Source: an uncultured SAR86 cluster bacterium
GTDB lineage: Bacteria; Pseudomonadota; Gammaproteobacteria; Magnimaribacterales; D2472
Assembly (NCBI GenBank): GCA_902613705.1
Contig: CACMIG010000001.1
Coordinates: 115,667 to 179,666 of the forward strand
DNA: 64,000 nt
Reading direction: 5' to 3'
Below the pieces are notes generated by a model. The model searched no databases, had not been told where the DNA came from, and saw only the letters and a list, made by a program, of their open reading frames with translations. The position numbers were made by a program, and so were the translations under genes. Below are positions 1-64,000 of this stretch, one piece after another; within the stretch, counting starts at the first letter, position 1; each line of letters begins with the position of its first letter.

Positions 1-90
1 GTTTTGAGGGCAATCCGAGCATTATTAGTGGCATTAAAACAATATTAAAATCTTTCTAGTAAGAATAATATTTTTTTCATGAATTCTATT

Positions 91-483
91 TTACTTAATC
101 AAAAGCCCTGCGCATAACTTATTTCCAGTTGGATCTCTTAAATAAGCTAAGTACATTTTAAATTTTCCATAATCTCGAATGCCTGGATCTTCCTCAATAG
201 AGGTGCCTCCATTTTCTATTCCTGCTTTGTGCCATGCACCACCTTGTTCAATACTTTCAATATTAAATCCAACAGTTGCTCCATTTGAAACTGTTGCAGG
301 CTGACCATCTATTGGCTCAGTAATACAAAAACTTGTCCCCTCAAAATTATAGAAATATCTTTTTTGTCCGGTGAGGTTTGGATATAGTTTTCCTGGTCCT
401 CCTCCGAGAACCTCAAATATTTTGTCATAAAAAATTCGTGACTCTTCTATATTATTTGTACCTACCATTACATGACTAAACAT
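91..483 (-). CDS. VOC (glyoxalase/bleomycin-resistance/dioxygenase fold) family protein
   Basis: 130-aa ORF; HVMVGTNN...FY start and YLRDPTGNKL end resemble single-domain VOC proteins. Confidence 0.65.
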   Translation of the reverse strand: MFSHVMVGTNNIEESRIFYDKIFEVLGGGPGKLYPNLTGQKRYFYNFEGTSFCITEPIDGQPATVSNGATVGFNIESIEQGGAWHKAGIENGGTSIEEDPGIRDYGKFKMYLAYLRDPTGNKLCAGLLIK

Positions 484-494
484 ATTCTCTCCAG

Positions 495-1403
495 TTATAT
501 AAATAAATTAATCATTAAAAATGAAAACACTAATGCGATTATCCATAGACTTAATGCAAATAAAAAATTCTTTAAATTTATTCCTTTTATAGCTTCAAAT
601 GTTATTTGAGTTCCAATACAAAAAAGGGCTGAGATTAAAAAAATCTTACTAATTGAATCTATGAAAAAAATTGTATCTTGATTGAACTCAAGAATAGTCC
701 CTGAGGCTATAGCAATAATAAATAATAAAATAAAAATAGGGAATTTAGGTTTTGATTTATCTTGATAAAAAATTCCTAAGATTATAATTAAAGGTATCAA
801 CCAAATAGTTCTGCTAAGTTTAAGTATTGTTGCTGTCTCAACTGCATCACCTCCAAAGGCTATTGCTGTTCCTATAACAGAACCTGTGTCGTGAACAGCC
901 ATTGAAGACCATGCTCCAAAGCTTTCGAAATTCATACCGGTTGCTGCTCCAATTAGAGGAAATATTCCAATTGCTATAGCGTTAAATATAAAAATTATAG
1001 TTAGCGCAGCGAATAAATTTTTTGGTTTTGCTTTAATTAGTGGTGAAATTGCTGCCATTGCGGTGGCGCCACATATAGCAGTTCCAGAGGCGATTAATAT
1101 TCCTAAGCTTCTATCAACTTTAAATAGGTTTGCCAGAAACAAGCCAACAAAAAAAATTATTATTACAAAGGCAGATATATAAGGAAAATATTTAAAAGCT
1201 ATTTCTGTAGCGCTTGATGCGGATATTGTGAGACCAATTAAAATTATTCCAACCTGCAAAAGATTTGTAGTAACTGATTTACTAATATAATCACTTGGAA
1301 ATTTAAAAACTAGCACCAGTAATGACCCAATTACTAATGCTATTAAAGGAGATCCTAAAAGGATTGAAAAAAAAGCAAGCAAGACACCTATTATGATTTT
1401 CAT
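495..1403 (-). CDS. YeiH/UPF0324-family integral membrane protein
   Basis: 302 aa, many hydrophobic segments, GTAICGATAMAAISP motif recalled from the YeiH family. Confidence 0.55.
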   Translation of the reverse strand: MKIIIGVLLAFFSILLGSPLIALVIGSLLVLVFKFPSDYISKSVTTNLLQVGIILIGLTISASSATEIAFKYFPYISAFVIIIFFVGLFLANLFKVDRSLGILIASGTAICGATAMAAISPLIKAKPKNLFAALTIIFIFNAIAIGIFPLIGAATGMNFESFGAWSSMAVHDTGSVIGTAIAFGGDAVETATILKLSRTIWLIPLIIILGIFYQDKSKPKFPIFILLFIIAIASGTILEFNQDTIFFIDSISKIFLISALFCIGTQITFEAIKGINLKNFLFALSLWIIALVFSFLMINLFI

Positions 1404-2242
1404 TAAGTATGTTCTATTAACAAAGTTGGAACATTGTGAGTATGAGACTTAATGGTAGCCACTAAAGTATTTTCTTTTAGCCCCTCCTTTATTGGAGTAA
1501 CATCAACACCCTCACTTATAAGTCTTTTATAAGCCTCCTCAATTGATTCAACTTCCCATGCTAATCCCCAAAGACTGTCTTGAGAATCATCTTCATTTTT
1601 TCGTTCAATAACTTCTATTGTAGTTTTATTAACCCTGAAGAAAAGCATTCTACTTTTCCAATGTTCGATTACTTTATCCAAAGCCAATCGAATATTAAAA
1701 ACATCTTTATAAATATTTATAAACCCATCTGCATCATTTGTGTTTATTACAAGATGGTCGAGTTTGTTAATTGTAGCTTTGGAGTATTTGTTTAAGCCTG
1801 GTAGTACTCCTTCTGAGTGCTCTATGATAAAAGAAAAAAGTCCTCTGGTAAGTTCCGGAGGTAAATAAAGATTTCTCCATTTTCTTATTTTTTGAGTTTT
1901 ATTATCAATGCCTTCACCCTCAGTTGGCTCTTTTACTAAATAACCGGATTTTTTTAATGTAGAAAATGACTCCTCAATGTTGTTTGTTCCGTAAACTACT
2001 CCAACAAGTCCATCTCCTTGCTCTTCAATTGCGCCATTAACCAGTGCAGCTCCAAGACCATCTCCATTCGCTGACAAAAGTTCACAATAGGTATTTTTAA
2101 AATTGAAAATTACATTAGCGGTTCCAAGTGCCTTATGTTCTCCTTTCCAGACAGGCTCCATTCCGAAGATTTTCCTGTAATTTTCCTCAGCGTCATGAAT
2201 GTCTTTTACTGCGATTATTAAATGATCTATTGAAGATATCAT
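1403..2242 (-). CDS. two-domain VOC/glyoxalase-like protein
   Basis: 279 aa with duplicated modules (IDHLIIAVKD and LDHLVINTND); its stop overlaps the start of the next gene by 1 nt. Confidence 0.6.
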   Translation of the reverse strand: MISSIDHLIIAVKDIHDAEENYRKIFGMEPVWKGEHKALGTANVIFNFKNTYCELLSANGDGLGAALVNGAIEEQGDGLVGVVYGTNNIEESFSTLKKSGYLVKEPTEGEGIDNKTQKIRKWRNLYLPPELTRGLFSFIIEHSEGVLPGLNKYSKATINKLDHLVINTNDADGFINIYKDVFNIRLALDKVIEHWKSRMLFFRVNKTTIEVIERKNEDDSQDSLWGLAWEVESIEEAYKRLISEGVDVTPIKEGLKENTLVATIKSHTHNVPTLLIEHT

Positions 2243-2246
2243 TGTG

Positions 2247-3122
2247 TTAGTTCCTAGATTTAAAAAGATTTCTCATGAACGGGAGAATCCATATAATTTT
2301 TAGAAAACTTTTTGGAAATAGTCTGCTCATCAAATCATAAAAATGTGCATCTATACCAATCAATATCCTTTTATTTTTCTTTCTTATATTTTTAAGAATA
2401 ACTTTTGCTGCATGTTCTGGTGATGAAGGCGCATTTTGCTTAAATTTAATGCCTGCCTGCTCTTTTGTATCTGCATTTGCTCCAAACATTGCAGCATCCG
2501 CATCATCCTTTTCAAAACTTTTAAATTTTGCTGAAGAGTAAATGTTTGTTCCTATGTGGCCAGGAAAAACACAATAAGCTTCCACATTAGATTCAGCCAT
2601 TTCTAATTCAAGTGACAGAGATTCAGTAAAAGCCTTTACTCCAAATTTTCCAACATTGTAAATCGACTGTTTTGGGACACTAAAAAGACCGAATATTGAG
2701 GAGGTATTGATTATTGCAGCCTCAGGTCGCTTTTCTAAATGAGGTAGAAAAACCGTTGTCATTTGAATAACAGAATTAAGCAAAATATCTAACCCCCAAT
2801 TCCAATCATTCTCATCTATCTCATTGACTTTTCCGACTATGGATAATCCTGCATTATTAAATACTAGGTCTATTTGTTTATGAAATTCGATAACCTCGTT
2901 AGGCAAAGCTTGTACTTTTTCTTTATCGCTAATATCAAAATTATGAGTTGACACGGCGATATTCCTTTTCCTTAAAAGTTGTTTGGTTTCTTCAAGAGAT
3001 TCTTTATTCCAATCTACAAGTGCTAAATTACAACCCATGTCAGCAAGCTCTATTGATAGGGCTCTGCCTATTCCAGAACCGGCTCCAGAAATTAATGCTA
3101 CTTTTTGTGAAAAATCTTTCAA
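2247..3122 (-). CDS. short-chain dehydrogenase/reductase (SDR) family oxidoreductase
   Basis: N-terminal ALISGAGSGIGRA Rossmann motif, NNAG, Y-x3-K (YNVGK). Confidence 0.8.
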   Translation of the reverse strand: MKDFSQKVALISGAGSGIGRALSIELADMGCNLALVDWNKESLEETKQLLRKRNIAVSTHNFDISDKEKVQALPNEVIEFHKQIDLVFNNAGLSIVGKVNEIDENDWNWGLDILLNSVIQMTTVFLPHLEKRPEAAIINTSSIFGLFSVPKQSIYNVGKFGVKAFTESLSLELEMAESNVEAYCVFPGHIGTNIYSSAKFKSFEKDDADAAMFGANADTKEQAGIKFKQNAPSSPEHAAKVILKNIRKKNKRILIGIDAHFYDLMSRLFPKSFLKIIWILPFMRNLFKSRN

Positions 3123-3448
3123 TATATATCTGTTTTATAAATATTAACTACGGTTACACCTATGACTATAAGAAATAATCCTGCAATTGTCTGCCAATTT
3201 AAAGTTTGTTTATAGAAAAAGTAGCTCAATATTGCTATTGAAAATATCCCTACTCCTGACCATGAAGCATAAACGATTGAAAGCGGTAGTTTTTGAGAAA
3301 CAATAGCCAAAAAGTAAAATGATAGGGCATATGAAAATAATAAGATTGTCGTTGGTAAGATTTTTGTAAAGTTTTGTGATGCTGGTAAGAGCATGGTTCC
3401 AAATACTTCAAACAATATTGCAGAAAACAATATTAAATAAACGTTCAT
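3119..3448 (-). CDS. SMR (small multidrug resistance) family transporter
   Basis: 109 aa, four TM segments, conserved membrane Glu in the first TM (LFEVFGT). Confidence 0.75.
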   Translation of the reverse strand: MNVYLILFSAILFEVFGTMLLPASQNFTKILPTTILLFSYALSFYFLAIVSQKLPLSIVYASWSGVGIFSIAILSYFFYKQTLNWQTIAGLFLIVIGVTVVNIYKTDIY

Positions 3449-3810
3449 ATATTTTTTATGCTCTCTTCAAAATTTATTCCATCAAAGTAAATGACTTCTT
3501 TAATCTCTGGTGGATCATCTACACATTTAAGGTTAATGCTATACATTTCAGGATGAGACCTTGGTTGATAAAAGGACTTGATACCACACCTTTTGCAGAA
3601 AAAGTGTTTTGCTGAACCACTCTCAAAGTTATATTCTAAAAGTAAATCTTCTCCAGCGATAAGTTCAAAAAGTTCATGCTTTACGAAGAGATGCTGATAA
3701 TTAATCATGTCACAAATGGAACAATTGCAGTTCCATATTTCAACATTTTCATCTGATTTAAATTTGAATTTGACTCCACCACAATGACAGCTACCAGTGT
3801 ATTCTTTCAT
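3445..3810 (-). CDS. GFA (glutathione-dependent formaldehyde-activating)/CENP-V family protein
   Basis: GSCHCGGVKF and CNCSIC zinc-cysteine motifs; start placed at the internal MKEYTG rather than the ORF-track ATG at 3843. Confidence 0.65.
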   Translation of the reverse strand: MKEYTGSCHCGGVKFKFKSDENVEIWNCNCSICDMINYQHLFVKHELFELIAGEDLLLEYNFESGSAKHFFCKRCGIKSFYQPRSHPEMYSINLKCVDDPPEIKEVIYFDGINFEESIKNI

Positions 3811-3817
3811 AATTTTT

Positions 3818-3988
3818 CTATAACAAATATCCTGTAGCAACAAACATCCAAAATGCCATCATAGCTATAGTTAAAAAGAAAAATATTTGAGCCTGTTTTA
3901 TCTTATTCATTTGGTACAAAGATATACAAAATAAGATGCCAATAAATCCTATCGTTAATGCTACAAATAAATGCGCTTGATATGACAT
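3818..3988 (-). CDS. small hydrophobic hypothetical protein
   Basis: two predicted TM helices; start trimmed to MSYQAHL to avoid overlap with the upstream gene; no recognisable family. Confidence 0.3.
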   Translation of the reverse strand: MSYQAHLFVALTIGFIGILFCISLYQMNKIKQAQIFFFLTIAMMAFWMFVATGYLL

Positions 3989-3992
3989 TAAG

Positions 3993-4439
3993 TTAAATCC
4001 ATCTTCTTGTCTTATTTTTGTATTTTTCAAATTCATCACCAAAAAGCTTATCCATTACAATTTCTTCTGGAATAATTTGAAATCTTGTTATATAGCCAAC
4101 GAAGAGCATAGTAAGAATAGCCCCTCCTATTAAATTAAATTTAAATGATACTGCAAGAAGAATTAAAACCATTCCTAGATACATCGGGTTTCTTGAGTAT
4201 TTAAAAACTCCTGAAACAACCAAAGAAGTTGCTTTGTCAATATTTATAGGATTAATAGTCGTCTGTTGTGCTTTAAATGATCTGGCTGCTGATATAAGAG
4301 TAAGTGGGCCAACTATTATCAGCAATAAACTTAAAACATTCAAAATTACATTACTAAAGTAAGGGAATAAGGGTTTAGAAAAATAAATTGCTAATCCAAA
4401 CACTAAAGTAACAATTGGTGGTGGTATCTTATTATTCAT
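3993..4439 (-). CDS. isoprenylcysteine carboxyl methyltransferase (ICMT/PEMT-like) family membrane protein
   Basis: 148 aa membrane protein with YSRNPMYLG motif typical of this family. Confidence 0.65.
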   Translation of the reverse strand: MNNKIPPPIVTLVFGLAIYFSKPLFPYFSNVILNVLSLLLIIVGPLTLISAARSFKAQQTTINPINIDKATSLVVSGVFKYSRNPMYLGMVLILLAVSFKFNLIGGAILTMLFVGYITRFQIIPEEIVMDKLFGDEFEKYKNKTRRWI

Positions 4440-4525
4440 ACTATGAATTAAATCATATTTTTTTGATGCCTTAAATATATTGATTAATGTGCTTATAATA
4501 ATGTTAAGGGTTTTAGGAGATCAAA

Positions 4526-5464
4526 ATGCGTAATTCACTTTTTTATATTTTATTTATTTCCCTCTTTGCAATCTCAGATGATGGTTGCGAAGTTTCTAAA
4601 TGGGGTAAAGATGATGAGATTGGTTCTGCCAATCTAATATCAAATGCCAACACTTTAAATGCGATTAAACTTGTTAAAAAAGGTATGTCTCATGGTCTTG
4701 GAATTGTTATTGAGCCTGGGATGCCGGCTTTCCCGCCAAGATATACAGAATTACAAGTAGTTCAACCAAATCAACACTTTGGAAGAGATACAACTGAAGA
4801 TTTTGGATACGACATCACCTACAACGATGACATTTTGCAAATGTGGATTGGAACAGGACCTCAGCTGGATGGATTAGGTCATATTGGTGATGATGATATC
4901 TTTTATAACTGCCATAAAGGTGCAGACTTCTCTTATATAACTGGCCTAACTAAATTTGGTATTGAAAAAGTTCCTCCACTGGTTGGTAGAGGCGTGGTAG
5001 TAAATATGGCAAAGTATTTTGGAATAACTGCTATGGCTGGAGGTCAGGGAATTACAAGAGACGATATAAAAAATGCAGCCAAGCAACAAAACATTAAATT
5101 TAAAGAAGGAGATATTATTCTTTTCCACACTGGTTGGACTGATGCATACCTAAAAAGCTCTCCAGAATTATGGGGAAGTACAATACCAGGTATTACTAAT
5201 GATGCAGCTGTATATTTATCTTCACTTAATCCTATGGCTGTTGGAGCCGATACATGGGGACTAGGTGCAGTTCCTCCAGTTGAGGGCGATTTGGTTTACT
5301 ATGATCACGTAACTCTTATCAAGGAGAACGGTATTTATATATTAGAGACTATGAATACTGGTAAGTTGGCTGAGGATAATGTTACAGAATTCCTATTTGT
5401 CTTAGGTCAGCCAAAGCTTAAGGGTGCTGTTCAAATGATTATTAATCCTGTGGCTCTTTGGTAG
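4526..5464 (+). CDS. putative cyclase/formamidase-family protein, secreted
   Basis: 312 aa, N-terminal signal-like segment, QLDGLGHIG and FHTGW motifs resembling the cyclase family. Confidence 0.5.
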   Translation: MRNSLFYILFISLFAISDDGCEVSKWGKDDEIGSANLISNANTLNAIKLVKKGMSHGLGIVIEPGMPAFPPRYTELQVVQPNQHFGRDTTEDFGYDITYNDDILQMWIGTGPQLDGLGHIGDDDIFYNCHKGADFSYITGLTKFGIEKVPPLVGRGVVVNMAKYFGITAMAGGQGITRDDIKNAAKQQNIKFKEGDIILFHTGWTDAYLKSSPELWGSTIPGITNDAAVYLSSLNPMAVGADTWGLGAVPPVEGDLVYYDHVTLIKENGIYILETMNTGKLAEDNVTEFLFVLGQPKLKGAVQMIINPVALW

Positions 5465-6311
5465 ACATATTAAAATTAGACCTTAAGAAAGATGAAATAG
5501 TTTGTCTTATGATTTCATCTTCTTCTTCAGAAAAGTAATAATGTCCGCCTCCGTCAATTGTTAAAAGTTGATGTTGGTCTTTTAATTTCTCATCTAGAAG
5601 CACTGCTTGCTCATATGGTACCCACCTGTCACTTGTACCATGAATTGTTAAAACATTTAGATTAATTCCATCTAATATGTTTATTGGTGAAAGTGTTTTA
5701 GTAATTTGATCAATGTTTGCATCAGATCCAATCCATCCTTTTACATAATTTGAAGCATTAAAGAACTTTGTTTTATCTAAAAATTCTGAAGTTTGCTTAA
5801 TTTCTGTTATACCAAAAATATTTATTATAGCTTTAGGCGGAATTTCACCTTCACATTCTTTATTATTATAGTTGGCTGATAAGCCAACCATTAATGCTAG
5901 ATGTCCCCCGGCACTAGCACCAGCTACAATAATATCTTCAGTAGAAAGATTTCTTAGCGAAGCATCGTGGATTATTTTTTTGTATGCGCAAATTACATCA
6001 TCAACTGCATTTGGAGCAGTTAACTTACCTATTCTGTAACCAATCATGTAAACATTAAAATCTTGATGATCAATAAAATGATTTTGAAATCTTTTTATCC
6101 ACCTCTCAGCTCTTTTGTCACCATATAACCACCCACCCCCATGGATCCAAACCAAAACCTTGTCTGAAGAGCCTTTATAAAAATCAATTCTTTGTTTTTC
6201 GTCATTGCCGTATGAGATTTCATTTATATCTAATACCTCACTAGAAATTACAAGCAAAGGTATGAGCAACAAAGTTATCTTTATTAAATTGATTAATTTA
6301 TCGGTCTTCAT
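5442..6311 (-). CDS. alpha/beta hydrolase (esterase/lipase, HGGG type)
   Basis: HGGGW oxyanion motif and GASAGGHLA nucleophile elbow; signal-like N-terminus. Confidence 0.7.
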   Translation of the reverse strand: MKTDKLINLIKITLLLIPLLVISSEVLDINEISYGNDEKQRIDFYKGSSDKVLVWIHGGGWLYGDKRAERWIKRFQNHFIDHQDFNVYMIGYRIGKLTAPNAVDDVICAYKKIIHDASLRNLSTEDIIVAGASAGGHLALMVGLSANYNNKECEGEIPPKAIINIFGITEIKQTSEFLDKTKFFNASNYVKGWIGSDANIDQITKTLSPINILDGINLNVLTIHGTSDRWVPYEQAVLLDEKLKDQHQLLTIDGGGHYYFSEEEDEIIRQTISSFLRSNFNMSTKEPQD

Positions 6312-6942
6312 AAAACTTGATATAAAAAAAGTACATTACAGCTGGAAGGATAACAACGCCAAAAAATACAAGAGATGAGGATTGATTTTCAATTGCTGCT
6401 GCACCAATACCGGAGAAGATTATTGCCACCCCAATATTTGTAATGCTAACCGCTAAAAAGAAAAATTTAAAAGAAATATTTGAAATTCCTGCAGTAATCG
6501 CAGTTAACTCAGCAAAACCTGGTATTGGTCTAGATATTATTAAACTTATGATGTTAAAATTTTTTAGTGAGGCTTCGGCTTCAATTAGTTCCTTATTGTT
6601 TAATACTTTTTTTGCAATGGGTCTTCCAGCAAAACGTCCTATTAAATAAGCTATCGATGCTCCAATATTTAAGCCTATCCATACAACAAGAGAGGAAGTA
6701 GCCCAACCCAAAGACATTCCTGCAAAAGTATTAGTAAGACCGTTGGGGACAGGCAAAAAAACATCAGCGGTTAAGGCTAAAATTACTATTAAAGAAATTA
6801 ATAATTTGTTGGATCCGGCCCAATCGAGAGCAATTTCACCATAATTTGCGAGTGGAGTTTCTAAAAAAGTCATTGGCAAAACTATAGAGGTAAAGATAAT
6901 CACACTAAAAAAAATAAATTTAATCCAAAGTGGTATTTTCAT
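6298..6942 (-). CDS. TVP38/TMEM64 (DedA-related, VTT domain) membrane protein
   Basis: 214 aa polytopic membrane protein; pattern similar to VTT-domain proteins. Confidence 0.5.
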   Translation of the reverse strand: MKIPLWIKFIFFSVIIFTSIVLPMTFLETPLANYGEIALDWAGSNKLLISLIVILALTADVFLPVPNGLTNTFAGMSLGWATSSLVVWIGLNIGASIAYLIGRFAGRPIAKKVLNNKELIEAEASLKNFNIISLIISRPIPGFAELTAITAGISNISFKFFFLAVSITNIGVAIIFSGIGAAAIENQSSSLVFFGVVILPAVMYFFYIKFYEDR

Positions 6943-6953
6943 TTAATTGTTCT

Positions 6954-7436
6954 TTACACTTTTTTCCATACTAACAAATCTTTAAATCCATTAAATTCAG
7001 CTGATAGTGTTAGTAAGGTATTTTTTGATGAAAACGAGTACTCTCTTGTTAATGTGGTATCGACCCATTGAGGCAATAGACTAAGCTCTACATTATGATA
7101 TACATTCGATTTGTCTGCGTTAAATGTACCAGCATATGATACATATCCGTTTGATGCCAAAAAAAAGTTCTTAATAGTCTCTAATAAATCACCATCAAAT
7201 GAGATTTCGTTTTCATTTTTTAACATCTTACTAATCTTTGAAATCTTTAACCTATCATCAGATACATTTACACGATTTTTTTGCATTAAATTTGCAGACA
7301 TCCATCCATCAGGGTGATATATCAAATAGCCAGCAACATTGCCTGAAAAGGGATATTTTTTTTCGCCTTCTGGTTTTTCAACAGACCATTCAAACAGTTT
7401 CCATGTTCCTATAAACTTTTGTTGATGCTCTTTCAT
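6954..7436 (-). CDS. lipocalin-like domain protein
   Basis: FIGTWKLFEW start typical of bacterial lipocalin-like domain proteins. Confidence 0.45.
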   Translation of the reverse strand: MKEHQQKFIGTWKLFEWSVEKPEGEKKYPFSGNVAGYLIYHPDGWMSANLMQKNRVNVSDDRLKISKISKMLKNENEISFDGDLLETIKNFFLASNGYVSYAGTFNADKSNVYHNVELSLLPQWVDTTLTREYSFSSKNTLLTLSAEFNGFKDLLVWKKV

Positions 7437-7768
7437 TCTATTTTCTCACAATCCAATGCATAGCCACTTATTTCAAAACCTGCTTTAGAATTTAGTTGAT
7501 TTGAAATTACGCCAGCATTTCCTCCCCTTTCAACTATTTTATTTTTAAACTCAGTTATAGCATTTCTTCTATCAGCACCTGCTGTCATTGATTTTTTACC
7601 AAATGCATTAATTGGAGTAACTTCTATGCAATTAAAGTTCTCTTTTTGCTTGAGAGTAATTATTTGAACTTGTTGATCAATATTTGGAGATAAAGTTGTT
7701 GTACAGCCAAGTAAAAAAAATATAGGGGTGGTGACTAAAATATTTTTATACTTTTCTTTTATATTCAT
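7433..7768 (-). CDS. small lipoprotein (DUF4156-like)
   Basis: lipobox LLGC, 111 aa, C-terminal ERGGNAGV pattern. Confidence 0.45.
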   Translation of the reverse strand: MNIKEKYKNILVTTPIFFLLGCTTTLSPNIDQQVQIITLKQKENFNCIEVTPINAFGKKSMTAGADRRNAITEFKNKIVERGGNAGVISNQLNSKAGFEISGYALDCEKIE

Positions 7769-7837
7769 TCAAATCGAATTTGTTTTAAGGACAACTCTTG
7801 TTCAAAATTTCATAACTGTTTTAGATTGGATTCGTAA

Positions 7838-8248
7838 CTACGACTCCTTATTTGGGTTCCAAATTACTAAGTTTTTAGTTTTAAGTCTGTTTACTACCAA
7901 CTTATATCTTGATTGTTCTTCCTTCCACTCTTTTAGCCAATTAGCTCCATCTCTCTCTGCATCAACAAATATTGCGTTAGTAAATGCAAGAGGCAATATT
8001 ACTCCTATGTGTATTATTATGCTTGCAATAGTATTATATCCAAACCATCCTAAATAATTTGCTGCTAAAAACCCAAAGAATGCGCTCCACACTGTGAACA
8101 AAACTAACATGAAATATGTTTGTAAGCTTGGATCAGGTATATACTTTAATGGATTATATCTCACGTCCATTACTCTTCTCCAACCACTTACTATTTTCAT
8201 TACACTTCTTCTAAAAAGGCTGGGTTTCTTCATACTTGGCTCAATCAT
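7838..8248 (-). CDS. hypothetical membrane protein
   Basis: 136 aa with two hydrophobic helices; no family recognised. Confidence 0.45.
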   Translation of the reverse strand: MIEPSMKKPSLFRRSVMKIVSGWRRVMDVRYNPLKYIPDPSLQTYFMLVLFTVWSAFFGFLAANYLGWFGYNTIASIIIHIGVILPLAFTNAIFVDAERDGANWLKEWKEEQSRYKLVVNRLKTKNLVIWNPNKES

Positions 8249-8345
8249 TACTACTCCTGTTGAATCTTACAAACTCCTTGATCACATGCATTCCAACACT
8301 TATCCATGTTACCGCAATTAAACTCCAAAATAATATCTCAATCAT
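8241..8345 (-). CDS. possible 34-aa membrane peptide, translationally coupled to the downstream ORF
   Basis: hand-translated MIEILFWSLIAVTWISVGMHVIKEFVRFNRSSND; its TGA overlaps the ATG of 7838..8248 (AATGATTGA). Confidence 0.25.
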   Translation of the reverse strand: MIEILFWSLIAVTWISVGMHVIKEFVRFNRSSND

Positions 8346-8398
8346 ATGAATTTACAATCTTGATTTACAAATTATACAGTGATTTATGCAACCTTTTT

Positions 8399-9085
8399 TC
8401 ATCGTCTTGAAAGTATAACGATCCAGCGGCCAAGATTTAAAATATCGGCTAGTGCAGCCGACACATATGTCAGAGCTGCTGCCCTAAGAACCTGACTAAC
8501 GGCTTTTTCATTTGACTGCGATACATAATTCCCTTCCCTTAATATGGGTAAGGCTTTAGAAAAACTTGCATCAAATTCAATAGGCAATGTGACTGCATGA
8601 ACCATCATGCGAGCAATAAAGCCAGACAGCCCTAAGAATAGTAATAAAGAAAATGGCATTGGATGCCTCGTAATAATGCCGATTACTGGCGATAATGAAA
8701 TAATGGAAACGCTCCATCGGGCTACCACATCAACAACTGGAGCCATCTTTGTTCTTGTAGCCAGCCGTTTATCACCTTGATGATCTTGGATAGCATGTCC
8801 AACCTCATGAGCAGCAATAGCGATTGCGGTCAACGACTTTGATTCATAATGCTCTCGTAAAAGTCTAACTTTTTTTTCAATAGGATCATAATGATCTCCA
8901 AGCTCAGTTGTTTCAACCTCAACATCTTTTAAAGAAAATCGCTTAATCAAATGCTTTGCGAGCTCTCCACCAGTGCCAGGCATTTCAGGCTTTTCAGTTG
9001 AATAACGCCTCATGACAAACTTCACCCACAAAGATGGTCCAAATATTATTGCTAATACTATTAGGGCGCCTAACGCGTACAACAT
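8399..9085 (-). CDS. membrane-anchored zinc metallopeptidase (Zn_peptidase_2 family)
   Basis: HEVGHAIQ zinc motif and HYDP...VRL pattern typical of this family. Confidence 0.8.
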   Translation of the reverse strand: MLYALGALIVLAIIFGPSLWVKFVMRRYSTEKPEMPGTGGELAKHLIKRFSLKDVEVETTELGDHYDPIEKKVRLLREHYESKSLTAIAIAAHEVGHAIQDHQGDKRLATRTKMAPVVDVVARWSVSIISLSPVIGIITRHPMPFSLLLFLGLSGFIARMMVHAVTLPIEFDASFSKALPILREGNYVSQSNEKAVSQVLRAAALTYVSAALADILNLGRWIVILSRR

Positions 9086-9104
9086 ATTTTATCCTTGTAA
9101 AAAA

Positions 9105-9479
9105 TTATTCTTTTACTTGTTCTTTTCTGAGAGTATATCCTGCTAATAAAGCTAAAATAAATAAAGCTGGTATGTCACCTAAAAAATGTCCCATTTCATG
9201 GCTATCGATGGCGGCTTGATAAGCCATAATCCCTCCATGAACAACACTGCTCCATACTACAAACCAGACAAACATTGAATGTCTTACTGGGTCGTTTGAG
9301 GCAATTATCATCATAACTCCAAGGGTCATATAGACTCCTTGAATCATCATTTCGTATTCCCATTGAGCAGGACTCCAGGCCCAACCACCCAAAGGATCTA
9401 ATTTCATCATTGGGATAATAAATATAAAAGCTACTCCAAAGACTCTTAAAGTATTCTTTAATATCAATAAATTGTTCAT
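9105..9479 (-). CDS. hypothetical membrane protein (distal array module)
   Basis: 124 aa, three to four TM helices, strong SD (AAAGGAGTAAGAT-ATG) immediately after repeat unit R1. Confidence 0.6.
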   Translation of the reverse strand: MNNLLILKNTLRVFGVAFIFIIPMMKLDPLGGWAWSPAQWEYEMMIQGVYMTLGVMMIIASNDPVRHSMFVWFVVWSSVVHGGIMAYQAAIDSHEMGHFLGDIPALFILALLAGYTLRKEQVKE

Positions 9480-9498
9480 ATCTTACTCCTTTATCAAC

Positions 9499-9567
9499 AA
9501 ACTCACAGTTAAAACTTACTCTACCGTGACTGATTAGTTTTGAACAGTGATTTGATTTATCTTTCAT
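9499..9567 (-). repeat. array unit R1: arm + glmS 3'-end copy + arm
   Basis: degenerate arm aaactcacagtt 9499-9510; glmS-end copy 9516-9533 reads TCA GTC ACG GTA GAG TAA (SVTVE*) on the minus strand; arm aacagtgattt 9543-9553. Confidence 0.85.
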
Positions 9568-9745
9568 TTTCTACATCCTCCAAAATAATGTGTTCCATAA
9601 GAAAAGGTGGAACATATAACACCCTTGATTACACTTCCTCTTTCGCCACTTGGAACATATATAAAAAATGAAATGACAATTGTTGAAATTATTATAAATA
9701 TATAAAGATGTTTTTTTAAAAAACCCACTTATAAACTAATTACTT

Positions 9746-9813
9746 AAATCACTGTTTAAACTTACTCTACAGTGACTGACTTGAACAAAACAGTGATTTG
9801 ATTTTTTATTCAT
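9746..9813 (-). repeat. array unit R2
   Basis: arm aaatcactgtt 9746-9756; copy 9762-9782 reads AAG TCA GTC ACT GTA GAG TAA (KSVTVE*); arm aacagtgattt 9789-9799 plus conserved gattttttattcat tail. Confidence 0.9.
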
Positions 9814-10012
9814 TGTTTTTTAAAAGTTGATGTCTGTAGAAAAGAATGCCGAACCAAATTGAAAAGATAAAAACTTCTAGGGTTATCATCAAATTATAAT
9901 TTTCAACAAAATTGGGAATAATGATAATTGTCAGCATGCCGAAGAATCCAGTTAATGTTCCACCTACAAAAGAATCGTTTTTCTTAAGATAGTTCTGTAA
10001 CATTTCTTTCAT
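9806..10012 (-). CDS. small membrane protein (array module)
   Basis: 68 aa, two TM helices; bounded by a 12-bp inverted arm pair (9788-9799 and 10016-10027); stop codon lies in the conserved repeat tail. Confidence 0.5.
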   Translation of the reverse strand: MKEMLQNYLKKNDSFVGGTLTGFFGMLTIIIIPNFVENYNLMITLEVFIFSIWFGILFYRHQLLKNNE

Positions 10013-10015
10013 CTT

Positions 10016-10076
10016 AAATCACTGTTTCCTTTATCTCCACCATCACTGATTGGTTTTAAACTTTGATTTAATTCTT
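10016..10076 (-). repeat. array unit R3 (stop codon of the glmS-end copy deleted)
   Basis: arm aaatcactgttt 10016-10027; copy 10035-10049 reads TCA GTG ATG GTG GAG followed by ATAAAGG, the same heptamer that follows the real glmS stop; degenerate arm aaactttgattt 10057-10068. Confidence 0.8.
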
Positions 10077-10519
10077 TATTTTCCAGTTGAAATATTTATT
10101 GGAATTATAGCGATCTTTAATTTCCAATAATCTCCTCTTTTTATTAAAGTTATATTTGTATCGGTAGATATAAGTTCAACATCTTGGTTGTTAAATCTGG
10201 TGAAGTTAGTTTTATATATTGCAAAATCTTCTTGTGAAACTATTGGATCTATTGAATTGATTTTTGAATATGCCCAACCTTCTTTTTTTAAGTTTTCATA
10301 ATTAACAATTTCACTATAACTTTTTGCAACTATTATTTCATCGCCAACAAAATAAGTCATTGGTAAATCCCATAGTTCATTAATTTTATTTATATCCATC
10401 TCATTGAAATGATAGAAAAAATCTTCGATAACTTTCTCTGGGTTGTTGTTTGCGTCTTTTGCAAATAACAAAGAAGAAAATAAAAATGAAGTTAATAAAA
10501 TGTTTCTAATATAAATCAC
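10076..10519 (-). CDS. secreted NTF2-fold-like hypothetical protein (array module)
   Basis: 147 aa with signal peptide; GTG start lies inside an orphan arm; fold call is tentative. Confidence 0.5.
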   Translation of the reverse strand: MIYIRNILLTSFLFSSLLFAKDANNNPEKVIEDFFYHFNEMDINKINELWDLPMTYFVGDEIIVAKSYSEIVNYENLKKEGWAYSKINSIDPIVSQEDFAIYKTNFTRFNNQDVELISTDTNITLIKRGDYWKLKIAIIPINISTGK

Positions 10520-11039
10520 TGTTTTCTTCTATTAATTTATTTTTATATAATCTTGTTCCAACTAAAAGGTCGCTGTTATATTCTCTTACTTTATAGATTA
10601 AATTGTCTTTAAACTTAAAAACCCAAACATATTTATTGTCGTATTCACCATTTATGCCCTCAGCATCTCCTTCTTGAATTAGCGCGACACCTTCAGTATC
10701 TGCAATTATGTCAATGGTCTTTAATACTATTCCATTTGGTAATAGCTCGCCAACAACTGGCCAATAATCTGAAAAGAAATCCTCTTTCCCGTAAGAAATT
10801 CCCCCTTTACCATATGGCCCATTTACATTTTCAGTTATGCCCATATAGATAAAGGTAAATTCTTCGTGCATTGAATTTTTTACATCATCCAAGTTGTTTG
10901 ACAAAAGATTGTCTATCCAATTTTGGGCTAATTCAATATTTTCATTAGTAACTTTGTCGACTTCGATATATTGCACATTTGAATACTCACATGAGAATAA
11001 AAACATCAAACCAAAAACTAACATGTAAATTTTTTTCAT
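10506..11039 (-). CDS. SnoaL/NTF2-like lipoprotein (array module)
   Basis: start moved to MKKIYMLVFGLMFLFSC (lipobox, SD GAGAGAGGA upstream); the ORF-track start is 11063. Confidence 0.55.
   Translation of the reverse strand: MKKIYMLVFGLMFLFSCEYSNVQYIEVDKVTNENIELAQNWIDNLLSNNLDDVKNSMHEEFTFIYMGITENVNGPYGKGGISYGKEDFFSDYWPVVGELLPNGIVLKTIDIIADTEGVALIQEGDAEGINGEYDNKYVWVFKFKDNLIYKVREYNSDLLVGTRLYKNKLIEENSDLY
10513..10523. repeat. orphan arm (aaatcactgtt) at the junction of two array ORFs
   Basis: exact 11-mer identical to the left arms of R2, R3 and R8; no adjacent glmS-end copy. Confidence 0.6.
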
Positions 11040-11130
11040 AATTAAATCCTCTCTCACTTTCATATATCCTAAATAATATTTAATACATAATAAATTATAT
11101 TTAATAAGTACATTTTTTATACTTATTTTT

Positions 11131-11216
11131 AAAACTCACACATAATATGAGGTTATAGCGAAAAACCGAGAAAACTTACTCTACAGTTAATGATTAATTT
11201 TAAACAGTGATTTAAT
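11131..11216 (-). repeat. array unit R5 (left arm displaced by a ~30-bp insertion)
   Basis: degenerate arm aaaactcaca 11131-11140; copy 11176-11193 reads TCA TTA ACT GTA GAG TAA (SLTVE*); arm aacagtgattt 11203-11213. Confidence 0.8.
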
Positions 11217-11243
11217 TCTTTATTTTCCAGTTGAAATATTTAT
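11209..11243 (-). repeat. 35-bp exact duplicate of the 3' end of the 147-aa module (10065-10099)
   Basis: gatttaattctttattttccagttgaaatatttat is identical at both sites and covers the last 8 codons plus stop of ORF 10076..10519. Confidence 0.9.
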
Positions 11244-11264
11244 AGATGAAAGTACGTATATCCT

Positions 11265-11316
11265 TCATTCGACGGTGATTGATTAGATTTGAACAGTGAT
11301 TTGATTTTTTATCCAT
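11265..11316 (-). repeat. array unit R6 (no left arm)
   Basis: copy 11265-11282 reads TCA ATC ACC GTC GAA TGA (SITVE*); arm gaacagtgatttgattttttatccat from 11291. Confidence 0.8.
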
Positions 11317-11503
11317 AATTGTCTGAAAAATATTTTTCTCTATCTTCTTTATTCATGCCAACTGTTTCGTTCATAAAATTGTTTCTATCTTCTCTAGATT
11401 TGAAGACCCATATACAAACAGTGTCCTGTGAGTGATAGATTGCTTTTAGTTCATCATCTATTTCACAGATTTCTTTTGGGATTTCTGTCTTAATACAAAT
11501 CAT
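11309..11503 (-). CDS. hypothetical protein (array module)
   Basis: 64 aa; ATGA overlap with the upstream ORF; stop codon inside the conserved repeat tail. Confidence 0.45.
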   Translation of the reverse strand: MICIKTEIPKEICEIDDELKAIYHSQDTVCIWVFKSREDRNNFMNETVGMNKEDREKYFSDNYG

Positions 11504-11886
11504 GACTCAAATCTTAACTTTCTGTGTATCAATGTAAACAAACCTGCTCCAATTATAGTCCATAGAATATCATTCCAATCGAAGACACCTCTTCCAGGTG
11601 TAAAAATTGTAATGAACTCATTGGCAATTAATCCCGATATGGAGATTCCTACTGACCAATAGAGTCGATTTTTAAATAAAGATGAATTAGGTTTGGATAC
11701 TTCTGGAATTACTACATATAACAGAGCAGGCAATCCAATTCCTGGCAAGAAATTTGGAGCAACCCCAAGAAGATAAATTATTATTTCATTAGCACCATCA
11801 TAATTTGGTCTTATGTAATCCTGGACTATAGAAAAAAGCAAAAAAGAAATAGCAAAAATAATGTAATAAACGAACTTTCTATTCAT
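11500..11886 (-). CDS. membrane protein, possibly VanZ-like (array module)
   Basis: 128 aa, four TM helices; ANEF...PGRGVFDWNDILWTIIGAG loosely resembles VanZ-family motifs. Confidence 0.5.
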   Translation of the reverse strand: MNRKFVYYIIFAISFLLFSIVQDYIRPNYDGANEIIIYLLGVAPNFLPGIGLPALLYVVIPEVSKPNSSLFKNRLYWSVGISISGLIANEFITIFTPGRGVFDWNDILWTIIGAGLFTLIHRKLRFES

Positions 11887-11891
11887 TTAAT

Positions 11892-11933
11892 TTATTCAAC
11901 AGTTACTGATTAAGTTCGAACAGTGATTTACTC
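11892..11933 (-). repeat. array unit R7 (no left arm)
   Basis: copy 11892-11909 reads TCA GTA ACT GTT GAA TAA (SVTVE*, all changes synonymous); arm gaacagtgattta 11918-11930. Confidence 0.85.
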
Positions 11934-12056
11934 TTCCTTGTAATCGTCTGCGAGAATCCCCTTTTCTTTTAAAGTCTTTGTAAGTTTTTCTAGACGCACA
12001 AGTGCAACCACTCCGACCATTCCAAACACAAAACCCATTACTGCCAACCCTTCCAT
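11928..12056 (-). CDS. unlisted 42-aa membrane peptide (array module)
   Basis: hand translation MEGLAVMGFVFGMVGVVALVRLEKLTKTLKEKGILADDYKEE; SD AAAGGGAGAG 4 nt before ATG; bounded by perfect 13-bp inverted arms; below the ORF-track size cutoff. Confidence 0.55.
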   Translation of the reverse strand: MEGLAVMGFVFGMVGVVALVRLEKLTKTLKEKGILADDYKEE

Positions 12057-12070
12057 AATTCTCTCCCTTT

Positions 12071-12104
12071 AAATCACTGTTCCAACTTACTCCACCGTAA
12101 CGAA
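12071..12104 (-). repeat. array unit R8 (arm + glmS-end copy)
   Basis: arm aaatcactgtt 12071-12081; copy 12087-12104 reads TTC GTT ACG GTG GAG TAA (FVTVE*). Confidence 0.85.
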
Positions 12105-12108
12105 GTAT

Positions 12109-12126
12109 ATAAAGGTGTCTACTTTT
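12109..12126. repeat. left 18-bp terminal inverted repeat of the GIY-YIG module
   Basis: ataaaggtgtctactttt is the exact reverse complement of 12747-12764; overlaps the stop codon of the GIY-YIG ORF. Confidence 0.9.
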
Positions 12127-12733
12127 AATTTTCTTCAACTTCCCTTCTTAATTCTGATAGTGTTTTACCATTATGTGTCCAAAATCTAGGACCTTGGATT
12201 TTCCCCCAATTATAACCTTGTTCATTCATTAGAATTAATGCTGCACTTGAAAGAGAATGGTCTTGTCCTCGAAAATTAACTCTAGTTTTTGAGGTTACCT
12301 CACAAGTAATATTTTCATCTCTTGTAAATTTTAATATTGTTCCAGGTTGGATATTTACCATATTAAAATTAAATCGTTCTCTTATTCTTGTCTCATTTTC
12401 AAAGGCAACTCTATCTTCTTCGGTTTCAAAGTTTTCTCCTTGTGGGGTTACATCATTGCCTGGTATCAAATCAAAAAAATGTATTAATTCTTCCTCAAGA
12501 ATCCTAAAGAATTCTCTTCTGTTATTAAGTCTTTTGCTGCCAAATGCAGCATGAAGTTTTGTTTCAACAAAATCCATGTCTTCTACTTCTTTTGCGTAAA
12601 TACATTCAAATGGCAATGGAACTCCTGTGCTATATAAAGATGATAGTCTTTGTTCAAGATTAGTGGTTTTGCCTATTTTTACCAAATCTGGCATTGCGGG
12701 ATTTGTTAAAACATAAATTATCCCTTTTGACAT
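12125..12733 (-). CDS. GIY-YIG nuclease superfamily protein (T5orf172/MUG113-like N-terminus, possibly DUF4357-like C-terminus)
   Basis: GIIYVLTNPAMPDLVKIGKTTNLEQRLSSLYSTGVPLPFE matches my recollection of the T5orf172 pattern; the C-terminal LSSAALILMN...NGKTLSELR call is tentative. Confidence 0.65.
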   Translation of the reverse strand: MSKGIIYVLTNPAMPDLVKIGKTTNLEQRLSSLYSTGVPLPFECIYAKEVEDMDFVETKLHAAFGSKRLNNRREFFRILEEELIHFFDLIPGNDVTPQGENFETEEDRVAFENETRIRERFNFNMVNIQPGTILKFTRDENITCEVTSKTRVNFRGQDHSLSSAALILMNEQGYNWGKIQGPRFWTHNGKTLSELRREVEEN

Positions 12734-12746
12734 AATTTTATCTAAA

Positions 12747-12764
12747 AAAAGTAGACACCTTTAT
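12747..12764. repeat. right 18-bp terminal inverted repeat, abutting the glmS stop codon
   Basis: aaaagtagacacctttat ends 1 nt before the glmS TAG (12765-12767). Confidence 0.9.
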
Positions 12765-14591
12765 CTACTCCACCGTGACTGACTTTGCTAAATTTCTTGG
12801 TTGGTCAATGTCGGTTCCTCTTAACAAAGCTACTTCATAAGAAAGTATTTGAAGAGGTATCGTATAAATGATTGGCGTCAAAAGGAAGTCGCACTTTGGC
12901 ATATTGATGAGTCTTCCAGACTTTAAGTCCATTGAAATTGAAGGATCAGAAAATACATATAGAGTTCCGCCCCTAGCTTTAACTTCTTCTAAGTTTGATA
13001 CTAATTTTTCAGCTATCTCACTTTCTGGAGCTAAAGCAATAACTGGCATTTCTTCATCAATTAATGCGAGAGGACCGTGTTTTAACTCCCCAGCTGGATA
13101 GGCTTCAGCATGAATGTAAGAAATTTCTTTGAGCTTTAGAGCCCCTTCTTTTGCGATTGGATAAAAAATACCTCTGCCTAAAAACAAAGCATTATCTTTA
13201 TTAGCTATTTCAGGTGCGATTTCTAGAATTGTGTCTTTAAGTTTTAATGTTTCTTCGACCGTTTCTGGCAATGATCTTAATGCTGTTATTACTCTTGTTC
13301 TTAGCTTTGGATTTTTTCCCCTGCTTTTTGCAAGAGACAAAGCTAGCAACATTAAGGCTGCAAGTTGTGTTGTGAAGGCTTTTGTAGAGGCAACTCCAAT
13401 TTCAGGACCGGCGTTCGTAAATATTGAATACTCTGATTCTCTTGCAAGAGAACTTGTAGGAACATTACAAACACAAAGGGTGGATAGATAATCCTTTTCT
13501 TGTGCATATCTTAAAGCAGCAAGGGTATCAGCTGTTTCTCCAGATTGAGAAATTGTTACAAGGAGAGAGTCATCGTCCACATGGGGATTTCTATATCTAT
13601 ATTCAGAAGCATAGTCTATTTGTGTAGGAAGTTCTGAAATTGCTGAAAACCAATTAGCTGCAACCCTTCCAGCATGCAAGCTTGTTCCACAGGCCACAAT
13701 TTGGACTCTCTTAACTTTTTCGAAGATTTCAGATGAACCAAGACCAAATATATTTTCTAAAACATCGTCTCCGCCTACTCTCCCATCAATGGTCTTTAGA
13801 ATTGCTTCTGGTTGCTCATAAATTTCTTTCTCCATGAAATGCCGATATTCGCCTTTAGATATAGCTTGACTTGAAATATCTATTTGAGAAATTTCTCTTT
13901 TTACTTTGTTCTTAGACTCATCAAAAATGGTATAAGTCTCAGATGATAATTCTGCTACGTCTCCGTCTTCTAAAAAAATAAACTCATTGGTAAGTTGGCC
14001 AATCGCCAATGGGTCTGATGCAGCCAAAAATTCATCCATTCCAATTCCTATTAAAAGTGGAGATTTGCTTCTAGCAATAATAATATTTTGATCGTCTTCT
14101 TTGTCTATAGCTGCTATTGCATAAGCGCCATCGAGCTTTTCTTTGGTTAAATACATTGAATCTAACATGCTATTTCCTTTATTAAGGAAATATTCAAGAA
14201 GGTGAGCTATTAATTCAGAATCTGTTTGGGATGAAAAAGAATAACCTTCTTTTTTTAAAAAATCTTTAAGATCTAGATAATTCTCAATTATTCCATTGTG
14301 AACGATATAAACTCTTTCATTTGACATATGTGGATGTGCATTTTCTTCTGATGGTTCTCCGTGAGTTGCCCATCTAGTGTGAGCAATGCCAAGCTTACTT
14401 TTTGGCTTTTCAGCAATCATTTTTTCTTCTAGTAGCTGTACTTTTCCTTGAGTTCTAAGATGAGCAATTTGGTCTGTTTGATGAAGAGCAATTCCAGCAG
14501 AATCATAGCCACGGTATTCCATTTTATGTAGTCCTTGAACAAGCAACTTTCCAACGTTTCGATTTGAGGCAGCAGCTATAATTCCACACAT
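12765..14591 (-). CDS. glmS: glutamine--fructose-6-phosphate aminotransferase
   Basis: MCGII N-terminal nucleophile, 608 aa, canonical C-terminus LAKSVTVE. Confidence 0.97.
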   Translation of the reverse strand: MCGIIAAASNRNVGKLLVQGLHKMEYRGYDSAGIALHQTDQIAHLRTQGKVQLLEEKMIAEKPKSKLGIAHTRWATHGEPSEENAHPHMSNERVYIVHNGIIENYLDLKDFLKKEGYSFSSQTDSELIAHLLEYFLNKGNSMLDSMYLTKEKLDGAYAIAAIDKEDDQNIIIARSKSPLLIGIGMDEFLAASDPLAIGQLTNEFIFLEDGDVAELSSETYTIFDESKNKVKREISQIDISSQAISKGEYRHFMEKEIYEQPEAILKTIDGRVGGDDVLENIFGLGSSEIFEKVKRVQIVACGTSLHAGRVAANWFSAISELPTQIDYASEYRYRNPHVDDDSLLVTISQSGETADTLAALRYAQEKDYLSTLCVCNVPTSSLARESEYSIFTNAGPEIGVASTKAFTTQLAALMLLALSLAKSRGKNPKLRTRVITALRSLPETVEETLKLKDTILEIAPEIANKDNALFLGRGIFYPIAKEGALKLKEISYIHAEAYPAGELKHGPLALIDEEMPVIALAPESEIAEKLVSNLEEVKARGGTLYVFSDPSISMDLKSGRLINMPKCDFLLTPIIYTIPLQILSYEVALLRGTDIDQPRNLAKSVTVE

Positions 14592-14597
14592 AATTTT

Positions 14598-15953
14598 TTA
14601 GTCCTTCTTTTTAGACCAATTTTCTTTGTTATCTTGCTTTGCCCTTCCTACACCTAAAGCATTATCAGGAACATCTTTTGTAATAACAGATCCAGCTGCA
14701 ACATATGCATTTGAGCCAATTGTTACCGGTGCAACTAGTGATGAATTGGTTCCAACAAAGCTGTTATCTCCAATCTTTGTTTGATGTTTTTCCTTACCAT
14801 CATAATTACATGTGATTGTACCTGCTCCTATATTGGAGTCACTGCCAATGTCAGCATCTCCAAGATATGCAAAATGATTAGCTTTAGATTCTTTGCCAAC
14901 TTTTGTTTTTTTAGTTTCAACAAAATTGCCTATCTTTGCTGAATCATCTATGTGACTTCCCTCTCTTAGTCTTGCATATGGTCCTATAGAACAATTATTC
15001 CCGACTTTTGATGATACTAAATGAGAAAAAGCCTCAATTTTTGAATTATCTCCAATCTCAACGTCTTTTAAAATTGTATTTGGGCCTACAGACACGTTAT
15101 TGCCTAACGATACATCACCCTCCAAAATTACGTTCACGTCAATAAAGCAATCTTTACCAGCAGAGACATCTCCTCTAACGTCAATTCTAGATGGATCAGA
15201 TATAGTTATGCCCATATTTAATAGATCGTTTGCTTTCATTTCTCTATATATTCCCTCTAACTCTGACAATTCTTCTTTTGTATTAGCGCCCTTTACTTCA
15301 TCATTGGGAACAATACATGTATTAATTCTAAACCCTTTTGTATTAATTATAGAAACAATATCTGTTAAATAGTACTCTGATGCAGCATTATCGTTATTTA
15401 CTTCGCCTATTGCCTCTTCAAGTAGTTTTTTATTACAACAAAGTATCCCTGTAAAAATTTCTTTTATCTTTTTATCTTCCTTAGACGCATCTTTTTCCTC
15501 AACTATTGATATTGCCAATCCATTTTCGTTTTTCTTCACTCTTCCATAGCCAGTTGGATTTTTGAGTTCTGTGCTCAAAATCGTGAGGCTATCATCTGTC
15601 ATTGAAATTAGATTATTAAGTGTTTCATTTTTTATTAGAGGAACATCGCCGTATAAAACTAAAACCTTTGAGTTTTGCTTTATGGAGTCTAGTGCAGATT
15701 TCACAGCATCAGCAGTGCCAATTGGCTTTTTTTGTTCACAAATATGATTAATTCCAGAAAATTTTTCTATCTCATTGATTACCGAATCTTTTTCGAAGCC
15801 AACTACAAAAGAAGTTTCATCAGTTAAATTTGAAACAGTATCAAAAATACGCCTTAGCATTGACAGTCCGCCAACAGGTTGAAGAGATTTTGCTTTGTTT
15901 GATTGCATTCTAGAGCCCTCTCCGGCAGCTAGAATTACAGTATGAATTTTCAC
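14598..15953 (-). CDS. glmU: bifunctional UDP-N-acetylglucosamine pyrophosphorylase / GlcN-1-P acetyltransferase
   Basis: LAAGEGSRM motif, C-terminal hexapeptide repeats, position upstream of glmS. Confidence 0.95.
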   Translation of the reverse strand: MKIHTVILAAGEGSRMQSNKAKSLQPVGGLSMLRRIFDTVSNLTDETSFVVGFEKDSVINEIEKFSGINHICEQKKPIGTADAVKSALDSIKQNSKVLVLYGDVPLIKNETLNNLISMTDDSLTILSTELKNPTGYGRVKKNENGLAISIVEEKDASKEDKKIKEIFTGILCCNKKLLEEAIGEVNNDNAASEYYLTDIVSIINTKGFRINTCIVPNDEVKGANTKEELSELEGIYREMKANDLLNMGITISDPSRIDVRGDVSAGKDCFIDVNVILEGDVSLGNNVSVGPNTILKDVEIGDNSKIEAFSHLVSSKVGNNCSIGPYARLREGSHIDDSAKIGNFVETKKTKVGKESKANHFAYLGDADIGSDSNIGAGTITCNYDGKEKHQTKIGDNSFVGTNSSLVAPVTIGSNAYVAAGSVITKDVPDNALGVGRAKQDNKENWSKKKD

Positions 15954-15975
15954 AATATAAGGCTAAATAGATACC

Positions 15976-16389
15976 TTACTGTTTTTTTCGCAGTTTTTGA
16001 ATAGTTTTTAGCCTCGCAACAGCTTCTGCGAGTTGGGCTGAAGCTTTTGCATAATCAATTGTTGTGTCTTTATTTGCAAGTTCCTGCTCAGCGACTTCTT
16101 TAGCTTTAATAGCCTCGGACTCGTCTAGGCTTTCCGCCCTTTCTGCAGTATCAGATAAAACAGTTACCAAATCTGGTTGAACCTCTAAGAATCCTCCAGA
16201 ACAGAAAAATGTTTCTTCATCCGGCCCATTTTGAACTCTAACAGGTCCAGCAGCTAGCCCCGTTAAAAGTGGTGTGTGGCCGGGTGCAATTCCAAGCTCT
16301 CCCAAAGTTCCAGTAGCAAACACCATAGTTGCTTCCCCAGAATAGATTTCCTCACTTGAAGAAACAATATTTATTTTTATGGTATTCAT
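15976..16389 (-). CDS. atpC: F0F1 ATP synthase subunit epsilon
   Basis: 137 aa, operon position after atpD. Confidence 0.9.
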   Translation of the reverse strand: MNTIKINIVSSSEEIYSGEATMVFATGTLGELGIAPGHTPLLTGLAAGPVRVQNGPDEETFFCSGGFLEVQPDLVTVLSDTAERAESLDESEAIKAKEVAEQELANKDTTIDYAKASAQLAEAVARLKTIQKLRKKQ

Positions 16390-16391
16390 AT

Positions 16392-18663
<2,272 letters not shown>

Positions 18664-18673
18664 TATTTATAAT

Positions 18674-20218
18674 TTAATAAGTTTGTGTTTTCTTAAAGTC
18701 TTCAACCAAAGCAGTAAATTGTGCTTCAATATCATCGTTCCAGTCACCTGTTGAGTTAATTTGTTCTTCGAGATCACCCTTTTCAGAGGTCAAATATCCA
18801 TGAAGGGCTTCTTCAAAATCAAGAATTTTTTCAACCTCTACATCCGCCATGTATCCTCTATCAGCAGCAAATAAACTTAATGCTTGTTGAGCAACACTCA
18901 TTGGCGCATATTGTTTTTGTTTTAGAAGTTCTGTAAAAGCTTTACCATTTGCAAGTTGCTGTTTAGTAGCATCGTCTAAATCAGAAGCAAACTGAGAGAA
19001 AGCAGCTAATTCACGATATTGAGCTAACGCAGTTCTCACACCACCAGCTAATTTTTTCATAATTTTCGTTTGCGCTGATCCCCCAACCCTTGATACAGAT
19101 AAACCTGGGTTAATTGCGGGTCTTACACCTGAATTAAATAATTCTGTTTCTAAATATATTTGTCCGTCTGTAATAGAAATTACATTGGTTGGAACAAAGG
19201 CTGAAACGTCTCCAGCCAAAGTTTCAATAATCGGCAATGCGGTTAATGAGCCTGTTTTACCTTTAACTTTACCACCAGTAACCTGCTCAACATAGTCGGC
19301 ATTTACTCTCGCAGCCCTCTCAAGCAACCTTGAGTGAAGATAGAACACGTCGCCAGGATATGCTTCTCTCCCTGGAGGCCTTTTAAGAAGCAATGATACC
19401 TGTCTATATGCAACAGCTTGTTTTGATAGGTCATCGTACACTATTAGAGCATCTTCCCCTTTATCTCTAAAATATTCTCCCATTGTGCATCCAGCATAGG
19501 CTGATAGATATTGCATAGGTGCTGGATCTGCAGCTGTGGCTGAAACAACAATGGTGTGTTCCATAGCTCCATGTTCCTCTAGTTTTCTAACAACATTAGC
19601 AACAGTTGATTGTTTTTGACCAATGGCAACATAAATACATTTAATACCCGTGCCTTTTTGGTTAATGATTGCGTCAATTGCAACAGCTGTTTTACCAGTT
19701 TGTCTATCACCAATAATTAATTCTCTTTGACCTCTTCCTATTGGAACCATAGCATCAACAGCTTTTAAGCCAATTTGAACAGGTTGATCTACTGACTGAC
19801 GTGCAATAACTCCAGGAGCAACAACCTCAACTGGTGAAGAGTGTTCAGCATTAATTTCACCCTTACCGTCAATAGGTGCACCCAATGTATTTACAACTCT
19901 ACCAAGCATTGCCTCCCCAACAGGCACCTCTAAAACTTTTCCAGTACAAACAGCTTTTTGACCTTCAATAATTTCAAGATAATCACCAAGAACAACTGCA
20001 CCAACAGAATCTTGTTCTAAGTTAAGTGCCATTCCTTTTGTGCCATTTTCAAATTCAATAACCTCACCATACATGACGTCACCCATGCCATGAATTCTTA
20101 CAATACCGTCTGAGACACTTACAACTATGCCTTCATTTTTTCTTTCAGCTGATAGATCAAGGCCAGCAATTTTTTCTTTTAGAACGCTGGAAATTTCTGA
20201 TGGATTTAATTGGCTCAT
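18674..20218 (-). CDS. atpA: F0F1 ATP synthase subunit alpha
   Basis: GDRQTGKT Walker A, 514 aa. Confidence 0.97.
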
Positions 20219-20227
20219 ATTTTCACC

Positions 20228-20764
20228 TTAAAAATTTAATTGGTTTACAAGTTTTTTAACCTTGCCTTTGATGGAAAGGTCTAATGTCTCATCTCCTATC
20301 TTTATTGATAGGCCGCCCATCATTGATGGGTCTTTAGAAAAATAAATATTGGCATCTTTGCCATAGGTTGATTTTAATTTGTCTTCAATATTTTGTTTGG
20401 CCTCTTCTCCAGGATTAACAGCTACAAAAACTTCTACTGATTTTTGTTCTTTATGCTCCTCTAAGAGTTCTTGATAAATTATATAGATTGTTTCGAGAAG
20501 ATTTAGGCGTTTATTTTCTGATAATATTTCTAATAGCTTTTTTGAAGTGTCAGAAATACTTTCATCAAATATATCGACCAATACAGTTACAACATCTTGT
20601 CTTGATAAGACAGGATTTTCAATGGTATTAATTACGCCATCGGTTTTTGATGCTAGCGCCATAGTTTTTAACTCAGACGCCATTTCGTCAATGTTTTTAG
20701 ATTCTAATGCCGAAGCAAATAATGCTTTGGCATATGGTCTGGCAAGAGGCGTTAACTCAATCAT
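20228..20764 (-). CDS. atpH: F0F1 ATP synthase subunit delta
   Basis: 178 aa, operon position. Confidence 0.85.
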   Translation of the reverse strand: MIELTPLARPYAKALFASALESKNIDEMASELKTMALASKTDGVINTIENPVLSRQDVVTVLVDIFDESISDTSKKLLEILSENKRLNLLETIYIIYQELLEEHKEQKSVEVFVAVNPGEEAKQNIEDKLKSTYGKDANIYFSKDPSMMGGLSIKIGDETLDLSIKGKVKKLVNQLNF

Positions 20765-20767
20765 TTT

Positions 20768-21238
20768 TTATAATTCCTCAGCAGCTTTTTTGAGGATTTC
20801 TTCATGTTTTTCCTTTGATATCTCATCCCCAAGAATTTTTTGAGTGGTATCAATTATTATGTCTGACATCTGCTGCCTCAATTCTTCTTTAGCTTTATTG
20901 GTTTCATTTTCTATTGTTGTTGATGCTGAAGTTAGTATCTTTTCGGCTTCTGCTTCTGCTTTGGATGTAGCATCACTTACAATTTGAGATGCTCTAGCAT
21001 TTGCTTTATCAAGAATTTCTGCTGCTTCGGCCTTTGCCTGATTAAGTTCTTTATCAAAGGCAAGCTTGGCTTCTTCTAATGAATCATCAGCTTTTTTTGC
21101 AGCCTCAAGACCGTCAGATATCCTTTTTTCTCTTTCTTTCATAACAGAGAGAATAGGAGGATAAATGTATCTCCAACAGATTGCTACAAATACAATCATT
21201 ACAACTGCTTGGGCAATTAAGGTTGCGTTTATGTTCAT
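20768..21238 (-). CDS. atpF: F0F1 ATP synthase subunit b
   Basis: 156 aa, N-terminal TM helix then charged coiled coil. Confidence 0.85.
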   Translation of the reverse strand: MNINATLIAQAVVMIVFVAICWRYIYPPILSVMKEREKRISDGLEAAKKADDSLEEAKLAFDKELNQAKAEAAEILDKANARASQIVSDATSKAEAEAEKILTSASTTIENETNKAKEELRQQMSDIIIDTTQKILGDEISKEKHEEILKKAAEEL

Positions 21239-21257
21239 TTTTTAGCTTCTATACTTT

Positions 21258-21488
<231 letters not shown>

Positions 21489-21502
21489 CTATAATTTGAG
21501 GA

Positions 21503-22731
<1,229 letters not shown>

Positions 22732-22814
22732 ATTCAGGCTTTGGGATATATTTATATATTTTTTCTGGCGAGAATTATAGAAACATAATGATTGATAAAC
22801 AAGCTGTTTGTCAG

Positions 22815-23654
22815 TTATTTTTTTATCTTTGCAATAATATTGTCGAGCTCATCAAGGCTTTTATAAAAAATAGATACTTTTCCAGATTTTTTATTCTTAG
22901 TTTCTATTTCAACCTTATGTCCAAATGATTCAGACATCTCTTGTTCTATATTCAACATATCGGTATCTTTTTGTTTGGATTTTGGTGAATTTTTAGATTT
23001 GTTTTTTAAAGAAGTATTGCTGAGATCTTTTACGGTCAATCTTTCCTTAATTATTTTTCTTGCCATTTTTTCCGCATCAGAGGGTGGCATTGATGCTAAA
23101 AGTTTTGCATGTCCCTTTTCAATTTTTCCTTCTGAAAGCAAATCAAGAACCGTTGCTGGCAAAGATAATATTCTAAGTGAGTTGGCTATTGTGCTTCTTG
23201 CCTTACCTGTTGAAGTCGCCACTTCGTCTTGAGTAAGTCCAAACTCTCTTTTTAGTCTATCAAGACCTCTTGCCTCTTCAACAGGATTAAGATCTTCTCT
23301 TTGAAGGTTCTCTATTAGGGCCGACACAAGGGCGTCTTGGTCTTTTTTTTGATCTACCAAACAGGGTATCGTTTCTAGTCCCGCCATTTTTGATGATCTT
23401 AACCTTCTCTCGCCAGCAATAACCTCATACTCATTAAGACCAAGCTCTCTTACCAAAATGGGTGAAAGAACCCCTTGTTTTTTTATTGATTCAGTTAATT
23501 CCTGAAGCTTTTCATTATCAAAGTTTGATCTTGGTTGAAACCTACCCGGCTTAATTTTTGATATTTCTATTTCTTTTACAGATCTTTGATTGGTATTAGA
23601 TTGTCCCAACAGCGCATCTAGTCCCTTGTTAAGGGTTTTATTTTCTTCAGACAT
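22815..23654 (-). CDS. parB: chromosome partitioning protein ParB
   Basis: GERRLRSSKMAG ParB box, HTH region, follows parA. Confidence 0.92.
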   Translation of the reverse strand: MSEENKTLNKGLDALLGQSNTNQRSVKEIEISKIKPGRFQPRSNFDNEKLQELTESIKKQGVLSPILVRELGLNEYEVIAGERRLRSSKMAGLETIPCLVDQKKDQDALVSALIENLQREDLNPVEEARGLDRLKREFGLTQDEVATSTGKARSTIANSLRILSLPATVLDLLSEGKIEKGHAKLLASMPPSDAEKMARKIIKERLTVKDLSNTSLKNKSKNSPKSKQKDTDMLNIEQEMSESFGHKVEIETKNKKSGKVSIFYKSLDELDNIIAKIKK

Positions 23655-24408
23655 ACTCCACCTTTCTAATAAGCTCTCCTGCTAGCGCCAAATATGCTCT
23701 TGCTCCATAAGAATCTGGTTTATATTTTATACCAGATATTCCATGGCTTGGAGCCTCGGCCAGTTTTACATTTCTGGGAATAAGGGTATTAAACACCAAG
23801 CTTTCAAAGTGTTTTTCAAGCTCATCAGAAACCTCTTTTGCAAGGTTGTTTCTCATATCAACCATTGTTCTTACTATCCCAAGGATCCTGTTTGATGACA
23901 TTTTTTTGTTTGATATTGTTTCAATAGTATTCATGAGTCCTGTTACTCCCTCGAGTGAATAATATTCGCACTGAAGTGGGATAAGTGTTCCAGAGGCACA
24001 AAACAGACCCTCGATGGTGAGTTGGTTTAGGGTTGGGGGTGTATCAATAATTGTATAGTCATAATTTTGAGAAATTGGTTCTAGGCTTTTAGACATGAAG
24101 CCTTGTTTGTTATCATTTCTTATTGCTATTTCAAGGGCAATGAGCTCCTCTCCTCCGGGTATAATTTTATAACCGTCGCTACTTTCATAGACACAGTCTT
24201 CTATTGAAGTATTTTCAAAGTAATGGTTGTAAAGGTTTGTGGTTGCGTTTTCCTTAATTCCTGCCGCCGTTGTGGCATTTCCTTGTGGGTCTAGGTCTAT
24301 TAATAATACTTTTCTTTTGGTTGCGGCCAGGCTTGCGGCGAGGTTAACTGCTGTTGTTGTTTTGCCAACTCCTCCTTTTTGGTTTGCAATTGCAATTACT
24401 TTATTCAT
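23647..24408 (-). CDS. parA: chromosome partitioning ATPase ParA/Soj
   Basis: deviant Walker A NQKGGVGKTT. Confidence 0.93.
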   Translation of the reverse strand: MNKVIAIANQKGGVGKTTTAVNLAASLAATKRKVLLIDLDPQGNATTAAGIKENATTNLYNHYFENTSIEDCVYESSDGYKIIPGGEELIALEIAIRNDNKQGFMSKSLEPISQNYDYTIIDTPPTLNQLTIEGLFCASGTLIPLQCEYYSLEGVTGLMNTIETISNKKMSSNRILGIVRTMVDMRNNLAKEVSDELEKHFESLVFNTLIPRNVKLAEAPSHGISGIKYKPDSYGARAYLALAGELIRKVEYV

Positions 24409-24988
24409 CTTTGCATAATAAAACTATGTTTCTTTCTTTTGTTGTGTCTTGATTGATTATTTCATATCTGAACATATTTTTGTCGATATCTTTTAACTCC
24501 TTTTTTATGTTTGATGCTTTTCCTTTAAGTAAAAGGTATTTTGTGTTTTTGTGGGTATTTGTTTTTGTAAGGTTTGTTGTTTTTTCAATAGTGGCAAAAG
24601 CTCTTGAGGTTATAATGTCAAACTTGCCTAGCTTATTTTTTTTGGTGATTGTTTTGTTAATTATTTCTGTATTCTTTAGGTTTAGTTCGTAGGATACTTT
24701 TTTTAGAAAATAACACTTCTTGTTATTGCTCTCTAATAAGCTTATTTTGTTTTCTGGTTTTGTTATTGATAATAGTATTCCTGGGAAGCCCCCTCCAGAA
24801 CCAAGGTCTAATACACTTTCATTTTTTTTTATATGATCAATTAATGGCTTGCAGTCTAAAATATCGTTCTCATATACCTCGTTATAGGATTCTCTTGAAA
24901 AAATGTTGTGGTTTTTGTTGAAGTCTAGAGCAAGGTTTATGAATGTTCTTATTTTGTTTTCTTGTTCGTCTGAAAAGACTCTAGGCAT
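24401..24988 (-). CDS. rsmG: 16S rRNA (guanine527-N7)-methyltransferase
   Basis: [13 protein letters not shown] motif, position after mnmG. Confidence 0.9.
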
Positions 24989-26825
24989 GTTGTTTTAAAA
25001 TTTCTTTTTTCTTTATTTGAATCAATATAAGGTTTACTGCTGCTGGTGTTACGCCTTCAATTTTTGATGCGTGTCCTATGGTTTCAGGTTTGTGTTTGAT
25101 GAGTTTTTCCTTAACCTCATTGGAGAGTCCGGGTATGTTGTTGTATTTAAGGTCTTGGGGAATTTTTTTGTTGTTTTGTTTTTGTGTCTTTTTAATTTCT
25201 CTTTTTTGTTTTTCAACATAGCCCATATATTTTGATTCAGTTGCGGCTCTTTTATAAAGGTTTCTGTCTTTCTTTTTTGGTTTAAAAACCTTTGTTGTAT
25301 CAATGTCTGTTCTCTTTAAAAGCTCAAAGACATTTTTGCTTTCGTTTAGTTTTAGTGTTTTGTTTTTTCTGTCTATGATTTTTGTTGTTTTGATTTTTTT
25401 AATTGCTTCTAGAAATTTTTTATATTCCATTTCTTTGGTTGTGAAACTGTTTTTTCTTTCGGCGTCTACAAGTCCAGCATTAAACGCTTTTATTAGAAGT
25501 CTTTGTTCAGCGTTGTTTTGAGAAAGCATAAGCCTGTGTTCTGCTCTGCTTGTAAACATTCTGTAGGGTTCTGTAATTCCGTGAGTTGTTAGGTCATCTA
25601 TTAAAACCCCTATATATGCTTCGCTTCTTTTTAAAACCATGGGTTGTTTTTTTTGAATTGATCTCACAGCATTAAGGCCGGCTATTAAACCCTGGGCGGC
25701 AGCTTCTTCATATCCCGTTGTTCCGTTTATTTGTCCTGCTAAATAAAAATTATTAAGGAATTTTGTTTCTAGTGATGTTTTTAGGTTTCTTGGGTCTACA
25801 AAATCATACTCTACAGCATAGCCAAACTCGTTTATGATCGCCCCTTCGAGGCCTCTAATGGAGTGTATAAAATCTTCTTGTGCTCTTCTGGGCAGGCTTG
25901 TTGATATTCCATTAGGGTATATCAGATCTTTGTTTATGCCTTCGGGTTCAATAAATATTTGGTGGCTTTCTTTATCACTAAATCTATTTACCTTGTCTTC
26001 GATTGATGGGCAATACCTGGGCCCAATTCCCACAATATCTCCTGAATACATAGCTGACAAGTGAGTGTTTTCTTTTATGATTTCATGGGTTTTTTTGTTG
26101 GTTCTTGTTATAAAGCATGAAAGTTGTTTTTGATGTTTTTTTGGTCTGTTGTATAAGGACATCCATGGCGTAGGTTTTTCACCAGGCTGCTCTTCCATAT
26201 GGGATGTTGAAATGCTTGAAAGCTTAATCCTAGCTGGGGTTCCTGTTTTCAGTCTTCCCATGGGAAGTTTTAGTGAATAGAGTTTTTCAGATAGTGGTAT
26301 CGCCGTTCCATCACCCATTCTTCCGCCTTTAGTTACTTCATTTCCTACATACATCTTTCCGTTTAAAAATGTGCCTGTGGTTAAGATGGTTCTTTTTGCT
26401 AATATGTTTTGGTTGCTTGTTATTACCCCGGTTACTTTATTGCTTTTAATTAAAATATCTTCAACCTCATCTTCGTATACATCAATATTTGTTTTTTTTA
26501 GTATTTTTTGAACTGCTTTTTTGTAAAGATCTCTATCACACTGAACCCTTAAAGCCTGAACCGCATCTCCTTTTCTTGTGTTAAGTGTTCTATATTGGAT
26601 ACCTGACATATCAGTGGCTGTTGGCATCAAGCCACCCATAGCGTCAATCTCTCTGACTATGTGTGATTTACCCAAACCTCCAATTGCGGGATTACAAGAC
26701 ATCTGACCTATAGCTTTTTTATTAAAGGTGACAAGAGCGCATGACATACCTAATCTGTGCACAGCGTATGCTGCCTCAACCCCGGCATGACCACCTCCAA
26801 CAACTATCACATCGTATTTATTCAT
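24981..26825 (-). CDS. mnmG: tRNA uridine 5-carboxymethylaminomethyl modification enzyme MnmG (GidA)
   Basis: [19 protein letters not shown] motif, 614 aa. Confidence 0.96.
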
Positions 26826-27036
26826 TAATAATTAAACTTTAATATCTATATTATATACTTTTTGTTATTTCTATTATGTTGATTGTTTTCTGTTAAAAAC
26901 TCATGCAATTCCTTTTTTTACATAGGATTATTTGATTTATAAAAACGGTTAAGCTTTGTTTAGAAACGGGTAACAAATACTTAACAAGTTGTTAGCAAAA
27001 AAAACAGTACAAAATTATTAACAAATAAATAACAAC

Positions 27037-28350
27037 CTATTTACCAATACAATAACTTCTAAATATATCTCCCAATAATGAATCTGAAAATTTTTCACCA
27101 ACAAGCTCATCAAGGCATGACCTTGCTAACCTAAGATCCTCAGCAACCAAATCCAAAGATAAATTCTCTTTTAAACCTTTTTGAGCAGAGACTAAGTTTT
27201 TAACAACATCCTGAAACAATTTATTATGCCTGTCTCTTATCATAAATTTATAGTCGTCTTTTTTAACACCCTTATTAAAAGAAGATAAAATTAATTTTTT
27301 AAGATCATCAAAACCATCACCTGTTTTAGCTGAAACACAACAGTCAAAATAATCAAAGTTCTCTTTATTAATATCAGTCTTATTCTGAACAGATATAAAA
27401 GATGTGTTTTTTGCTAAATCCTTAAAATTTTTGATTAAAGTTTTATCAAACACATCAAAAACTCCCATTACCAAATCAGCGTTTTTGATTTGAGATAAAG
27501 ATAAATCAATGCCCACACCCTCAATTTTATTATCAGTTTCTCTTATACCAGCAGAGTCTTGTATGGAAAAGACATTAGACTCGTAAAAAAGCTCACTGCT
27601 AATAATATCTCTTGTAGTGCCAGGTGTGTTTGAAACAATTGCCCTTTCAAAACCCAGAAGCCTATTAAACACAGAAGACTTGCCTGAGTTAACAGGACCA
27701 ACCAAAAGCACATTATTCTTTTGAGAAAACATTTTTTTATTAACACAACCAGACACAAAAGAGTTAAACCTGTTTACAAGGTTGCCCAAACCATCAACCA
27801 GCCCTTCATCCATATACTCATTACCCTCGTCAGAAAAATCAATTTCAGCCTCTACCCGCACTCTAATTTGATCAATTTCATCCGCAAAAGAAGAAATATT
27901 TGAAGACAAACCACCAAACAAAGAACTACCAGACAACACAGCCTCCTTATCATCTGTAGCATCTATAAGGTCTCCCAAAGCCTCAGCTTCATTCAAGCCC
28001 ATTTTATTATTCAAAAAAGCACGTTTGGTAAACTCACCCCCAGCAGCCTCATCAAAACCAACACTCTTAAACAAGGTAACAAAAGAAGACATTACAGCAA
28101 GGCTTCCATGTGCATAAACCTCAAAAGAATCTTCACCCGTATAACTATTTGGACCTTTAAAAACCAACAAACCAGCCTTATCAACCAATCGATCACCTTT
28201 ATAAAAACCCCTGACATGAAAACGACCAATTTCAAAACTTTTATTTTTAATAAGTTTTTTTAGCCCAGAATGACACCCTTCACCCGAAACCCTAAATATA
28301 CAAATGGCTGACTTGGCAGGCGGCGTTGCTAGCGCAAAAACAGGATGCAT
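27037..28350 (-). CDS. mnmE: tRNA modification GTPase MnmE (TrmE)
   Basis: GPVNSGKSS G1 motif, C-terminal CIGK. Confidence 0.93.
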   Translation of the reverse strand: MHPVFALATPPAKSAICIFRVSGEGCHSGLKKLIKNKSFEIGRFHVRGFYKGDRLVDKAGLLVFKGPNSYTGEDSFEVYAHGSLAVMSSFVTLFKSVGFDEAAGGEFTKRAFLNNKMGLNEAEALGDLIDATDDKEAVLSGSSLFGGLSSNISSFADEIDQIRVRVEAEIDFSDEGNEYMDEGLVDGLGNLVNRFNSFVSGCVNKKMFSQKNNVLLVGPVNSGKSSVFNRLLGFERAIVSNTPGTTRDIISSELFYESNVFSIQDSAGIRETDNKIEGVGIDLSLSQIKNADLVMGVFDVFDKTLIKNFKDLAKNTSFISVQNKTDINKENFDYFDCCVSAKTGDGFDDLKKLILSSFNKGVKKDDYKFMIRDRHNKLFQDVVKNLVSAQKGLKENLSLDLVAEDLRLARSCLDELVGEKFSDSLLGDIFRSYCIGK

Positions 28351-28352
28351 AG

Positions 28353-29879
28353 TTAGTCTGTATTAAGGGCGCCCTGCTGTTTGTAAAGATAGCTTTGTTG
28401 CCCAAGCTGAACACCAGTATTTACAACAGTATATAAACAAAGAGCAGCAGGGAAAAACAAAAAGAACACCGAAAACATTACAGGCATATACTTCATAACT
28501 TGTGCTTGGGTTGGGTCCATACCAGCGGGTTGAGGATTAAGCCTTTGTGTTAATATCATAAGCAAACCAAAAGCAGCAGGTAGAACAAAATATGGATCTG
28601 GAGCAGAGAGGTCTGTCCAAAAACCCAACGAACTATACCTTAACTCAACCATCTCTCTTAGAGCAAAAAAGAAGCCTATAAAAAACGGCATCTGAATAAA
28701 CAAAGGCAAACAGCCCCCAAGAGGGTTTGCCCCATGTTTTTTCATAAGTCTCATTGTTTCTGTTCCAGCTGCCTGGCGATCGTTCTTATACCTTTCTTTT
28801 ATCTCATTAAGCTCTGGAGTGATTTTTCTTAACGCAGCCATTGATTTAAAACTTTTAGCTGTTACAGGCCAAAACAACAACTTAATTAATATAGTAAATA
28901 TAATTATTGTTAAGCCCCAGCTATTAACATAACCATTAATAAAATCCATGACAAACACCATGGGTTGTGCCAAAAACCAAAACCAACCCATATCAATCGC
29001 TAGCTCTAAATTATCAGCCCTTTCCATAAGATCTTTTCTAATCTTTGGACCAACAAACAGCCTATGCTCATGACCATAAACCAGGTTGCTTGTTGAGGAC
29101 CCTTCTACCGTATAACCCATTCTGTAGAACCCAGACTCCTTTGGAAGAACGTAATAGTTATAAATATATTCATCTGAGCCAATAATGGCCGCAAAGAAAT
29201 ATTTTTGAACAAAAGCAACCCAACCAGACTTTGACAAAACCTCAAGGGGCTTATCGACCGAACTTAACCTCGATGTGGAATAAGGGTCAAGTTCTGTGCT
29301 TATCGCAACACCCTCATAGGAGCTGTTGTTCATCATTCCACCCTCAAGAGCACCCCTTTTCAAGTCAAGAGCCCTTCCTTTAGAACGATACAAACCTGCA
29401 AACGACTTACCATTAATTCCATTAACCGTTGAATCATAAACACTTACTTCATAACTAGCATCAGAAAAAGATATTTTCTTAGATACACCAAGCTCTGGAT
29501 CTAATAAAACGATAAAATCATCGCCTTTCTCTGAAACCTCATAAACTGGTGCGATTCCGGTAAACCCACTCTTAAAATAATATTGAAACGCCGAAGACTC
29601 AGAAGACCCAAACACCCTAAACCCCAAAGAACCATTTACATTTTCAACAGGATATTTTTTTAACCTCGCCTCAACAATAGAACCATTAGATACAGAAACA
29701 ACCAATGAAAGCTCATCGTTTTCAATTGAAACAAACTTGCTGTCATCCTTATAAAAGGACGACCCAACCATATCAAGGTGTTGTTTGATTGATTTTGTTT
29801 TTTGTTCTGAATTCCACTCATACAACAAAGCTAGAGAAAGAAAAACAATCAGAGCTAAATACAAACTTCTTATATTCAT
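28353..29879 (-). CDS. yidC: membrane protein insertase YidC
   Basis: 508 aa, large periplasmic domain then the conserved five-TM core (GCLPLFIQMPFF). Confidence 0.95.
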   Translation of the reverse strand: MNIRSLYLALIVFLSLALLYEWNSEQKTKSIKQHLDMVGSSFYKDDSKFVSIENDELSLVVSVSNGSIVEARLKKYPVENVNGSLGFRVFGSSESSAFQYYFKSGFTGIAPVYEVSEKGDDFIVLLDPELGVSKKISFSDASYEVSVYDSTVNGINGKSFAGLYRSKGRALDLKRGALEGGMMNNSSYEGVAISTELDPYSTSRLSSVDKPLEVLSKSGWVAFVQKYFFAAIIGSDEYIYNYYVLPKESGFYRMGYTVEGSSTSNLVYGHEHRLFVGPKIRKDLMERADNLELAIDMGWFWFLAQPMVFVMDFINGYVNSWGLTIIIFTILIKLLFWPVTAKSFKSMAALRKITPELNEIKERYKNDRQAAGTETMRLMKKHGANPLGGCLPLFIQMPFFIGFFFALREMVELRYSSLGFWTDLSAPDPYFVLPAAFGLLMILTQRLNPQPAGMDPTQAQVMKYMPVMFSVFFLFFPAALCLYTVVNTGVQLGQQSYLYKQQGALNTD

Positions 29880-30190
29880 TTTTTATCCATACTATCAGCA
29901 ATAGATCTCGCGGCTGAAGAGATCTCTTTCACCGCCTCTTCATATGATAACTCTCCAAAAGGACTAAATACAGAAAAAACCAAAATTCCGTCGGGCATAT
30001 CTATTGATAATTTTCTAAAAATTTCTTTTATCCATCTTTTGGCTTTGTTTCTCTCAACAGCAAGCCTAAAAAATTTTTTCGAGATTGATATTTTAAGCTC
30101 GCTATTTTTTGATCGCTTATAAAATATTCTAAAAAACTTGCAGGAATATAGACACTCAAAGGAGATAAATTGTTGATTGGATTTAGACAA
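29876..30190 (-). CDS. rnpA: ribonuclease P protein component
   Basis: AVERNKAKRWIKE motif; the ATG at 30280 would overlap all of rpmH, so a TTG start at 30190 is proposed (start uncertain). Confidence 0.75.
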   Translation of the reverse strand: MSKSNQQFISFECLYSCKFFRIFYKRSKNSELKISISKKFFRLAVERNKAKRWIKEIFRKLSIDMPDGILVFSVFSPFGELSYEEAVKEISSAARSIADSMDKK

Positions 30191-30191
30191 A

Positions 30192-30326
30192 CTAAGCGCT
30201 GAGAACCTTTCTACCCTTTTTTCTTCTGTTGGATAAAACAGCTCTTCCAGCCTTGGTTGACATTCTCGCACGAAAACCATGGGTTCTTTTTCTTTTTAAG
30301 TTGCTTGGTTGAAAAGTTCTCTTCAT
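30192..30326 (-). CDS. rpmH: 50S ribosomal protein L34
   Basis: hand translation [44 protein letters not shown]; below the ORF-track cutoff. Confidence 0.95.
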
Positions 30327-30419
30327 AATATCTAATGCTAAAAGTGTTGGGGATTATAGCGTAATAAGTTTTTAAAACCACAAAAATTGCTGTAAAACAC
30401 AATTTTTTTTATATACAAG

Positions 30420-30428
30420 TTATCCACA
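30420..30428 (+). promoter_or_regulatory. perfect DnaA box TTATCCACA
   Basis: exact 9-mer consensus in the rpmH-dnaA spacer, beside an AT-rich run (aattttttttatatac). Confidence 0.7.
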
Positions 30429-30459
30429 ACAAATTCCTATATTTATTCTGTAGATATCT

Positions 30460-30468
30460 TGTGGATTT
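30460..30468 (-). promoter_or_regulatory. DnaA-box-like site AAATCCACA (7/9)
   Basis: tgtggattt on the plus strand, inverted relative to the perfect box 31 nt away. Confidence 0.4.
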
Positions 30469-30502
30469 TTTAATAGACTATGAATCAAATAGGAGATAAT
30501 AA

Positions 30503-31795
30503 TTGGAACTTTGGAATAAGTGTTCTGAAAAGCTTGAAAATACCCTTTCTCAAGAAGATTTCAACACCTGGATTAGGCCCCTAAAGGCAAAAATTGATAA
30601 AAACACCCTTGAGCTCGTTGCACCTAACGACTTCATTTTAGACTACATAGAAAAAAACTATTCCAAAGAAATCAAAAAAATAGTTAAATCACAATCAAAG
30701 TCAAACATAAACCTTGTTTTTAAAACCCTCACAAAAGAAACCTTTATTGATAAATATAAAAACAATCAAAACTCAGAAATTAAATTAGTTGACGGATATA
30801 CTTTTGATAGCTTTGTTGAGGGAAAGTCAAATCACCTTGCTTTAGCTGCAGCCAAACAAGTCGCAGCCAATCCAAAGGGTGACTATAACCCTCTTTTTAT
30901 TTATGGTGGAGTTGGTTTAGGAAAGACACACCTGATGCATGCTGTTGGCAATGAGATTCTTAAAAACGAACCCAAAAAAAGAATTGTTTATGTTCATTCA
31001 GAGAAATTTGTATCTGATATGGTCAAGGCGCTTCAATTGGGCGCAATGAATGAGTTCAAATCATTTTATAGAAACGCCGACGCTCTTTTGATTGACGACA
31101 TTCAGTTCTTTGCTGGCAAGGAGCAGTCTCAAGAGGAGTTTTTTCATACTTTTAATGCTTTGTTGGATAGAAACAATCAAATGATATTAACATGTGACAA
31201 ATATCCAAAAGAGATTGATGGCCTGGAAGAAAGGCTAAAATCAAGACTTGGTTGGGGCCTGCCTGTTGTTATCGACCCACCTGAGCTCGAAACAAGAGCA
31301 GCGGTTTTACTAAGCAAGGCAAACTCAATGGGTATTTCTCTTCCTAATGATTGTGCAATATACATTGCCCAAAGAATAAGATCTAACATCAGGGAGCTTG
31401 AGGGAGCATTAAAGAGAGTTGTTGCAAATGCTAGATTTACAAATCAAGATGTTGACCTTTCTCTTGTTAAAGATGCACTAAAAGATCTTTTTGTAATCTC
31501 CGCAAAAATGATAAGCGTAGAGAACATACAAAAAACAGTTGCAGAATACTACAACATTAAACTTTCAGACCTTCTTTCAAAAAGAAGAAGCAGGTCGATA
31601 ACAAGACCAAGACAAATGGCAATGGCATTAACAAAAGAACTTACAAACCACAGCCTTCCAGAAATTGGAGAAGCATATAACGGAAGAGACCATACAACCG
31701 TTCTCCATGCTTGTAAAAAAATCAAAGAATTAAGAAAAGAAAGTCCCTCACATGAAGAGGACTACAGAAATTTAAATAGGGCCTTAACCAACTAA
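30503..31795 (+). CDS. dnaA: chromosomal replication initiator DnaA
   Basis: [10 protein letters not shown] Walker A, C-terminal [11 protein letters not shown]-binding motif; TTG start. Confidence 0.96.
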
Positions 31796-32898
31796 TGGAT
31801 TTCTATATAACCAAAGAAGAGGTTGTTAAATCGCTAAATCTAACACTTGGGGTTGTTGAAAAGAGACAAACGTTGCCTATTTTATCAAATGTTTTGTTTG
31901 AGGTTGATGAATCATCACTAAAACTTACTGCTACTGACTTAGAGAGTGAAATATCAACAACTTCAACAATTTCGAATTTTAAGAGTGGTGGAAAAACCAC
32001 CGCTCCCGCAAGAAAATTAAGTGACCTGTGCAGGCTTATGCCAGATCTGGCTGAAATTCATTTTTTTCTTGATGGGGATAATTTAAAAATAGAGACCGAG
32101 TCTGGTAAGTATAATCTCTCAACTCTTCCAAGCGAAGATTTTCCTGTTTTTGAAACAGAGGATACTCAATCCCAAATTAATATTTCATCTCAAAATCTAA
32201 AAAATTTAATTACCAGAACATCTTTTGCGATGGGTAATCAGGATTGGCGTCATTACTTAAACGGTCTTTATATGATGATAGATGATAAAGTTATTACTAC
32301 TGTAGCAACTGATGCACATAGACTTGCCATGGCAACTTCATCACTCAACGAAGCTTCGTCTGAATCAACAAGTGGGATTGTTCCAAGAAAATCTATTAAT
32401 GAAATTGGTAAGCTTGTTGGTGACGAATCTGAAAATGTTGTGATTCAACTTGGGCAAACTTCAATTGCAGCAAATGTTTCAGGCACTACTTTTGTTAGTA
32501 AATTAATTGAAGGCAAGTTTCCAGACTATGAACAAGTAATACCATCTGGTGAAAGTTCACTTTTAGTTGTTGATAGAAAAAATTTTTCAGAAAGCCTAAG
32601 CAGAGTTAGTGTTTTATCAAGTGAAAAATATAAGGGAGTAAGAATAATTACTAAAAAAGATTCTTTAAATATATCTGCCAATAATCCTGAGAAGGAACAG
32701 GGCGAAGAAAATCTTTCATGTGAATATAAGGGTGAAGAAATTGATATAGCTTTTAATGTTAATTATTTACAAGAAATATTATCTACTATTGATTCTGAAA
32801 AAATAGAAATCAATTTTTTTGGTTCAGAAAAAAGCTGCTTAATTACAGATCCAAATTCTGAAAATCTTAAATATGTCGTAATGCCACTTCTTATCTAA
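31795..32898 (+). CDS. dnaN: DNA polymerase III subunit beta
   Basis: 367 aa, C-terminal VVMPLLI, position after dnaA. Confidence 0.95.
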   Translation: MDFYITKEEVVKSLNLTLGVVEKRQTLPILSNVLFEVDESSLKLTATDLESEISTTSTISNFKSGGKTTAPARKLSDLCRLMPDLAEIHFFLDGDNLKIETESGKYNLSTLPSEDFPVFETEDTQSQINISSQNLKNLITRTSFAMGNQDWRHYLNGLYMMIDDKVITTVATDAHRLAMATSSLNEASSESTSGIVPRKSINEIGKLVGDESENVVIQLGQTSIAANVSGTTFVSKLIEGKFPDYEQVIPSGESSLLVVDRKNFSESLSRVSVLSSEKYKGVRIITKKDSLNISANNPEKEQGEENLSCEYKGEEIDIAFNVNYLQEILSTIDSEKIEINFFGSEKSCLITDPNSENLKYVVMPLLI

Positions 32899-32900
32899 AA

Positions 32901-36602
<3,702 letters not shown>

Positions 36603-36604
36603 TA

Positions 36605-37951
36605 TCAGTGATTTATTAAATTAATTAAATAATTGTTAAGATCATCTTTATCTAATCTTTTTTGCTCCATTGAGTCCCTGTCTCTTATGGTAACTGAATT
36701 ATCTTCAAGTGTTTGAAAGTCAACTGTAATACATACTGGTGTTCCAATTTCATCATGCTTTCGATAGCTTTTACCAATATTTCCAGTATTTTCAAATATA
36801 ATCCTTCCAAAACCAATTTTTTGAAGCTCATTCTTTATATTTTTTGCAGCTTCAACTAATTCTGTATTATTTTTCTTTAAAGGTATAACAGCTGCCTTTA
36901 TTGGTGATAAATGAGGTTTTAGTCTTAAAACAACCCTAGTTTTATTATTTTCTAGCTCCTCAACAAAATAAGCTTCATTTAATATTGCTAGAAAGCTTCT
37001 TTCTAAACCTGCTGATGGTTCGATTACAAATGGCACAATCCATTTACCAGAGTCATCCTGTACTGCCATTTTACTATTTGAGTGCTTGTTTTCTTTCACA
37101 GATGACCCAATACTCAATTCATTTTGTTTCTTAGAGTGTGAACCTAAATCAAAATCAGTTCTGTTTGCAATGCCTTCAAGCTCTTCAAGGCCATGAGGAA
37201 ATTTATACATTAGATCAATAGTTTTTTTAGAATAATGAGCTAGTTCTTCAGTGGGTACATCATAAAGCTCTATACTTTCCGTGGGTACACCTTGATTTTT
37301 CCACCACTCTAGTCTTTTTTGTACCCATACATCATGAGATTTTTCGTCTTCACCTGGCATAACAAAATATTCTAATTCCATTTGTTCAAATTCCCTGACT
37401 CTAAAAATAAAATTTCTAGGTGTTATTTCATTCCTAAATGCTTTACCAATTTGTGCAATTCCAAATGGAATTTGTTTGGATGTAGAATCTATGATGTTTT
37501 TAAAGTTAGTGAATATCTGTTGAGCTGTTTCAGGTCTTAGATATGCAAAACTCGAACCATCGTCTATCGGACCTACATTTGTCTTAAACATTAAGTTAAA
37601 TTGCCGTGGTTCAGTTAGATCCTCTGGTTTGCACTCTTTTGGTACTTGATCAGCTCTAAATCTAAGACCACATGACTTACAATCGACCATTGGATCTGAA
37701 AAGGTGTCTTCATGGCCTGAATACCCCAGAACAAGTGGGTTTGTAAGAATAGATGAGTCAAGTCCCTCAATATCATCATTTTCATAAACCATTGCTTCCC
37801 ACCAGGCGTCTTTAATATTATTCTTTAATTCAACACCAAGTGGTCCAAAATCGTATGTTCCTTGAAGGCCACCGTAAATTTCACTAGATTGGAATATAAA
37901 GCCTCTTCTTTTACATAAAGCAACTAGCTCTTCCATATTTTTAGCTGGCAA
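36605..37951 (-). CDS. glyQS: glycine--tRNA ligase, homodimeric (alpha2, GlyQS) type
   Basis: single 448-aa ORF; [25 protein letters not shown] start typical of alpha2 GlyRS. Confidence 0.88.
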
Positions 37952-38065
37952 TTTTAATCTCCTTAAAAATTAACATTTGTCCCTTTTATTAAGAGGCTTA
38001 TTTTTAAATTATCTGTGTATAATTAATACTTTTATGATTATATATCAAGCTTATAAATTATTATC

Positions 38066-38932
38066 ATGATATTTACACTATTTTATATTCTTTCCTGCAT
38101 TCCAAGGATTTTCTTAGTTTTTTTTATTGATTTATTCATTTATTTGCGACTTTATAAGACCACTAAGTCTTATAAGATAACAAAAATTAATCTTGAAATA
38201 GCTTTTCCTGAATTAACTCTCCCAAATATTGAATTGCTATCACGAGGAAGTATAAGAGAGTCCATTATGTCAGGATATGAAACAGTATATTCATGGGGGA
38301 GATCATTTTCAGATTCAAACAATTTAATTTTTAAAGTAGAAAATAATTTTTTACTAAAGAAAAATATTTTAAGCGGACAAGGATTAATTTGTGTTGCAAT
38401 ACATAACAGAAGTGTTGATATGCTTTTAACCTGGATTAACTCGCAAACACCAACAGTAAGTCTTTATAAAGAGATTAAAAATAAATACATGGAAACATTT
38501 GTAAAAAATAAAAGAGAAATAAATAACTCAGTGAGCGTTAAAACCTCAATATCTGGTGTTAGAACGATTTACAAAGCTTTAAAAGATAAAAAAGTAATAT
38601 GTTTTGCTGCAGATCAAGTTCCTAAAAGGGGCCTAGGAGAACACATAAATTTATATAATAAAATGGCATATACAACCACACTTGTTCAAAGTTTGGCTTC
38701 TAAAACCAATTGTCCAGTGATATATCTCTGTATGAATTCAAATATTAATGGTTTTCTTTCTGTATCAATAAAGCCTTGTAATGATGATATTTATGACAGT
38801 AGTAAGCACTTACAATTAGTAAATAAAGACATAGAAAAATTAATTAATAGAAGACCAATAGACTATTCATGGGAATATAAAAGGTTTAAGAGATGCTTGC
38901 CTGAAGAAAAAAATTTATACAGTGGTATATAG
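38066..38932 (+). CDS. lipid A late acyltransferase (LpxL/HtrB family)
   Basis: 288 aa, N-terminal TM helix, HNRSVD (HX4D) motif. Confidence 0.65.
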   Translation: MIFTLFYILSCIPRIFLVFFIDLFIYLRLYKTTKSYKITKINLEIAFPELTLPNIELLSRGSIRESIMSGYETVYSWGRSFSDSNNLIFKVENNFLLKKNILSGQGLICVAIHNRSVDMLLTWINSQTPTVSLYKEIKNKYMETFVKNKREINNSVSVKTSISGVRTIYKALKDKKVICFAADQVPKRGLGEHINLYNKMAYTTTLVQSLASKTNCPVIYLCMNSNINGFLSVSIKPCNDDIYDSSKHLQLVNKDIEKLINRRPIDYSWEYKRFKRCLPEEKNLYSGI

Positions 38933-40369
38933 TTATTTTGCCCAAAACATTGGAGTTAAGATTACTAAAAGGGTGAATATCTCTAATCTACCCAAAAGCA
39001 TTGCAAAGGCTAATGTGCTCTTAGTAAAAGTACTTAGATTAGAATAATTTTCTGATACCACTCCCAACCCAGGACCGAGATTGTTAAGGCATGCACCTAC
39101 TGCTGAAAATGCAGACTCTAAATCAAGACCCGAGGTTAAAACAGCAAGTAAAAGTATCATAAAAGAAATTACATAAATAGAAAAAAAGCCCCATACAGAT
39201 GTTGCAACTTCATCATCTACACTTCTTGAGCCTATCTTTAATGATATTACTGAATTTGGATGAATTATCTTCATAATATTAGAGTAAGCATGATTTAACA
39301 TTATCATGACTCTCCATGACTTTACACCACCTCCAACTGAGCCTGAACAAGCTCCAATAAAAGCTCCTATAAGTAAAAGAAAAGATATTGATAATGGCCA
39401 GTTTGAAGTATCAGAAATTGAGAAACCTGTAGTCGTTATCATTGAAACTGAATGAAATACAACTTCTTTATAGCTAGGACCATTTTCGTAATTAGAAAGT
39501 AAATTTATAAGAAACGAGACAATCAAAACTAATAATAGTATTGAAAAGAAAAATCTAAACTCTGGATCATAAAAGTACTTCAATGGCTTTCTTCTGTAAA
39601 TTGCAAAATAATGAAGCGTAAAACTGAATGCAGATAAAAGCATAAATACAATGCATATAACCTCAATCGTTGTGCTATTAAAATATCCAATGCTTTCGTT
39701 GTGAGTAGAAAATCCTCCAATTGCAACTGTTGACATTGCGTGTGAGACTGCATCAAATGTAGACATTCCACCCAAGTAATATAAAAGTGCACATACAATG
39801 GTAAGTCCAAGATATATAGACCATAACGCCTGTGCAGTTTCCTTTATTCTAGGTGTAAGTCTTTGTTCGCCCATAGCTCCGGGAATCTCAGTTTTATATA
39901 TTTGACCACCTCCAATGCCTAATAATGGCATCACGGCGATTGCAAGAACTATAAGACCCATTCCACCCATCCATTGGAGCATTTGTCTATAGAATAGAAT
40001 AGATTCAGGTAGGGCATCTATATTTGAAATAACAGTTGCTCCAGTAGTAGTAATTCCTGACATTGACTCAAAGAAAGAGTCAATTATGCTCATTCCACTT
40101 AGATAGAATGGTATTGAGCCTGCAAAAGACAAGACAACCCAGAACATAACTATAATTACAAAACCATCCTTCTGAGATAATTCATTATTTATATTTCTGG
40201 TTAGTATTAATCCAACAACACCTACCAAGCTTATTGATATAAATGTTTTTAAAAAAATATAAAAGGCATCATCATTAAAAATAATTGATATAAAAATAGG
40301 AAAAACAAATGAAAAGCTGAAAAATAAAATCAACACACTAAAAAGGTTTAATATTGACTTAGGATTCAT
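38933..40369 (-). CDS. trkH: Trk-type potassium uptake protein TrkH
   Basis: 478 aa polytopic protein with repeated MSGITTTGAT-type pore loops; adjacent to trkA. Confidence 0.9.
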   Translation of the reverse strand: MNPKSILNLFSVLILFFSFSFVFPIFISIIFNDDAFYIFLKTFISISLVGVVGLILTRNINNELSQKDGFVIIVMFWVVLSFAGSIPFYLSGMSIIDSFFESMSGITTTGATVISNIDALPESILFYRQMLQWMGGMGLIVLAIAVMPLLGIGGGQIYKTEIPGAMGEQRLTPRIKETAQALWSIYLGLTIVCALLYYLGGMSTFDAVSHAMSTVAIGGFSTHNESIGYFNSTTIEVICIVFMLLSAFSFTLHYFAIYRRKPLKYFYDPEFRFFFSILLLVLIVSFLINLLSNYENGPSYKEVVFHSVSMITTTGFSISDTSNWPLSISFLLLIGAFIGACSGSVGGGVKSWRVMIMLNHAYSNIMKIIHPNSVISLKIGSRSVDDEVATSVWGFFSIYVISFMILLLAVLTSGLDLESAFSAVGACLNNLGPGLGVVSENYSNLSTFTKSTLAFAMLLGRLEIFTLLVILTPMFWAK

Positions 40370-41724
40370 TATTGTGTTTTAAAAAGAATCTCGACCTCAG
40401 AAACCATGTCTTTATTTGCTAAAAATATAATTAAATGATCATTTAAACAAAGCTCAACATTGGAATCAGGCATTATCAAATCACCATGTCTAACAACTGC
40501 GCCAATTGAAGCTCCCTCTGGTAAAGGTATTTCTTTGACCGACTTTCCAAATAGATTTGAAGTAAACTCATTTGCATGAACAACACCTTCAATGGCTTCA
40601 GCCCCAGTATCCATTTTTAATAATACATCTTGAGTAACATCACTTTCTCTAAGGTCTTGAAGTACTGAAGAAACGGTTAGCCTATAGGGTGCTATATATA
40701 TATCAATAAAGCCTGGAACTAGACCAAGATATGATGGATTATTTAAAATTATCATTGTTTTTTTTGCACCCATTTTTTTTGCAATGAGTGAAGACATTAA
40801 GTTTGTCTCATCATCGTCAGTAAGGGCACAAAAAATGTCAATATTTGATATATTCTCGCTTTTAAGAAGGTCCTCATCAGTCGCAGATCCACTTAGGACG
40901 ATAGTTTTATCAAGTTTCTTAGATAATTCTTTACATTTTTGTTTATTTGAATCAATTAGTTTTATTTTGTAATCATTTTCTAGCTCTTTTGCTAATGAGT
41001 AGCCTATTTTTCCGCCTCCAATAATCATTACCCTTGAATAAACATCAATCTTATCTCTAAATTCATTAACAATTAGATCAATGTTAGAAACAGAAGATAC
41101 AAAATAGACCTCATCACCTTCTTTTATAATAGTTTCACCGGAAGGAATAAAGGGCTTTCCTTTTCTATAAATTGATGCAACAAAAGCATTTGCATCTGGC
41201 ATGTCATCTTTAATGCCCTTAAGCTCTCTTCCAACAAGCTTGCCCTTCTTCTTTGCCTTAACACTAACAAGATTTACTTTTCCGTCAGCAAATTTTTCTA
41301 TTTGTTCTGTCCCAGGGTGTTTTACAAGCTCTTTAAGATGGTTCATAACCTCCTTTTCAGGGCTAATAACAATATCAACAATATCTGCACCAAATATATC
41401 TAAGTTTTCAGAATAAGTTTCTTCTGACAATCTACATATTGTTTTCTTCACATTGAAACTATTTTTTGCTATCTGACAAGCAATTAAATTTACTTCATCA
41501 TTTGAGGTAACTGCAATTACAGTTGTAGATTCATCAGCACCAGCTTTTTTTATTGAAAGAGGGTGCGAAGCATGTCCTTCTACTGTCAAAATATCAAGCT
41601 TATCCTCTAAGGCAGAAAGAGAAGATTTATCAAAATCAACAATCGAAACATCATAGTTATTGTTTACTAATGCAGTGGCAAGACTTCCACCAACTCGACC
41701 AGCACCTAAGATTAGTACTTTCAT
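40369..41724 (-). CDS. trkA: Trk system NAD-binding protein TrkA
   Basis: two RCK/NAD-binding repeats (ILGAGRVGG and IIGGGKIGY). Confidence 0.92.
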   Translation of the reverse strand: MKVLILGAGRVGGSLATALVNNNYDVSIVDFDKSSLSALEDKLDILTVEGHASHPLSIKKAGADESTTVIAVTSNDEVNLIACQIAKNSFNVKKTICRLSEETYSENLDIFGADIVDIVISPEKEVMNHLKELVKHPGTEQIEKFADGKVNLVSVKAKKKGKLVGRELKGIKDDMPDANAFVASIYRKGKPFIPSGETIIKEGDEVYFVSSVSNIDLIVNEFRDKIDVYSRVMIIGGGKIGYSLAKELENDYKIKLIDSNKQKCKELSKKLDKTIVLSGSATDEDLLKSENISNIDIFCALTDDDETNLMSSLIAKKMGAKKTMIILNNPSYLGLVPGFIDIYIAPYRLTVSSVLQDLRESDVTQDVLLKMDTGAEAIEGVVHANEFTSNLFGKSVKEIPLPEGASIGAVVRHGDLIMPDSNVELCLNDHLIIFLANKDMVSEVEILFKTQ

Positions 41725-41782
41725 AGTGTGTAAATTAAACCTCTTTTTAAATAAAGCAAGACTTATCGTATAAATTTATTTT

Positions 41783-42703
41783 TTATGAAAAAAACTCTTT
41801 ATATGAATTATAAAGATCATTTGATGAAATAATGTTCTTGTTTTGGAATTGTAAGTAAGTAATCACTACCACTGCATCGCTGGTATTTATGTACAATCCA
41901 GACTTATCAAATTTATGTATGGTTCCAGGAATGTCACTGCTATTTTCGTTAGTTTTTTCAATTTTATGAATTTTAATAACCTTATTTTTGTAGTTGAAAT
42001 ATATGCCTGGCCATTCAATATATGCTCTATATTTATTAATAATATTAGTGCTGCCATCGTTAAAATTTATTTCTGATTCTTGTTTTAAAATTTTATTGCA
42101 ATAAGTTGCTTTTGAATGGTCTTGTGGTGAAGCATGTAATTTATTTGAATTAATTTTATCTAGAATATTAAGTAGGTTTGCATTACATAATTCAGTTAAT
42201 TTTTTTTCTAGTGAAATCTTATCATCATCTTCTTTAATATTTTGATCAAAAACTGAGTATATGTCACCTGAGTCGAGCTCATTATTCATTTTAATTATTG
42301 ATATGCCAGTAGATATGTCACCGTTTAAAATTGCCGATTGAATTGGTGATGCCCCTCTATATTTTGGTAGAACAGAAAAATGAATATTAATTGGTGAAAC
42401 TTTAGGTAAATCTAATAACCAACTGGGGATAATCTTTCCATATGCTACGACAATTAAAAACTCAACCTCTATCAATGATAGTTCGGCTTTAAACTTATCA
42501 TCATCTAGATGCTTTGGTTTAAAGATTTTAATATCTAATGAACTTGCTTTATTCGCTACAGCTGACTCTATTAATTTACTGCCTCTTTTACCTCTTTTGT
42601 CAGGCTGGGTAATAACTGCTTTAATATTTATATTTGATTCACTAGACAAAGAATCTAGTACTTTAGCAGCACTATGAGGGCTTCCAGCAAATAAAATATT
42701 CAT
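41783..42703 (-). CDS. fmt: methionyl-tRNA formyltransferase
   Basis: MNILFAGSP start, HFSVLPKYRGASPIQ motif. Confidence 0.92.
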   Translation of the reverse strand: MNILFAGSPHSAAKVLDSLSSESNINIKAVITQPDKRGKRGSKLIESAVANKASSLDIKIFKPKHLDDDKFKAELSLIEVEFLIVVAYGKIIPSWLLDLPKVSPINIHFSVLPKYRGASPIQSAILNGDISTGISIIKMNNELDSGDIYSVFDQNIKEDDDKISLEKKLTELCNANLLNILDKINSNKLHASPQDHSKATYCNKILKQESEINFNDGSTNIINKYRAYIEWPGIYFNYKNKVIKIHKIEKTNENSSDIPGTIHKFDKSGLYINTSDAVVVITYLQFQNKNIISSNDLYNSYKEFFS

Positions 42704-42812
42704 ATCACAATCATGTTAAGGCATTTAATCAGATCTTTTTTAATGTTTTATTTGATTTATTACAGTTTTCTGTGAGTAAAATTATCATATTTACAGTTAT
42801 AATCTGTTAATA

Positions 42813-43316
42813 TCACTTAAATTCTTTTAAAAGCTTTGATCTTACGCGATCTCTTTTTAAAGCACTTACATAGTCAACCATTAATTTACCCTCCAAATGA
42901 TCAATTTCATGCTGTATACATACAGTTAACAGGCCTTCTGGAGTATCTACATGCGTTTTACCCTTTAAATCCTGCCATGAAAGTTCTATTTTATCGGGTC
43001 TCGCTATAACTTCGTTAAATCCAGGAATTGACAAACACCCTTCCTCATACTCAAACATTTTGTAACCTTTAAGAATCTTGTAGCTTGGATTTATAAATAC
43101 TCTTGGTTCATTTCTGTCTTCAGATAAATCCATAACAATTAATCTTATATGATGATCAACCTGAGTTGCTGCTAAACCTATTCCATTAGCCTCATACATG
43201 GTATCAAGCATATCAGATGCTAATTTTTCTAGACATTTGTCGAATTTAACAACTTTTTCAGCAACTTTTCTTAATCTAGGGTCTGGAAATATTAAAATAT
43301 TTAATTTTTTAGCCAT
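42813..43316 (-). CDS. def: peptide deformylase
   Basis: [14 protein letters not shown] and HEIDH motifs. Confidence 0.95.
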
Positions 43317-43379
43317 TTTTAAAGTTTTTCATTATAATTTCGAGATTATAATCCACTTAACAATTTAAGAGTACATATA

Positions 43380-43880
43380 ATGACAAATGAAACAGTACAA
43401 GTAGCTATTATAATGGGTTCTGACTCAGATCTTCCTGTTGTAGAAGCAAGTTTTTCAATATTAGATGATTTTGGTGTCAAATACACTAAGAATGTCATGT
43501 CAGCGCATAGAACGCCTCATGATGTAATGGAGCTAATAAAAAACTCTGAGGAAAACGGATGCAAAGTTTTTATAGCAGCTGCTGGTATGGCAGCTCATCT
43601 TGCCGGAGCGGTAGCGGCTCACTCAACAAAACCAGTAATAGGTATTCCAATAGAATCAGGCGGCATGGGAGGAATTGATTCCTTGTTGTCCACTGCAATG
43701 ATGCCACCGGGAGTTCCTGTTGCAACAGTAGCCGTTGGAAAAAGTGGGGCAAAAAACAGTGCAATACTTGCAGTTCAGATTCTTGCAACTAGTGATGAAG
43801 ATCTTGAACAAAAGTTGGTTGAGTATAAACACAATATGAGAGCTGAAGTTTTAGAAAAAGATAAAAAACTTAATTCATAA
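43380..43880 (+). CDS. purE: N5-carboxyaminoimidazole ribonucleotide mutase
   Basis: IIMGSDSDLPV, SAHRTP and AGMAAHLAG motifs. Confidence 0.93.
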   Translation: MTNETVQVAIIMGSDSDLPVVEASFSILDDFGVKYTKNVMSAHRTPHDVMELIKNSEENGCKVFIAAAGMAAHLAGAVAAHSTKPVIGIPIESGGMGGIDSLLSTAMMPPGVPVATVAVGKSGAKNSAILAVQILATSDEDLEQKLVEYKHNMRAEVLEKDKKLNS

Positions 43881-44441
43881 TTGAAAAACAATGCTTTAAA
43901 TATCAACTCATCCGTTGAGTGGTTAAATGCTGGAAAAATTCTAGCTCATCCTACTGAATCAATTTGGGGTTTGGGTTGTGATGCGTTGAATGAGGAAGCA
44001 GTTAATCTTATTTTTAAGATAAAAAAAAGAGATAAAAAAAAGAACTTTATTTTGCTTGTAAAATCACTCGAATCATTTGAAAAATATTTAGAAGAAATAA
44101 ATGCGGAAGATAAAACTTTTTTAAATAAACATTGGCCTGGACCATATACTTTCTTAATTAAATACAATGAAAAACTTCCAACTCATTTAAAAAATGCATC
44201 TGGAAAAATAGCAATAAGAGTGAGTAATCACTTACCTATAAGACATCTATTTGAAAGTTTTTCTGGCTTTATGGTATCAACGTCTGCAAATATCTCTGGT
44301 GAAGAAAATATTAATGATCCTGACAATATTATAAATTATTTTGAATACGAAGAGATGGCATATTATGATGAAATATTAGGTGACAATAAAAACCCTTCAA
44401 CTATTATTGATTTAGAATCTAGAGCAATTATTAGAGAATAA
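43881..44441 (+). CDS. tsaC: L-threonylcarbamoyladenylate synthase (TsaC/YrdC)
   Basis: PTESIWGLGCDA and SANISGE motifs; TTG start. Confidence 0.85.
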   Translation: MKNNALNINSSVEWLNAGKILAHPTESIWGLGCDALNEEAVNLIFKIKKRDKKKNFILLVKSLESFEKYLEEINAEDKTFLNKHWPGPYTFLIKYNEKLPTHLKNASGKIAIRVSNHLPIRHLFESFSGFMVSTSANISGEENINDPDNIINYFEYEEMAYYDEILGDNKNPSTIIDLESRAIIRE

Positions 44442-44442
44442 T

Positions 44443-45348
44443 ATGTTAATAAATTTAGAAAAATCTTTTAAAAAAAATCAATCATTAATCATTAAAAATT
44501 TTAAACTTCTAGAGGGTTCATCTTCTGCAGAAATTTCATCTGATGTATGGAAAAGGCCTGAAGGTGGCGGAGGGAAAACCTTTGTAATATCTAACGGTAA
44601 TTTCTTTGATAATTGTGCTGTAAATTTCTCGTCAATATACGGTAAAAATATGCCTACAAGTGCAATTGGAAAAAAATTAGCCAAAAAAATTGATCATGGC
44701 TATCAAGCCATGGGTGTTTCTGTGATCTCTCACCCAAAAAATCCATATGTTCCAACTAGTCATATGAATGTTCGTCTATTTGGAATATTAGACAAGAATA
44801 AAAAAATAAAAGATTGGTGGATTGGAGGTGGCTATGATTTAACGCCTTATATATCTTTTTCAGAAGATAATATTAATTGGCATAACTCAGCAAAAGAAAC
44901 TCTTGATAAATATAACAAAAATTTTTATAAGTCATTTTCTGAGAATTGTAATAAATATTTTTACATACCTCATAGAAAAGAAAGAAGGGGGGTTGGAGGT
45001 ATCTTTTTTGATAATTTATCTAGCTTAAGCCTCGACGATAGCCTGAAAATGCTAAATTCTATTGCAAGCACCTATTTAAATTCATATTTAGATATTGTTG
45101 CTAAAAGAAAGAAGATAAAGTATTCCTCAGATGAGAAAGATTTTCAGCTAATTAGGAGAGGAAGATATGCTGAATTTAATCTAATATATGACAGAGGAAC
45201 GTTATTTGGGCTTCAATCAAACGGAAGAATTGAATCAATCTTAGCTTCACTTCCAACAGAAGTTAAATGGAAGTATAAAAAAAATAAAAAATACAAATTA
45301 ATGGAAAGAGCTCTACTTAAAAATCTTAATAGAAATTGGAATGAATAA
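44443..45348 (+). CDS. hemF: oxygen-dependent coproporphyrinogen III oxidase
   Basis: WKRPEGGGGKT, GGGYDLTPY and RRGRYAEFNL motifs. Confidence 0.92.
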   Translation: MLINLEKSFKKNQSLIIKNFKLLEGSSSAEISSDVWKRPEGGGGKTFVISNGNFFDNCAVNFSSIYGKNMPTSAIGKKLAKKIDHGYQAMGVSVISHPKNPYVPTSHMNVRLFGILDKNKKIKDWWIGGGYDLTPYISFSEDNINWHNSAKETLDKYNKNFYKSFSENCNKYFYIPHRKERRGVGGIFFDNLSSLSLDDSLKMLNSIASTYLNSYLDIVAKRKKIKYSSDEKDFQLIRRGRYAEFNLIYDRGTLFGLQSNGRIESILASLPTEVKWKYKKNKKYKLMERALLKNLNRNWNE

Positions 45349-46159
45349 AAAATACAAACTTGGTGTTGTTGGGCGGCCTATTGAACATTCATTATCCCCG
45401 TTTATACACTCAAGATTTTCAAGGAATGAAAATATTAATATTGAGTATTTGCCCTATAAAGTAGATGAGTCTGATTTTGAAATCTTCATAAAAGAATTTT
45501 TCTCTGATAAAGATTCAAAAGGATTAAATGTAACGCTTCCATATAAAAAAAATGCTGCCAATCTTAATGGAAATATTTCATCAGAAGCAAAATATATAAA
45601 TGCAGTAAATACTCTGGTTAAATCAAATGGAGAGCTTTTACTATATTCAACTGACGGCAAAGGCTTTATTAACGACATTGATTCAAAAGGCTTTGATTTA
45701 AAAAATAAGAAAGTTCTGATGATTGGAGCCGGAGCAGCCATAGAAAGTGTATTGTATAGAGTCGCTAAAAGTAGCACTAAAAGTATTACCTTATTTAATA
45801 GAACTGAAGAAAAAGCAAATAGGCTGATTAGAAAATTTTCTAATATGGGAAAAATAGAGTTATTTCATGAAGAACAAAATTCTGCTTTTGATGTTGTTAT
45901 AAATGGATCATCAGCAGGATTAACAGGCGAATTTAAGCCAATAGAAGAAATCTTTATAAATTCTAATACTTACTTTTACGATTTGAATTATTCTTTAACT
46001 GAAACGCCTTTTTGCAAATGGGCTAGTGAAAATTCTAAACATGTATTTGATGGCATAGGGATGCTCGTGTATCAAGCAGCATTCTCTTTTGAAAAATGGT
46101 TTGATGTATTTCCTGAAACAGATAGTGTTATTAGTGATCTTGAGGGAATGAGAGAATGA
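45341..46159 (+). CDS. aroE: shikimate dehydrogenase
   Basis: IEHSLSPFIH, NVTLPYK and GAGAA motifs. Confidence 0.9.
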   Translation: MNKKYKLGVVGRPIEHSLSPFIHSRFSRNENINIEYLPYKVDESDFEIFIKEFFSDKDSKGLNVTLPYKKNAANLNGNISSEAKYINAVNTLVKSNGELLLYSTDGKGFINDIDSKGFDLKNKKVLMIGAGAAIESVLYRVAKSSTKSITLFNRTEEKANRLIRKFSNMGKIELFHEEQNSAFDVVINGSSAGLTGEFKPIEEIFINSNTYFYDLNYSLTETPFCKWASENSKHVFDGIGMLVYQAAFSFEKWFDVFPETDSVISDLEGMRE

Positions 46160-46368
46160 AACGATTTGTACAATTCATAGCTGGAGCAATCTGCCCTGAA
46201 TGTAAATCACAAGATACTATTGCTCTTAACCCTACAGATGATGAAATTTATTGTGTTAATTGTGATTTTGTTGAAAAAAGACCTAAAGAAAAATCTAAAG
46301 ATAACATCAAAGAAATTACGGTGGTCAATTTAGAAGATTTTAAAAAAAATAGGGAAGAAAATCGATAG
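46156..46368 (+). CDS. YheV-family zinc-ribbon protein
   Basis: 70 aa, FIAGAICPECKSQD...CVNC resembles E. coli YheV. Confidence 0.6.
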   Translation: MKRFVQFIAGAICPECKSQDTIALNPTDDEIYCVNCDFVEKRPKEKSKDNIKEITVVNLEDFKKNREENR

Positions 46369-46398
46369 AAATTAAACCCTCAAACATATATCATACGT

Positions 46399-46419
46399 AG
46401 CACAAAAAAGTGCTTTTTT
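46399..46419 (+). terminator. possible rho-independent terminator
   Basis: agcac-aaaaaa-gtgct stem-loop followed by a T-run; the 5-bp stem is weak. Confidence 0.4.
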
Positions 46420-46501
46420 ACTTGGTTGTATATATATAAATAGCTTATAATATACTATAACTAAATTTTATTATTATAAGACACACTTATTTGGGCGGAT
46501 A

Positions 46502-47653
46502 ATGTTATTTAAACTTCTTAGCTTTACAAAGAAAAATACCTTTCTTATAGCTTTACTTTTGCTAGTTTCACCATTTATGCAAGCTGATTGGTTTGCATTA
46601 AATATGACAAGAGGTAGTACCGATATAAGTAACGAAGTTTTTGAGCTACACATGCTAATTTTTTGGATATGTGTTGCAATTGGAGTCATAGTTTTCAGCG
46701 TTATGTTCTACTCGATGTGGGCTCATACAAAGAAAAAGAATCCAGTACCTGCTAAGTTTCATGAAAACCATAAGCTTGAAATAGCTTGGACTATTATTCC
46801 ATTTTTGATCCTGATAGCTATGGCTGTTCCAGCATCAAAAACGCTTGTCAAAATTTATGATGATGAGGCGGGCGATATTAATATTCAAGTAACTGGATAT
46901 CAGTGGAAATGGCAATACAGATATCTTGAGGACGATGTAAGCTTCTTTTCGAACCTATCAACTGATTTGGATGAGATATATAACCTAGTTCCTAAGGGAG
47001 AAAATTACTTACAAGAAGTTGATGAGATGGTTGTAATTCCTGCTGGAAAGAAAGTAAGATTTTTAATAACAGCCAATGATGTAATTCATTCATGGTGGTT
47101 GCCTGCATTCGCAATTAAACAAGATGCAATACCTGGATTTGTAAACACAGCTTGGACTATTGTAGACGAACCTGGAATCTACAGAGGCAAGTGCACCGAG
47201 TTGTGTGGAAAAAATCATGGCTTCATGCCAATAGTTGTAAAAGTTGTTGAACAAGCTGAATATGACGAATGGGTTTTTGCTAAAAAACAAGAAGCAATCA
47301 AATTAGCTGAGTTAACAACAAAAGAGTGGACGGCTGCTGAGTTGGTTGAAAGAGGTGAAAGCATTTATGAAGTAAATTGTGTTGCTTGCCATCAAACATC
47401 TGGTCAAGGCATATCTGGAATATTTCCGGCGCTTGCAGGAAGTGACATTGTTATGAATAACAAAGATAGAAATATTGAAATTCTCATGGAAGGTGTTCAA
47501 GGAGCAGCCATGAATTCATTTAGCTATCTTTCAGAGGTTGAACTTGCGGCAGTAATTACGTACACAAGACAATCATGGGGTAATGCTGAAAAGGGAGATG
47601 GAGAAATCGTAATACCCAAAGATATCGTGGATTATAAGGAACCAAAGATTTAA
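46502..47653 (+). CDS. coxB: cytochrome c oxidase subunit II with C-terminal cytochrome c domain
   Basis: CuA site HSWWLP...CTELCGKNHGFM plus CVACH heme-c motif. Confidence 0.95.
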   Translation: MLFKLLSFTKKNTFLIALLLLVSPFMQADWFALNMTRGSTDISNEVFELHMLIFWICVAIGVIVFSVMFYSMWAHTKKKNPVPAKFHENHKLEIAWTIIPFLILIAMAVPASKTLVKIYDDEAGDINIQVTGYQWKWQYRYLEDDVSFFSNLSTDLDEIYNLVPKGENYLQEVDEMVVIPAGKKVRFLITANDVIHSWWLPAFAIKQDAIPGFVNTAWTIVDEPGIYRGKCTELCGKNHGFMPIVVKVVEQAEYDEWVFAKKQEAIKLAELTTKEWTAAELVERGESIYEVNCVACHQTSGQGISGIFPALAGSDIVMNNKDRNIEILMEGVQGAAMNSFSYLSEVELAAVITYTRQSWGNAEKGDGEIVIPKDIVDYKEPKI

Positions 47654-47667
47654 TATAGGAAAATATT

Positions 47668-49251
47668 ATGAGTGCAGTAATAGAGAATCACCATGACGAT
47701 CACGATCATGGCCCAGCAAAAGGAATCACTAGATGGTTGTACACAACTAATCATAAAGATATAGGAACACTATATTTATGGTTCAGTTTTGCAATGTTCC
47801 TTATAGGCGGAGCAATGGCGATGATAATAAGAGCTGAGCTTTTCCAACCTGGTATGCAAATAGTTGAGCCTGAATTTTATAACCAAATGATAACGCTTCA
47901 TGGTTTGATCATGATATTTGGTGGTGTTATGCCGGCATTTGTTGGACTCGCTAACTGGTTGGTTCCAATGATGATTGGGGCACCAGACATGGCATTACCG
48001 AGAATGAACAATTTGAGTTTCTGGATATTGCCTTTTGCTTTCTTTATTCTTTTATCATCCCTTTTCATGGAGGGCGGAGCTCCTAACTTTGGATGGACAT
48101 TTTATGCACCACTTTCAACAACATATGCACCGCCAAGCGTAACGTTTTTTATATTTTCTGTTCACATAATGGGAGCTTCTTCAATTATGGGTGCAATTAA
48201 TGTGGTTGTAACAATCATGAATATGAGAGCACCAGGTGTAACCTTAATGAAAATGCCATTATTTGTATGGTCATGGTTAATAACTGCATATTTGTTAATA
48301 GCTGTAATGCCTGTTTTGGCCGGAGCAGTAACAATGATGTTAATGGACATCCACTTTGGAACAAGTTTCTTTAATGCAGCTGGTGGCGGAGATCCTGTTC
48401 TCTTCCAACATATTTTTTGGTTCTTTGGCCATCCTGAGGTATACATAATGATTCTGCCAGCCTTTGGTATCGTTTCCCACATTATCGAGACTTTTTCGAG
48501 GAAACAACTATTTGGTTATTCTTCAATGGTTTGGGCTATGCTTTCAATTGCAATCCTTTCTTTTGTAGTATGGGCTCACCATATGTTTACAGTTGGCTTG
48601 CCATTAGCAGCTGAAATATTTTTTATGTGGGCAACTATGTTGATAGCCGTGCCTACTGGTGTAAAAGTATTTAATTGGGTAGCGACTATGTTTAGAGGAT
48701 CTCTAACATTTGAAACGCCTATGCTTTTTGCAGTTGCATTTGTTGTTTTATTTACTATCGGAGGATTGTCAGGATTGATGCTTGCTATTGTTCCTGCTGA
48801 CTTCCAATATCATGATACATATTTTGTTGTTGCTCATTTTCATTATGTTTTGGTTCCTGGAGCAATATTCTCTATCATGGCCGCTGTTTATTATTGGATT
48901 CCAAAATGGTCTGGAAATATGTATGACGAAAGACTCGGCAAACTTCATTTTTGGCTTTCATTTATAGGTGTAAACGTTACATTCTTTCCACAACATTTTA
49001 TTGGTTTAGCTGGAATGCCAAGAAGATATCCCGATTATGCTCTCATATTTGCTGACTGGAACATGGTTTCTAGTATTGGAGCATTTCTATTTGGGTTTTC
49101 TCAATTACTGTTTTTATTTATTGTTATCAAGACTGTGATGGGTGGCAAAAAGGCAACAGATCAAGTTTGGGAAGGCGCTAAAGGGCTTGAGTGGACAGTT
49201 GCTTCACCAGCTCCGTATCATACATTTTCTACACCACCAAGGGTTGATTGA
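47668..49251 (+). CDS. coxA: cytochrome c oxidase subunit I
   Basis: 527 aa, WFFGHPEVYI and HHMF motifs. Confidence 0.97.
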   Translation: MSAVIENHHDDHDHGPAKGITRWLYTTNHKDIGTLYLWFSFAMFLIGGAMAMIIRAELFQPGMQIVEPEFYNQMITLHGLIMIFGGVMPAFVGLANWLVPMMIGAPDMALPRMNNLSFWILPFAFFILLSSLFMEGGAPNFGWTFYAPLSTTYAPPSVTFFIFSVHIMGASSIMGAINVVVTIMNMRAPGVTLMKMPLFVWSWLITAYLLIAVMPVLAGAVTMMLMDIHFGTSFFNAAGGGDPVLFQHIFWFFGHPEVYIMILPAFGIVSHIIETFSRKQLFGYSSMVWAMLSIAILSFVVWAHHMFTVGLPLAAEIFFMWATMLIAVPTGVKVFNWVATMFRGSLTFETPMLFAVAFVVLFTIGGLSGLMLAIVPADFQYHDTYFVVAHFHYVLVPGAIFSIMAAVYYWIPKWSGNMYDERLGKLHFWLSFIGVNVTFFPQHFIGLAGMPRRYPDYALIFADWNMVSSIGAFLFGFSQLLFLFIVIKTVMGGKKATDQVWEGAKGLEWTVASPAPYHTFSTPPRVD

Positions 49252-49808
49252 TGAAGAAAGAAGCAAAGAAAACATTAATTAAATTAGTTGTCGCTGTTCC
49301 TTTGATGTTTGCTTTTGGCTTCGCACTTGTACCTCTTTATGACGTTTTTTGTGAGGTTACAGGTATCAACGGAAAGGTTTTTCAATCCGAATATTCTGAA
49401 GAGCTTGTAACTGATGATGGTAGAACTATAGCAATTCAATTTATATCTACAAATAATGAGAATATGCCGTGGACATTCAAACCATCCGAACAAGTTATGA
49501 AGATTGAAACGGGCAAGTATCATGGCGCGACTTTTTACGTTAAAAATACTACTGATAAAAAAATGACTGCTCAGGCAGTTCCAAGTGTTGCTCCATCAAA
49601 TGCAGCTGCACATCTAAAAAAACTAGAATGTTTTTGCTTTGAGCAGCAAGAACTTATGCCAGGTGAAGAAGCACTGCTTCCTGTCAAACTATTGGTTTCA
49701 AATGAACTGCCTTCAAATATTAAAAACATAATTTTATCTTATACAATTTTTGATATAACTGATTATGATGATGAGGTTTTAGCTCATAATCAAATGGCAA
49801 TGGAGTAA
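49248..49808 (+). CDS. ctaG: cytochrome c oxidase assembly protein CtaG/Cox11
   Basis: CFCF copper motif, position between coxA and coxC. Confidence 0.9.
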   Translation: MMKKEAKKTLIKLVVAVPLMFAFGFALVPLYDVFCEVTGINGKVFQSEYSEELVTDDGRTIAIQFISTNNENMPWTFKPSEQVMKIETGKYHGATFYVKNTTDKKMTAQAVPSVAPSNAAAHLKKLECFCFEQQELMPGEEALLPVKLLVSNELPSNIKNIILSYTIFDITDYDDEVLAHNQMAME

Positions 49809-49815
49809 AGCAGAA

Positions 49816-50730
49816 ATGAGCGGGGGAAGTTATTACGTACCAGATCAAAGCAGATTTCCAATTTTTATGGCGGTTTCTTTGTTTCTATTGGTTATGGGAG
49901 CTTCAAGTACGATAAATAACTTAGAGGACCCAACCAGCAACTCTGTATATATATTATATTCAGGATTTGCATGTTTATTTTTGACCATGTTTTTTTGGTT
50001 CAGACAAGTAATAAAAGAACATCTTGCTGGATTAGATTCTAATCAGCTAAAACAATCTTATGTATACGGAATGGCATGGTTCATTTTTTCTGAAGTCATG
50101 TTTTTTGCTGCATTTTTTGGTGCTTTATTTTATGTTAGAACTCTAGCAGTTCCTTGGTTGGCTGGCGAAGGTTCAAAAGGAGCAGCAATTACAGCCATTG
50201 AACTATGGCCAGCCTTTGAGTCTTCATGGCCGGTTATGACCACACCGGATCAAGGTAATGAGTATGATTTAGCTGACAAAAGCATGGCATGGCCAGGATG
50301 GAGTAAGGCTCTTTTATGGCTGCCTTTGTGGAACACAATTGTTCTTTTGAGTTCTTCATGGACAGTTCACTTAGCCCACCTTGGTTTAAAAAAAGGAAAT
50401 AGAAAAAAGTTTAACGTATATCTTGGAGTTACAGTTCTTTTGGCTTTAATTTTTGTTGGGCTGCAGGCTCTTGAATATTATGAAGCTTATGCACATTATG
50501 GCCTTAAATTAAATTCTGGAATATATGGATCAACATTTTTTATGCTTACTGGTTTTCATGGCTTCCATGTGATGATGGGCGGTTTTATGTTAGCTATTAT
50601 GCTTGCAAGATCAGTTTTTGCAGGTCACTTTGAGCAACACGATCACTTTGGCTTTGAAGCTGCATCATGGTATTGGCATTTTGTAGATGTTGTCTGGCTA
50701 ATGCTATTTATATTTGTTTATATTTTATAA
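49816..50730 (+). CDS. coxC: cytochrome c oxidase subunit III
   Basis: 304 aa, FHGFHV and WYWHFVDVVW motifs. Confidence 0.95.
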   Translation: MSGGSYYVPDQSRFPIFMAVSLFLLVMGASSTINNLEDPTSNSVYILYSGFACLFLTMFFWFRQVIKEHLAGLDSNQLKQSYVYGMAWFIFSEVMFFAAFFGALFYVRTLAVPWLAGEGSKGAAITAIELWPAFESSWPVMTTPDQGNEYDLADKSMAWPGWSKALLWLPLWNTIVLLSSSWTVHLAHLGLKKGNRKKFNVYLGVTVLLALIFVGLQALEYYEAYAHYGLKLNSGIYGSTFFMLTGFHGFHVMMGGFMLAIMLARSVFAGHFEQHDHFGFEAASWYWHFVDVVWLMLFIFVYIL

Positions 50731-50949
50731 TTAGGAATCTTCCCAAGGAACGCTGTTACCAAGTTCGCCAGTATATAAACCAATTGCAATTAAAATGATT
50801 AAAACTGTAGCAAAGAAAACTCTAAGACCAAGCAAGTAAACTGTTCTTTTTCTTCCTGTCTCGCCCTTATCTACAAGTAGAAAAAAAAGACCGCCAGCAA
50901 GTGAAAGAAGTAACAGAGGTATTACGATATATATTAAGGTAGTAATCAT
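50731..50949 (-). CDS. twin transmembrane helix small protein (DUF2909-like)
   Basis: 72 aa, two TM helices, typical position inside aa3 oxidase clusters. Confidence 0.55.
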   Translation of the reverse strand: MITTLIYIVIPLLLLSLAGGLFFLLVDKGETGRKRTVYLLGLRVFFATVLIILIAIGLYTGELGNSVPWEDS

Positions 50950-50983
50950 AATAAAATTTTAATGCATATATACTTTTATAGAT

Positions 50984-51685
50984 ATGAAAAAAAATAAATT
51001 TAATCCAGGAGCAAGAATTACAATTTTTTTTGTTACGTTTGCAATTATTTTTTTCTCATTAGGATTGTGGCAAATCGAAAGAGGACAAGCAAAAACAGTA
51101 TTGCTTGATGAATTCGATAAAAACTCAGTTATAGAACCCCAAGAGATCAAACAGGATTCAAAAAAATGGGAAAGAGTATATGTGGAAGGAACTTGGTATG
51201 GAGCCAATCAAATATTAATTGATAATGTAATAAATGGAGGCATTGCTGGATATAAAGTGCTTACACCTTTCAGGCTAAACGAAACAGGCGATCTTATCCT
51301 AATAGATAGAGGATGGATAAAAAGAAATAGAAATATGTCAGACTTACCAAATATTAGTATTAAGGATATTAAAGAAAGAGTAAGCGGGATATTAGAATCA
51401 CCTGAACTTGGACTTGTTCTTTCAGAAGAGCTAGTGTCTGGTGAATGGCCAAAAATATCGCAAACTAAGAATATTGATGTAATATCAAAAGAATACAATG
51501 AATCAATATATCCATTAATTCTTTTAGCAGACCCAATAAGTAGACATAGCTTAGAATATATTAAAATTAATCCAACAAACATGACGCCAGTAAAACATTA
51601 TGGTTATTCAGCTCAATGGTTTTTAATGTTTTTAGTTTTATGCGGCATGTATGTCTGGTACGGATACAAAAAAAATGAGAAGTAA
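50984..51685 (+). CDS. SURF1-family cytochrome oxidase biogenesis protein
   Basis: LGLWQIERGQAK start and C-terminal HYGYSAQWF motif. Confidence 0.88.
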   Translation: MKKNKFNPGARITIFFVTFAIIFFSLGLWQIERGQAKTVLLDEFDKNSVIEPQEIKQDSKKWERVYVEGTWYGANQILIDNVINGGIAGYKVLTPFRLNETGDLILIDRGWIKRNRNMSDLPNISIKDIKERVSGILESPELGLVLSEELVSGEWPKISQTKNIDVISKEYNESIYPLILLADPISRHSLEYIKINPTNMTPVKHYGYSAQWFLMFLVLCGMYVWYGYKKNEK

Positions 51686-52226
51686 AATTTTTCTAGCAGT
51701 TTTGTTGCTTACACCAATACTGGTTGTTACTTTCTCGACCTTATATTTTTTATCAGGGATGTCTCCAGAAGGCACTAAAAATAATGGCGTATTTTTTAAA
51801 AGCTATTTTGATTTAAATGACTTTAAAAATGTAGAAGGCAAACAAGATCTTATTAAGTTTGAAGATGGTAAATGGATATTATCTGTATATGTTACAAATA
51901 TAGATAGCAGCGAGGAATCTATATACCTTGCAAGACAACTAAATGTCGCACTTAATAGAGATATCAATAAGCTTAAAAGAGTAATTTTTTATTCAAATAA
52001 ATTACTTGAACCCAATATTAAAGATATTAAATTACAATATCCACGAGTTGAAATTATCGAGGATAAAAACGGGGTATTGTTAAACGTTTTACAAAGAAAT
52101 TCATCGATTGATTTTAATATTGAAAATCCAATATTTGTTATCGATCCATATGGAAGGGCAGTTATGTATTTTTTACCAGATACTGACCCAAAATTAATTT
52201 TAAAAGACTTGAAGGTGTTAATTTAA
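51651..52226 (+). CDS. hypothetical membrane-anchored protein of the cox cluster
   Basis: 191 aa, single N-terminal TM helix, between SURF1 and ctaA. Confidence 0.5.
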   Translation: MSGTDTKKMRSKIFLAVLLLTPILVVTFSTLYFLSGMSPEGTKNNGVFFKSYFDLNDFKNVEGKQDLIKFEDGKWILSVYVTNIDSSEESIYLARQLNVALNRDINKLKRVIFYSNKLLEPNIKDIKLQYPRVEIIEDKNGVLLNVLQRNSSIDFNIENPIFVIDPYGRAVMYFLPDTDPKLILKDLKVLI

Positions 52227-53200
52227 TGAATCAAATTAAAAATTTGTCTCTTTTTGGTATTTGCTTTGCATTTGTGGTTATTGCATTGGGAGCATGGACG
52301 CGTCTTGTAGATGCGGGTCTTGGATGTCCAGATTGGCCAGGATGCTATGGTTTTGTTGTTTTTCCTATAAACGAGGCAGACATTGCTATAGCAGAAAGTA
52401 GATATCCATTATTTCCATACGATATTAATAAAGCAATTCCTGAGGTTGTGCATAGATATTTTGCAGCAGGACTTGGCCTTATTGCAATCTTTCTCGTTTA
52501 TCTGTCTTTTAGAAAGACAAATGATAGATCAATACAAGGTTGGTCGTCATTTTTATTATTTTTTATATGCTGCCAAGGCATTTTTGGATATTTAACAGTA
52601 AGCTTAAAACTTTTACCCATAATAGTTACACTGCATTTATTTGGAGGATTCACAACGCTAACTCTGTTTTATTTTATTTACTTAAAATCTCGAAATTTTG
52701 AAATATTTAACCAAATAAATATTTCAAATTTAAAAATTATTGCTGGTGTAGCATTTTTAGCTTTAATATTTCAGATATTTCTTGGAGTTTGGACTAGTAC
52801 TAATTATGCCTCTTTAGCATGTGCAGATTTTCCAACATGTCAGGGAACTTATTTGCCAGAGATGGATTTTAAGAGTGGATTTAATTTAAACCAAGAAGTT
52901 GGTCCAAACTATTTGTATGGATTATTAGACAATCCTGCACGAGTAGCCATACATTATTCTCACAGAGTTTCAGCAATATTAGTTACATTTATATTTCTTA
53001 TACTTATGTCTAGACTATGGTTTTCCGAAGCAGCTCCGCTTGCCTCAACTCTCGGAATTCTTCTTCTAACTCAAATAGCACTGGGAATTACTAATGTTGT
53101 ATATGTTTTACCTCTATACGTGGCGATTGCTCATAATTTATTTGCAGCCTTTCTTCTTTTAGCAACATTTACTGTAAATTACTTAGCCTGGAAGAAATGA
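52226..53200 (+). CDS. ctaA: heme A synthase (COX15/CtaA)
   Basis: GLGCPDWPGCYG motif, conserved His residues in TM helices. Confidence 0.9.
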   Translation: MNQIKNLSLFGICFAFVVIALGAWTRLVDAGLGCPDWPGCYGFVVFPINEADIAIAESRYPLFPYDINKAIPEVVHRYFAAGLGLIAIFLVYLSFRKTNDRSIQGWSSFLLFFICCQGIFGYLTVSLKLLPIIVTLHLFGGFTTLTLFYFIYLKSRNFEIFNQINISNLKIIAGVAFLALIFQIFLGVWTSTNYASLACADFPTCQGTYLPEMDFKSGFNLNQEVGPNYLYGLLDNPARVAIHYSHRVSAILVTFIFLILMSRLWFSEAAPLASTLGILLLTQIALGITNVVYVLPLYVAIAHNLFAAFLLLATFTVNYLAWKK

Positions 53201-54063
53201 CCCTTCTTAAAAGTTATTATCAACTTTGTAAACCAAATGTGGTTTACATGATGTTGATATGCGCTTTTGTAGGAATGTTGTTAGCAGAAAAATCTGTAAG
53301 TTCTTTCAGTTATCTGATAGTGTCTTTAGTTGGTATTGCATTTTGTGCAGCTTCTGCAGCTGCAATTAATCAGGTAATTGATCGTGAGTCTGATGCCTCT
53401 ATGACAAGAACCGATCAAAGACCATTGCCTCAGGGTGATCTGTCTCCAATGCATGCATCAATGTTTGCTTTGGTTATAGGAGGCTTGGGCGCAACAATTT
53501 TATATGTTTATGTAAATACATTAACAATGGTTCTAACAATTGCATCTCTAATAGGCTATGCTTTTATTTATACCGTTTATTTGAAGAGAGCAACCCCACA
53601 AAATATTGTGATTGGAGGTCTTGCTGGTGCAGCCCCACCATTATTGGGCTGGTCATCTGTAACAAATACAATAGATCCTTACGCCTTATTGTTAGTTCTA
53701 ATAATATTTGTCTGGACTCCTCCGCATTTTTGGGCGCTTGCAATTTATAGAAAGGATGAATACGCCAAGGAATCAATTCCAATGTTGCCTGTCACACATG
53801 GAGTAATATTTACTAAACTTCAAATAGTTTTATATACAATTATTTTGTTCATAGTCTCATTGTTGCCATATGTGGTTCTGATGTCTGGAATAATTTATTT
53901 AGTTTCTGCTCTAATATTAAGTTCAGCATTTTTATATTACTCAATTAATCTTTATTACAGTGACGATGATGAAGATGCAATGAGCACTTTCCAATTTTCA
54001 ATTTATTACATTTTTTTAATTTTCTTAGCTTTACTAGTAGATCATTTTATAATTGTGACTTAA
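53197..54063 (+). CDS. ctaB: protoheme IX farnesyltransferase
   Basis: UbiA-family fold with NQVIDRESDASMTRT motif. Confidence 0.92.
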   Translation: MTLLKSYYQLCKPNVVYMMLICAFVGMLLAEKSVSSFSYLIVSLVGIAFCAASAAAINQVIDRESDASMTRTDQRPLPQGDLSPMHASMFALVIGGLGATILYVYVNTLTMVLTIASLIGYAFIYTVYLKRATPQNIVIGGLAGAAPPLLGWSSVTNTIDPYALLLVLIIFVWTPPHFWALAIYRKDEYAKESIPMLPVTHGVIFTKLQIVLYTIILFIVSLLPYVVLMSGIIYLVSALILSSAFLYYSINLYYSDDDEDAMSTFQFSIYYIFLIFLALLVDHFIIVT

Positions 54064-54695
54064 TGACGATAAAGAAAAATATATTAATAATTCTTGTTTT
54101 TATATTCACGGTTTTAGCCCTTTTCATTAATAAGTTAACATCACCAAGAGTTTTGAGTGAAAATGAACTTTTAATCAATGGCCTTTTTCTTTTTGAAACT
54201 CCAAAGCAAATATCAGATTTTACTTTTTTGTCAGAGGATAATATCGAATTTAAAAAAGATGACTTAATTGGAAAATGGACTTTGATGTATTTTGGATTCA
54301 CAAGATGCCCTGATGAGTGTCCAACCTCAATGTATCAAATGTCAAAACTTGTCAAAGTTTTAAGAGAAAAAAATTTTCCACTAGAAGACAAACAATTTGT
54401 TTTGGTTTCTATTGATCCTGAAAGAGATTCACCAGAACAAATTAATAAGTATGCAAAGGGCTTTGATGAGGCATTTATTGGCGTATCAAATGTCAGGCCG
54501 ATGTTGATAAATCTTGCGACACAGTTATCTGTAAATAATGTAATGCCAAGTGGACAAGAGACTGATCATTCGCACTTGGACAATCACGTAAACAACATAA
54601 TACTGCTAAATCCAAAAGGGGAATTTGCGGGAGTATTTAGGCCTCCATTTGACTTATCAAGACTATCTTTGACTTATCAATCGGTAACTCAGTAG
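54063..54695 (+). CDS. SCO1/SenC copper chaperone
   Basis: FGFTRCPDECP CxxxC motif on a thioredoxin-like fold. Confidence 0.88.
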   Translation: MTIKKNILIILVFIFTVLALFINKLTSPRVLSENELLINGLFLFETPKQISDFTFLSEDNIEFKKDDLIGKWTLMYFGFTRCPDECPTSMYQMSKLVKVLREKNFPLEDKQFVLVSIDPERDSPEQINKYAKGFDEAFIGVSNVRPMLINLATQLSVNNVMPSGQETDHSHLDNHVNNIILLNPKGEFAGVFRPPFDLSRLSLTYQSVTQ

Positions 54696-54698
54696 TCT

Positions 54699-55697
54699 TT
54701 ATATTTTAATAATTACTTTGCCTTTAGCCTTTCTGTCTTTAAGGTGAGCAATTGCTTGTGCACCATCATCTAAACTAAATGAATCAGAGACTTCTGGATT
54801 AATTTTTCCATCCAAGTGAAGTTTAAATAGCTCTTCAAAATTCTTTTTATTTTCTTCAGGAAACATTCCAACCCATGCTCCCCAGAAAACTCCAACAATT
54901 TTCATACCCTTTAGTAGAGCAAGATTGATTGGAATTTTTGGAATCTCACCTGCTGCAAATCCAATTACTAAATATCTGCCATCCCATGCAGTAGCTCTGA
55001 TACAAGGCTCTGAATATGAATCGCCAATAGGATCATAAACAACGTTAGCACCAATGCCTTCTGTTAATTCTTTTATTTTAGATGAGAGTTCCTTTTGCTG
55101 ATCTCTATCAAGCTTTCCTGATGGATAAATAAAAGCTTCATCAGCGCCATGTTTTTTACAAAGATTAATTTTATCTTCAGTTGATGCTGCAGCTATGACT
55201 TTAGCTCCCATAGCTTTTCCAAGCTCTACAGTAGCAAGACCAACACCTCCTGCCGCTCCAAGAACTAATAAAGTTTCTCCTTCTTTCAAATCCGCTCTTT
55301 GTTTGAGAGCATATAGGGATGTGCCATACGTCATTGGTAAAGCAGCAGCAGTTTCGAAGCTCATAGAGTCTGGTATTTTCACAGCAGCTGTTTCTGGGAC
55401 AACAATCTTTTCAGCAAAAGCCCCCAAACCAGTCATTGCAAATACTCTATCACCCACTTTTAAATTTTTTACATCTTCAGCGACTGCTTCAACTATACCT
55501 GATGATTCACCTCCGGGAGTAAAAGGTAGTTCTGGTTGAAATTGATATAGCCCTTGTATCATCAAAACATCAGGAAAGTTAACACTACCAGCTTTATTAT
55601 TAATTAGCACATGTCCAGGTAGAATTTCAGGATCAGGCACCTCATTAATTTGTAATTTATCTGGCATGCCTAGCTCGACACATTGTAAGGCTTTCAT
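54699..55697 (-). CDS. NADPH:quinone oxidoreductase (MDR/zeta-crystallin family)
   Basis: 332 aa, GAAGGVG nucleotide motif, MDR architecture. Confidence 0.8.
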   Translation of the reverse strand: MKALQCVELGMPDKLQINEVPDPEILPGHVLINNKAGSVNFPDVLMIQGLYQFQPELPFTPGGESSGIVEAVAEDVKNLKVGDRVFAMTGLGAFAEKIVVPETAAVKIPDSMSFETAAALPMTYGTSLYALKQRADLKEGETLLVLGAAGGVGLATVELGKAMGAKVIAAASTEDKINLCKKHGADEAFIYPSGKLDRDQQKELSSKIKELTEGIGANVVYDPIGDSYSEPCIRATAWDGRYLVIGFAAGEIPKIPINLALLKGMKIVGVFWGAWVGMFPEENKKNFEELFKLHLDGKINPEVSDSFSLDDGAQAIAHLKDRKAKGKVIIKI

Positions 55698-55706
55698 AAT
55701 TTCCCC

Positions 55707-57212
55707 CTATAACATTAAGTTGTAGTTTTTAACGAATTCATTCATTTCTTCGTTTGTATTTTCTGGAATTTCTTTTAATTTATTTAATGATAACTCTGCT
55801 TCTTTTTTTATACCATCTAAATTTAATGAACCATGAGATCTTAAAATTTTAATATTTTCTTTAGCTTTTTTAACACCATCTGAATGAAAGCTATTATCAG
55901 GTATTTTTCCTTTTACTGAGCCAATAACATACTCAATAGATTCTATGAATGATTCACTATTCTCAAAAAAAGATGCAACTAGCTTAAGATCATCAATTAT
56001 TTCATTTCTTGCCTCATTGATATTTACCACCCGATTGTTTTTATCTATATTTGTATCTTTATCTCTTCCTTTATAAATAACTTTTGAATCGTTTAAATCA
56101 ATTTTTTCTTTCTCATCATCTGATATCTTAGGACTTTGATCGATTAAACAATAAATAAGAATAATATCTAAAAATTGCATGTGATGAACTGATGTACCAG
56201 TTATGTCATCAGGCAATAGATCAACACCTCTGACCTCAAGATACTCAATTCCGTATTCTTTTAAAAGATTGTATGGTCTCAAGCCATTTAAAGATGATCT
56301 TTTAGGCCTTATAGCATCATAATATTCGTTTTCTATTTGAATAATTCCATTTGAAATTTGATGGTATTCATCATTAGAATCTAACAAACCAAGTGCTTCA
56401 AAGTCCTTGTAAGGAACAGTAATCGCATCCTTTATCTTTTTTAGAAAACCTGACAACGAGTTATATTTAATATTCAAATTTTTCTGAGCCTTACTTTGAT
56501 ATCCTATATCACTCATTCTTAAAGATGTTGCATCTAAAAGATACATATCGTTAGAGTTAAGTTTTTCTAGTTTATGTTCTCTATTTTTAACAAAAGATTT
56601 ATCAACTACATTCGTTTGACCAAATTCTAGAAGCACAAACCAAAACAATCTTTTAAAGTTTCTTATTAATCCAAGATAGGCTTCATCAATATCAACTTGG
56701 TGATTTGAATTAGTTAAAAAAGCAAGAGAATTAGGATTTATAGAAAAGTTATAGTGCATACCAGAAACGCATTGCATAGTTGGTCCATATCTTACTTTTA
56801 GTCCTTTTCTATATACATGCTTAAGCAGGCCAATGTTGCTTTGGTGATAAAAGCCCAAATTTATATCTGATTCGTCTTCAATTTGTGGAGGCATTGAAAA
56901 AGGCCATAACATTTCATTTTCATGAATATTTTGTCCTACAAATACGTGAAGAGAATATAAAAAATTATAAAGATCATTAACATCTTCAAATGTGGGTGTA
57001 ACTAGCTCGACCTGTGCCTCTGCGAAATCTGTAGTTATAAATTTATTTGTAAGAGCAGACCCCAAAGCTTCTGGATGAGGTTTTTTAGATATACCACCCT
57101 CTTTATCAACTCTAAAAAATTCTTTCTCTATACCTCTTTTTATAATTAGATTTTTAAAGAAGCCTGAGTCTTTTAAATTCTCTAATCTACTTTTTAGTAA
57201 TGCATTAGTCAT
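55707..57212 (-). CDS. gshA: glutamate--cysteine ligase
   Basis: 501 aa; GIEKEFFRV and [13 protein letters not shown] motifs resemble proteobacterial GshA. Confidence 0.85.
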
Positions 57213-58755
57213 TAAACCCTGGACCAGCTTTTACTATTTCAGGCTTTGCATTAAATTTTTTGAAGTTTTCTTGAAATTTTGTAATTAATTCTGAAAGATA
57301 TTTTTCGTATTCATCTTTATTTTTCCATGTATTAATTGGATTTAGTAATTCACTATCCACTCCATCAATTTTTATGGGTACAGATAGATTTAATCCAGGA
57401 ACGATTGTTGTTTCAACATCATCTAGCTCACCGTCCTGTATTGCATTAACAATTCTTCTCGTGGTGGGTATCTTAAATCTAGAACCTACTCCATAAGGGC
57501 CTCCAGTCCAACCAGTATTTACAAGAAAAACCTTAGAATTAAAACCCTCTATGCGCTCCATTAGAAGGTCTGCATACTCATTTGCAGGCCTCGGAAAAAA
57601 AGGTGCCCCAAAACATGTTGAAAAAGTTGATTCTATGTCAGATCCAGATCCCATTTCAGTTGACCCAACTTTAGCTGTATATCCACTCAAGAAATGGTAC
57701 GCAGCAGCTTCTTTAGATAATAATGAGACAGGAGGAATAAGGCCTGTAAGATCACAAGTTAAAAAAATAACTGTTCTTGGCTCGCCAGCTGCATTGCTGA
57801 CAACAGCATCCTCAATGTGGGATCTTGGATAACAACATCTACCATTTTCAGAAAGTGAAGTATTGCTATAGTCAGGATCGCCATCTCCATTTAAAAAAAC
57901 ATTTTCTATGACACTCCCATGTTTGATAGCTTTATAAATTACTGGTTCATTTTCTTCAGTTAAATTAATTGTTTTTGCATAACATCCGCCTTCAAAGTTA
58001 AATACAGAACCCTTACTCCAGCCATGTTCATCGTCTCCTATGAGTGAACATTTAGGATCAGCTGAAAGTGTCGTTTTTCCTGTGCCAGATAAGCCAAAAA
58101 ATAAAGCTACGTTTCCATTAGAATTTACATTTGCAGAGCAATGCATTGGCAGAACACCTTTTTCAGGAAGAAGAAAATTTTGCACGGAAAACATAGATTT
58201 TTTCATTTCACCTGCATATTTCATTCCAGCGAGAATAACTTTTCTTTTTGCAAAATTTATAATTACACAACTATCAGAATTTGTTCCGTCTTCAGAGGGG
58301 TCGCAAACAAAATTAGCAGCACTTAATATCTGCCATTCTTGCTTATTGGCTGGATTATAATTATCAGTAGTCACAAAAATAAGTCTAGAAAATAAAGAAT
58401 GCCACGCGGTTTCTGTTGTAACTTTTACTGGCAAATAATGCTCATCATGAGAACCCACATGAACGTTTGAAATATATCTATTTTTTTCTGCTAGATACGC
58501 TTCAATTTTATTCCACAATGCATCAAACTTTTCTCCCTCAAAAGGCTTGTTAATTTCACCCCAATCAATAAGACTTTTTGTTCCTGCTTCCTGAACAATA
58601 AATCTGTCATTAGGACTTCTTCCGGTTCTTTCTCCAGTAGATGTTGAAAAGGCACCATTAGATGCAATTACACCCTCATCATTATTTACAGCTTCTTGTA
58701 TTAGCTCTTCATTTGTTAGGTTTAGAGCTTCGGAGGTATTTGGCTGGGTGTTCAT
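57205..58755 (-). CDS. pckA: phosphoenolpyruvate carboxykinase (ATP)
   Basis: [11 protein letters not shown] kinase-1a motif, 516 aa. Confidence 0.95.
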
Positions 58756-58768
58756 GTTACTAACAAAT

Positions 58769-58828
58769 ATTATAGGTACTTGGGGGGAATAATTATATAT
58801 GTTGAGGAGATAATTATGTACCTATAAT
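58769..58828. promoter_or_regulatory. 11-bp perfect inverted repeat upstream of pckA
   Basis: attataggtac (58769-58779) and gtacctataat (58818-58828), starting 14 nt upstream of the pckA start codon. Confidence 0.3.
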
Positions 58829-58963
58829 ATTTTATCTGTTAGCAATATTTAAAAATTATTATGTAGTGCATTAAAAATTTAAAGGTTTAATAAGTCAATG
58901 ATCCATAAATTTGTTGTATTAACAAGGCTTGAAAAGATAATAATATGTAGTTTTGCTACAAAA

Positions 58964-59491
58964 TTAAGCTAATTTAATCAAATTTCTGTACTTAAAAATT
59001 GTAGCAATTAGGTAAGTTGCAAAAAATATAAAGCCATACTCTGCAAAATTAAAAATAAATCTCCACCCGTCCTCAGCACAACTTGGACCACCGGCAAGCG
59101 TCCTATTTATAGCTTCAATAAGCCCAAAATAATCAACTTGAGTATGAAAAGGCATTCCACAACCTGAGAGACTTAGCAGCTCATCTACGGACATGTTCTG
59201 AATATATATTTGTCTAGAAGTAACAAACAATCCAATTAGGCAGGATGCAGAAATTAATATAGCACTTATAAACTGCTTTCCAAATAAATATCCAAGCAAT
59301 CCTGAAATTGCTACCAATCCAAAAACATACCTTGTAAGGATACATAAGGCGCAGGCCTGTAAATACATAAACTGGTCCATTAATATTGCTGTGACAATTA
59401 TTAAAAGAGCTGAAAAAGTAACAGTAAGCTCAAAATAGTTTTGAAAAATATTTTTTACAATAGTTGAGATTTTTTTATACATTTTTTCCAT
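58964..59491 (-). CDS. dsbB: disulfide bond formation protein B
   Basis: ACALCI CxxC in the first periplasmic loop, four TM helices; start probably MEKMYKK or MYKK, because the ORF-track ATG at 59536 overlaps the polA start. Confidence 0.8.
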   Translation of the reverse strand: MEKMYKKISTIVKNIFQNYFELTVTFSALLIIVTAILMDQFMYLQACALCILTRYVFGLVAISGLLGYLFGKQFISAILISASCLIGLFVTSRQIYIQNMSVDELLSLSGCGMPFHTQVDYFGLIEAINRTLAGGPSCAEDGWRFIFNFAEYGFIFFATYLIATIFKYRNLIKLA

Positions 59492-59534
59492 TATAGAAAA
59501 ACAAGAGTCATAATACATTATATAAAAGCTAATC

Positions 59535-62207
59535 ATGAAAGACAGAATTTTTATAATTGATGGATCCTCATATTTATATAGAGCTTTTCATGCTATGCCA
59601 CCATTAAGCACTTCAAAAGGACAGCCAACTGGCGCAGTAAAAGGCGTTACAAATATGCTTATGAATTTAAAAAAAGACAGTGAGGGCTCTCCTATCATTG
59701 TTGTATTTGATGCAAAAGGAAAAACTTTCCGGAATGATATTTATGCAGAATATAAGGCTAATAGACCTCCTATGCCTGATGAGCTTCGATTGCAATTAGA
59801 TCCAGTCAAATCAATTTGCAGAGCCATAGGATTCCCTCTTATAGAAATCGAAGGCGTTGAAGCAGATGATGTGATAGCAACAATAACTAGAATGGCGAAA
59901 GATGCTAAATATAAATGTGTTGTTTCATCCTTGGATAAAGATTTAATGCAGCTTGTTGAAGACCCAGATACAACTTTAATGAATACTATGAAGCATGAAA
60001 TTTTCAATGAGGAAAAGGTATTTGAAAAGTTTGGCGTTAAACCTAATCAAATAAGAGACATGCTAGCTCTTGTTGGTGATTCATCAGATAACATCCCGGG
60101 TGTTCCAAAAGTAGGTCAAAAAACTGCTGCAAAGTGGCTTAACGAATATAACGATTTGGATGGAGTTATAAAGAATGCTGACTTGATAAAGGGAGTTGTT
60201 GGAGATAATTTAAGAAATAGCTTAAGTGAACTTGAGAGAAATGTTGACCTAGTCTCCTTAAAGCAAGACGTTGATTTAAATGTAAAGTTTGAGGATCTTT
60301 TAACACTAAATCCAAATCAAGGTGAGCTAGACAAAATTTTTAAAGATCTAGAATTTGCACCATTAAACAAAGATAAAGATGAGCAGGCTCCTAAAAAAAA
60401 TGGAAAATATCTAACAGTCCTTAACAAAAAAGATCTAAACTCCTGGATTAACAAAATAAAGAAATCAAAAGCCTTTGCAATAGATACTGAAACAGATTCT
60501 GTCCAAACTGTTTCTGCTAACATGCTAGGGATATCTCTCTCAGTTGAAGAAAACGAAGGTTGTTATATTCCAATTGGACATGATTATGAGGGCTGTCCAG
60601 AACAACTATCTATGGATGAGGTTATTAAAACTCTTGGCCCTGTTATAGAAGAAAATCAAGATAAGATTGTTGGACAGAATCTAAAATTTGATATCCCAAT
60701 ATTATCAAGACACGGTATTAACATAACAAAGTTTTTGGCAGATACAATGTTAATGTCATATGTGTTAAATAGTACAGCCACAAGACATGGTATGGATAGA
60801 CTCGCTGATTATTACTTAAACTATACAACGACAAAATATACTGATGTAACTGGAACTGCCTCCAAACAAATAAGTTTTGCCCAAGTCAAATTAGATGTGG
60901 CCACTGATTATGCTTCTGAGGATGCAGATATCACCCTAAGACTTTATAACGTGTTATCTAAATTGATAGAAGAAAAGCCCATTCAGAAAAAGTTACTCGA
61001 GGATCTTGAATATCCGCTTGTTCATGTTTTATCAAGAGTTGAGCAAAATGGCGCAAAAATTGATAAGAAAAAATTAGCTAACCATTCTAAGGAGTTGAGT
61101 GAAAAGATTGATGAATTATCTTCTACAGCTTTTAAGATTGCTGGTGAAGAATTTAATTTAGATTCTCCAAAGCAACTTCTAGAAATACTATATGAAAAAT
61201 TAGGATTACCTGTGCTGAAAAAAACACCTAAAGGTCAACCATCTACAAATGAGGACACACTTCAAAGGTTATCTGAGGAATATGAATTACCAAAAATTAT
61301 TCTGCAATATAGGACGCTTGCAAAATTAAAGTCTACTTATACAGATAGTTTAATAAATATTGAAAATCCTAAGACAGAAAGAATTCATACATCATATCAA
61401 CAAGCCGTAACTTCAACTGGCAGGCTGTCATCTACTGAACCAAATTTACAAAATATACCTATAAAAACTGCAGAAGGTAGAAGAATTAGAGAGGCCTTTG
61501 TTCCTGAAAAAGGCAATACACTAATATCAGCAGATTACTCTCAAATAGAACTCAGGATAATGGCTCACTTATCAGATGATAAGAATTTAACCTATGCATT
61601 TAATAATAATATTGACGTTCACTCCTCAACAGCGGCTGAGGTTTTTGGTGTTTCAATTGAAGATGTTTCTCAAGACCAAAGAAGAAGCGCTAAAGCAATT
61701 AATTTTGGGTTAATGTATGGAATGTCTGCTTTTGGGTTAACAAGACAACTTGGAATTCCAAGAGGCGAAGCTCAAGAATATTTAGATACATATTTTGCGA
61801 GATATACAGGTGTTCGGGATTATATGGATAATATAAAAGCAAAAGCAAAGGAAGATAAGTTTGTTGAAACGATTATGGGTAGAAGACTTTATTTAAATGA
61901 AATCAACGCAGCAAATGGTTTAAGAAGACAAGCAGCGGAAAGGGCTGCTATTAATGCTCCTCTCCAAGGCTCAGCAGCAGATATTATTAAGAAGGCTATG
62001 CTGGATATCGATAAGCTTTTATTAAACGAAATGCAAGAAGTAAAAATGATTATGCAGGTTCATGATGAATTAGTTTTTGAGTGTCCAAAAGACAATGCTG
62101 ATATAGTCATGGAAAAAATGAAAGACACTATGGAGAAAACTGTTAAATTAAATATTCCTCTAATAGCTGAGGCCGCTATTGGCTCAAATTGGAATGAAGC
62201 TCATTAA
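59535..62207 (+). CDS. polA: DNA polymerase I
   Basis: 890 aa; 5'-nuclease, 3'-5' exonuclease and polymerase domains (DYSQIELR, QVHDELVFE). Confidence 0.97.
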   Translation: MKDRIFIIDGSSYLYRAFHAMPPLSTSKGQPTGAVKGVTNMLMNLKKDSEGSPIIVVFDAKGKTFRNDIYAEYKANRPPMPDELRLQLDPVKSICRAIGFPLIEIEGVEADDVIATITRMAKDAKYKCVVSSLDKDLMQLVEDPDTTLMNTMKHEIFNEEKVFEKFGVKPNQIRDMLALVGDSSDNIPGVPKVGQKTAAKWLNEYNDLDGVIKNADLIKGVVGDNLRNSLSELERNVDLVSLKQDVDLNVKFEDLLTLNPNQGELDKIFKDLEFAPLNKDKDEQAPKKNGKYLTVLNKKDLNSWINKIKKSKAFAIDTETDSVQTVSANMLGISLSVEENEGCYIPIGHDYEGCPEQLSMDEVIKTLGPVIEENQDKIVGQNLKFDIPILSRHGINITKFLADTMLMSYVLNSTATRHGMDRLADYYLNYTTTKYTDVTGTASKQISFAQVKLDVATDYASEDADITLRLYNVLSKLIEEKPIQKKLLEDLEYPLVHVLSRVEQNGAKIDKKKLANHSKELSEKIDELSSTAFKIAGEEFNLDSPKQLLEILYEKLGLPVLKKTPKGQPSTNEDTLQRLSEEYELPKIILQYRTLAKLKSTYTDSLINIENPKTERIHTSYQQAVTSTGRLSSTEPNLQNIPIKTAEGRRIREAFVPEKGNTLISADYSQIELRIMAHLSDDKNLTYAFNNNIDVHSSTAAEVFGVSIEDVSQDQRRSAKAINFGLMYGMSAFGLTRQLGIPRGEAQEYLDTYFARYTGVRDYMDNIKAKAKEDKFVETIMGRRLYLNEINAANGLRRQAAERAAINAPLQGSAADIIKKAMLDIDKLLLNEMQEVKMIMQVHDELVFECPKDNADIVMEKMKDTMEKTVKLNIPLIAEAAIGSNWNEAH

Positions 62208-62216
62208 TTTGATATT

Positions 62217-63122
62217 TCATCTAATACTATCAATGAATTCTTGAGCAAGTTCTCTCTCTATACCTGATGAAAAAAAATGACCACCAGTATACTTTTTAAC
62301 TATTGGATTGTTATATTTTTTAATTACTTCTTCAACCAGCCTTGAATCTATTTCTATATCATCTTCAGCATAAGCAAAATAACTTGGTATAGACTTATCC
62401 CCGATAATAATATGATCTTTAAGCCTGTCCCCCATAGCATTTCCTAAAAAAAATTTCTTAAAAAATTTTTCAGTTCCTTTAACACTAAATTGTCCTATGT
62501 AATGATCTAGTAGTTTTTTACTCATTAAATCTTCATACCCTTCTATTCTTTTTAAAATACCAGGAACTAAAAACCCTCTTATTAATAAGTCACCGTATAA
62601 AGGAATATTTGCTATTGATAACATAGGAATATTTGCGGAATTAATGAGAGGCACTTGGTAGCCAACAAAACTAATTTTTTCCGGGTTATTTGCAGCATAT
62701 TTTGCTACAACTGCAGCACCAAAAGAGACCCCATAAAGAATAATGTCTCCTACTTCACTATAGTCAATCAGCTCTTTAAGTTGCCTTTCCATAAGCTCAA
62801 TGCTTACGTCATTATGTATTCTATCTGAATAACCTCTGCCATACTGGTCATAGGTTATTACTCTATAGTTATTTTCAACAAAGACATCCACATATTCCTC
62901 GTATGCAAGTGAACCAAAAGTAGCACCGTGAACCAAAACAATAACTTTGTTATTTTTACCTCCGATGTCTTTATAAGAAGTTATACCATCACTTAACTTA
63001 ACTTCTTCGTATCCAGAATTTAATCTAAATTCATTTATGTCAATATTTTCTTTATTAAGAGCGAGATATAAGCAAACTGGAATAAGAATAAATATTGATA
63101 AAAGAAAGAAAACTTTTTTCAA
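62217..63122 (-). CDS. alpha/beta hydrolase
   Basis: HGATFGS and GVSFGA nucleophile elbow, N-terminal signal/anchor. Confidence 0.7.
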   Translation of the reverse strand: MKKVFFLLSIFILIPVCLYLALNKENIDINEFRLNSGYEEVKLSDGITSYKDIGGKNNKVIVLVHGATFGSLAYEEYVDVFVENNYRVITYDQYGRGYSDRIHNDVSIELMERQLKELIDYSEVGDIILYGVSFGAAVVAKYAANNPEKISFVGYQVPLINSANIPMLSIANIPLYGDLLIRGFLVPGILKRIEGYEDLMSKKLLDHYIGQFSVKGTEKFFKKFFLGNAMGDRLKDHIIIGDKSIPSYFAYAEDDIEIDSRLVEEVIKKYNNPIVKKYTGGHFFSSGIERELAQEFIDSIR

Positions 63123-63626
63123 TTAATTAGCTCTTTCTAATGGAATGTAATTCATTTCCTCAGGAAGAAGAACTTTAATACCATGCATTTCTCTTAGATC
63201 TGAAACTTTCATTGATAGATACTCTTCGGGCATTTTAAATGGCCATTTTTTTTTCATCTTAAAAGCTTTAAACATTACTTTTCTTTTAATTCCACCAAGC
63301 TTCCAAATAATTTTAATTATTCCAAAATATCCTATTTCTTTAATCAAGTCTTTATATAGTTGCTTTATCTGAGGTAGCTTTAGATAGCCTAATATATATT
63401 TTAGTTCCCATTTAGTGCCCCATAATACCCAAGTATCAAGAATAGACTCTTGCTCTATAGATATATCCAGCCCAAAAATTACATGAGTACAGTCATGATC
63501 TCTTAGAAGAGTTCCAGAATCCTTATTATCTTCAAATATTTCTTTAGTATCAGGGAAAGAGTTGTAATAACAATCTAAGGCCTCTTGCAAAGTAAGGTCA
63601 CAATTTTGTATTTGATAATCTAACAT
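63123..63626 (-). CDS. hypothetical protein, possibly Coq4-like
   Basis: HDCTHVIFGLDISIEQE fits the HDxxH-x(10-12)-E pattern recalled from the Coq4 family; tentative. Confidence 0.4.
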   Translation of the reverse strand: MLDYQIQNCDLTLQEALDCYYNSFPDTKEIFEDNKDSGTLLRDHDCTHVIFGLDISIEQESILDTWVLWGTKWELKYILGYLKLPQIKQLYKDLIKEIGYFGIIKIIWKLGGIKRKVMFKAFKMKKKWPFKMPEEYLSMKVSDLREMHGIKVLLPEEMNYIPLERAN

Positions 63627-64000
63627 CAGGAAATAAATTTTAATATTTCCTCAGAAAGCTTGTCAAAACCTGTTCCATTTTTGGATGAAATAGCTAAAGC
63701 ATCTACCTCATGAATTTTAGCTTTAATTTTTTTAATGGTGGTTGCAATTTTATTTTTTGATAATTTATCACTTTTTGTAAGCACTGGTATAAAGGGAACG
63801 TTAAAATCTCTGCAAAGCTGAATCATGTCCCAATCACTTTCTTTTAATGGATGACGTATATCCATAAATATAATAACTGCGGTGAGAGCTTGTCGTTTTT
63901 GGAAGTATTCTCCCAACAATGGTCCCCAGTCTTGTTTTTTTGCCTTGCTGGATTTTGCAAATCCATATCCTGGTAAATCTAAAAGCTTCAAATCTTCATC
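63626..64000 (-). CDS. engB: ribosome biogenesis GTP-binding protein EngB/YihA (N-terminus off window)
   Basis: DLPGYGFAK G3 region and TKSDKL G4 motif; the reading frame is open to the window edge. Confidence 0.85.
   Translation of the reverse strand, partial: DEDLKLLDLPGYGFAKSSKAKKQDWGPLLGEYFQKRQALTAVIIFMDIRHPLKESDWDMIQLCRDFNVPFIPVLTKSDKLSKNKIATTIKKIKAKIHEVDALAISSKNGTGFDKLSEEILKFIS

What the first reader, a model, noticed from the sequence alone, without database searches (positions are those of the whole stretch)
9499..12785. Cassette-like array anchored on the 3' end of glmS: seven displaced copies of the gene terminus separate short gene modules
Seen in the sequence: downstream (lower coordinates) of the glmS stop codon (12765-12767) there are seven copies of a composite 35-70 bp unit. 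They are R8 12071-12104, R7 11892-11933, R6 11265-11316, R5 11131-11216, R3 10016-10076, R2 9746-9813 and R1 9499-9567, plus one orphan arm at 10513-10523. The plus-strand consensus is AAATCACTGTT N3-4 CTTACTCYACMGTGACTGAY N5-9 AACAGTGATTTRATT. The central block copies the last 18-21 nt of glmS itself (real gene, plus strand, CTACTCCACCGTGACTGACTT at 12765-12785). The units delimit short modules that all code on the glmS strand. In order from glmS these are a GIY-YIG gene, a 42-aa ORF, 128+64 aa, 177+147 aa, 68 aa, an ORF-less module, and 124 aa. Most products are small membrane, secreted or lipoprotein-like. No integrase, transposase, tnsABCD or cas gene lies anywhere in the 64 kb. Inference: this looks like an insertion hotspot where small modules were stacked serially into the extreme 3' end of glmS, each event leaving a displaced copy of the gene terminus. 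Conceptually it resembles an integron array or tandem islands at a tRNA gene. It differs in using the end of a protein-coding gene as the attachment site, and its junction units do not resemble attC, Tn7 ends or dif. I am not aware of a described system with this architecture.
Basis: partly seen in the sequence, partly recalled or inferred. Interest (0 to 1): 0.92.

Follow-up and report, generated by a model that had tools for sequence, protein, structure and literature searches.

The report
Recombinase-built gene-cassette stack behind glmS
Behind the essential gene glmS of this marine SAR86 bacterium lies a stack of tiny imported gene modules. Each was most likely spliced into the last 18 bases of glmS by a large serine recombinase carried on a separate mobile element. 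This is a miniature, Gram-negative counterpart of the staphylococcal SCC cassette islands.

Summary
Downstream of glmS (12765-14591, minus strand) the window holds six good copies and one decayed copy of the last 18 nt of the gene. Each reads S-V-T-V-E-stop with mostly synonymous changes. Nine exact 11-nt arms lie here and nowhere else in the 64 kb.

In 76 related loci, almost all SAR86, the degenerate core occurs 105 times downstream of glmS and never in 687 kb upstream. Loci carry 0-9 copies. The 199 modules fall into 150 families, which recur in different orders.

- The inverted arms belong to the two ends of each module, not to junction hairpins.
- Sequence exchange switches at the invariant AC of the Thr codon, which is also the dyad axis of the arms. 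This gives a ~54-bp attP-like site.
- 6-9 kb elements encoding a large serine recombinase sit at exactly this site in relatives. A wide recombinase clade has the same core just after its stop codon.

The array is best read as serial site-specific integration, closest to SCC composite islands and tRNA-linked additive islands. No recombinase is in the window, and none was found for its arm family. I found no published description. Verdict: a new variant of a known kind.

The parts
12765..14591 (-). glmS. Its last 18 nt (12765-12782, TCAGTCACGGTGGAGTAG) are the live copy of the core. This is the gene-side half of the integration site.
   Evidence: Pfam SIS + GATase_6/7. ORF ends KSVTVE*. Relatives in 80 genome loci.
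12105..12764 (-). Module 1. It carries a T5orf172/GIY-YIG-like gene (ORF 12125-12733) and has its own 23-nt terminal inverted repeat (12104-12126 / 12747-12769).
   Evidence: Pfam T5orf172 3e-17 and MUG113. Inverted repeat I6 is 96% complementary. The same module family (F10) sits second, behind a recombinase element, in L085.
12087..12104 (-). Displaced core R8 (TTCGTTACGGTGGAGTAA, FVTVE*).
   Evidence: The TTC variant travels with the right end of GTAGACACCTTTAT-armed modules in about 15 other loci.
11910..12086 (-). Module 2. It holds a 42-aa ORF (11928-12056), with a left arm at 12071-12081 and a right arm at 11919-11929 that match each other.
   Evidence: Module-end alignment score 17.5. 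The same module follows a different neighbour in L015, 92% identical over 211 nt.
11892..11909 (-). Displaced core R7 (TCAGTAACTGTTGAATAA, SVTVE* with five synonymous changes).
11283..11891 (-). Module 3, a fusion of two modules. These are the 128-aa ORF (11500-11886) and the 64-aa ORF (11309-11503). The right arm is at 11292-11302.
   Evidence: The two halves occur separately in many loci, and in the reverse order in L004. No Pfam match.
11265..11282 (-). Displaced core R6 (TCAATCACCGTCGAATGA, SITVE*).
11194..11264 (-). Module 4, a 71-nt remnant without an ORF. Its right arm is at 11203-11213.
   Evidence: F27.
11176..11193 (-). Displaced core R5 (TCATTAACTGTAGAGTAA, SLTVE*).
10050..11175 (-). 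Module 5, a fusion of a 185-aa ORF (10506-11063) and a 147-aa ORF (10076-10519). The 'orphan arm' at 10513-10523 is the left arm of the 147-aa module, whose core was lost. A degenerate right arm lies at 10059-10069.
   Evidence: The 147-aa gene is a stand-alone module flanked by cores in L010, L004 and L057. The 185-aa gene is separate in L004.
10032..10049 (-). Decayed core R3 (TCAGTGATGGTGGAGATA, SVMVEI).
   Evidence: It has more than 2 mismatches to the core consensus, so it was not counted.
9780..10031 (-). Module 6. It holds a 68-aa membrane-like ORF (9806-10012), with a left arm at 10016-10026 and a right arm at 9789-9799.
   Evidence: It is a stand-alone module (F6) in L006, L014 and L019, each time with a different neighbour.
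9762..9779 (-). Displaced core R2 (TCAGTCACTGTAGAGTAA, preceded by AAG, so KSVTVE*).
   Evidence: Both arms lie 17-27 nt from the AC of this core.
9534..9761 (-). Module 7, 228 nt with no convincing ORF. Its left arm is at 9746-9756 and its right arm at 9543-9553.
   Evidence: Module-end alignment score 12.5. F29.
9516..9533 (-). Displaced core R1 (TCAGTCACGGTAGAGTAA, SVTVE*). It is the last recognisable copy.
9105..9515 (-). Module 8. It carries a DUF6632 gene (124 aa, 9105-9479) and has a degenerate left arm at 9500-9510. Its far junction has been lost, and the conserved Zn-peptidase gene (8399-9085) follows directly.
   Evidence: Pfam DUF6632 4e-26. The same gene is a module flanked by cores in L055. 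No core remains at 9086-9104.

Best explanation
The array is the product of repeated site-specific integration at an attachment site whose crossover lies inside the last 18 nt of glmS.

The site. Each module, when circular, would carry a ~54-bp attP-like site. This is its right arm, the 18-nt core, and its left arm, with the two arms as inverted repeats 17-27 nt either side of an invariant AC (Thr codon, core positions 7-8).

The reaction. A large serine recombinase exchanges strands at that AC. The incoming module supplies a new ...VE-stop end, so glmS stays intact. The old end is pushed downstream. Repeating this builds the stack, with the newest module next to glmS.

The enzyme. The recombinase is not part of the array. 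It is carried on rare 6-9 kb elements (a rolling-circle Rep-like gene plus the recombinase) that use the same site.

The window's modules. They are recombinase-less passengers. They were either integrated in trans or brought in and left behind by such elements. This mirrors the ccr-less pseudo-SCC elements of staphylococci.

Shown:
- the repeats, their confinement to this locus and the reshuffling of modules;
- the position of the switch point and its coincidence with the dyad axis;
- recombinase elements at exactly this site.

Inferred:
- that the recombinase cuts at AC;
- that it acts in trans on recombinase-less modules;
- that the window's own arm family has such an enzyme.
For: 1. Confinement to the locus. 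The degenerate core occurs 105 times downstream of glmS on the glmS strand. It occurs 0 times in 687 kb upstream and once on the opposite strand. At up to 2 mismatches the counts are 196 and 3.

2. Arms belong to modules. The two ends of a module align with mean score 9.4, and 46% score at least 10. Arms across a junction score 5.8, the same as random pairs at 5.7.

3. Position of the switch point.
- Wobble positions 3 and 6 travel with the upstream flank (0.90 and 0.90). Position 9 does not (0.27, which is background).
- Positions 9-18 travel with the downstream flank (0.65-0.92). Position 6 does not (0.24).
- An identical recombinase element (P0039) abuts four different neighbours. Its junction reads a constant ...TCCGTTAC, then varies from position 9. 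The same holds for P0008, P0026 and P0043.

4. Dyad symmetry. Half-site profiles read outward from the AC are mirror images at positions 6, 7, 9 and 13-27. In the window the arms lie 17-27 nt from the AC on both sides.

5. Recombinase at the site.
- The L006 protein of 551 aa has Resolvase, Recombinase and Zn_ribbon_recom domains.
- It sits at the far end of the first module after glmS in L006, L081 and L085.
- 71 recombinase loci, down to about 31% identity and from marine and freshwater samples, have the glmS-type core within 260 nt after the recombinase match. Several with long contigs have glmS 7-9 kb upstream.
- Perfect right-arm/core/left-arm junctions exist. One is in a three-copy tandem of a 7.1-kb element (L094).

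6. Shared arms. 45 of 195 recombinase-less modules have a right arm at least 75% identical to that of a sampled recombinase element. Shuffled arms gave 0.

7. Reshuffling. The 199 modules form 150 families, and 27 families recur with different neighbours and ranks. One module occurs twice in one array (F4 in L020). Two window modules are in the reverse order in L004.

8. No recombinase debris. No recombinase fragment was found in 79 of 80 glmS loci, so the modules are not decayed recombinase elements.
Against: - No recombinase lies in the window.
- No sampled recombinase element carries the window's AAATCACTGTT arm. The best match is 0.65-0.70 identity.
- Canonical large serine recombinases recombine only attP with attB. 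Here each later integration must use a site that is half gene and half earlier module. That needs relaxed site choice, which I did not test.
- About half of the modules lack matching ends.
- Linkage of core positions 9 and 12 to the downstream flank is only 0.65-0.69. The 3' edge of the exchange point is therefore blurred.
- No free circle of a recombinase-less module was seen.
- Cleavage at AC is inferred, not measured.
Confidence: 0.72

Rival explanations
1. The small modules are dead remnants. Only full recombinase-bearing elements ever integrated, and internal deletions then left short relics that no longer move.
For: - Only recombinase-bearing elements are seen in an attP-like or tandem form.
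- Cores and arms do decay, and modules do fuse (R3, the orphan arm, modules 3 and 5).
- About half of the modules lack matching ends.
Against: - No recombinase or Rep fragment occurs in 79 of 80 arrays.
- Cargo genes are unrelated to the genes of the recombinase elements.
- The same small modules, with intact ORFs and both ends, recur in different arrays, ranks and orders. Their breakpoints lie at the AC.
- One module occurs twice in one array.
Confidence: 0.12
2. After an initial insertion, ordinary homologous recombination between strains shuffles the arrays. It would use glmS, shared modules and the repeated cores as homology, with no ongoing site-specific recombination.
For: - Arrays differ completely between genomes whose GlmS is 97-98% identical. 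Exchange of the whole locus through conserved flanks could produce this.
- The blurred linkage at core positions 9 and 12 could be gene conversion.
Against: - The switch between flanks is sharp, between positions 6 and 9, in an 18-nt core. Six positions of the core and both arms vary, so the homology is far too short and too mismatched for RecA-type exchange (established knowledge).
- The breakpoints coincide with the dyad axis of the arms.
Confidence: 0.08
3. This is an integron-like system. The junction units would be folded attC-type hairpins recombined by a tyrosine recombinase, with the glmS end acting as attI.
For: - Cassettes are small, mostly single-gene and co-oriented. ORFs of at least 100 aa number 194 on the glmS strand and 52 on the other.
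- Junction units in the window look like hairpins.
Against: - Arms across a junction pair no better than random pairs.
- No IntI-type gene was found in the arrays examined.
- The enzyme found at the site is a serine recombinase.
- The variable wobble positions next to the switch point would break the identical 6-8-bp overlap that tyrosine recombinases need (established knowledge).
Confidence: 0.03
4. The GIY-YIG/T5orf172 gene next to glmS is a homing-type nuclease. It would cut the glmS end and drive copying of modules by break repair.
For: - It is the first module in the window and carries a nuclease-type domain.
- Related modules, marked by FVTVE*, occur in about 15 loci.
Against: - It is itself bounded by the same core and by its own inverted ends, like any other cargo.
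- Most arrays lack it.
- In L085 it lies second, behind a recombinase element.
Confidence: 0.03
5. The units are a generic dispersed repeat (REP or MITE family), or the product of Tn7-type transposition into attTn7.
For: - glmS is the classic Tn7 target (established knowledge).
- The units are short inverted repeats.
Against: - No copies occur outside the glmS-downstream side, in the window or in 687 kb of upstream flanks.
- Tn7 inserts downstream of the stop codon with a 5-bp duplication and does not copy the gene end (established knowledge).
- No tns genes were seen.
Confidence: 0.01

Closest known systems
Staphylococcal cassette chromosome (SCC/SCCmec) elements and SCC composite islands
   Same: - Large serine recombinases integrate the elements into the 3' end of a conserved housekeeping gene.
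- Elements are bracketed by direct repeats of the integration-site sequence and by inverted repeats.
- Several elements stack in tandem. Six to eight site copies are reported, and pseudo-SCC elements lack a recombinase (PMC3900703).
- From memory: the SCC site lies close to the replication origin. Here the glmS end is about 17.7 kb from dnaA.
- Restriction-modification cargo occurs in both (PMC3900703).
   Different: - The target is glmS, not rlmH.
- The recombinase is not a Ccr protein: the CcrB model scores 80.8 bits against a cut-off of 900.
- Modules are 10-100 times smaller, with a median of 660 nt and many holding one tiny ORF.
- The host is a streamlined marine gammaproteobacterium.
- The recombinase elements also carry a rolling-circle Rep-like gene.
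Additive flexible genomic islands and tycheposons at tRNA genes (Prochlorococcus, Methylophilaceae, Alteromonas)
   Same: - Serial integration at one site pushes older elements outward.
- Repeated partial copies of the target gene's 3' end mark each event.
- Integrase-bearing elements are rare and cargo is abundant (10.1101/2020.12.28.424599; PMC10872708).
   Different: - Those targets are tRNA or tmRNA genes, and the integrases are mainly tyrosine recombinases (910 of 937 tycheposons).
- Here the target is the end of a protein-coding gene, and the copies stay 'translatable' with synonymous variation.
- Each module has its own inverted ends.
Integron cassette arrays
   Same: - Cassettes are small, mostly single-gene and co-oriented.
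- New insertions go in at the proximal site.
- The cassette pool is very large and shared between strains.
   Different: - There is no IntI tyrosine recombinase next to the array.
- Junctions are not self-pairing attC hairpins.
- The recombinase is a serine enzyme carried on a separate mobile element.
Tn7 and Tn7-like elements at attTn7
   Same: They exploit the near-universal conservation of the glmS C-terminal coding sequence as a safe landing site.
   Different: - Tn7 uses transposition (TnsABC+D), inserts downstream of the stop codon and makes a 5-bp duplication. It does not copy the gene end (established knowledge).
- None of that is seen here.

Membership tests
Integrative elements of large serine recombinases | A recombinase with resolvase catalytic, recombinase and zinc-ribbon domains is encoded by the element. 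| tested here: met
   This is met in related loci but not in the window. L006 16176-17831 has Resolvase 6e-24, Recombinase 1e-11 and Zn_ribbon_recom 3e-4, and matches phrog_95 integrase at 3e-78. The window has no relative of it.
Integrative elements of large serine recombinases | The attachment sites are about 40-50 bp, with imperfect dyad symmetry around a 2-bp crossover. | tested here: inconclusive
   The dyad axis of the arms and the mapped switch point coincide at the AC, and the site spans about 54 bp. Cleavage was not measured, and the 3' edge of the switch is blurred.
Integrative elements of large serine recombinases | Integration regenerates the target gene and leaves hybrid attL and attR sites. 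| tested here: met
   glmS stays intact at 608 aa. The recombinase elements are flanked by a gene-side/left-arm site and a right-arm/neighbour site.
SCC elements | The recombinase belongs to the Ccr family (ccrAB or ccrC). | tested here: not met
   NCBIfam scores are CcrB 80.8 bits (cut-off 900), CcrA 60.3 (700) and CcrC 45.2 (900).
SCC elements | Integration is at the 3' end of rlmH (orfX). | tested here: not met
   The target here is the 3' end of glmS.
SCC elements | Direct repeats of the integration site and terminal inverted repeats are present, with tandem composite islands that include recombinase-less elements. | tested here: met
   The feature list comes from PMC3900703.
Integrons | An IntI tyrosine recombinase gene with attI lies next to the array. 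| tested here: not met
   The gene next to the array is glmS. No recombinase is in the window, and the only recombinase found in the arrays is a serine enzyme.
Integrons | attC sites have two halves that pair with each other within one junction. | tested here: not met
   Arms across a junction score 5.8, the same as random pairs at 5.7. The two ends of one module score 9.4.
Tn7-like transposons | tnsABC(D) genes are present, and insertion is downstream of glmS with a 5-bp target duplication. | tested here: not met
   The duplicated segment is the 18-nt gene end, with its breakpoint inside the coding sequence. No such genes appeared among the array ORFs inspected.
Additive genomic islands / tycheposons | Repeated partial copies of the target gene's 3' end separate stacked elements. 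| tested here: met
   
Additive genomic islands / tycheposons | The target is a tRNA or tmRNA gene, and the integrase is usually a tyrosine recombinase. | tested here: not met
   The window has no tRNA gene. The target is glmS, and the integrase found is a serine recombinase.
REP / MITE dispersed repeats | Copies are scattered around the chromosome. | tested here: not met
   No copies occur elsewhere in the 64 kb or in 687 kb upstream of glmS in 76 loci. Whole genomes were not scanned.

The most novel reading that the evidence does not exclude
The recombinase-less modules of 0.2-2 kb form a true cassette-exchange system. Each would be excised as a tiny circle carrying its own symmetric attP and re-inserted at the glmS end by serine recombinases supplied in trans. 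That would make it a serine-recombinase counterpart of the integron, serving as the main gene-acquisition platform of a streamlined, globally abundant marine bacterium. It would come with a broad clade of glmS-targeting recombinases usable as landing-pad tools.
Probability: 0.35. Interest if true: 0.85.

Novelty: new variant of a known kind. Interest (0 to 1): 0.66.

Why it matters
- **Ecology.** SAR86 is among the most abundant uncultured bacteria of the surface ocean, and its genomes are small and streamlined. A single well-defined site that collects hundreds of different mini-cassettes would explain how such cells sample accessory genes. The cargo includes membrane and secreted proteins, restriction-modification systems and nucleases. 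I counted 150 families in 76 genomes.
- **Testability.** The question becomes tractable, because the site, the switch point and candidate enzymes are now defined to the base.
- **Breadth.** A wide clade of large serine recombinases, in marine and freshwater bacteria, has converged on the same universal target as Tn7. This clade has gone unnoticed as far as the searched library shows.
- **Application.** Serine recombinases with a natural site in nearly every bacterium would be attractive genome-engineering tools.

Tried and rejected
- **Rfam and tRNA scans of the window.** Nothing found.
- **Promoter and terminator scan of the array.** No more sites than in shuffles.
- **Junction-hairpin (attC-like) model.** Rejected, because arms across a junction pair no better than random pairs. 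My first version of that test showed no signal at all, because it allowed too small a shift. It was redone with local alignment.
- **Viral contigs.** No relative of the recombinase and no window-type unit.
- **A universal far half-site.** The motif AGAAAGATTTCTCGGTTGGTCAA mirrors the glmS coding arm. It ends several arrays and follows glmS directly in L024. It is also internal in some arrays, so it is only a candidate for the ancestral far half-site.
- **A recombinase carrying the window's AAATCACTGTT arm.** None found among 71 recombinase junctions.
- **Literature.** Searches for SAR86 with glmS, and for serine recombinase or integrase with glmS, gave no description of this system. One search failed on syntax.
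- **Not scanned.** Whole SAR86 genomes could not be scanned for recombinases or stray units. Only about 10 kb on each side of glmS was available.

Full report
**1. The observation**

glmS occupies 12765-14591 on the minus strand and ends KSVTVE-stop.

- The 11-mer AACAGTGATTT or its complement occurs exactly nine times, all between 9543 and 12081. It occurs nowhere else in the 64 kb. With one mismatch allowed there are 12 hits against 3.0 expected, and none of 100 shuffles reached 12.
- The central block matches five times at up to 3 mismatches, against none in 100 shuffles.
- Read on the glmS strand, the central blocks are 18-nt copies of the gene end. They still translate as the GlmS C-terminus while differing at third codon positions. 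R7 is TCAGTAACTGTTGAATAA (SVTVE*), R2 is TCAGTCACTGTAGAGTAA, R6 reads SITVE*, R5 reads SLTVE* and R8 reads FVTVE*. R3 has decayed to SVMVEI.
- The GIY-YIG gene is a T5orf172/MUG113-domain protein. It is flanked by its own 23-nt inverted repeat (I6).

**2. The organism and its relatives**

A scan of one genome per species found 80 loci encoding GlmS relatives at 59-98% identity. Nearly all come from SAR86 single-cell or metagenome assemblies. glmS follows the atp operon and glmU, and its end lies about 17.7 kb from dnaA.

- In 76 usable loci the degenerate core TCNGTNACNGTNGARTAR occurs 105 times downstream of glmS on the glmS strand. It never occurs in 687 kb upstream and occurs once on the other strand. 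At up to 2 mismatches the counts are 196 and 3.
- Loci carry 0-9 displaced copies. 63 of the 76 have at least one.
- The median module is 660 nt long.
- ORFs of at least 100 aa number 194 on the glmS strand and 52 on the other.

The feature is therefore clade-wide, tied to glmS and variable.

**3. What the arms are**

Across all arrays, the left end of a module aligns with the reverse complement of the right end of the same module. The mean score is 9.4, and 46% score at least 10. The two arms flanking one junction score 5.8, the same as random pairs at 5.7.

Different modules carry different end families. Examples are ATAAAGGTGTCTAC, GTTTAACCCGTCTTTC, ATTTGGTTGTACC, GTGCGAGTAGTGATTT and AACAAAACAGAGAAT. 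The window's AACAGTGATTT is only one of them. The window looks hairpin-like because neighbouring modules happen to share one family.

About half of the modules lack matching ends. Some are fusions.
- The window's 128-aa and 64-aa genes are separate modules elsewhere, and occur in the reverse order in L004.
- The 'orphan arm' is the left end of the 147-aa module, which stands alone in L010, L004 and L057.
- The DUF6632 gene is a module flanked by cores in L055.

**4. Where sequences are exchanged**

I compared units that share one flank but not the other.

| Core position | Identity when the upstream flank is shared | Identity when the downstream flank is shared |
|---|---|---|
| 3 | 0.90 | 0.22 |
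| 6 | 0.90 | 0.24 |
| 9 | 0.27 | 0.69 |
| 12 | 0.33 | 0.65 |
| 15 | 0.51 | 0.92 |
| 18 | 0.37 | 0.90 |

Background identity is about 0.25-0.35 at positions 3-12 and about 0.5 at positions 15 and 18. These figures come; searches agree. The switch therefore lies across the invariant AC at positions 7-8.

Half-site profiles read outward from that AC are mirror images at positions 6, 7 and 9 and at 13-27. In the window's units the 11-nt arms lie exactly 17-27 nt from the AC on both sides.

A ~54-bp site with dyad symmetry around a non-palindromic dinucleotide is the known geometry of large serine recombinase sites (established knowledge). It does not fit the 6-8-bp identical overlap that tyrosine recombinases require.

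**5. The enzyme**

- Among the 80 loci, only L006 has a recombinase. It is a 551-aa protein with Resolvase, Recombinase and Zn-ribbon domains. It sits at the far end of a 6-kb first module that also encodes a rolling-circle Rep-like protein.
- Homologues are common in marine metagenomes.
- In L081 (72% identity) and L085 (51% identity, a SAR86 single cell) the same kind of element is again the first module after glmS. In L085 it is followed by the window's T5orf172 module and Zn-peptidase flank.
- One identical recombinase (P0039) abuts four different neighbours. Its junction reads a constant ...TCCGTTAC and varies from position 9 onward. This is a direct view of the switch point.
- A 16-kb contig holds three tandem copies of a 7.1-kb element. 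They are joined by perfect right-arm/core/left-arm sites, and the tandem ends in a right-arm/core/far-half-site junction.
- A metagenome scan with a recombinase alignment gave 80 more loci. Together with the earlier recombinase loci, 71 show the glmS-type core within 260 nt after the recombinase match. Identities go down to about 31%, and the samples are marine and freshwater. The arms differ between lineages. Where contigs are long enough, glmS lies 7-9 kb upstream.
- 45 of 195 recombinase-less modules have a right arm at least 75% identical to that of a sampled recombinase element. Shuffled arms gave none.

**6. The mechanism I commit to**

The array is built by serial site-specific integration at the glmS end by large serine recombinases. 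Each incoming circle restores the gene end and displaces the old one. The window's eight modules are recombinase-less passengers.

They are not decayed recombinase elements. No recombinase fragment occurs in 79 of the 80 loci. The same small modules also recur intact with different neighbours: 27 recurrent families, one of them present in nine loci with eight different upstream neighbours.

I cannot yet tell whether the modules move as their own circles with the enzyme supplied in trans, or ride with recombinase elements and are left behind.

Weak points:
- no recombinase lies in the window;
- no sampled partner exists for its arm family;
- later integrations need relaxed site choice at a half-gene, half-module site;
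- linkage at positions 9 and 12 is blurred;
- cleavage has not been measured.

**7. Comparison with known systems**

- **SCC elements** are the closest. They use a large serine recombinase, target the 3' end of a housekeeping gene, and have direct plus inverted repeats. They also stack in tandem composite islands that include recombinase-less pseudo-elements (PMC3900703). Membership fails: the recombinase is far below the Ccr cut-offs and the target is glmS.
- **Additive islands and tycheposons** share the stacking logic, but use tRNA genes and mostly tyrosine recombinases (PMC10872708; 10.1101/2020.12.28.424599).
- **Integrons** share the cassette character, but not the enzyme or the site structure.
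- **Tn7** shares only the choice of glmS.

Literature searches found no description of glmS-targeting serine recombinases or of this SAR86 array. That library is incomplete.

**8. Verdict**

The 'no known architecture' claim is overstated.

This is a new variant of a known kind: a miniature, SCC-like cassette stack driven by a serine recombinase at glmS in SAR86, together with a broad and apparently undescribed clade of glmS-targeting recombinases.

Noticed in passing
L024 11828-11850; L065 7527-7550; L085 13823-13845; L094 16088-16110; L104/L105; L119; L138: The motif AGAAAGATTTCTCGGTTGGTCAA follows the last core of several arrays. In L024 it follows glmS directly, with no displaced copy. It is the reverse complement of the glmS coding stretch TTGACCAACCAAGAAAT (I-D-Q-P-R-N), and lies about 17-35 nt from the AC. 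The unoccupied site may therefore itself have dyad symmetry. The motif is also internal in a few arrays.
   Followed up: partly
L094 1-16130: This metagenome contig holds three head-to-tail copies (period 7143 nt) of a Rep-plus-recombinase element. Perfect attP-like sites join them, and the far half-site motif ends the tandem. It is either a true tandem integration or an assembly of circular and integrated forms.
   Followed up: partly
L148, L149, L155, L156, L165, L178: In a more distant recombinase group (about 33-35% identity) glmS lies just after the recombinase gene and converges on it. Those elements sit at the glmS end in the opposite orientation.
   Followed up: no
L035 13172-18069; L075 4274-8351; L072 11830-12639; L057, L028, L064, L045: Array cargo includes a DNA methylase with a Type III res-like helicase-nuclease (L035), a second pair of large genes in L075 (610 and 744 aa, not scanned against Pfam), and recurrent endonuclease/exonuclease/phosphatase-family genes. 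Parts of the stack look like a small defence island.
   Followed up: partly
core positions 9 and 12, all arrays: These two wobble positions are linked to the downstream flank at only 0.65-0.69, against about 0.9 for positions 15 and 18. They show no linkage to the upstream flank. This is unexplained.
   Followed up: partly
window 12765-12782 versus the junctions of recombinase elements: Recombinase elements almost always carry TCCGTTAC in their right half-core. Live glmS ends, and many recombinase-less modules including the window's, carry TCAGTNAC. The reason is unknown.
   Followed up: no
window 24981-35901: gidA, dnaA, dnaN and gyrB lie here, so the array sits in the origin-proximal region of the chromosome, about 17.7 kb from dnaA.
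   Followed up: yes
L010 12398-12440, L014, L016, L017, L064, L065, L069, L086, L098: Many modules with GTTTAACCCGTCTTTC-type left ends carry a perfect hairpin, CCCGCATTCTGCGGGG, about 25 nt inside the left end. It may be a terminator after glmS or a binding site.
   Followed up: no

What the first reader, a model, noticed from the sequence alone, without database searches (positions are those of the whole stretch)
9516..12782. The displaced glmS-end copies diverge mainly at synonymous positions and keep encoding SVTVE-stop
I read each central block on the minus strand in the glmS frame. The real gene is TCA GTC ACG GTG GAG TAG, encoding S V T V E stop. R1 is TCA GTC ACG GTA GAG TAA (SVTVE*). 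R2 is AAG TCA GTC ACT GTA GAG TAA (KSVTVE*). R7 is TCA GTA ACT GTT GAA TAA (SVTVE*), with five differences that are all codon third positions or stop-for-stop. R6 is TCA ATC ACC GTC GAA TGA (SITVE*). R5 is TCA TTA ACT GTA GAG TAA (SLTVE*). R8 is TTC GTT ACG GTG GAG TAA (FVTVE*). R3 is TCA GTG ATG GTG GAG with the stop codon missing, followed by ATAAAGG, the same heptamer that follows the real stop. Substitutions cluster at third positions, amino-acid changes are mostly conservative (V to I or L), and stop codons are swapped for other stop codons. That pattern fits selection on a protein sequence rather than decay of a DNA repeat. Inference: each copy once served, or was built to serve, as the working end of GlmS. 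The KSVTVE C-terminus is strongly conserved among GlmS proteins (established knowledge). An incoming element carrying its own replacement gene end, as elements targeting 3' ends of tRNA or protein genes do, would explain this. A more speculative alternative is that synonymous recoding protects occupied sites from a site-specific nuclease, as in homing-endonuclease immunity.
Basis: partly seen in the sequence, partly recalled or inferred. Interest (0 to 1): 0.88.

Follow-up and report, generated by a model that had tools for sequence, protein, structure and literature searches.

The report
Recombinase-built gene-cassette array at glmS end
The repeated "GlmS-end" motifs are the junctions of a stack of small mobile gene cassettes inserted, most likely by a large serine recombinase, into the last codons of the essential gene glmS of a marine SAR86 bacterium; it resembles the staphylococcal SCC system, and I found no published description of it.

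Summary
Seven displaced copies of the last 18 nt of glmS lie at 9516-12104. Of their 30 differences from the live end, 23 fall on codon third positions (p=1.5e-6).

The same arrays occur downstream of glmS in 63 of 76 related SAR86 genomes. There, 86% of differences are at third positions.

Each copy is a junction between two small cassettes (median 0.66 kb) and is a chimera. TCNGTNA comes with the upstream cassette. CNGTNGARTAR comes with the downstream cassette and is a former, or ready-made, glmS end.

Cassette ends are inverted repeats whose symmetry axis falls between A7 and C8 of the Thr codon in 78 of 87 cases. Linkage places the crossover in the same 2 bp.

A clade of large serine recombinases sits directly at the glmS stop in 18 of 18 loci where both genes are visible. 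In 48 of 64 homologues the same junction motif follows the recombinase gene.

So the "replacement gene end" idea holds for the right-hand 11 nt only. The left half never encoded GlmS, and its periodicity probably reflects a recombinase that ignores wobble positions (inference).

The closest known system is SCCmec. The recombinase acting on this window's cassette arms has not been identified.

The parts
12765..14591 (-). glmS (608 aa), ending ...AKSVTVE-stop. It is the integration target.
   Evidence: ORF list and translation. 59-98% identical to GlmS of 80 mostly SAR86 loci.
12765..12782 (-). Live junction core TCAGTCA|CGGTGGAGTAG. The inferred crossover dinucleotide A7-C8 is at 12776-12775. 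Under the model, the last 11 nt are supplied by cassette 1.
   Evidence: At live ends the wobble positions 9-18 track the first cassette's arm and not the host.
12098..12775 (-). Cassette 1 (678 nt). Cargo is a 202-aa T5orf172/MUG113 (GIY-YIG-like) protein at 12125-12733. Terminal inverted repeats ATAAAGGTGTCTACTTTT lie at 12747-12769 and 12104-12126.
   Evidence: Pfam. Inverted repeat I6, 96% complementary. The same arm type follows glmS in L044 and L079.
12087..12104 (-). R8 junction core TTCGTTA|CGGTGGAGTAA. The left half comes from cassette 1 and the right half from cassette 2.
   Evidence: TTCGTNA consistently accompanies the GTAGACACCTTTATACAC arm in relatives.
11903..12097 (-). Cassette 2 (195 nt). 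Cargo is a 42-aa small membrane protein MEGLAVMGF... at 11928-12056. R arm AACAGTGATTT at 12071-12081; L arm AAATCACTGTT at 11919-11929.
   Evidence: Homologues directly follow junction cores in L015, L061, L096/L097, L113 and L181.
11892..11909 (-). R7 junction core TCAGTAA|CTGTTGAATAA.
   Evidence: This 18-mer is a live glmS end in one other SAR86 genome.
11276..11902 (-). Cassette 3 (627 nt). ORFs of 128 aa (11500-11886, membrane) and 64 aa (11309-11503). L arm at 11292-11302. No recognisable R arm.
11265..11282 (-). R6 junction core TCAATCA|CCGTCGAATGA.
11187..11275 (-). Cassette 4 (89 nt, no ORF). It is a remnant holding only a cassette tail plus an L arm (11203-11213). The tail is 86% identical to 10035-10099.
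   Evidence: (families D1, D4).
11176..11193 (-). R5 junction core TCATTAA|CTGTAGAGTAA.
10043..11186 (-). Cassette(s) 5, probably two fused cassettes. ORF 185 aa at 10506-11063 and ORF 147 aa at 10076-10519. Between them is a solitary R arm AACAGTGATTT at 10513-10523 whose core has decayed.
   Evidence: no Pfam match.
10032..10049 (-). R3 junction core TCAGTGA|TGGTGGAGATA. It is decayed: C8 to T, and the stop TAG to ATA.
   Evidence: The same junction with GAGATG is present in L010.
9773..10042 (-). Cassette 6 (270 nt). ORF of 68 aa at 9806-10012. R arm at 10016-10026; L arm at 9789-9799.
9762..9779 (-). R2 junction core (AAG)TCAGTCA|CTGTAGAGTAA.
9527..9772 (-). Cassette 7 (246 nt). Possible 54-aa ORF at 9564-9728. 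R arm at 9746-9756; L arm at 9543-9553.
9516..9533 (-). R1 junction core TCAGTCA|CGGTAGAGTAA, followed by a degenerate R arm AACTGTGAGTT (9500-9510).
8375..9515 (-). Possible oldest, fixed cassette: DUF6632 (9105-9479) plus Zn_peptidase_2 (8399-9085), closed by an L-like arm AAATCACTGTA (8375-8385). No recognisable core follows. In relatives, Zn_peptidase_2 onward is conserved backbone.
   Evidence: the L085 backbone has the same gene order.

Best explanation
The region is a tandem array of small, mostly single-gene mobile cassettes. They were stacked by site-specific recombination inside the last codons of glmS.

Each free cassette would carry an attachment site of about 54 bp or more: L arm - nnnn TCNGTNA|CNGTNGARTAR - R arm. 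This site is an imperfect palindrome centred on the dinucleotide A-C, the first two bases of the Thr codon of ...SVTVE.

Recombination with the glmS end exchanges DNA at that dinucleotide.
- glmS keeps its own ...TCNGTNA.
- glmS receives CNGTNGARTAR (the rest of Thr, then Val, Glu and stop) from the cassette.
- The cassette's other end (L arm + TCNGTNA) is joined to the displaced former end.

Repeating this leaves one chimeric 'SVTVE-stop' 18-mer between every pair of cassettes, newest next to glmS.

The enzyme is most likely a large serine recombinase (LSR) of a clade that is specific for the glmS 3' end. It is carried by rare 6-10 kb elements that also encode a rolling-circle Rep. The recombinase-less cassettes would be moved in trans.

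The third-position pattern has two causes. The right half must keep encoding TVE-stop. Both halves must be bound by a recombinase that has evolved to read only the invariant, non-wobble bases of a coding target.

Shown computationally: the anatomy, the symmetry axis, the crossover interval, the independent shuffling of cassettes, and the association of the LSR clade with the glmS end.

Inferred: catalysis by the LSR, action in trans on this window's arm types, circular intermediates, and expression by read-through from glmS.
For: (1) Arrays of SVTVE-stop cores lie downstream of glmS in 63 of 76 SAR86 loci. There are 201 cores in 0.65 Mb, against 28 control hits in 2.46 Mb.

(2) Cassette ends are inverted repeats of 10 or more unrelated sequence types. 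In 78 of 87 cassettes with a clear repeat, the dyad axis is at core position 7.5.

(3) Linkage switches sharply. Positions -4 to 6 go with the L arm (z 10-15). Positions 9 to 18 go with the R arm (z 4.6-8.4). This confines exchange to A7-C8, as expected for the 2-bp stagger of a serine recombinase and not for the 6-8 bp overlap of a tyrosine recombinase.

(4) L and R arm types at a junction are independent (z 1.4), and only 17 of 201 junctions have matching arms.

(5) The 201 cassettes fall into 144 families. Recurrent families occur at different array positions with different neighbours.

(6) A 551-aa protein with Resolvase, Recombinase and Zn_ribbon_recom domains ends a 6-kb element directly at the glmS stop in L006. 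Its catalytic motifs YTRVST..Q and DRLSR, and four Cys, are conserved across 15 homologues.

(7) In 18 of 18 loci showing both genes, the LSR element is the first element after glmS. In 17 of them a distal core was found, from 17 nt before to 43 nt after the LSR stop; no distal core was found in L146.

(8) 48 of 64 LSR homologues (31-73% identity; marine, freshwater and sediment samples) have an exact ACNGTNGARTRR within 260 nt after the gene. Chance expectation is about 0.002 per locus.

(9) At live ends, wobble positions 9-18 track the first cassette's arm and not the host.

(10) 117 of 134 cassette families have their longest ORF co-directional with glmS, starting a median of 51 nt after the core.
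Against: - No recombinase gene is present in the window, and only 1 of the 76 SAR86 loci from the genome scan carries the LSR.
- The arm types of this window's cassettes (AACAGTGATTT and ATAAAGGTGTCTAC) were not found next to any LSR gene. LSR elements carry other, longer arms.
- A scan of viral contigs for the short-arm site found nothing.
- From my own knowledge, canonical phage LSRs recombine only attP with attB. Here, repeated insertion must use a target whose right half is already a cassette arm, that is, an attL-like site.
- No circular cassette or empty site was observed directly. One 8.6-kb contig (L090) whose ends would close into an intact site is only suggestive.
- All evidence is comparative. 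Nothing was tested biochemically.
Confidence: 0.72

Rival explanations
1. An integron-like or other tyrosine-recombinase system. Cassettes would carry folded palindromic sites and be captured at an attI-like site at the glmS end.
For: Cassettes are small, mostly single-gene, highly diverse and co-oriented with an upstream gene. The L arm-core-R arm unit can form a 12-bp stem as single-stranded DNA.
Against: - No IntI, XerD or Cre-like protein was found by phmmer in the 80 loci plus the window.
- Exchange is confined to 2 bp rather than a 6-8 bp overlap.
- The crossover lies in the middle of the palindrome, so 184 of 201 junctions have non-matching arms. Integron attC sites stay intact in arrays.
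- Hairpins are weak (z about -1 to -2.7, 30-nt loops).
- A serine recombinase clade is physically tied to the site.
Confidence: 0.07
2. A fossil array now reshuffled only by homologous recombination or gene conversion. The cores would be relics of past integrations, and today's diversity would arise by RecA-dependent exchange using glmS and the downstream backbone, with no active cassette-level recombination.
For: The LSR is rare (1 of 76 loci). Several junctions and arms in the window are decayed (R3, the solitary arm at 10513-10523, the missing R arm of cassette 3). Some junctions are shared between genomes (R3 with L010).
Against: - Recurrent cassette families have different neighbours on both sides.
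- Linkage breaks within a 2-bp interval of an 18-bp core. That is too short and too precise for homologous recombination.
- LSR elements are found newly inserted at the proximal position of existing arrays (L085).
Confidence: 0.12
3. One reading: homing-endonuclease immunity. Synonymous recoding of occupied sites would protect them from a site-specific nuclease, for example the T5orf172/GIY-YIG-like protein encoded next to glmS.
For: A T5orf172/MUG113 gene is the first cassette. Nuclease domains (HNH, GIY-YIG, NucS, PDDEXK) are the most frequent cargo.
Against: - The nuclease genes are bounded by the same inverted-repeat arms and the same axis as all other cargo.
- They occupy variable positions in the arrays.
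- The recoding pattern follows arm type (linkage) rather than the presence of a nuclease.
- Live ends vary in the same way in genomes without such cassettes.
Confidence: 0.03
4. Tn7-like, TnsD-directed transposition into attTn7 downstream of glmS.
For: From established knowledge, glmS is the classical Tn7 target and TnsD reads the conserved 3' coding region. A Tn7-like TnsA/TnsB end lies just after an LSR junction in Pseudidiomarina (L095).
Against: - Insertions are inside the coding sequence, not about 25 bp downstream of it.
- The flanks are 18-nt chimeric repeats, not 5-bp duplications.
- No Tns genes are present in the window or in the SAR86 arrays.
- In L095 the LSR island lies between the glmS-end junction core and the Tn7-like end, so it occupies a site distinct from the Tn7 insertion point (glmS itself is outside the 10 kb held upstream).
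Confidence: 0.02

Closest known systems
Staphylococcal cassette chromosome (SCC/SCCmec) arrays made by CcrAB/CcrC large serine recombinases at the 3' end of rlmH (orfX)
   Same: - A serine-recombinase element integrates into the 3' end of a conserved housekeeping gene near the replication origin and regenerates the gene end. Here the array is about 18 kb from dnaA.
- The elements are bounded by repeats of the site.
- Cassettes lie in tandem, and most lack a recombinase. In SCC these are mobilised in trans by the one cassette that has it (PMC11470126).
- Defence genes are among the cargo.
   Different: - The target is glmS, not rlmH.
- The hosts are SAR86 and other aquatic bacteria, not staphylococci.
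- There is a single LSR gene rather than a CcrA/CcrB pair.
- Cassettes are 10-100 times smaller (median 0.66 kb against 24-68 kb).
- Cassette arms are strong inverted repeats of many unrelated sequence types.
- Relatedness of this LSR clade to Ccr proteins was not measured.
Phage-type large serine integrases (Bxb1, phiC31, A118/LI)
   Same: - Domain architecture Resolvase + Recombinase + zinc ribbon.
- The attachment site lies next to the 3' end of the integrase gene.
- The site is about 50 bp, quasi-palindromic, and centred on a non-palindromic dinucleotide.
   Different: - Phage LSRs are strictly attP x attB (my own knowledge). Here the target's right half changes with each insertion.
- The inner 18 bp of the attP-like and attB-like sites are alike because they must encode the GlmS tail.
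Integrons (IntI, attI, attC cassettes)
   Same: The result is functionally alike: an ordered stack of small, promoterless-looking, co-oriented, highly diverse single-gene cassettes downstream of a fixed point, with the newest cassette proximal.
   Different: - The recombinase class differs (serine, not tyrosine).
- Recombination is by double-strand dyad sites crossed over at their centre, not folded single-stranded attC sites crossed over at one end.
- No integrase gene is fixed beside the array.
Tn7 and Tn7-like elements at attTn7
   Same: They exploit the invariant GlmS C-terminal coding sequence as a safe, universal landing site. From established knowledge, recognition tolerates wobble variation.
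   Different: Tn7 works by transposition downstream of the stop codon with a 5-bp duplication and carries no replacement gene end. Here there is conservative recombination inside the coding sequence.
Tycheposons of Prochlorococcus, and islands that target 3' gene ends (such as SGI1 in trmE)
   Same: These integrative elements build flexible islands in bacterial genomes, including streamlined marine ones. Tycheposons produce tandem-repeat junctions in cultures (bioRxiv 10.1101/2020.12.28.424599). That islands such as SGI1 restore the split target gene and leave a displaced fragment at the far end is from my own knowledge.
   Different: They mostly use tyrosine recombinases and tRNA targets (910 of 937 in that study). 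The elements are much larger. No glmS or SAR86 case is reported there.

Membership tests
Large serine recombinase (LSR) integrative elements | The recombinase has an N-terminal resolvase catalytic domain (Ser nucleophile; R, D-R...R motif), then a Recombinase domain and a zinc ribbon. | tested here: met
   L006:16176-17831 matches Resolvase (6e-24), Recombinase (1e-11) and Zn_ribbon_recom (3e-4). YTRVST..Q, DRLSR and four Cys are invariant or nearly invariant in 15 homologues. This protein is in relatives, not in the window itself.
Large serine recombinase (LSR) integrative elements | Attachment sites of about 40-60 bp with imperfect dyad symmetry around a central, non-palindromic dinucleotide. 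| tested here: met
   The dyad axis is at core position 7.5 (between A7 and C8) in 78 of 87 cassettes, whatever the arm sequence. A7 is present in 195 of 200 and C8 in 191 of 200 junctions.
Large serine recombinase (LSR) integrative elements | Strand exchange is confined to the 2-bp central dinucleotide. | tested here: met
   Linkage of variable positions switches from the L arm to the R arm between positions 6 and 9. This is indirect, from natural recombinants.
Large serine recombinase (LSR) integrative elements | Strict attP x attB partner choice. attL and attR are not substrates without a directionality factor. | tested here: inconclusive
   Arrays, and LSR elements inserted in front of existing cassettes (L085), imply use of targets whose right half is a cassette arm. 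Whether the enzyme tolerates this was not tested.
Large serine recombinase (LSR) integrative elements | The recombinase catalyses the reaction on these particular sites. | not testable with these tools
   This needs an in vivo or in vitro recombination assay. The cognate enzyme for the AACAGTGATTT and ATAAAGGTGTCTAC arms was not identified.
SCC-type cassette chromosome arrays | Tandem cassettes separated by copies of the att core, at the 3' end of a conserved gene that stays intact. The recombinase is present in at most one cassette. | tested here: met
   Described for SCC in PMC11470126.
SCC-type cassette chromosome arrays | Ccr-family recombinases and the rlmH target. | tested here: not met
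   The target is glmS, and a single LSR gene is present. Similarity to CcrA/B/C was not measured. This is an analogue, not a member.
Integron | An IntI tyrosine recombinase gene next to attI. | tested here: not met
Integron | Intact attC palindromes at every cassette boundary, with the crossover at the R' (GTT) end. | tested here: not met
   The crossover is at the centre of the palindrome. Only 17 of 201 junctions have matching arms.
Tn7-like attTn7 insertion | Insertion about 25 bp downstream of the glmS stop, a 5-bp target duplication, and TnsABC+D genes. | tested here: not met
   The junctions are inside the last 11 nt of the coding sequence. No Tns genes are present in the window or the SAR86 arrays. 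A Tn7-like end is seen only in L095, downstream of an LSR junction.

The most novel reading that the evidence does not exclude
An undescribed gene-capture system that resembles an integron in its output and is driven by a serine recombinase. A broad clade of large serine recombinases, found in marine, freshwater and sediment bacteria, is specialised for the last four codons of glmS. It recognises only the non-wobble bases. It stacks miniature cassettes (0.2-2 kb) there, each carrying a ready-made GlmS tail. This would make the glmS end a major hotspot of flexible genes in SAR86, one of the most abundant heterotrophs in the surface ocean.
Probability: 0.55. Interest if true: 0.82.

Novelty: new variant of a known kind. 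Interest (0 to 1): 0.72.

Why it matters
1. It would explain how a streamlined, uncultured and very abundant marine bacterium, with few classical mobile elements, acquires and shuffles accessory genes. The sample here holds 144 cassette families among 201 cassettes, many of them nucleases or defence genes.

2. It is a natural example of a recombinase site shaped by the genetic code. The 3-nt periodicity persists in a half-site that never encodes protein.

3. Recombinases whose natural target is the nearly universal ...SVTVE-stop end of glmS could become broad-host-range tools for site-specific integration, complementing Tn7.

4. It extends the SCC principle, known from staphylococci and enterococci, to Gram-negative and aquatic bacteria, and to cassettes of integron size.

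Tried and rejected
- Single-strand hairpin (attC-like) reading: folding L arm-core-R arm as DNA gives only a 12-bp stem with a 30-nt loop (dG about -8 kcal/mol, z -1 to -2.7). Most junctions also have unmatched arms. Rejected.
The only hit was the L006 LSR. Re-searching with that LSR found no further copy among the first 80 loci.
- Extended homology to glmS upstream of the copies: none.
- Scan of viral contigs for the short-arm attachment site: 0 hits.
- Literature searches (SAR86+glmS, SAR86+cassettes, serine recombinase+glmS+attB, 'end of glmS'+recombinase, SAR86+serine recombinase, tycheposon) found no description of this system.
- Some 'large cassettes' in my junction set are false. A GCTGTCACTGTGGAGGAG inside the GFA gene mimics a core, also at window 3774-3791. 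About 7 of the 201 junctions are expected to be such chance hits, judging from the control rate.
- I could not link arm types to LSR lineages. L105 has an AAATCACT-containing arm, but 2 nt out of register.

Full report
**1. Observation**

glmS lies at 12765-14591 on the minus strand and ends TCA GTC ACG GTG GAG TAG. The window is the origin region of a low-GC (about 33%) gammaproteobacterium. The gene order is glmS-glmU-atp operon-parBA-gidBA-trmE-yidC-rnpA, then dnaA-dnaN-recF-gyrB.

No other match with 4 or fewer mismatches exists in the 64 kb.

Twenty-three of the 30 differences from the live end are at codon third positions (p=1.5e-6).

**2. Anatomy in the window**

Read in the glmS direction, a full unit is AAATCACTGTT (L arm) - 9 nt - 18-nt core - 5 nt - AACAGTGATTT (R arm). 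The two 11-mers are inverted repeats. All ten exact copies in the window lie between 9543 and 12081.

The arms lie inside the segments bounded by the cores: core | R arm - ORF - L arm | core. Several junctions have only one arm.

The first segment (202-aa T5orf172/MUG113 protein) has different inverted ends, ATAAAGGTGTCTACTTTT (96% complementary).

The cores are therefore junctions between cassettes whose ends are terminal inverted repeats. The main ORFs of the cassettes point the same way as glmS.

**3. Relatives**

A scan of one genome per species with the GlmS protein returned 80 loci, nearly all SAR86 single-cell or metagenome-assembled genomes.

- In 63 of 76 usable loci, SVTVE-stop cores recur downstream of glmS, up to nine per locus. 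There are 201 cores in 0.65 Mb, against 28 control hits in 2.46 Mb.
- Cassettes are small: median 663 bp, 5-95% range 170-2315 bp.
- They fall into 144 families. Recurrent families sit at different positions with different neighbours.
- In 117 of 134 families the longest ORF is co-directional with glmS and starts a median of 51 nt after the core.
- Cargo is very diverse. HNH, GIY-YIG, NucS, PDDEXK and ResIII nuclease domains are the most frequent Pfam hits, alongside assorted enzymes and many unknowns.
- Live glmS ends differ among SAR86 genomes at synonymous positions.

**4. The periodicity is real**

- With position-blind detection, 86% of 335 differences are at third positions (controls 30-41%).
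- When junctions are located only by their arms, codon positions 1 and 2 carry the major base in 84-100% of copies and third positions in 39-89%.
- There is no homology to glmS upstream of position -2.

**5. Where the crossover is**

- Cassette arms come in at least ten unrelated sequence types. Yet in 78 of 87 cassettes with a clear terminal inverted repeat, the symmetry axis falls at core position 7.5, between A7 and C8 of the Thr codon.
- The core is itself quasi-palindromic: TCNGTNA|CNGTNGA.
- Variable positions -4 to 6 co-vary with the L-arm type (z 10-15) and not with the R arm. Positions 9 to 18 co-vary with the R-arm type (z 4.6-8.4) and not with the L arm.
- Arm types on the two sides of a junction are independent (z 1.4), and only 17 of 201 junctions have matching arms.

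Each 18-mer is therefore a chimera. TCNGTNA arrives with the upstream cassette. CNGTNGARTAR belongs to the downstream cassette and is what was attached to glmS before the next insertion.

At live ends, the wobble positions 9-18 likewise track the first cassette's arm (z 2-3.5) and not the host, whereas position 3 tracks the host (z 4.6).

An exchange interval of 2 bp fits a serine recombinase and not the 6-8 bp overlap of a tyrosine recombinase.

**6. The enzyme candidate**

In L006, a 6-kb element sits directly at the glmS stop. It encodes a rolling-circle Rep (REP_ORF2-G2P), an Endonuclease_7-like protein and, last, a 551-aa large serine recombinase. Its catalytic motifs are conserved in homologues.

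The protein database holds 376 homologues at E of 1e-10 or better.

- Wherever glmS and the recombinase gene are both visible (18 of 18 loci), the element is the first one after glmS. In 17 of them a distal core was found, from 17 nt before to 43 nt after the recombinase stop codon; none was found in L146.
- L085 is a SAR86 genome with the same downstream backbone as this window. There the element is inserted in front of a T5orf172 cassette.
- Of 64 metagenomic homologues (31-73% identity; marine, freshwater and sediment) with sequence after the gene, 48 have an exact ACNGTNGARTRR within 260 nt. Chance is about 0.002 per locus. Eleven have glmS upstream in the locus.
- Arms differ between recombinase lineages.
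- In Pseudidiomarina (L095), the junction after the LSR is followed by a Tn7-like end.

**7. Interpretation**

The best explanation is an SCC-like system. Rare autonomous LSR elements and many recombinase-less mini-cassettes integrate at the AC of the Thr codon. Each brings a replacement TVE-stop, and older cassettes are pushed distally.

The left 7 nt never encode GlmS, yet they show the same periodicity and tolerate non-synonymous forms such as TTC. SV is intact in 135 of 201 copies, against 163 of 201 for TVE-stop. Part of the pattern must therefore reflect recognition by a protein that ignores wobble positions. This is inference.

The homing-nuclease alternative, an integron-type mechanism and Tn7-type transposition each fail on tested features.

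**8. Open points**

- No recombinase is present in the window.
- The LSR is present in only 1 of the 76 genome-scan loci.
- The window's arm types were never seen beside an LSR gene.
- Insertion next to an existing cassette arm is not canonical LSR behaviour.
- No circles were observed. Contig L090 starts at C8 and ends at A7, so it would close into an intact site, but this is only suggestive.

**9. Literature**

Searches of the held library found no description of glmS-end serine-recombinase cassettes, nor any link with SAR86.

The SCC parallel is documented in PMC11470126: tandem cassettes flanked by Ccr att sites, with recombinase-less cassettes mobilised in trans.

I rate this a new variant of a known kind.

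Noticed in passing
window 11928-12056 (-): The 42-aa small membrane protein MEGLAVMGFVFGMVGVVALVRLEKLTKTLKEKGILADDYKEE is a cassette of its own. Homologues (45-100% identity) occur directly after junction cores in unrelated LSR lineages and hosts: L015, L061, L096/L097, L113, L181, L039/L044. It is unusually widespread for cargo, and its function is unknown.
   Followed up: partly
window 12125-12733 (-): The first cassette encodes a T5orf172/MUG113 (GIY-YIG-like) protein. Nuclease domains (HNH, GIY-YIG, NucS_C, PDDEXK, ResIII) are the most common Pfam hits among cassette cargo across SAR86. This suggests a concentration of defence genes, as reported for SCC arrays.
   Followed up: partly
window 10513-10523 and 8375-8385: A solitary R arm (AACAGTGATTT) overlaps the end of the 185-aa ORF and has no recognisable core. 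An L-like arm (AAATCACTGTA) lies just after Zn_peptidase_2, followed only by a very degenerate core-like stretch. These are probably decayed old junctions. DUF6632 plus Zn_peptidase_2 may be an ancient cassette that has become fixed.
   Followed up: partly
window 10035-10099 and 11179-11243: A 65-nt cassette tail (ATAAATATTTCAACTGGAAAATAAAGAATT plus the L arm) is shared at 86% identity by two cassettes. One of them is an 89-nt remnant without an ORF.
   Followed up: no
L090 (8626-nt metagenome contig): The contig begins exactly at C8 (CTGTCGAGTAA plus the R arm of the L081-type LSR element). It ends exactly at A7 (L arm plus TCCATTA). Joined end to end it would give an intact attachment site. 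It could be a circular form, or an assembly break at the point where flanks diverge.
   Followed up: partly
L095 11682-11900 (Pseudidiomarina taiwanensis): A distant LSR homologue (about 36% identity) ends an island of more than 10 kb that carries a type I restriction-modification system. Its junction (TCCAAAACAGTGGAATAA) is followed at once by the repeated end sequences and the TnsA/TnsB genes of a Tn7-like element. Two different glmS-targeting systems therefore sit side by side.
   Followed up: partly
window 3774-3791 (-) and the same gene in L001, L002, L005: GCTGTCAYTGTGGAGGAG inside a GFA-family gene (CHCGGV motif) mimics the core and produces false junction calls. It is unrelated to the array.
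   Followed up: yes
window 1-8400: Downstream of the array lies a run of small accessory-type genes: glyoxalases, an SDR, an SMR efflux protein, GFA, PEMT/ICMT-like, a cyclase, an esterase and a DedA-like protein. The same order is seen in L085, so this is conserved backbone in this SAR86 lineage and not part of the cassette array.
   Followed up: partly

What the first reader, a model, noticed from the sequence alone, without database searches (positions are those of the whole stretch)
9543..12082. Array modules are bounded by 11-13 bp perfect inverted arms that resemble part of the glmS end
Seen: the 42-aa module is flanked by gaacagtgattta (11918-11930) and taaatcactgttc (12070-12082), a 13-bp perfect inverted pair. 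The 68-aa module is flanked by aaacagtgattt (9788-9799) and aaatcactgttt (10016-10027), 12 bp. The ORF-less module is flanked by aacagtgattt (9543-9553) and aaatcactgtt (9746-9756), 11 bp. The locus can therefore be read in two ways. In one reading, arms flank each glmS-end copy. In the other, gene modules with terminal inverted repeats sit between glmS-end copies. On the minus strand the arm TCAAATCACTGT resembles the copy core TCAGTCACTGT. Each full unit thus carries the heptamer TCAC(T/G)GT three times: two direct and one inverted, with about 13 nt including the stop codon between the central and inverted copies. Inference: this arrangement suits binding sites for a site-specific recombinase or nuclease, or a hairpin in single-stranded DNA or RNA. 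Some junctions (R6, R7) have lost one arm and R5 has a 30-bp insertion, consistent with decay of older junctions.
Basis: partly seen in the sequence, partly recalled or inferred. Interest (0 to 1): 0.7.

Follow-up and report, generated by a model that had tools for sequence, protein, structure and literature searches.

The report
Serine-recombinase cassette array after glmS
The inverted "arms" are most likely the two halves of recombination sites through which small gene cassettes are spliced, one after another, into the last codons of the glmS gene of the abundant ocean bacterium SAR86; this makes an integron-like gene-capture site that appears to be run by large serine recombinases.

Summary
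All three arm pairs sit at the stated coordinates, and the exact 11-mer occurs 9 times in 9543-12081 and nowhere else in the 64 kb window.

The window is a SAR86 chromosome. In about 40 related SAR86 genomes, glmS is followed by 1-8 cassettes (median 616 nt). Each junction carries a copy of the last glmS codons (TCn GTn ACn GTn GAr TAr).

Each cassette has about 16-nt inverted arms in a fixed register. One arm starts right after the stop codon. The other ends 4 nt before the next copy. Arms match across a cassette (median 12/16). Across a junction they match no better than random pairs (6/16).

The arms lie symmetrically, 10 nt on each side, around an invariant AC dinucleotide. Wobble-base linkage maps the crossover to that AC.

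Two families of large serine recombinase (LSR) genes sit at the right end of 6-9 kb elements with the same geometry. One element is a 6,794-bp circle with the intact site: arm-ACAC-glmS end-arm.

The arms are therefore best read as attP half-site arms. The window's small cassettes carry no recombinase and are probably moved in trans. The closest analogues are SCC elements at rlmH, integrons and tycheposons. I found no published description.

The parts
12765..14591 (-). glmS (608 aa). Its last codons form the chromosomal attachment site.
   Evidence: ORF. It is 60-98% identical to SAR86 glmS.
12765..12782 (-). Core C0: the real glmS terminus, TCAGTCACGGTGGAGTAG (SVTVE*). The proposed crossover dinucleotide A7C8 is at 12775-12776.
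12105..12764 (-). Cassette K1: 202-aa T5orf172/MUG113 (GIY-YIG-like) gene. Arms at 12749-12764 and 12109-12124 match 16/16. The 4-nt spacer ATAC is at 12105-12108.
   Evidence: Pfam; repeat I6. The same cassette is in L093 and L031.
12087..12104 (-). Core C1: TTCGTTACGGTGGAGTAA.
11910..12086 (-). Cassette K2: 42-aa ORF. Arms at 12071-12086 (GTTGGAACAGTGATTT) and 11914-11929 match 15/16. Spacer TTAA.
11892..11909 (-). Core C2: TCAGTAACTGTTGAATAA, a synonymous variant of SVTVE*.
11283..11891 (-). K3: two fused cassettes (128-aa and 64-aa ORFs) with the core between them lost. An internal arm ATTTGAGTCATGATTT lies at 11496-11511. The distal arm is at 11287-11302.
   Evidence: The 64-aa cassette on its own occurs in at least 8 other contexts.
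11265..11282 (-). Core C3: TCAATCACCGTCGAATGA (SITVE*), slightly decayed.
11194..11264 (-). K4: a 71-nt gene-less remnant, a duplicate of the 3' end of the 147-aa cassette, with an arm at 11198-11213.
   Evidence: Repeat D4.
11176..11193 (-). Core C4: TCATTAACTGTAGAGTAA (SLTVE*).
10050..11175 (-). K5: 185-aa and 147-aa ORFs. A decayed internal junction has an arm AAGAAAACAGTGATTT at 10508-10523. The distal arm is at 10054-10069.
   Evidence: (L004 14315 has the intact junction).
10032..10049 (-). Core C5: TCAGTGATGGTGGAGATA. It is degenerate, with the AC and the stop codon lost.
9780..10031 (-). Cassette K6: 68-aa membrane-like ORF. Arms at 10016-10031 and 9784-9799 match 14/16. Spacer CAAG.
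   Evidence: The same cassette is in L002 and L007, with other neighbours.
9762..9779 (-). Core C6: TCAGTCACTGTAGAGTAA.
9534..9761 (-). Cassette K7: no confident gene (a 54-aa GTG ORF only). Arms at 9746-9761 and 9538-9553 match 14/16.
   Evidence: No relative in any fetched locus.
9516..9533 (-). Core C7: TCAGTCACGGTAGAGTAA, the last recognisable copy.
8372..9515 (-). K8: DUF6632 and Zn-peptidase genes. The proximal arm is decayed (9500-9515). A lone distal arm AAATCACTGTA lies at 8375-8385. The core is lost.
5442..8371 (-). Older, variable part of the island with no recognisable cores. The conserved backbone resumes below about 5464.
   Evidence: Synteny with L003, L001 and L093.

Best explanation
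The arms are the outer parts of the two half-sites (P and P') of attP-type recombination sites used by large serine recombinases (LSRs). The chromosomal target of these enzymes is the 3' end of glmS.

In its free circular form an element carries the site: arm (16 nt) - nnAnTCnGTn - AC - nGTnGArTAr - arm (16 nt). This is a roughly 54-bp quasi-palindrome whose centre copies the last glmS codons and the stop codon.

A staggered cut and exchange at the AC dinucleotide splices the circle into glmS. The incoming element supplies the last three codons and the stop codon of glmS. The displaced old end moves downstream. The two arms end up at opposite ends of the inserted DNA.

Repeated insertion at the glmS end builds an array, with the newest element next to glmS.

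The window's 0.2-1.1 kb cassettes carry arms and a core but no recombinase. They are inferred to be moved in trans by LSRs of rare 6-9 kb autonomous elements. They are probably transcribed from glmS.

Shown here:
- the site anatomy;
- the position of the crossover;
- the association of LSR genes with these sites;
- a free circle carrying the joined site;
- horizontal spread of cassettes.

Inferred:
- catalysis by these LSRs;
- mobilisation of the small cassettes in trans;
- read-through expression.
For: 1. About 40 SAR86 loci carry same-strand, in-frame copies of the glmS end that vary almost only at wobble positions. Non-SAR86 gammaproteobacteria have only the real end.

2. The geometry is fixed. 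One arm starts at +1 after the stop codon and the other ends 4 nt before the next core. Both are therefore 10 nt from the invariant A7C8. The inner halves are also symmetric, which explains the 80/81 conserved A at -2 in non-coding copies.

3. Arms match within a cassette (median 12/16). Across a junction they match no better than random pairs (6/16).

4. The crossover is mapped. The window's 64-aa cassette, in 8 contexts, keeps positions 9-18 (CGTTGAGTAG) at its left junction, and positions 1-6 there follow the left neighbour. It keeps positions 1-6 (TCAGTC) at its right junction, and positions 9-18 there follow the right neighbour. The same holds for LSR elements P0039, P0043 and P0129. Positions 6 and 9 differ freely between partners. 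This fits a 2-bp serine-type crossover and does not fit a 6-8 bp tyrosine-type overlap.

5. LSR genes (Resolvase + Recombinase + Zn ribbon; match to A118 integrase 4KIS, E 6e-10) lie about 25-50 nt upstream of arm + spacer + core in L002, L081, L084, L086-L097, L101, L102, L105 and L114-L118. In L002, L081, L093 and L105 the element starts right after the glmS stop codon.

6. Joined sites exist. L106 is a circle of 6,794 bp (30-nt terminal overlap; L107 and L109 are circular permutations). It carries ATTCTCTGTTCGAAA-ACAC-TCTGTGACTGTCGAGTAG-TTTCGAACAGAGAAT. Comparable joined sites are in L098 and L114.

7. Arm family tracks LSR family. AACAG(T/A)GAAT-type arms, close to the window's AACAGTGATTT, go with family 2 in 4 of 4 cases. 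Other arms go with family 1 in 6 of 6 cases.

8. The dimensions fit. A118 integrase contacts 25 bp per attP half-site, with its zinc-ribbon motif at positions 16-24 (PMC3783163). Here the conserved arm submotif AAyAGnGA falls at positions 16-23.

9. Cassette DNA is 97-99.6% identical in genomes whose glmS 3' end is only 65-77% identical.
Against: - There is no recombinase gene in the window's array or in most arrays. Only 1 of 43 loci found through glmS has one.
- Canonical LSRs recombine only attP with attB. Repeated insertion here would require attP x attL-type pairing, and excision would require pairing of internal attP-like junctions.
- The A118-style zinc-ribbon motif shifted 5 bp inward is not visible in the glmS-side half of the target.
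- Wobble position 12 is only weakly linked to the right neighbour (0.40-0.47).
- Several arm families, for example ATAAAGGTGTCTAC of the T5orf172 cassette, have no identified recombinase.
- No biochemical data exist.
Confidence: 0.75

Rival explanations
1. The small cassettes are not individually mobile. They are deletion remnants of full-length LSR elements, and their spread between genomes is by ordinary homologous recombination using glmS and shared cores or cassettes as anchors. The arms are relics of attL and attR.
For: LSR-bearing elements are rare, and the cassettes have no recombinase. One cassette type shares about 35 nt of both ends with LSR elements, as expected of internal deletion derivatives. 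Decayed and fused cassettes exist in the window.
Against: The same single-gene cassette occurs with at least 8 different left and right neighbours, and the switch point is always between core positions 6 and 9. Homologous exchange would scatter breakpoints. Cassettes are compact: the ORF covers 80% of the length, starting about 30 nt after one core and ending about 27 nt before the next. This is not what random deletion would leave.
Confidence: 0.12
2. This is an integron-like system. The arms form attC-like hairpins in single-stranded DNA that a tyrosine recombinase (IntI-like or Xer) recognises by structure.
For: Arm sequences differ between cassette families but stay complementary. The joined sites fold strongly as ssDNA (-17.9 and -21.4 kcal/mol, z -5.4 and -7.8). 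Cassettes are promoterless-looking and co-oriented (61 of 70). The autonomous elements carry a weak rolling-circle Rep-like gene, so ssDNA forms are possible.
Against: No tyrosine recombinase motif was found in any array. In arrays the complementary arms lie at opposite ends of a cassette, not together at its 3' end. Junction arms pair no better than random. The conserved core would sit in a 22-nt loop. Positions 6 and 9 next to the crossover differ between partners, which a 6-8 bp overlap would not tolerate. Serine recombinase genes, not tyrosine ones, are attached to the sites.
Confidence: 0.05
3. The modules are non-autonomous transposons (MITE-like, with a passenger gene). Their inverted repeats are transposase binding sites, and the glmS-end copies are long target-site duplications.
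For: Terminal inverted repeats flanked by direct repeats of about 18-22 nt look superficially like a transposon.
Against: The two copies flanking one cassette differ at several wobble positions. Their left and right parts are linked to different neighbours, as in reciprocal exchange and not as in duplication. No transposase was seen. A free circle carries one core between joined arms.
Confidence: 0.03
4. The arms act at the RNA level or as generic repeats: terminators, processing or stabilising hairpins between cistrons, or a REP-like palindromic family.
For: Junction units with same-family arms in the window fold weakly (-8 kcal/mol, z about -2.2 to -2.7).
Against: Other junctions do not fold (z about 0). 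Across genomes, junction arms are not complementary. There is no Rfam match. Terminator-like sites are at chance level: 2 found, 1.8 expected. The motif is confined to the arrays.
Confidence: 0.03

Closest known systems
Staphylococcal cassette chromosome elements (SCC/SCCmec) with CcrAB/CcrC large serine recombinases at the 3' end of rlmH (orfX)
   Same: Both insert into the last codons of a conserved housekeeping gene near oriC. Here dnaA lies about 17 kb from glmS. Both have direct repeats that contain the integration site sequence, inverted repeats at the element termini, several elements of various sizes integrated in tandem, and elements without recombinase genes (PMC3780952). Both use LSR-type enzymes. 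Family 2 here also has two serine recombinase genes side by side.
   Different: The host is a marine gammaproteobacterium and the target gene is glmS. The LSRs are only distantly related to known ones (at most 26% identity to annotated phage or plasmid enzymes). Cassettes are 10-100 times smaller (median 616 nt, usually one gene), co-oriented with the target gene, and number up to 8 per array. The core shared by element and target is 18-22 nt of coding sequence.
Integrons (IntI, attI, attC cassettes)
   Same: Both have arrays of compact, mostly single-gene, co-oriented cassettes. New cassettes enter at one fixed site next to an upstream transcription source. Cassette sites vary in sequence but are palindromic. 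Both have a circular cassette intermediate.
   Different: No tyrosine integrase gene was found next to the site or in any array. The palindromic site is split by recombination at its centre, so the arms flank the gene. The crossover is at an AC dinucleotide inside a copy of a coding sequence. The associated enzymes are serine recombinases.
Tycheposons of Prochlorococcus
   Same: Both occur in streamlined marine bacteria. In both, integrative elements pile up at one conserved gene's 3' end, leave partial copies of it, and successive insertions push older ones further into the island. Both have circular forms (bioRxiv 10.1101/2020.12.28.424599).
   Different: Tycheposons target tRNA genes, 910 of 937 use tyrosine recombinases, and the elements are kilobases long with their own integrase. 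The SAR86 arrays are dominated by recombinase-less single-gene cassettes.
Phage serine integrase attP/attB sites (A118, Bxb1, phiC31)
   Same: Both have a quasi-palindromic attP of about 50 bp around a non-palindromic central dinucleotide. Half-sites are about 25 bp with an outer zinc-ribbon motif at positions 16-24 (PMC3783163). The integrase gene lies next to attP.
   Different: Element and target share an 18-22 nt identity instead of a few bases. Tandem re-use of the site implies non-canonical site pairing. No inward-shifted outer motif is seen in the target.
Tn7 and Tn7-like insertion at attTn7 downstream of glmS
   Same: Both exploit the conserved glmS 3' end as a safe landing site.
   Different: Tn7 inserts about 25 bp downstream of glmS, makes a 5-bp duplication and carries tnsABCD (own knowledge). 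None of these features is present here. Here the exchange is inside the last glmS codons.

Membership tests
LSR-mediated integrative elements (SCC-like accretion array) | A large serine recombinase gene (Resolvase + Recombinase + zinc-ribbon domains) is carried by the element, next to its attachment site. | tested here: inconclusive
   Met for autonomous relatives with the same geometry (L002, L081, L087, L093, L105, L106, L114). Not met inside the window's own array, where no serine recombinase motif was found in the 64 kb.
LSR-mediated integrative elements (SCC-like accretion array) | attP is a quasi-palindrome of about 50 bp centred on a non-palindromic dinucleotide where the crossover occurs. 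| tested here: met
   Arms are equidistant (10 nt) from the invariant AC. The inner halves are symmetric. The total is about 54 bp. The crossover maps between core positions 6 and 9.
LSR-mediated integrative elements (SCC-like accretion array) | Integrated elements are flanked by direct repeats of the target's 3' end, with inverted repeats at their termini, and several elements lie in tandem. | tested here: met
   Window: 8 cores and 7 or more modules. Related loci have 1-8 modules.
LSR-mediated integrative elements (SCC-like accretion array) | A free circular form exists with the joined site. | tested here: met
   The L106 circle is 6,794 bp with a 30-nt terminal overlap and two circular permutations. 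This is shown only for an autonomous element, not for a mini-cassette.
LSR-mediated integrative elements (SCC-like accretion array) | The recombinase catalyses integration and excision at these sites. | not testable with these tools
   Requires a recombination assay.
Integron | An IntI-type tyrosine recombinase gene lies adjacent to the insertion site. | tested here: not met
   Upstream of the site are glmS, glmU and the atp operon. No tyrosine recombinase box motifs were found in any array. None appeared among the Pfam families listed for the downstream ORFs, although that output shows only the 25 families matched by the most ORFs.
Integron | Each cassette ends with an attC site whose two arms are adjacent and pair with each other. 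| tested here: not met
   Complementary arms are at opposite ends of a cassette. Arms adjacent at a junction match 6/16, the same as random pairs.
Integron | Cassettes are compact and co-oriented. | tested here: met
   61 of 70 small cassettes are co-oriented with glmS, and the ORF covers 80% of the cassette. Whether they lack their own promoters was not resolved: promoter-like sites are at chance level in 8300-12900.
Tn7-like attTn7 insertion | Tn7 ends, a 5-bp duplication, tnsABCD genes, and insertion downstream of the glmS stop codon. | tested here: not met
   The exchange is inside the last codons. The repeats are 18-22 nt and not identical. No such genes appeared in the Pfam scans.
REP/BIME-type genome-wide palindromes | The repeats are dispersed in intergenic regions around the genome. 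| tested here: not met
   There are 0 exact copies outside 9543-12081 in the 64 kb. The motif is 28-fold enriched in arrays relative to 732 kb of flanking DNA. Whole genomes were not scanned.

The most novel reading that the evidence does not exclude
SAR86, and at least one alphaproteobacterial lineage, possesses a serine-recombinase counterpart of the integron. In this reading, single-gene mini-cassettes each carry a split attP whose centre encodes the last glmS codons. They are captured at the glmS stop codon, expressed by read-through from glmS, and exchanged across divergent lineages by LSRs supplied in trans from small, transient circular replicons. The LSRs would use relaxed site pairing that canonical serine integrases do not show.
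Probability: 0.45. Interest if true: 0.8.

Novelty: new variant of a known kind. Interest (0 to 1): 0.68.

Why it matters
SAR86 is one of the most abundant heterotrophs of the surface ocean and has a small, streamlined genome. How such cells exchange genes is an open question.

This locus gives a concrete and testable mechanism: a single hotspot at glmS where cassettes are inserted by site-specific recombination. One 64-aa cassette protein is found, identical in sequence, in 576 blocks of the public assembly index. Its DNA is nearly identical in genomes whose glmS has diverged by 25-35%.

The locus also yields two new LSR families with predicted attP and attB sequences and a predicted crossover dinucleotide. 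Serine integrases with defined sites are sought for genome engineering. An enzyme that tolerates tandem re-use of its site would be mechanistically unusual.

For annotation, the extra glmS-end copies and the arms give a simple rule for delimiting cassettes in SAR86 genomes.

Tried and rejected
- Target-site duplication model. Rejected because the copies flanking one cassette differ and show reciprocal linkage.
- Junction hairpin as the functional unit. Rejected by the cross-junction control and by the folds.
- Search for a recombinase inside the arrays. Pfam scans of window ORFs, of 150 downstream ORFs (which lists only the 25 families matched by the most ORFs) and motif regexes found only one LSR (L002) among 43 glmS-derived loci.
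- Viral-contig searches. The scan with the L002 LSR found no relative. The scan with the window arm plus core pattern gave only two chance hits inside coding regions.
- Metagenome-contig scan with the arm + core + stop pattern. It gave 0 hits, which is unexplained.
- Test of the A118 rule that the outer motif recurs 5 bp closer to the centre in attB. Not seen on the glmS side.
- The 'recurrent ORF ending AEIVEN' idea. The shared parts of that cassette type are its ends, not a gene, and the ORFs inside differ.
- Literature searches for a prior description of SAR86 glmS arrays found none.
- The K7 module has no relative in any fetched locus.

Full report
**1. Observation**

The window is about 33% G+C and holds dnaA-side genes, the atp operon, glmU (14598-15953) and glmS (12765-14591), all relevant genes on the minus strand.

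The exact 11-mer AACAGTGATTT occurs 9 times, all within 9543-12081, and nowhere else in the 64 kb. With one mismatch there are 12 hits against 2.98 expected, and 0 of 100 shuffles reach 12. Copies of the glmS end are also far above chance: 6 against 0.1 expected.

**2. What the unit looks like**

Read in the glmS sense, every junction has the same order:
- the stop codon of the upstream cassette ORF;
- a 16-nt arm;
- 4 nt;
- an 18-nt core, TCn GTn ACn GTn GAr TAr, which encodes S-V-T-V-E-stop, the C-terminus of GlmS;
- a 16-nt arm starting directly after the stop codon;
- a ribosome-binding-like stretch and the next ATG.

The cores in the window are synonymous variants of one another, for example TCAGTAACTGTTGAATAA and TCAGTCACTGTAGAGTAA. 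They have therefore been shaped by selection on the coding sequence.

**3. Related genomes**

A scan of species-representative genomes with the GlmS C-terminus returned about 40 SAR86 loci.

- Nearly all carry 1-8 further in-frame copies of the glmS end downstream of glmS, always on the same strand.
- Alteromonas, Idiomarina and other gammaproteobacteria have only the real end.
- Among 81 copies selected for a perfect match at the 12 fixed core positions, variation is by definition confined to the wobble positions. The A two bases upstream of the core, which was not part of that selection, is kept in 80 of 81 copies although it is not coding there.
- The segments between copies have a median length of 616 nt.
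- In 61 of 70 small segments the longest ORF is co-oriented with glmS. It covers 80% of the segment, begins about 30 nt after one core and ends about 27 nt before the next.

**4. Which arms belong together**

In a fixed register, the arm after a core and the reverse complement of the arm before the next core agree at a median of 12 of 16 positions. Arms on either side of the same core agree at 6 of 16, the same as random pairs.

Arm sequences differ widely between cassette families. Examples are AACAGTGATTT, AACAGAGAAT, TTTTGGGGGTAGGTGTTT, GTGCGAGTAGTGATTT, TTTCGTTTGCAGAAT and ATAAAGGTGTCTAC. The two arms of one cassette nevertheless stay complementary.

The hairpins that can be drawn across junctions in this window exist only because neighbouring cassettes share an arm family. 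They fold weakly (about -8 kcal/mol, z about -2.2), and the other junctions do not fold above shuffles.

The arm motif is 28 times denser in arrays than in 732 kb of flanking DNA.

**5. Symmetry and crossover**

Both arms lie exactly 10 nt from the invariant A7C8 of the core. The inner halves are also symmetric: nnAnTCnGTn on the left, against yTAyTCnACn for the reverse complement of the right. This symmetry accounts for the conserved A at -2.

The window's 64-aa cassette protein is present, with identical sequence, in 576 blocks of the assembly index. Ten genome contexts were retrieved, and in eight of them both junctions could be read:
- At its left junction, core positions 9-18 are always CGTTGAGTAG, whereas positions 1-6 follow whatever lies to the left (glmS alleles or other cassettes).
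- At its right junction, positions 1-6 are TCAGTC (or one change), and positions 9-18 follow the right-hand neighbour.

The same split is seen for three recombinase-bearing elements, each found with several right-hand neighbours.

The exchange point therefore lies in or immediately beside the AC. Positions 6 and 9 differ freely between partners, which argues for a 2-bp serine-type crossover and against a longer tyrosine-type overlap. It also excludes a target-site duplication.

**6. The enzymes**

In L002, a 6-kb element lies between the glmS stop codon and the next core. It has the same arm geometry and a 551-aa protein with Resolvase, Recombinase and zinc-ribbon domains at its right end.

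Family 1:
- Homologues of this protein, down to 45% identity, sit in the same position in many SAR86-type contigs.
- Their stop codon is about 25-50 nt upstream of arm + spacer + core.
- In L081 and L093 the element begins directly after glmS.
- L093 is a near relative of the window's genome. It has this element inserted in front of the same T5orf172 cassette that is first in the window.

Family 2:
- It is 27% identical to family 1.
- It is always preceded by a roughly 200-aa small serine recombinase.
- It shows the same arrangement in L087, L105 (integrated after glmS) and L114-L118.
- It matches the structurally characterised A118 integrase (4KIS, E 6e-10).

Family-2 elements carry AACAG(T/A)GAAT-type arms, close to the window's AACAGTGATTT. 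Family-1 elements carry other arms.

**7. Free form**

L106 is a 6,824-nt contig with a 30-nt terminal overlap. L107 and L109 are circular permutations of it at 100% identity. It is therefore a 6,794-bp circle, and that contig was recovered from 4 samples.

Just after its recombinase gene it carries ATTCTCTGTTCGAAA-ACAC-TCTGTGACTGTCGAGTAG-TTTCGAACAGAGAAT. This is a perfect 15-nt inverted repeat around a 22-nt stretch that copies the glmS end. L098 and L114 show equivalent joined sites.

This is what an attP should look like. Its size agrees with the 25 bp per half-site contacted by A118 integrase. The conserved arm submotif falls at half-site positions 16-23, where the zinc-ribbon domain binds in that structure (PMC3783163).

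**8. Mobility**

- Window cassettes recur in other genomes at different array positions.
- The 64-aa cassette DNA is 97-99.6% identical in genomes whose last 900 nt of glmS are only 65-77% identical to the window's.
- L003 is syntenic with window 1-5464, so the variable island spans about 5464-12764.

**9. Mechanism proposed**

A circular element or cassette recombines at AC with the glmS end. It supplies the new last codons and stop codon of glmS, which explains why every core keeps a correct reading frame. The previous end is displaced downstream.

Repetition gives the array, and old junctions decay.

The small cassettes lack a recombinase and would depend on LSRs of rare autonomous elements. 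Only 1 of 43 glmS-derived loci has one.

No terminator-like sites above chance separate the cassettes, so co-transcription with glmS is plausible but untested.

**10. Open problems**

- Canonical serine integrases do not recombine attP with attL, yet tandem insertion requires something like that. To my knowledge the Ccr recombinases of SCCmec show such relaxed pairing.
- The origin of single-gene cassettes is unknown.
- Some arm families have no known enzyme.
- No inward-shifted outer motif is seen in the target.

**11. Comparison with known systems and novelty**

The closest system is SCC/SCCmec at rlmH. It inserts into the 3' end of a housekeeping gene near oriC, has direct repeats carrying the integration sequence and terminal inverted repeats, forms tandem elements of various sizes, and uses serine recombinases (PMC3780952).

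Integrons resemble this locus in cassette compactness and orientation, but they fail the tests for a tyrosine integrase and an attC site. Tycheposons are the ecological parallel in Prochlorococcus.

Searches of the held literature found no description of SAR86 glmS arrays. The LSRs have at most 26% identity to annotated phage or plasmid enzymes.

I class this as a new variant of a known kind.

Noticed in passing
L087 10018-12365; L105 8408-10707; L106 2380-4691; L114 4399-6737: Family-2 LSR genes are always preceded by a roughly 200-aa small serine recombinase (Resolvase + HTH) and overlap it by 4 nt or less. This is a two-recombinase module whose division of labour is unknown.
   Followed up: partly
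L081 2049-2579; L087 1060-1584; L093 3863-4324; L098 2256-2732: The 6-9 kb LSR elements carry a gene with a weak match to REP_ORF2-G2P, a rolling-circle initiator type. They may be small integrative rolling-circle replicons.
   Followed up: no
L098 1-16130: A 16-kb contig holds more than two tandem copies (period 7,143 nt) of one LSR element, joined through arm-core-arm sites. It ends in an ordinary array cassette.
   Followed up: partly
L119-L122 (after the LSR stop codon); L120 4006: An LSR 46% identical to family 2, from a MAG labelled Alphaproteobacteria, is followed by CAAG-TCAACCACTGTGGAGTAG (STTVE*). A second copy lies about 1.4 kb downstream. The same kind of system seems to exist outside SAR86.
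   Followed up: partly
window 12125-12733; L093 9745-10353; L005 10959-11861; L024 10659-11597; L012 11765-12451: Cassettes next to glmS often encode nuclease-type proteins: T5orf172/GIY-YIG-like, HNH, NucS/PDDEXK and Exo_endo_phos. They may be defence or selfish functions.
   Followed up: no
window 10035-10099 and 11179-11243; 11194-11264: A 65-nt direct repeat (86% identity) is a duplicated 3' end of the 147-aa cassette. It leaves a 71-nt gene-less pseudo-cassette.
   Followed up: partly
window 11496-11511 and ORFs 11309-11503 / 11500-11886: The 128-aa and 64-aa ORFs overlap (ATGA) at a junction whose core has been lost. The same fusion is present in L123 and L129, so it is an inherited derived state.
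   Followed up: partly
window 9534-9761: This module has perfect-register arms but no confident gene, and it has no relative in any fetched locus.
   Followed up: partly
window 30503-35901: dnaA, dnaN, recF and gyrB-like ORFs lie about 17 kb from glmS, so the cassette array sits close to the replication origin, as SCC does in staphylococci. These gene identities were inferred from ORF order and size and were not checked with a family search.
   Followed up: no
Metagenome-contig collection: The arm + core + stop pattern found nothing in the JGI metagenome collection, although the cassette is very common in ENA, Logan and NCBI assemblies. The reason is unknown.
   Followed up: no
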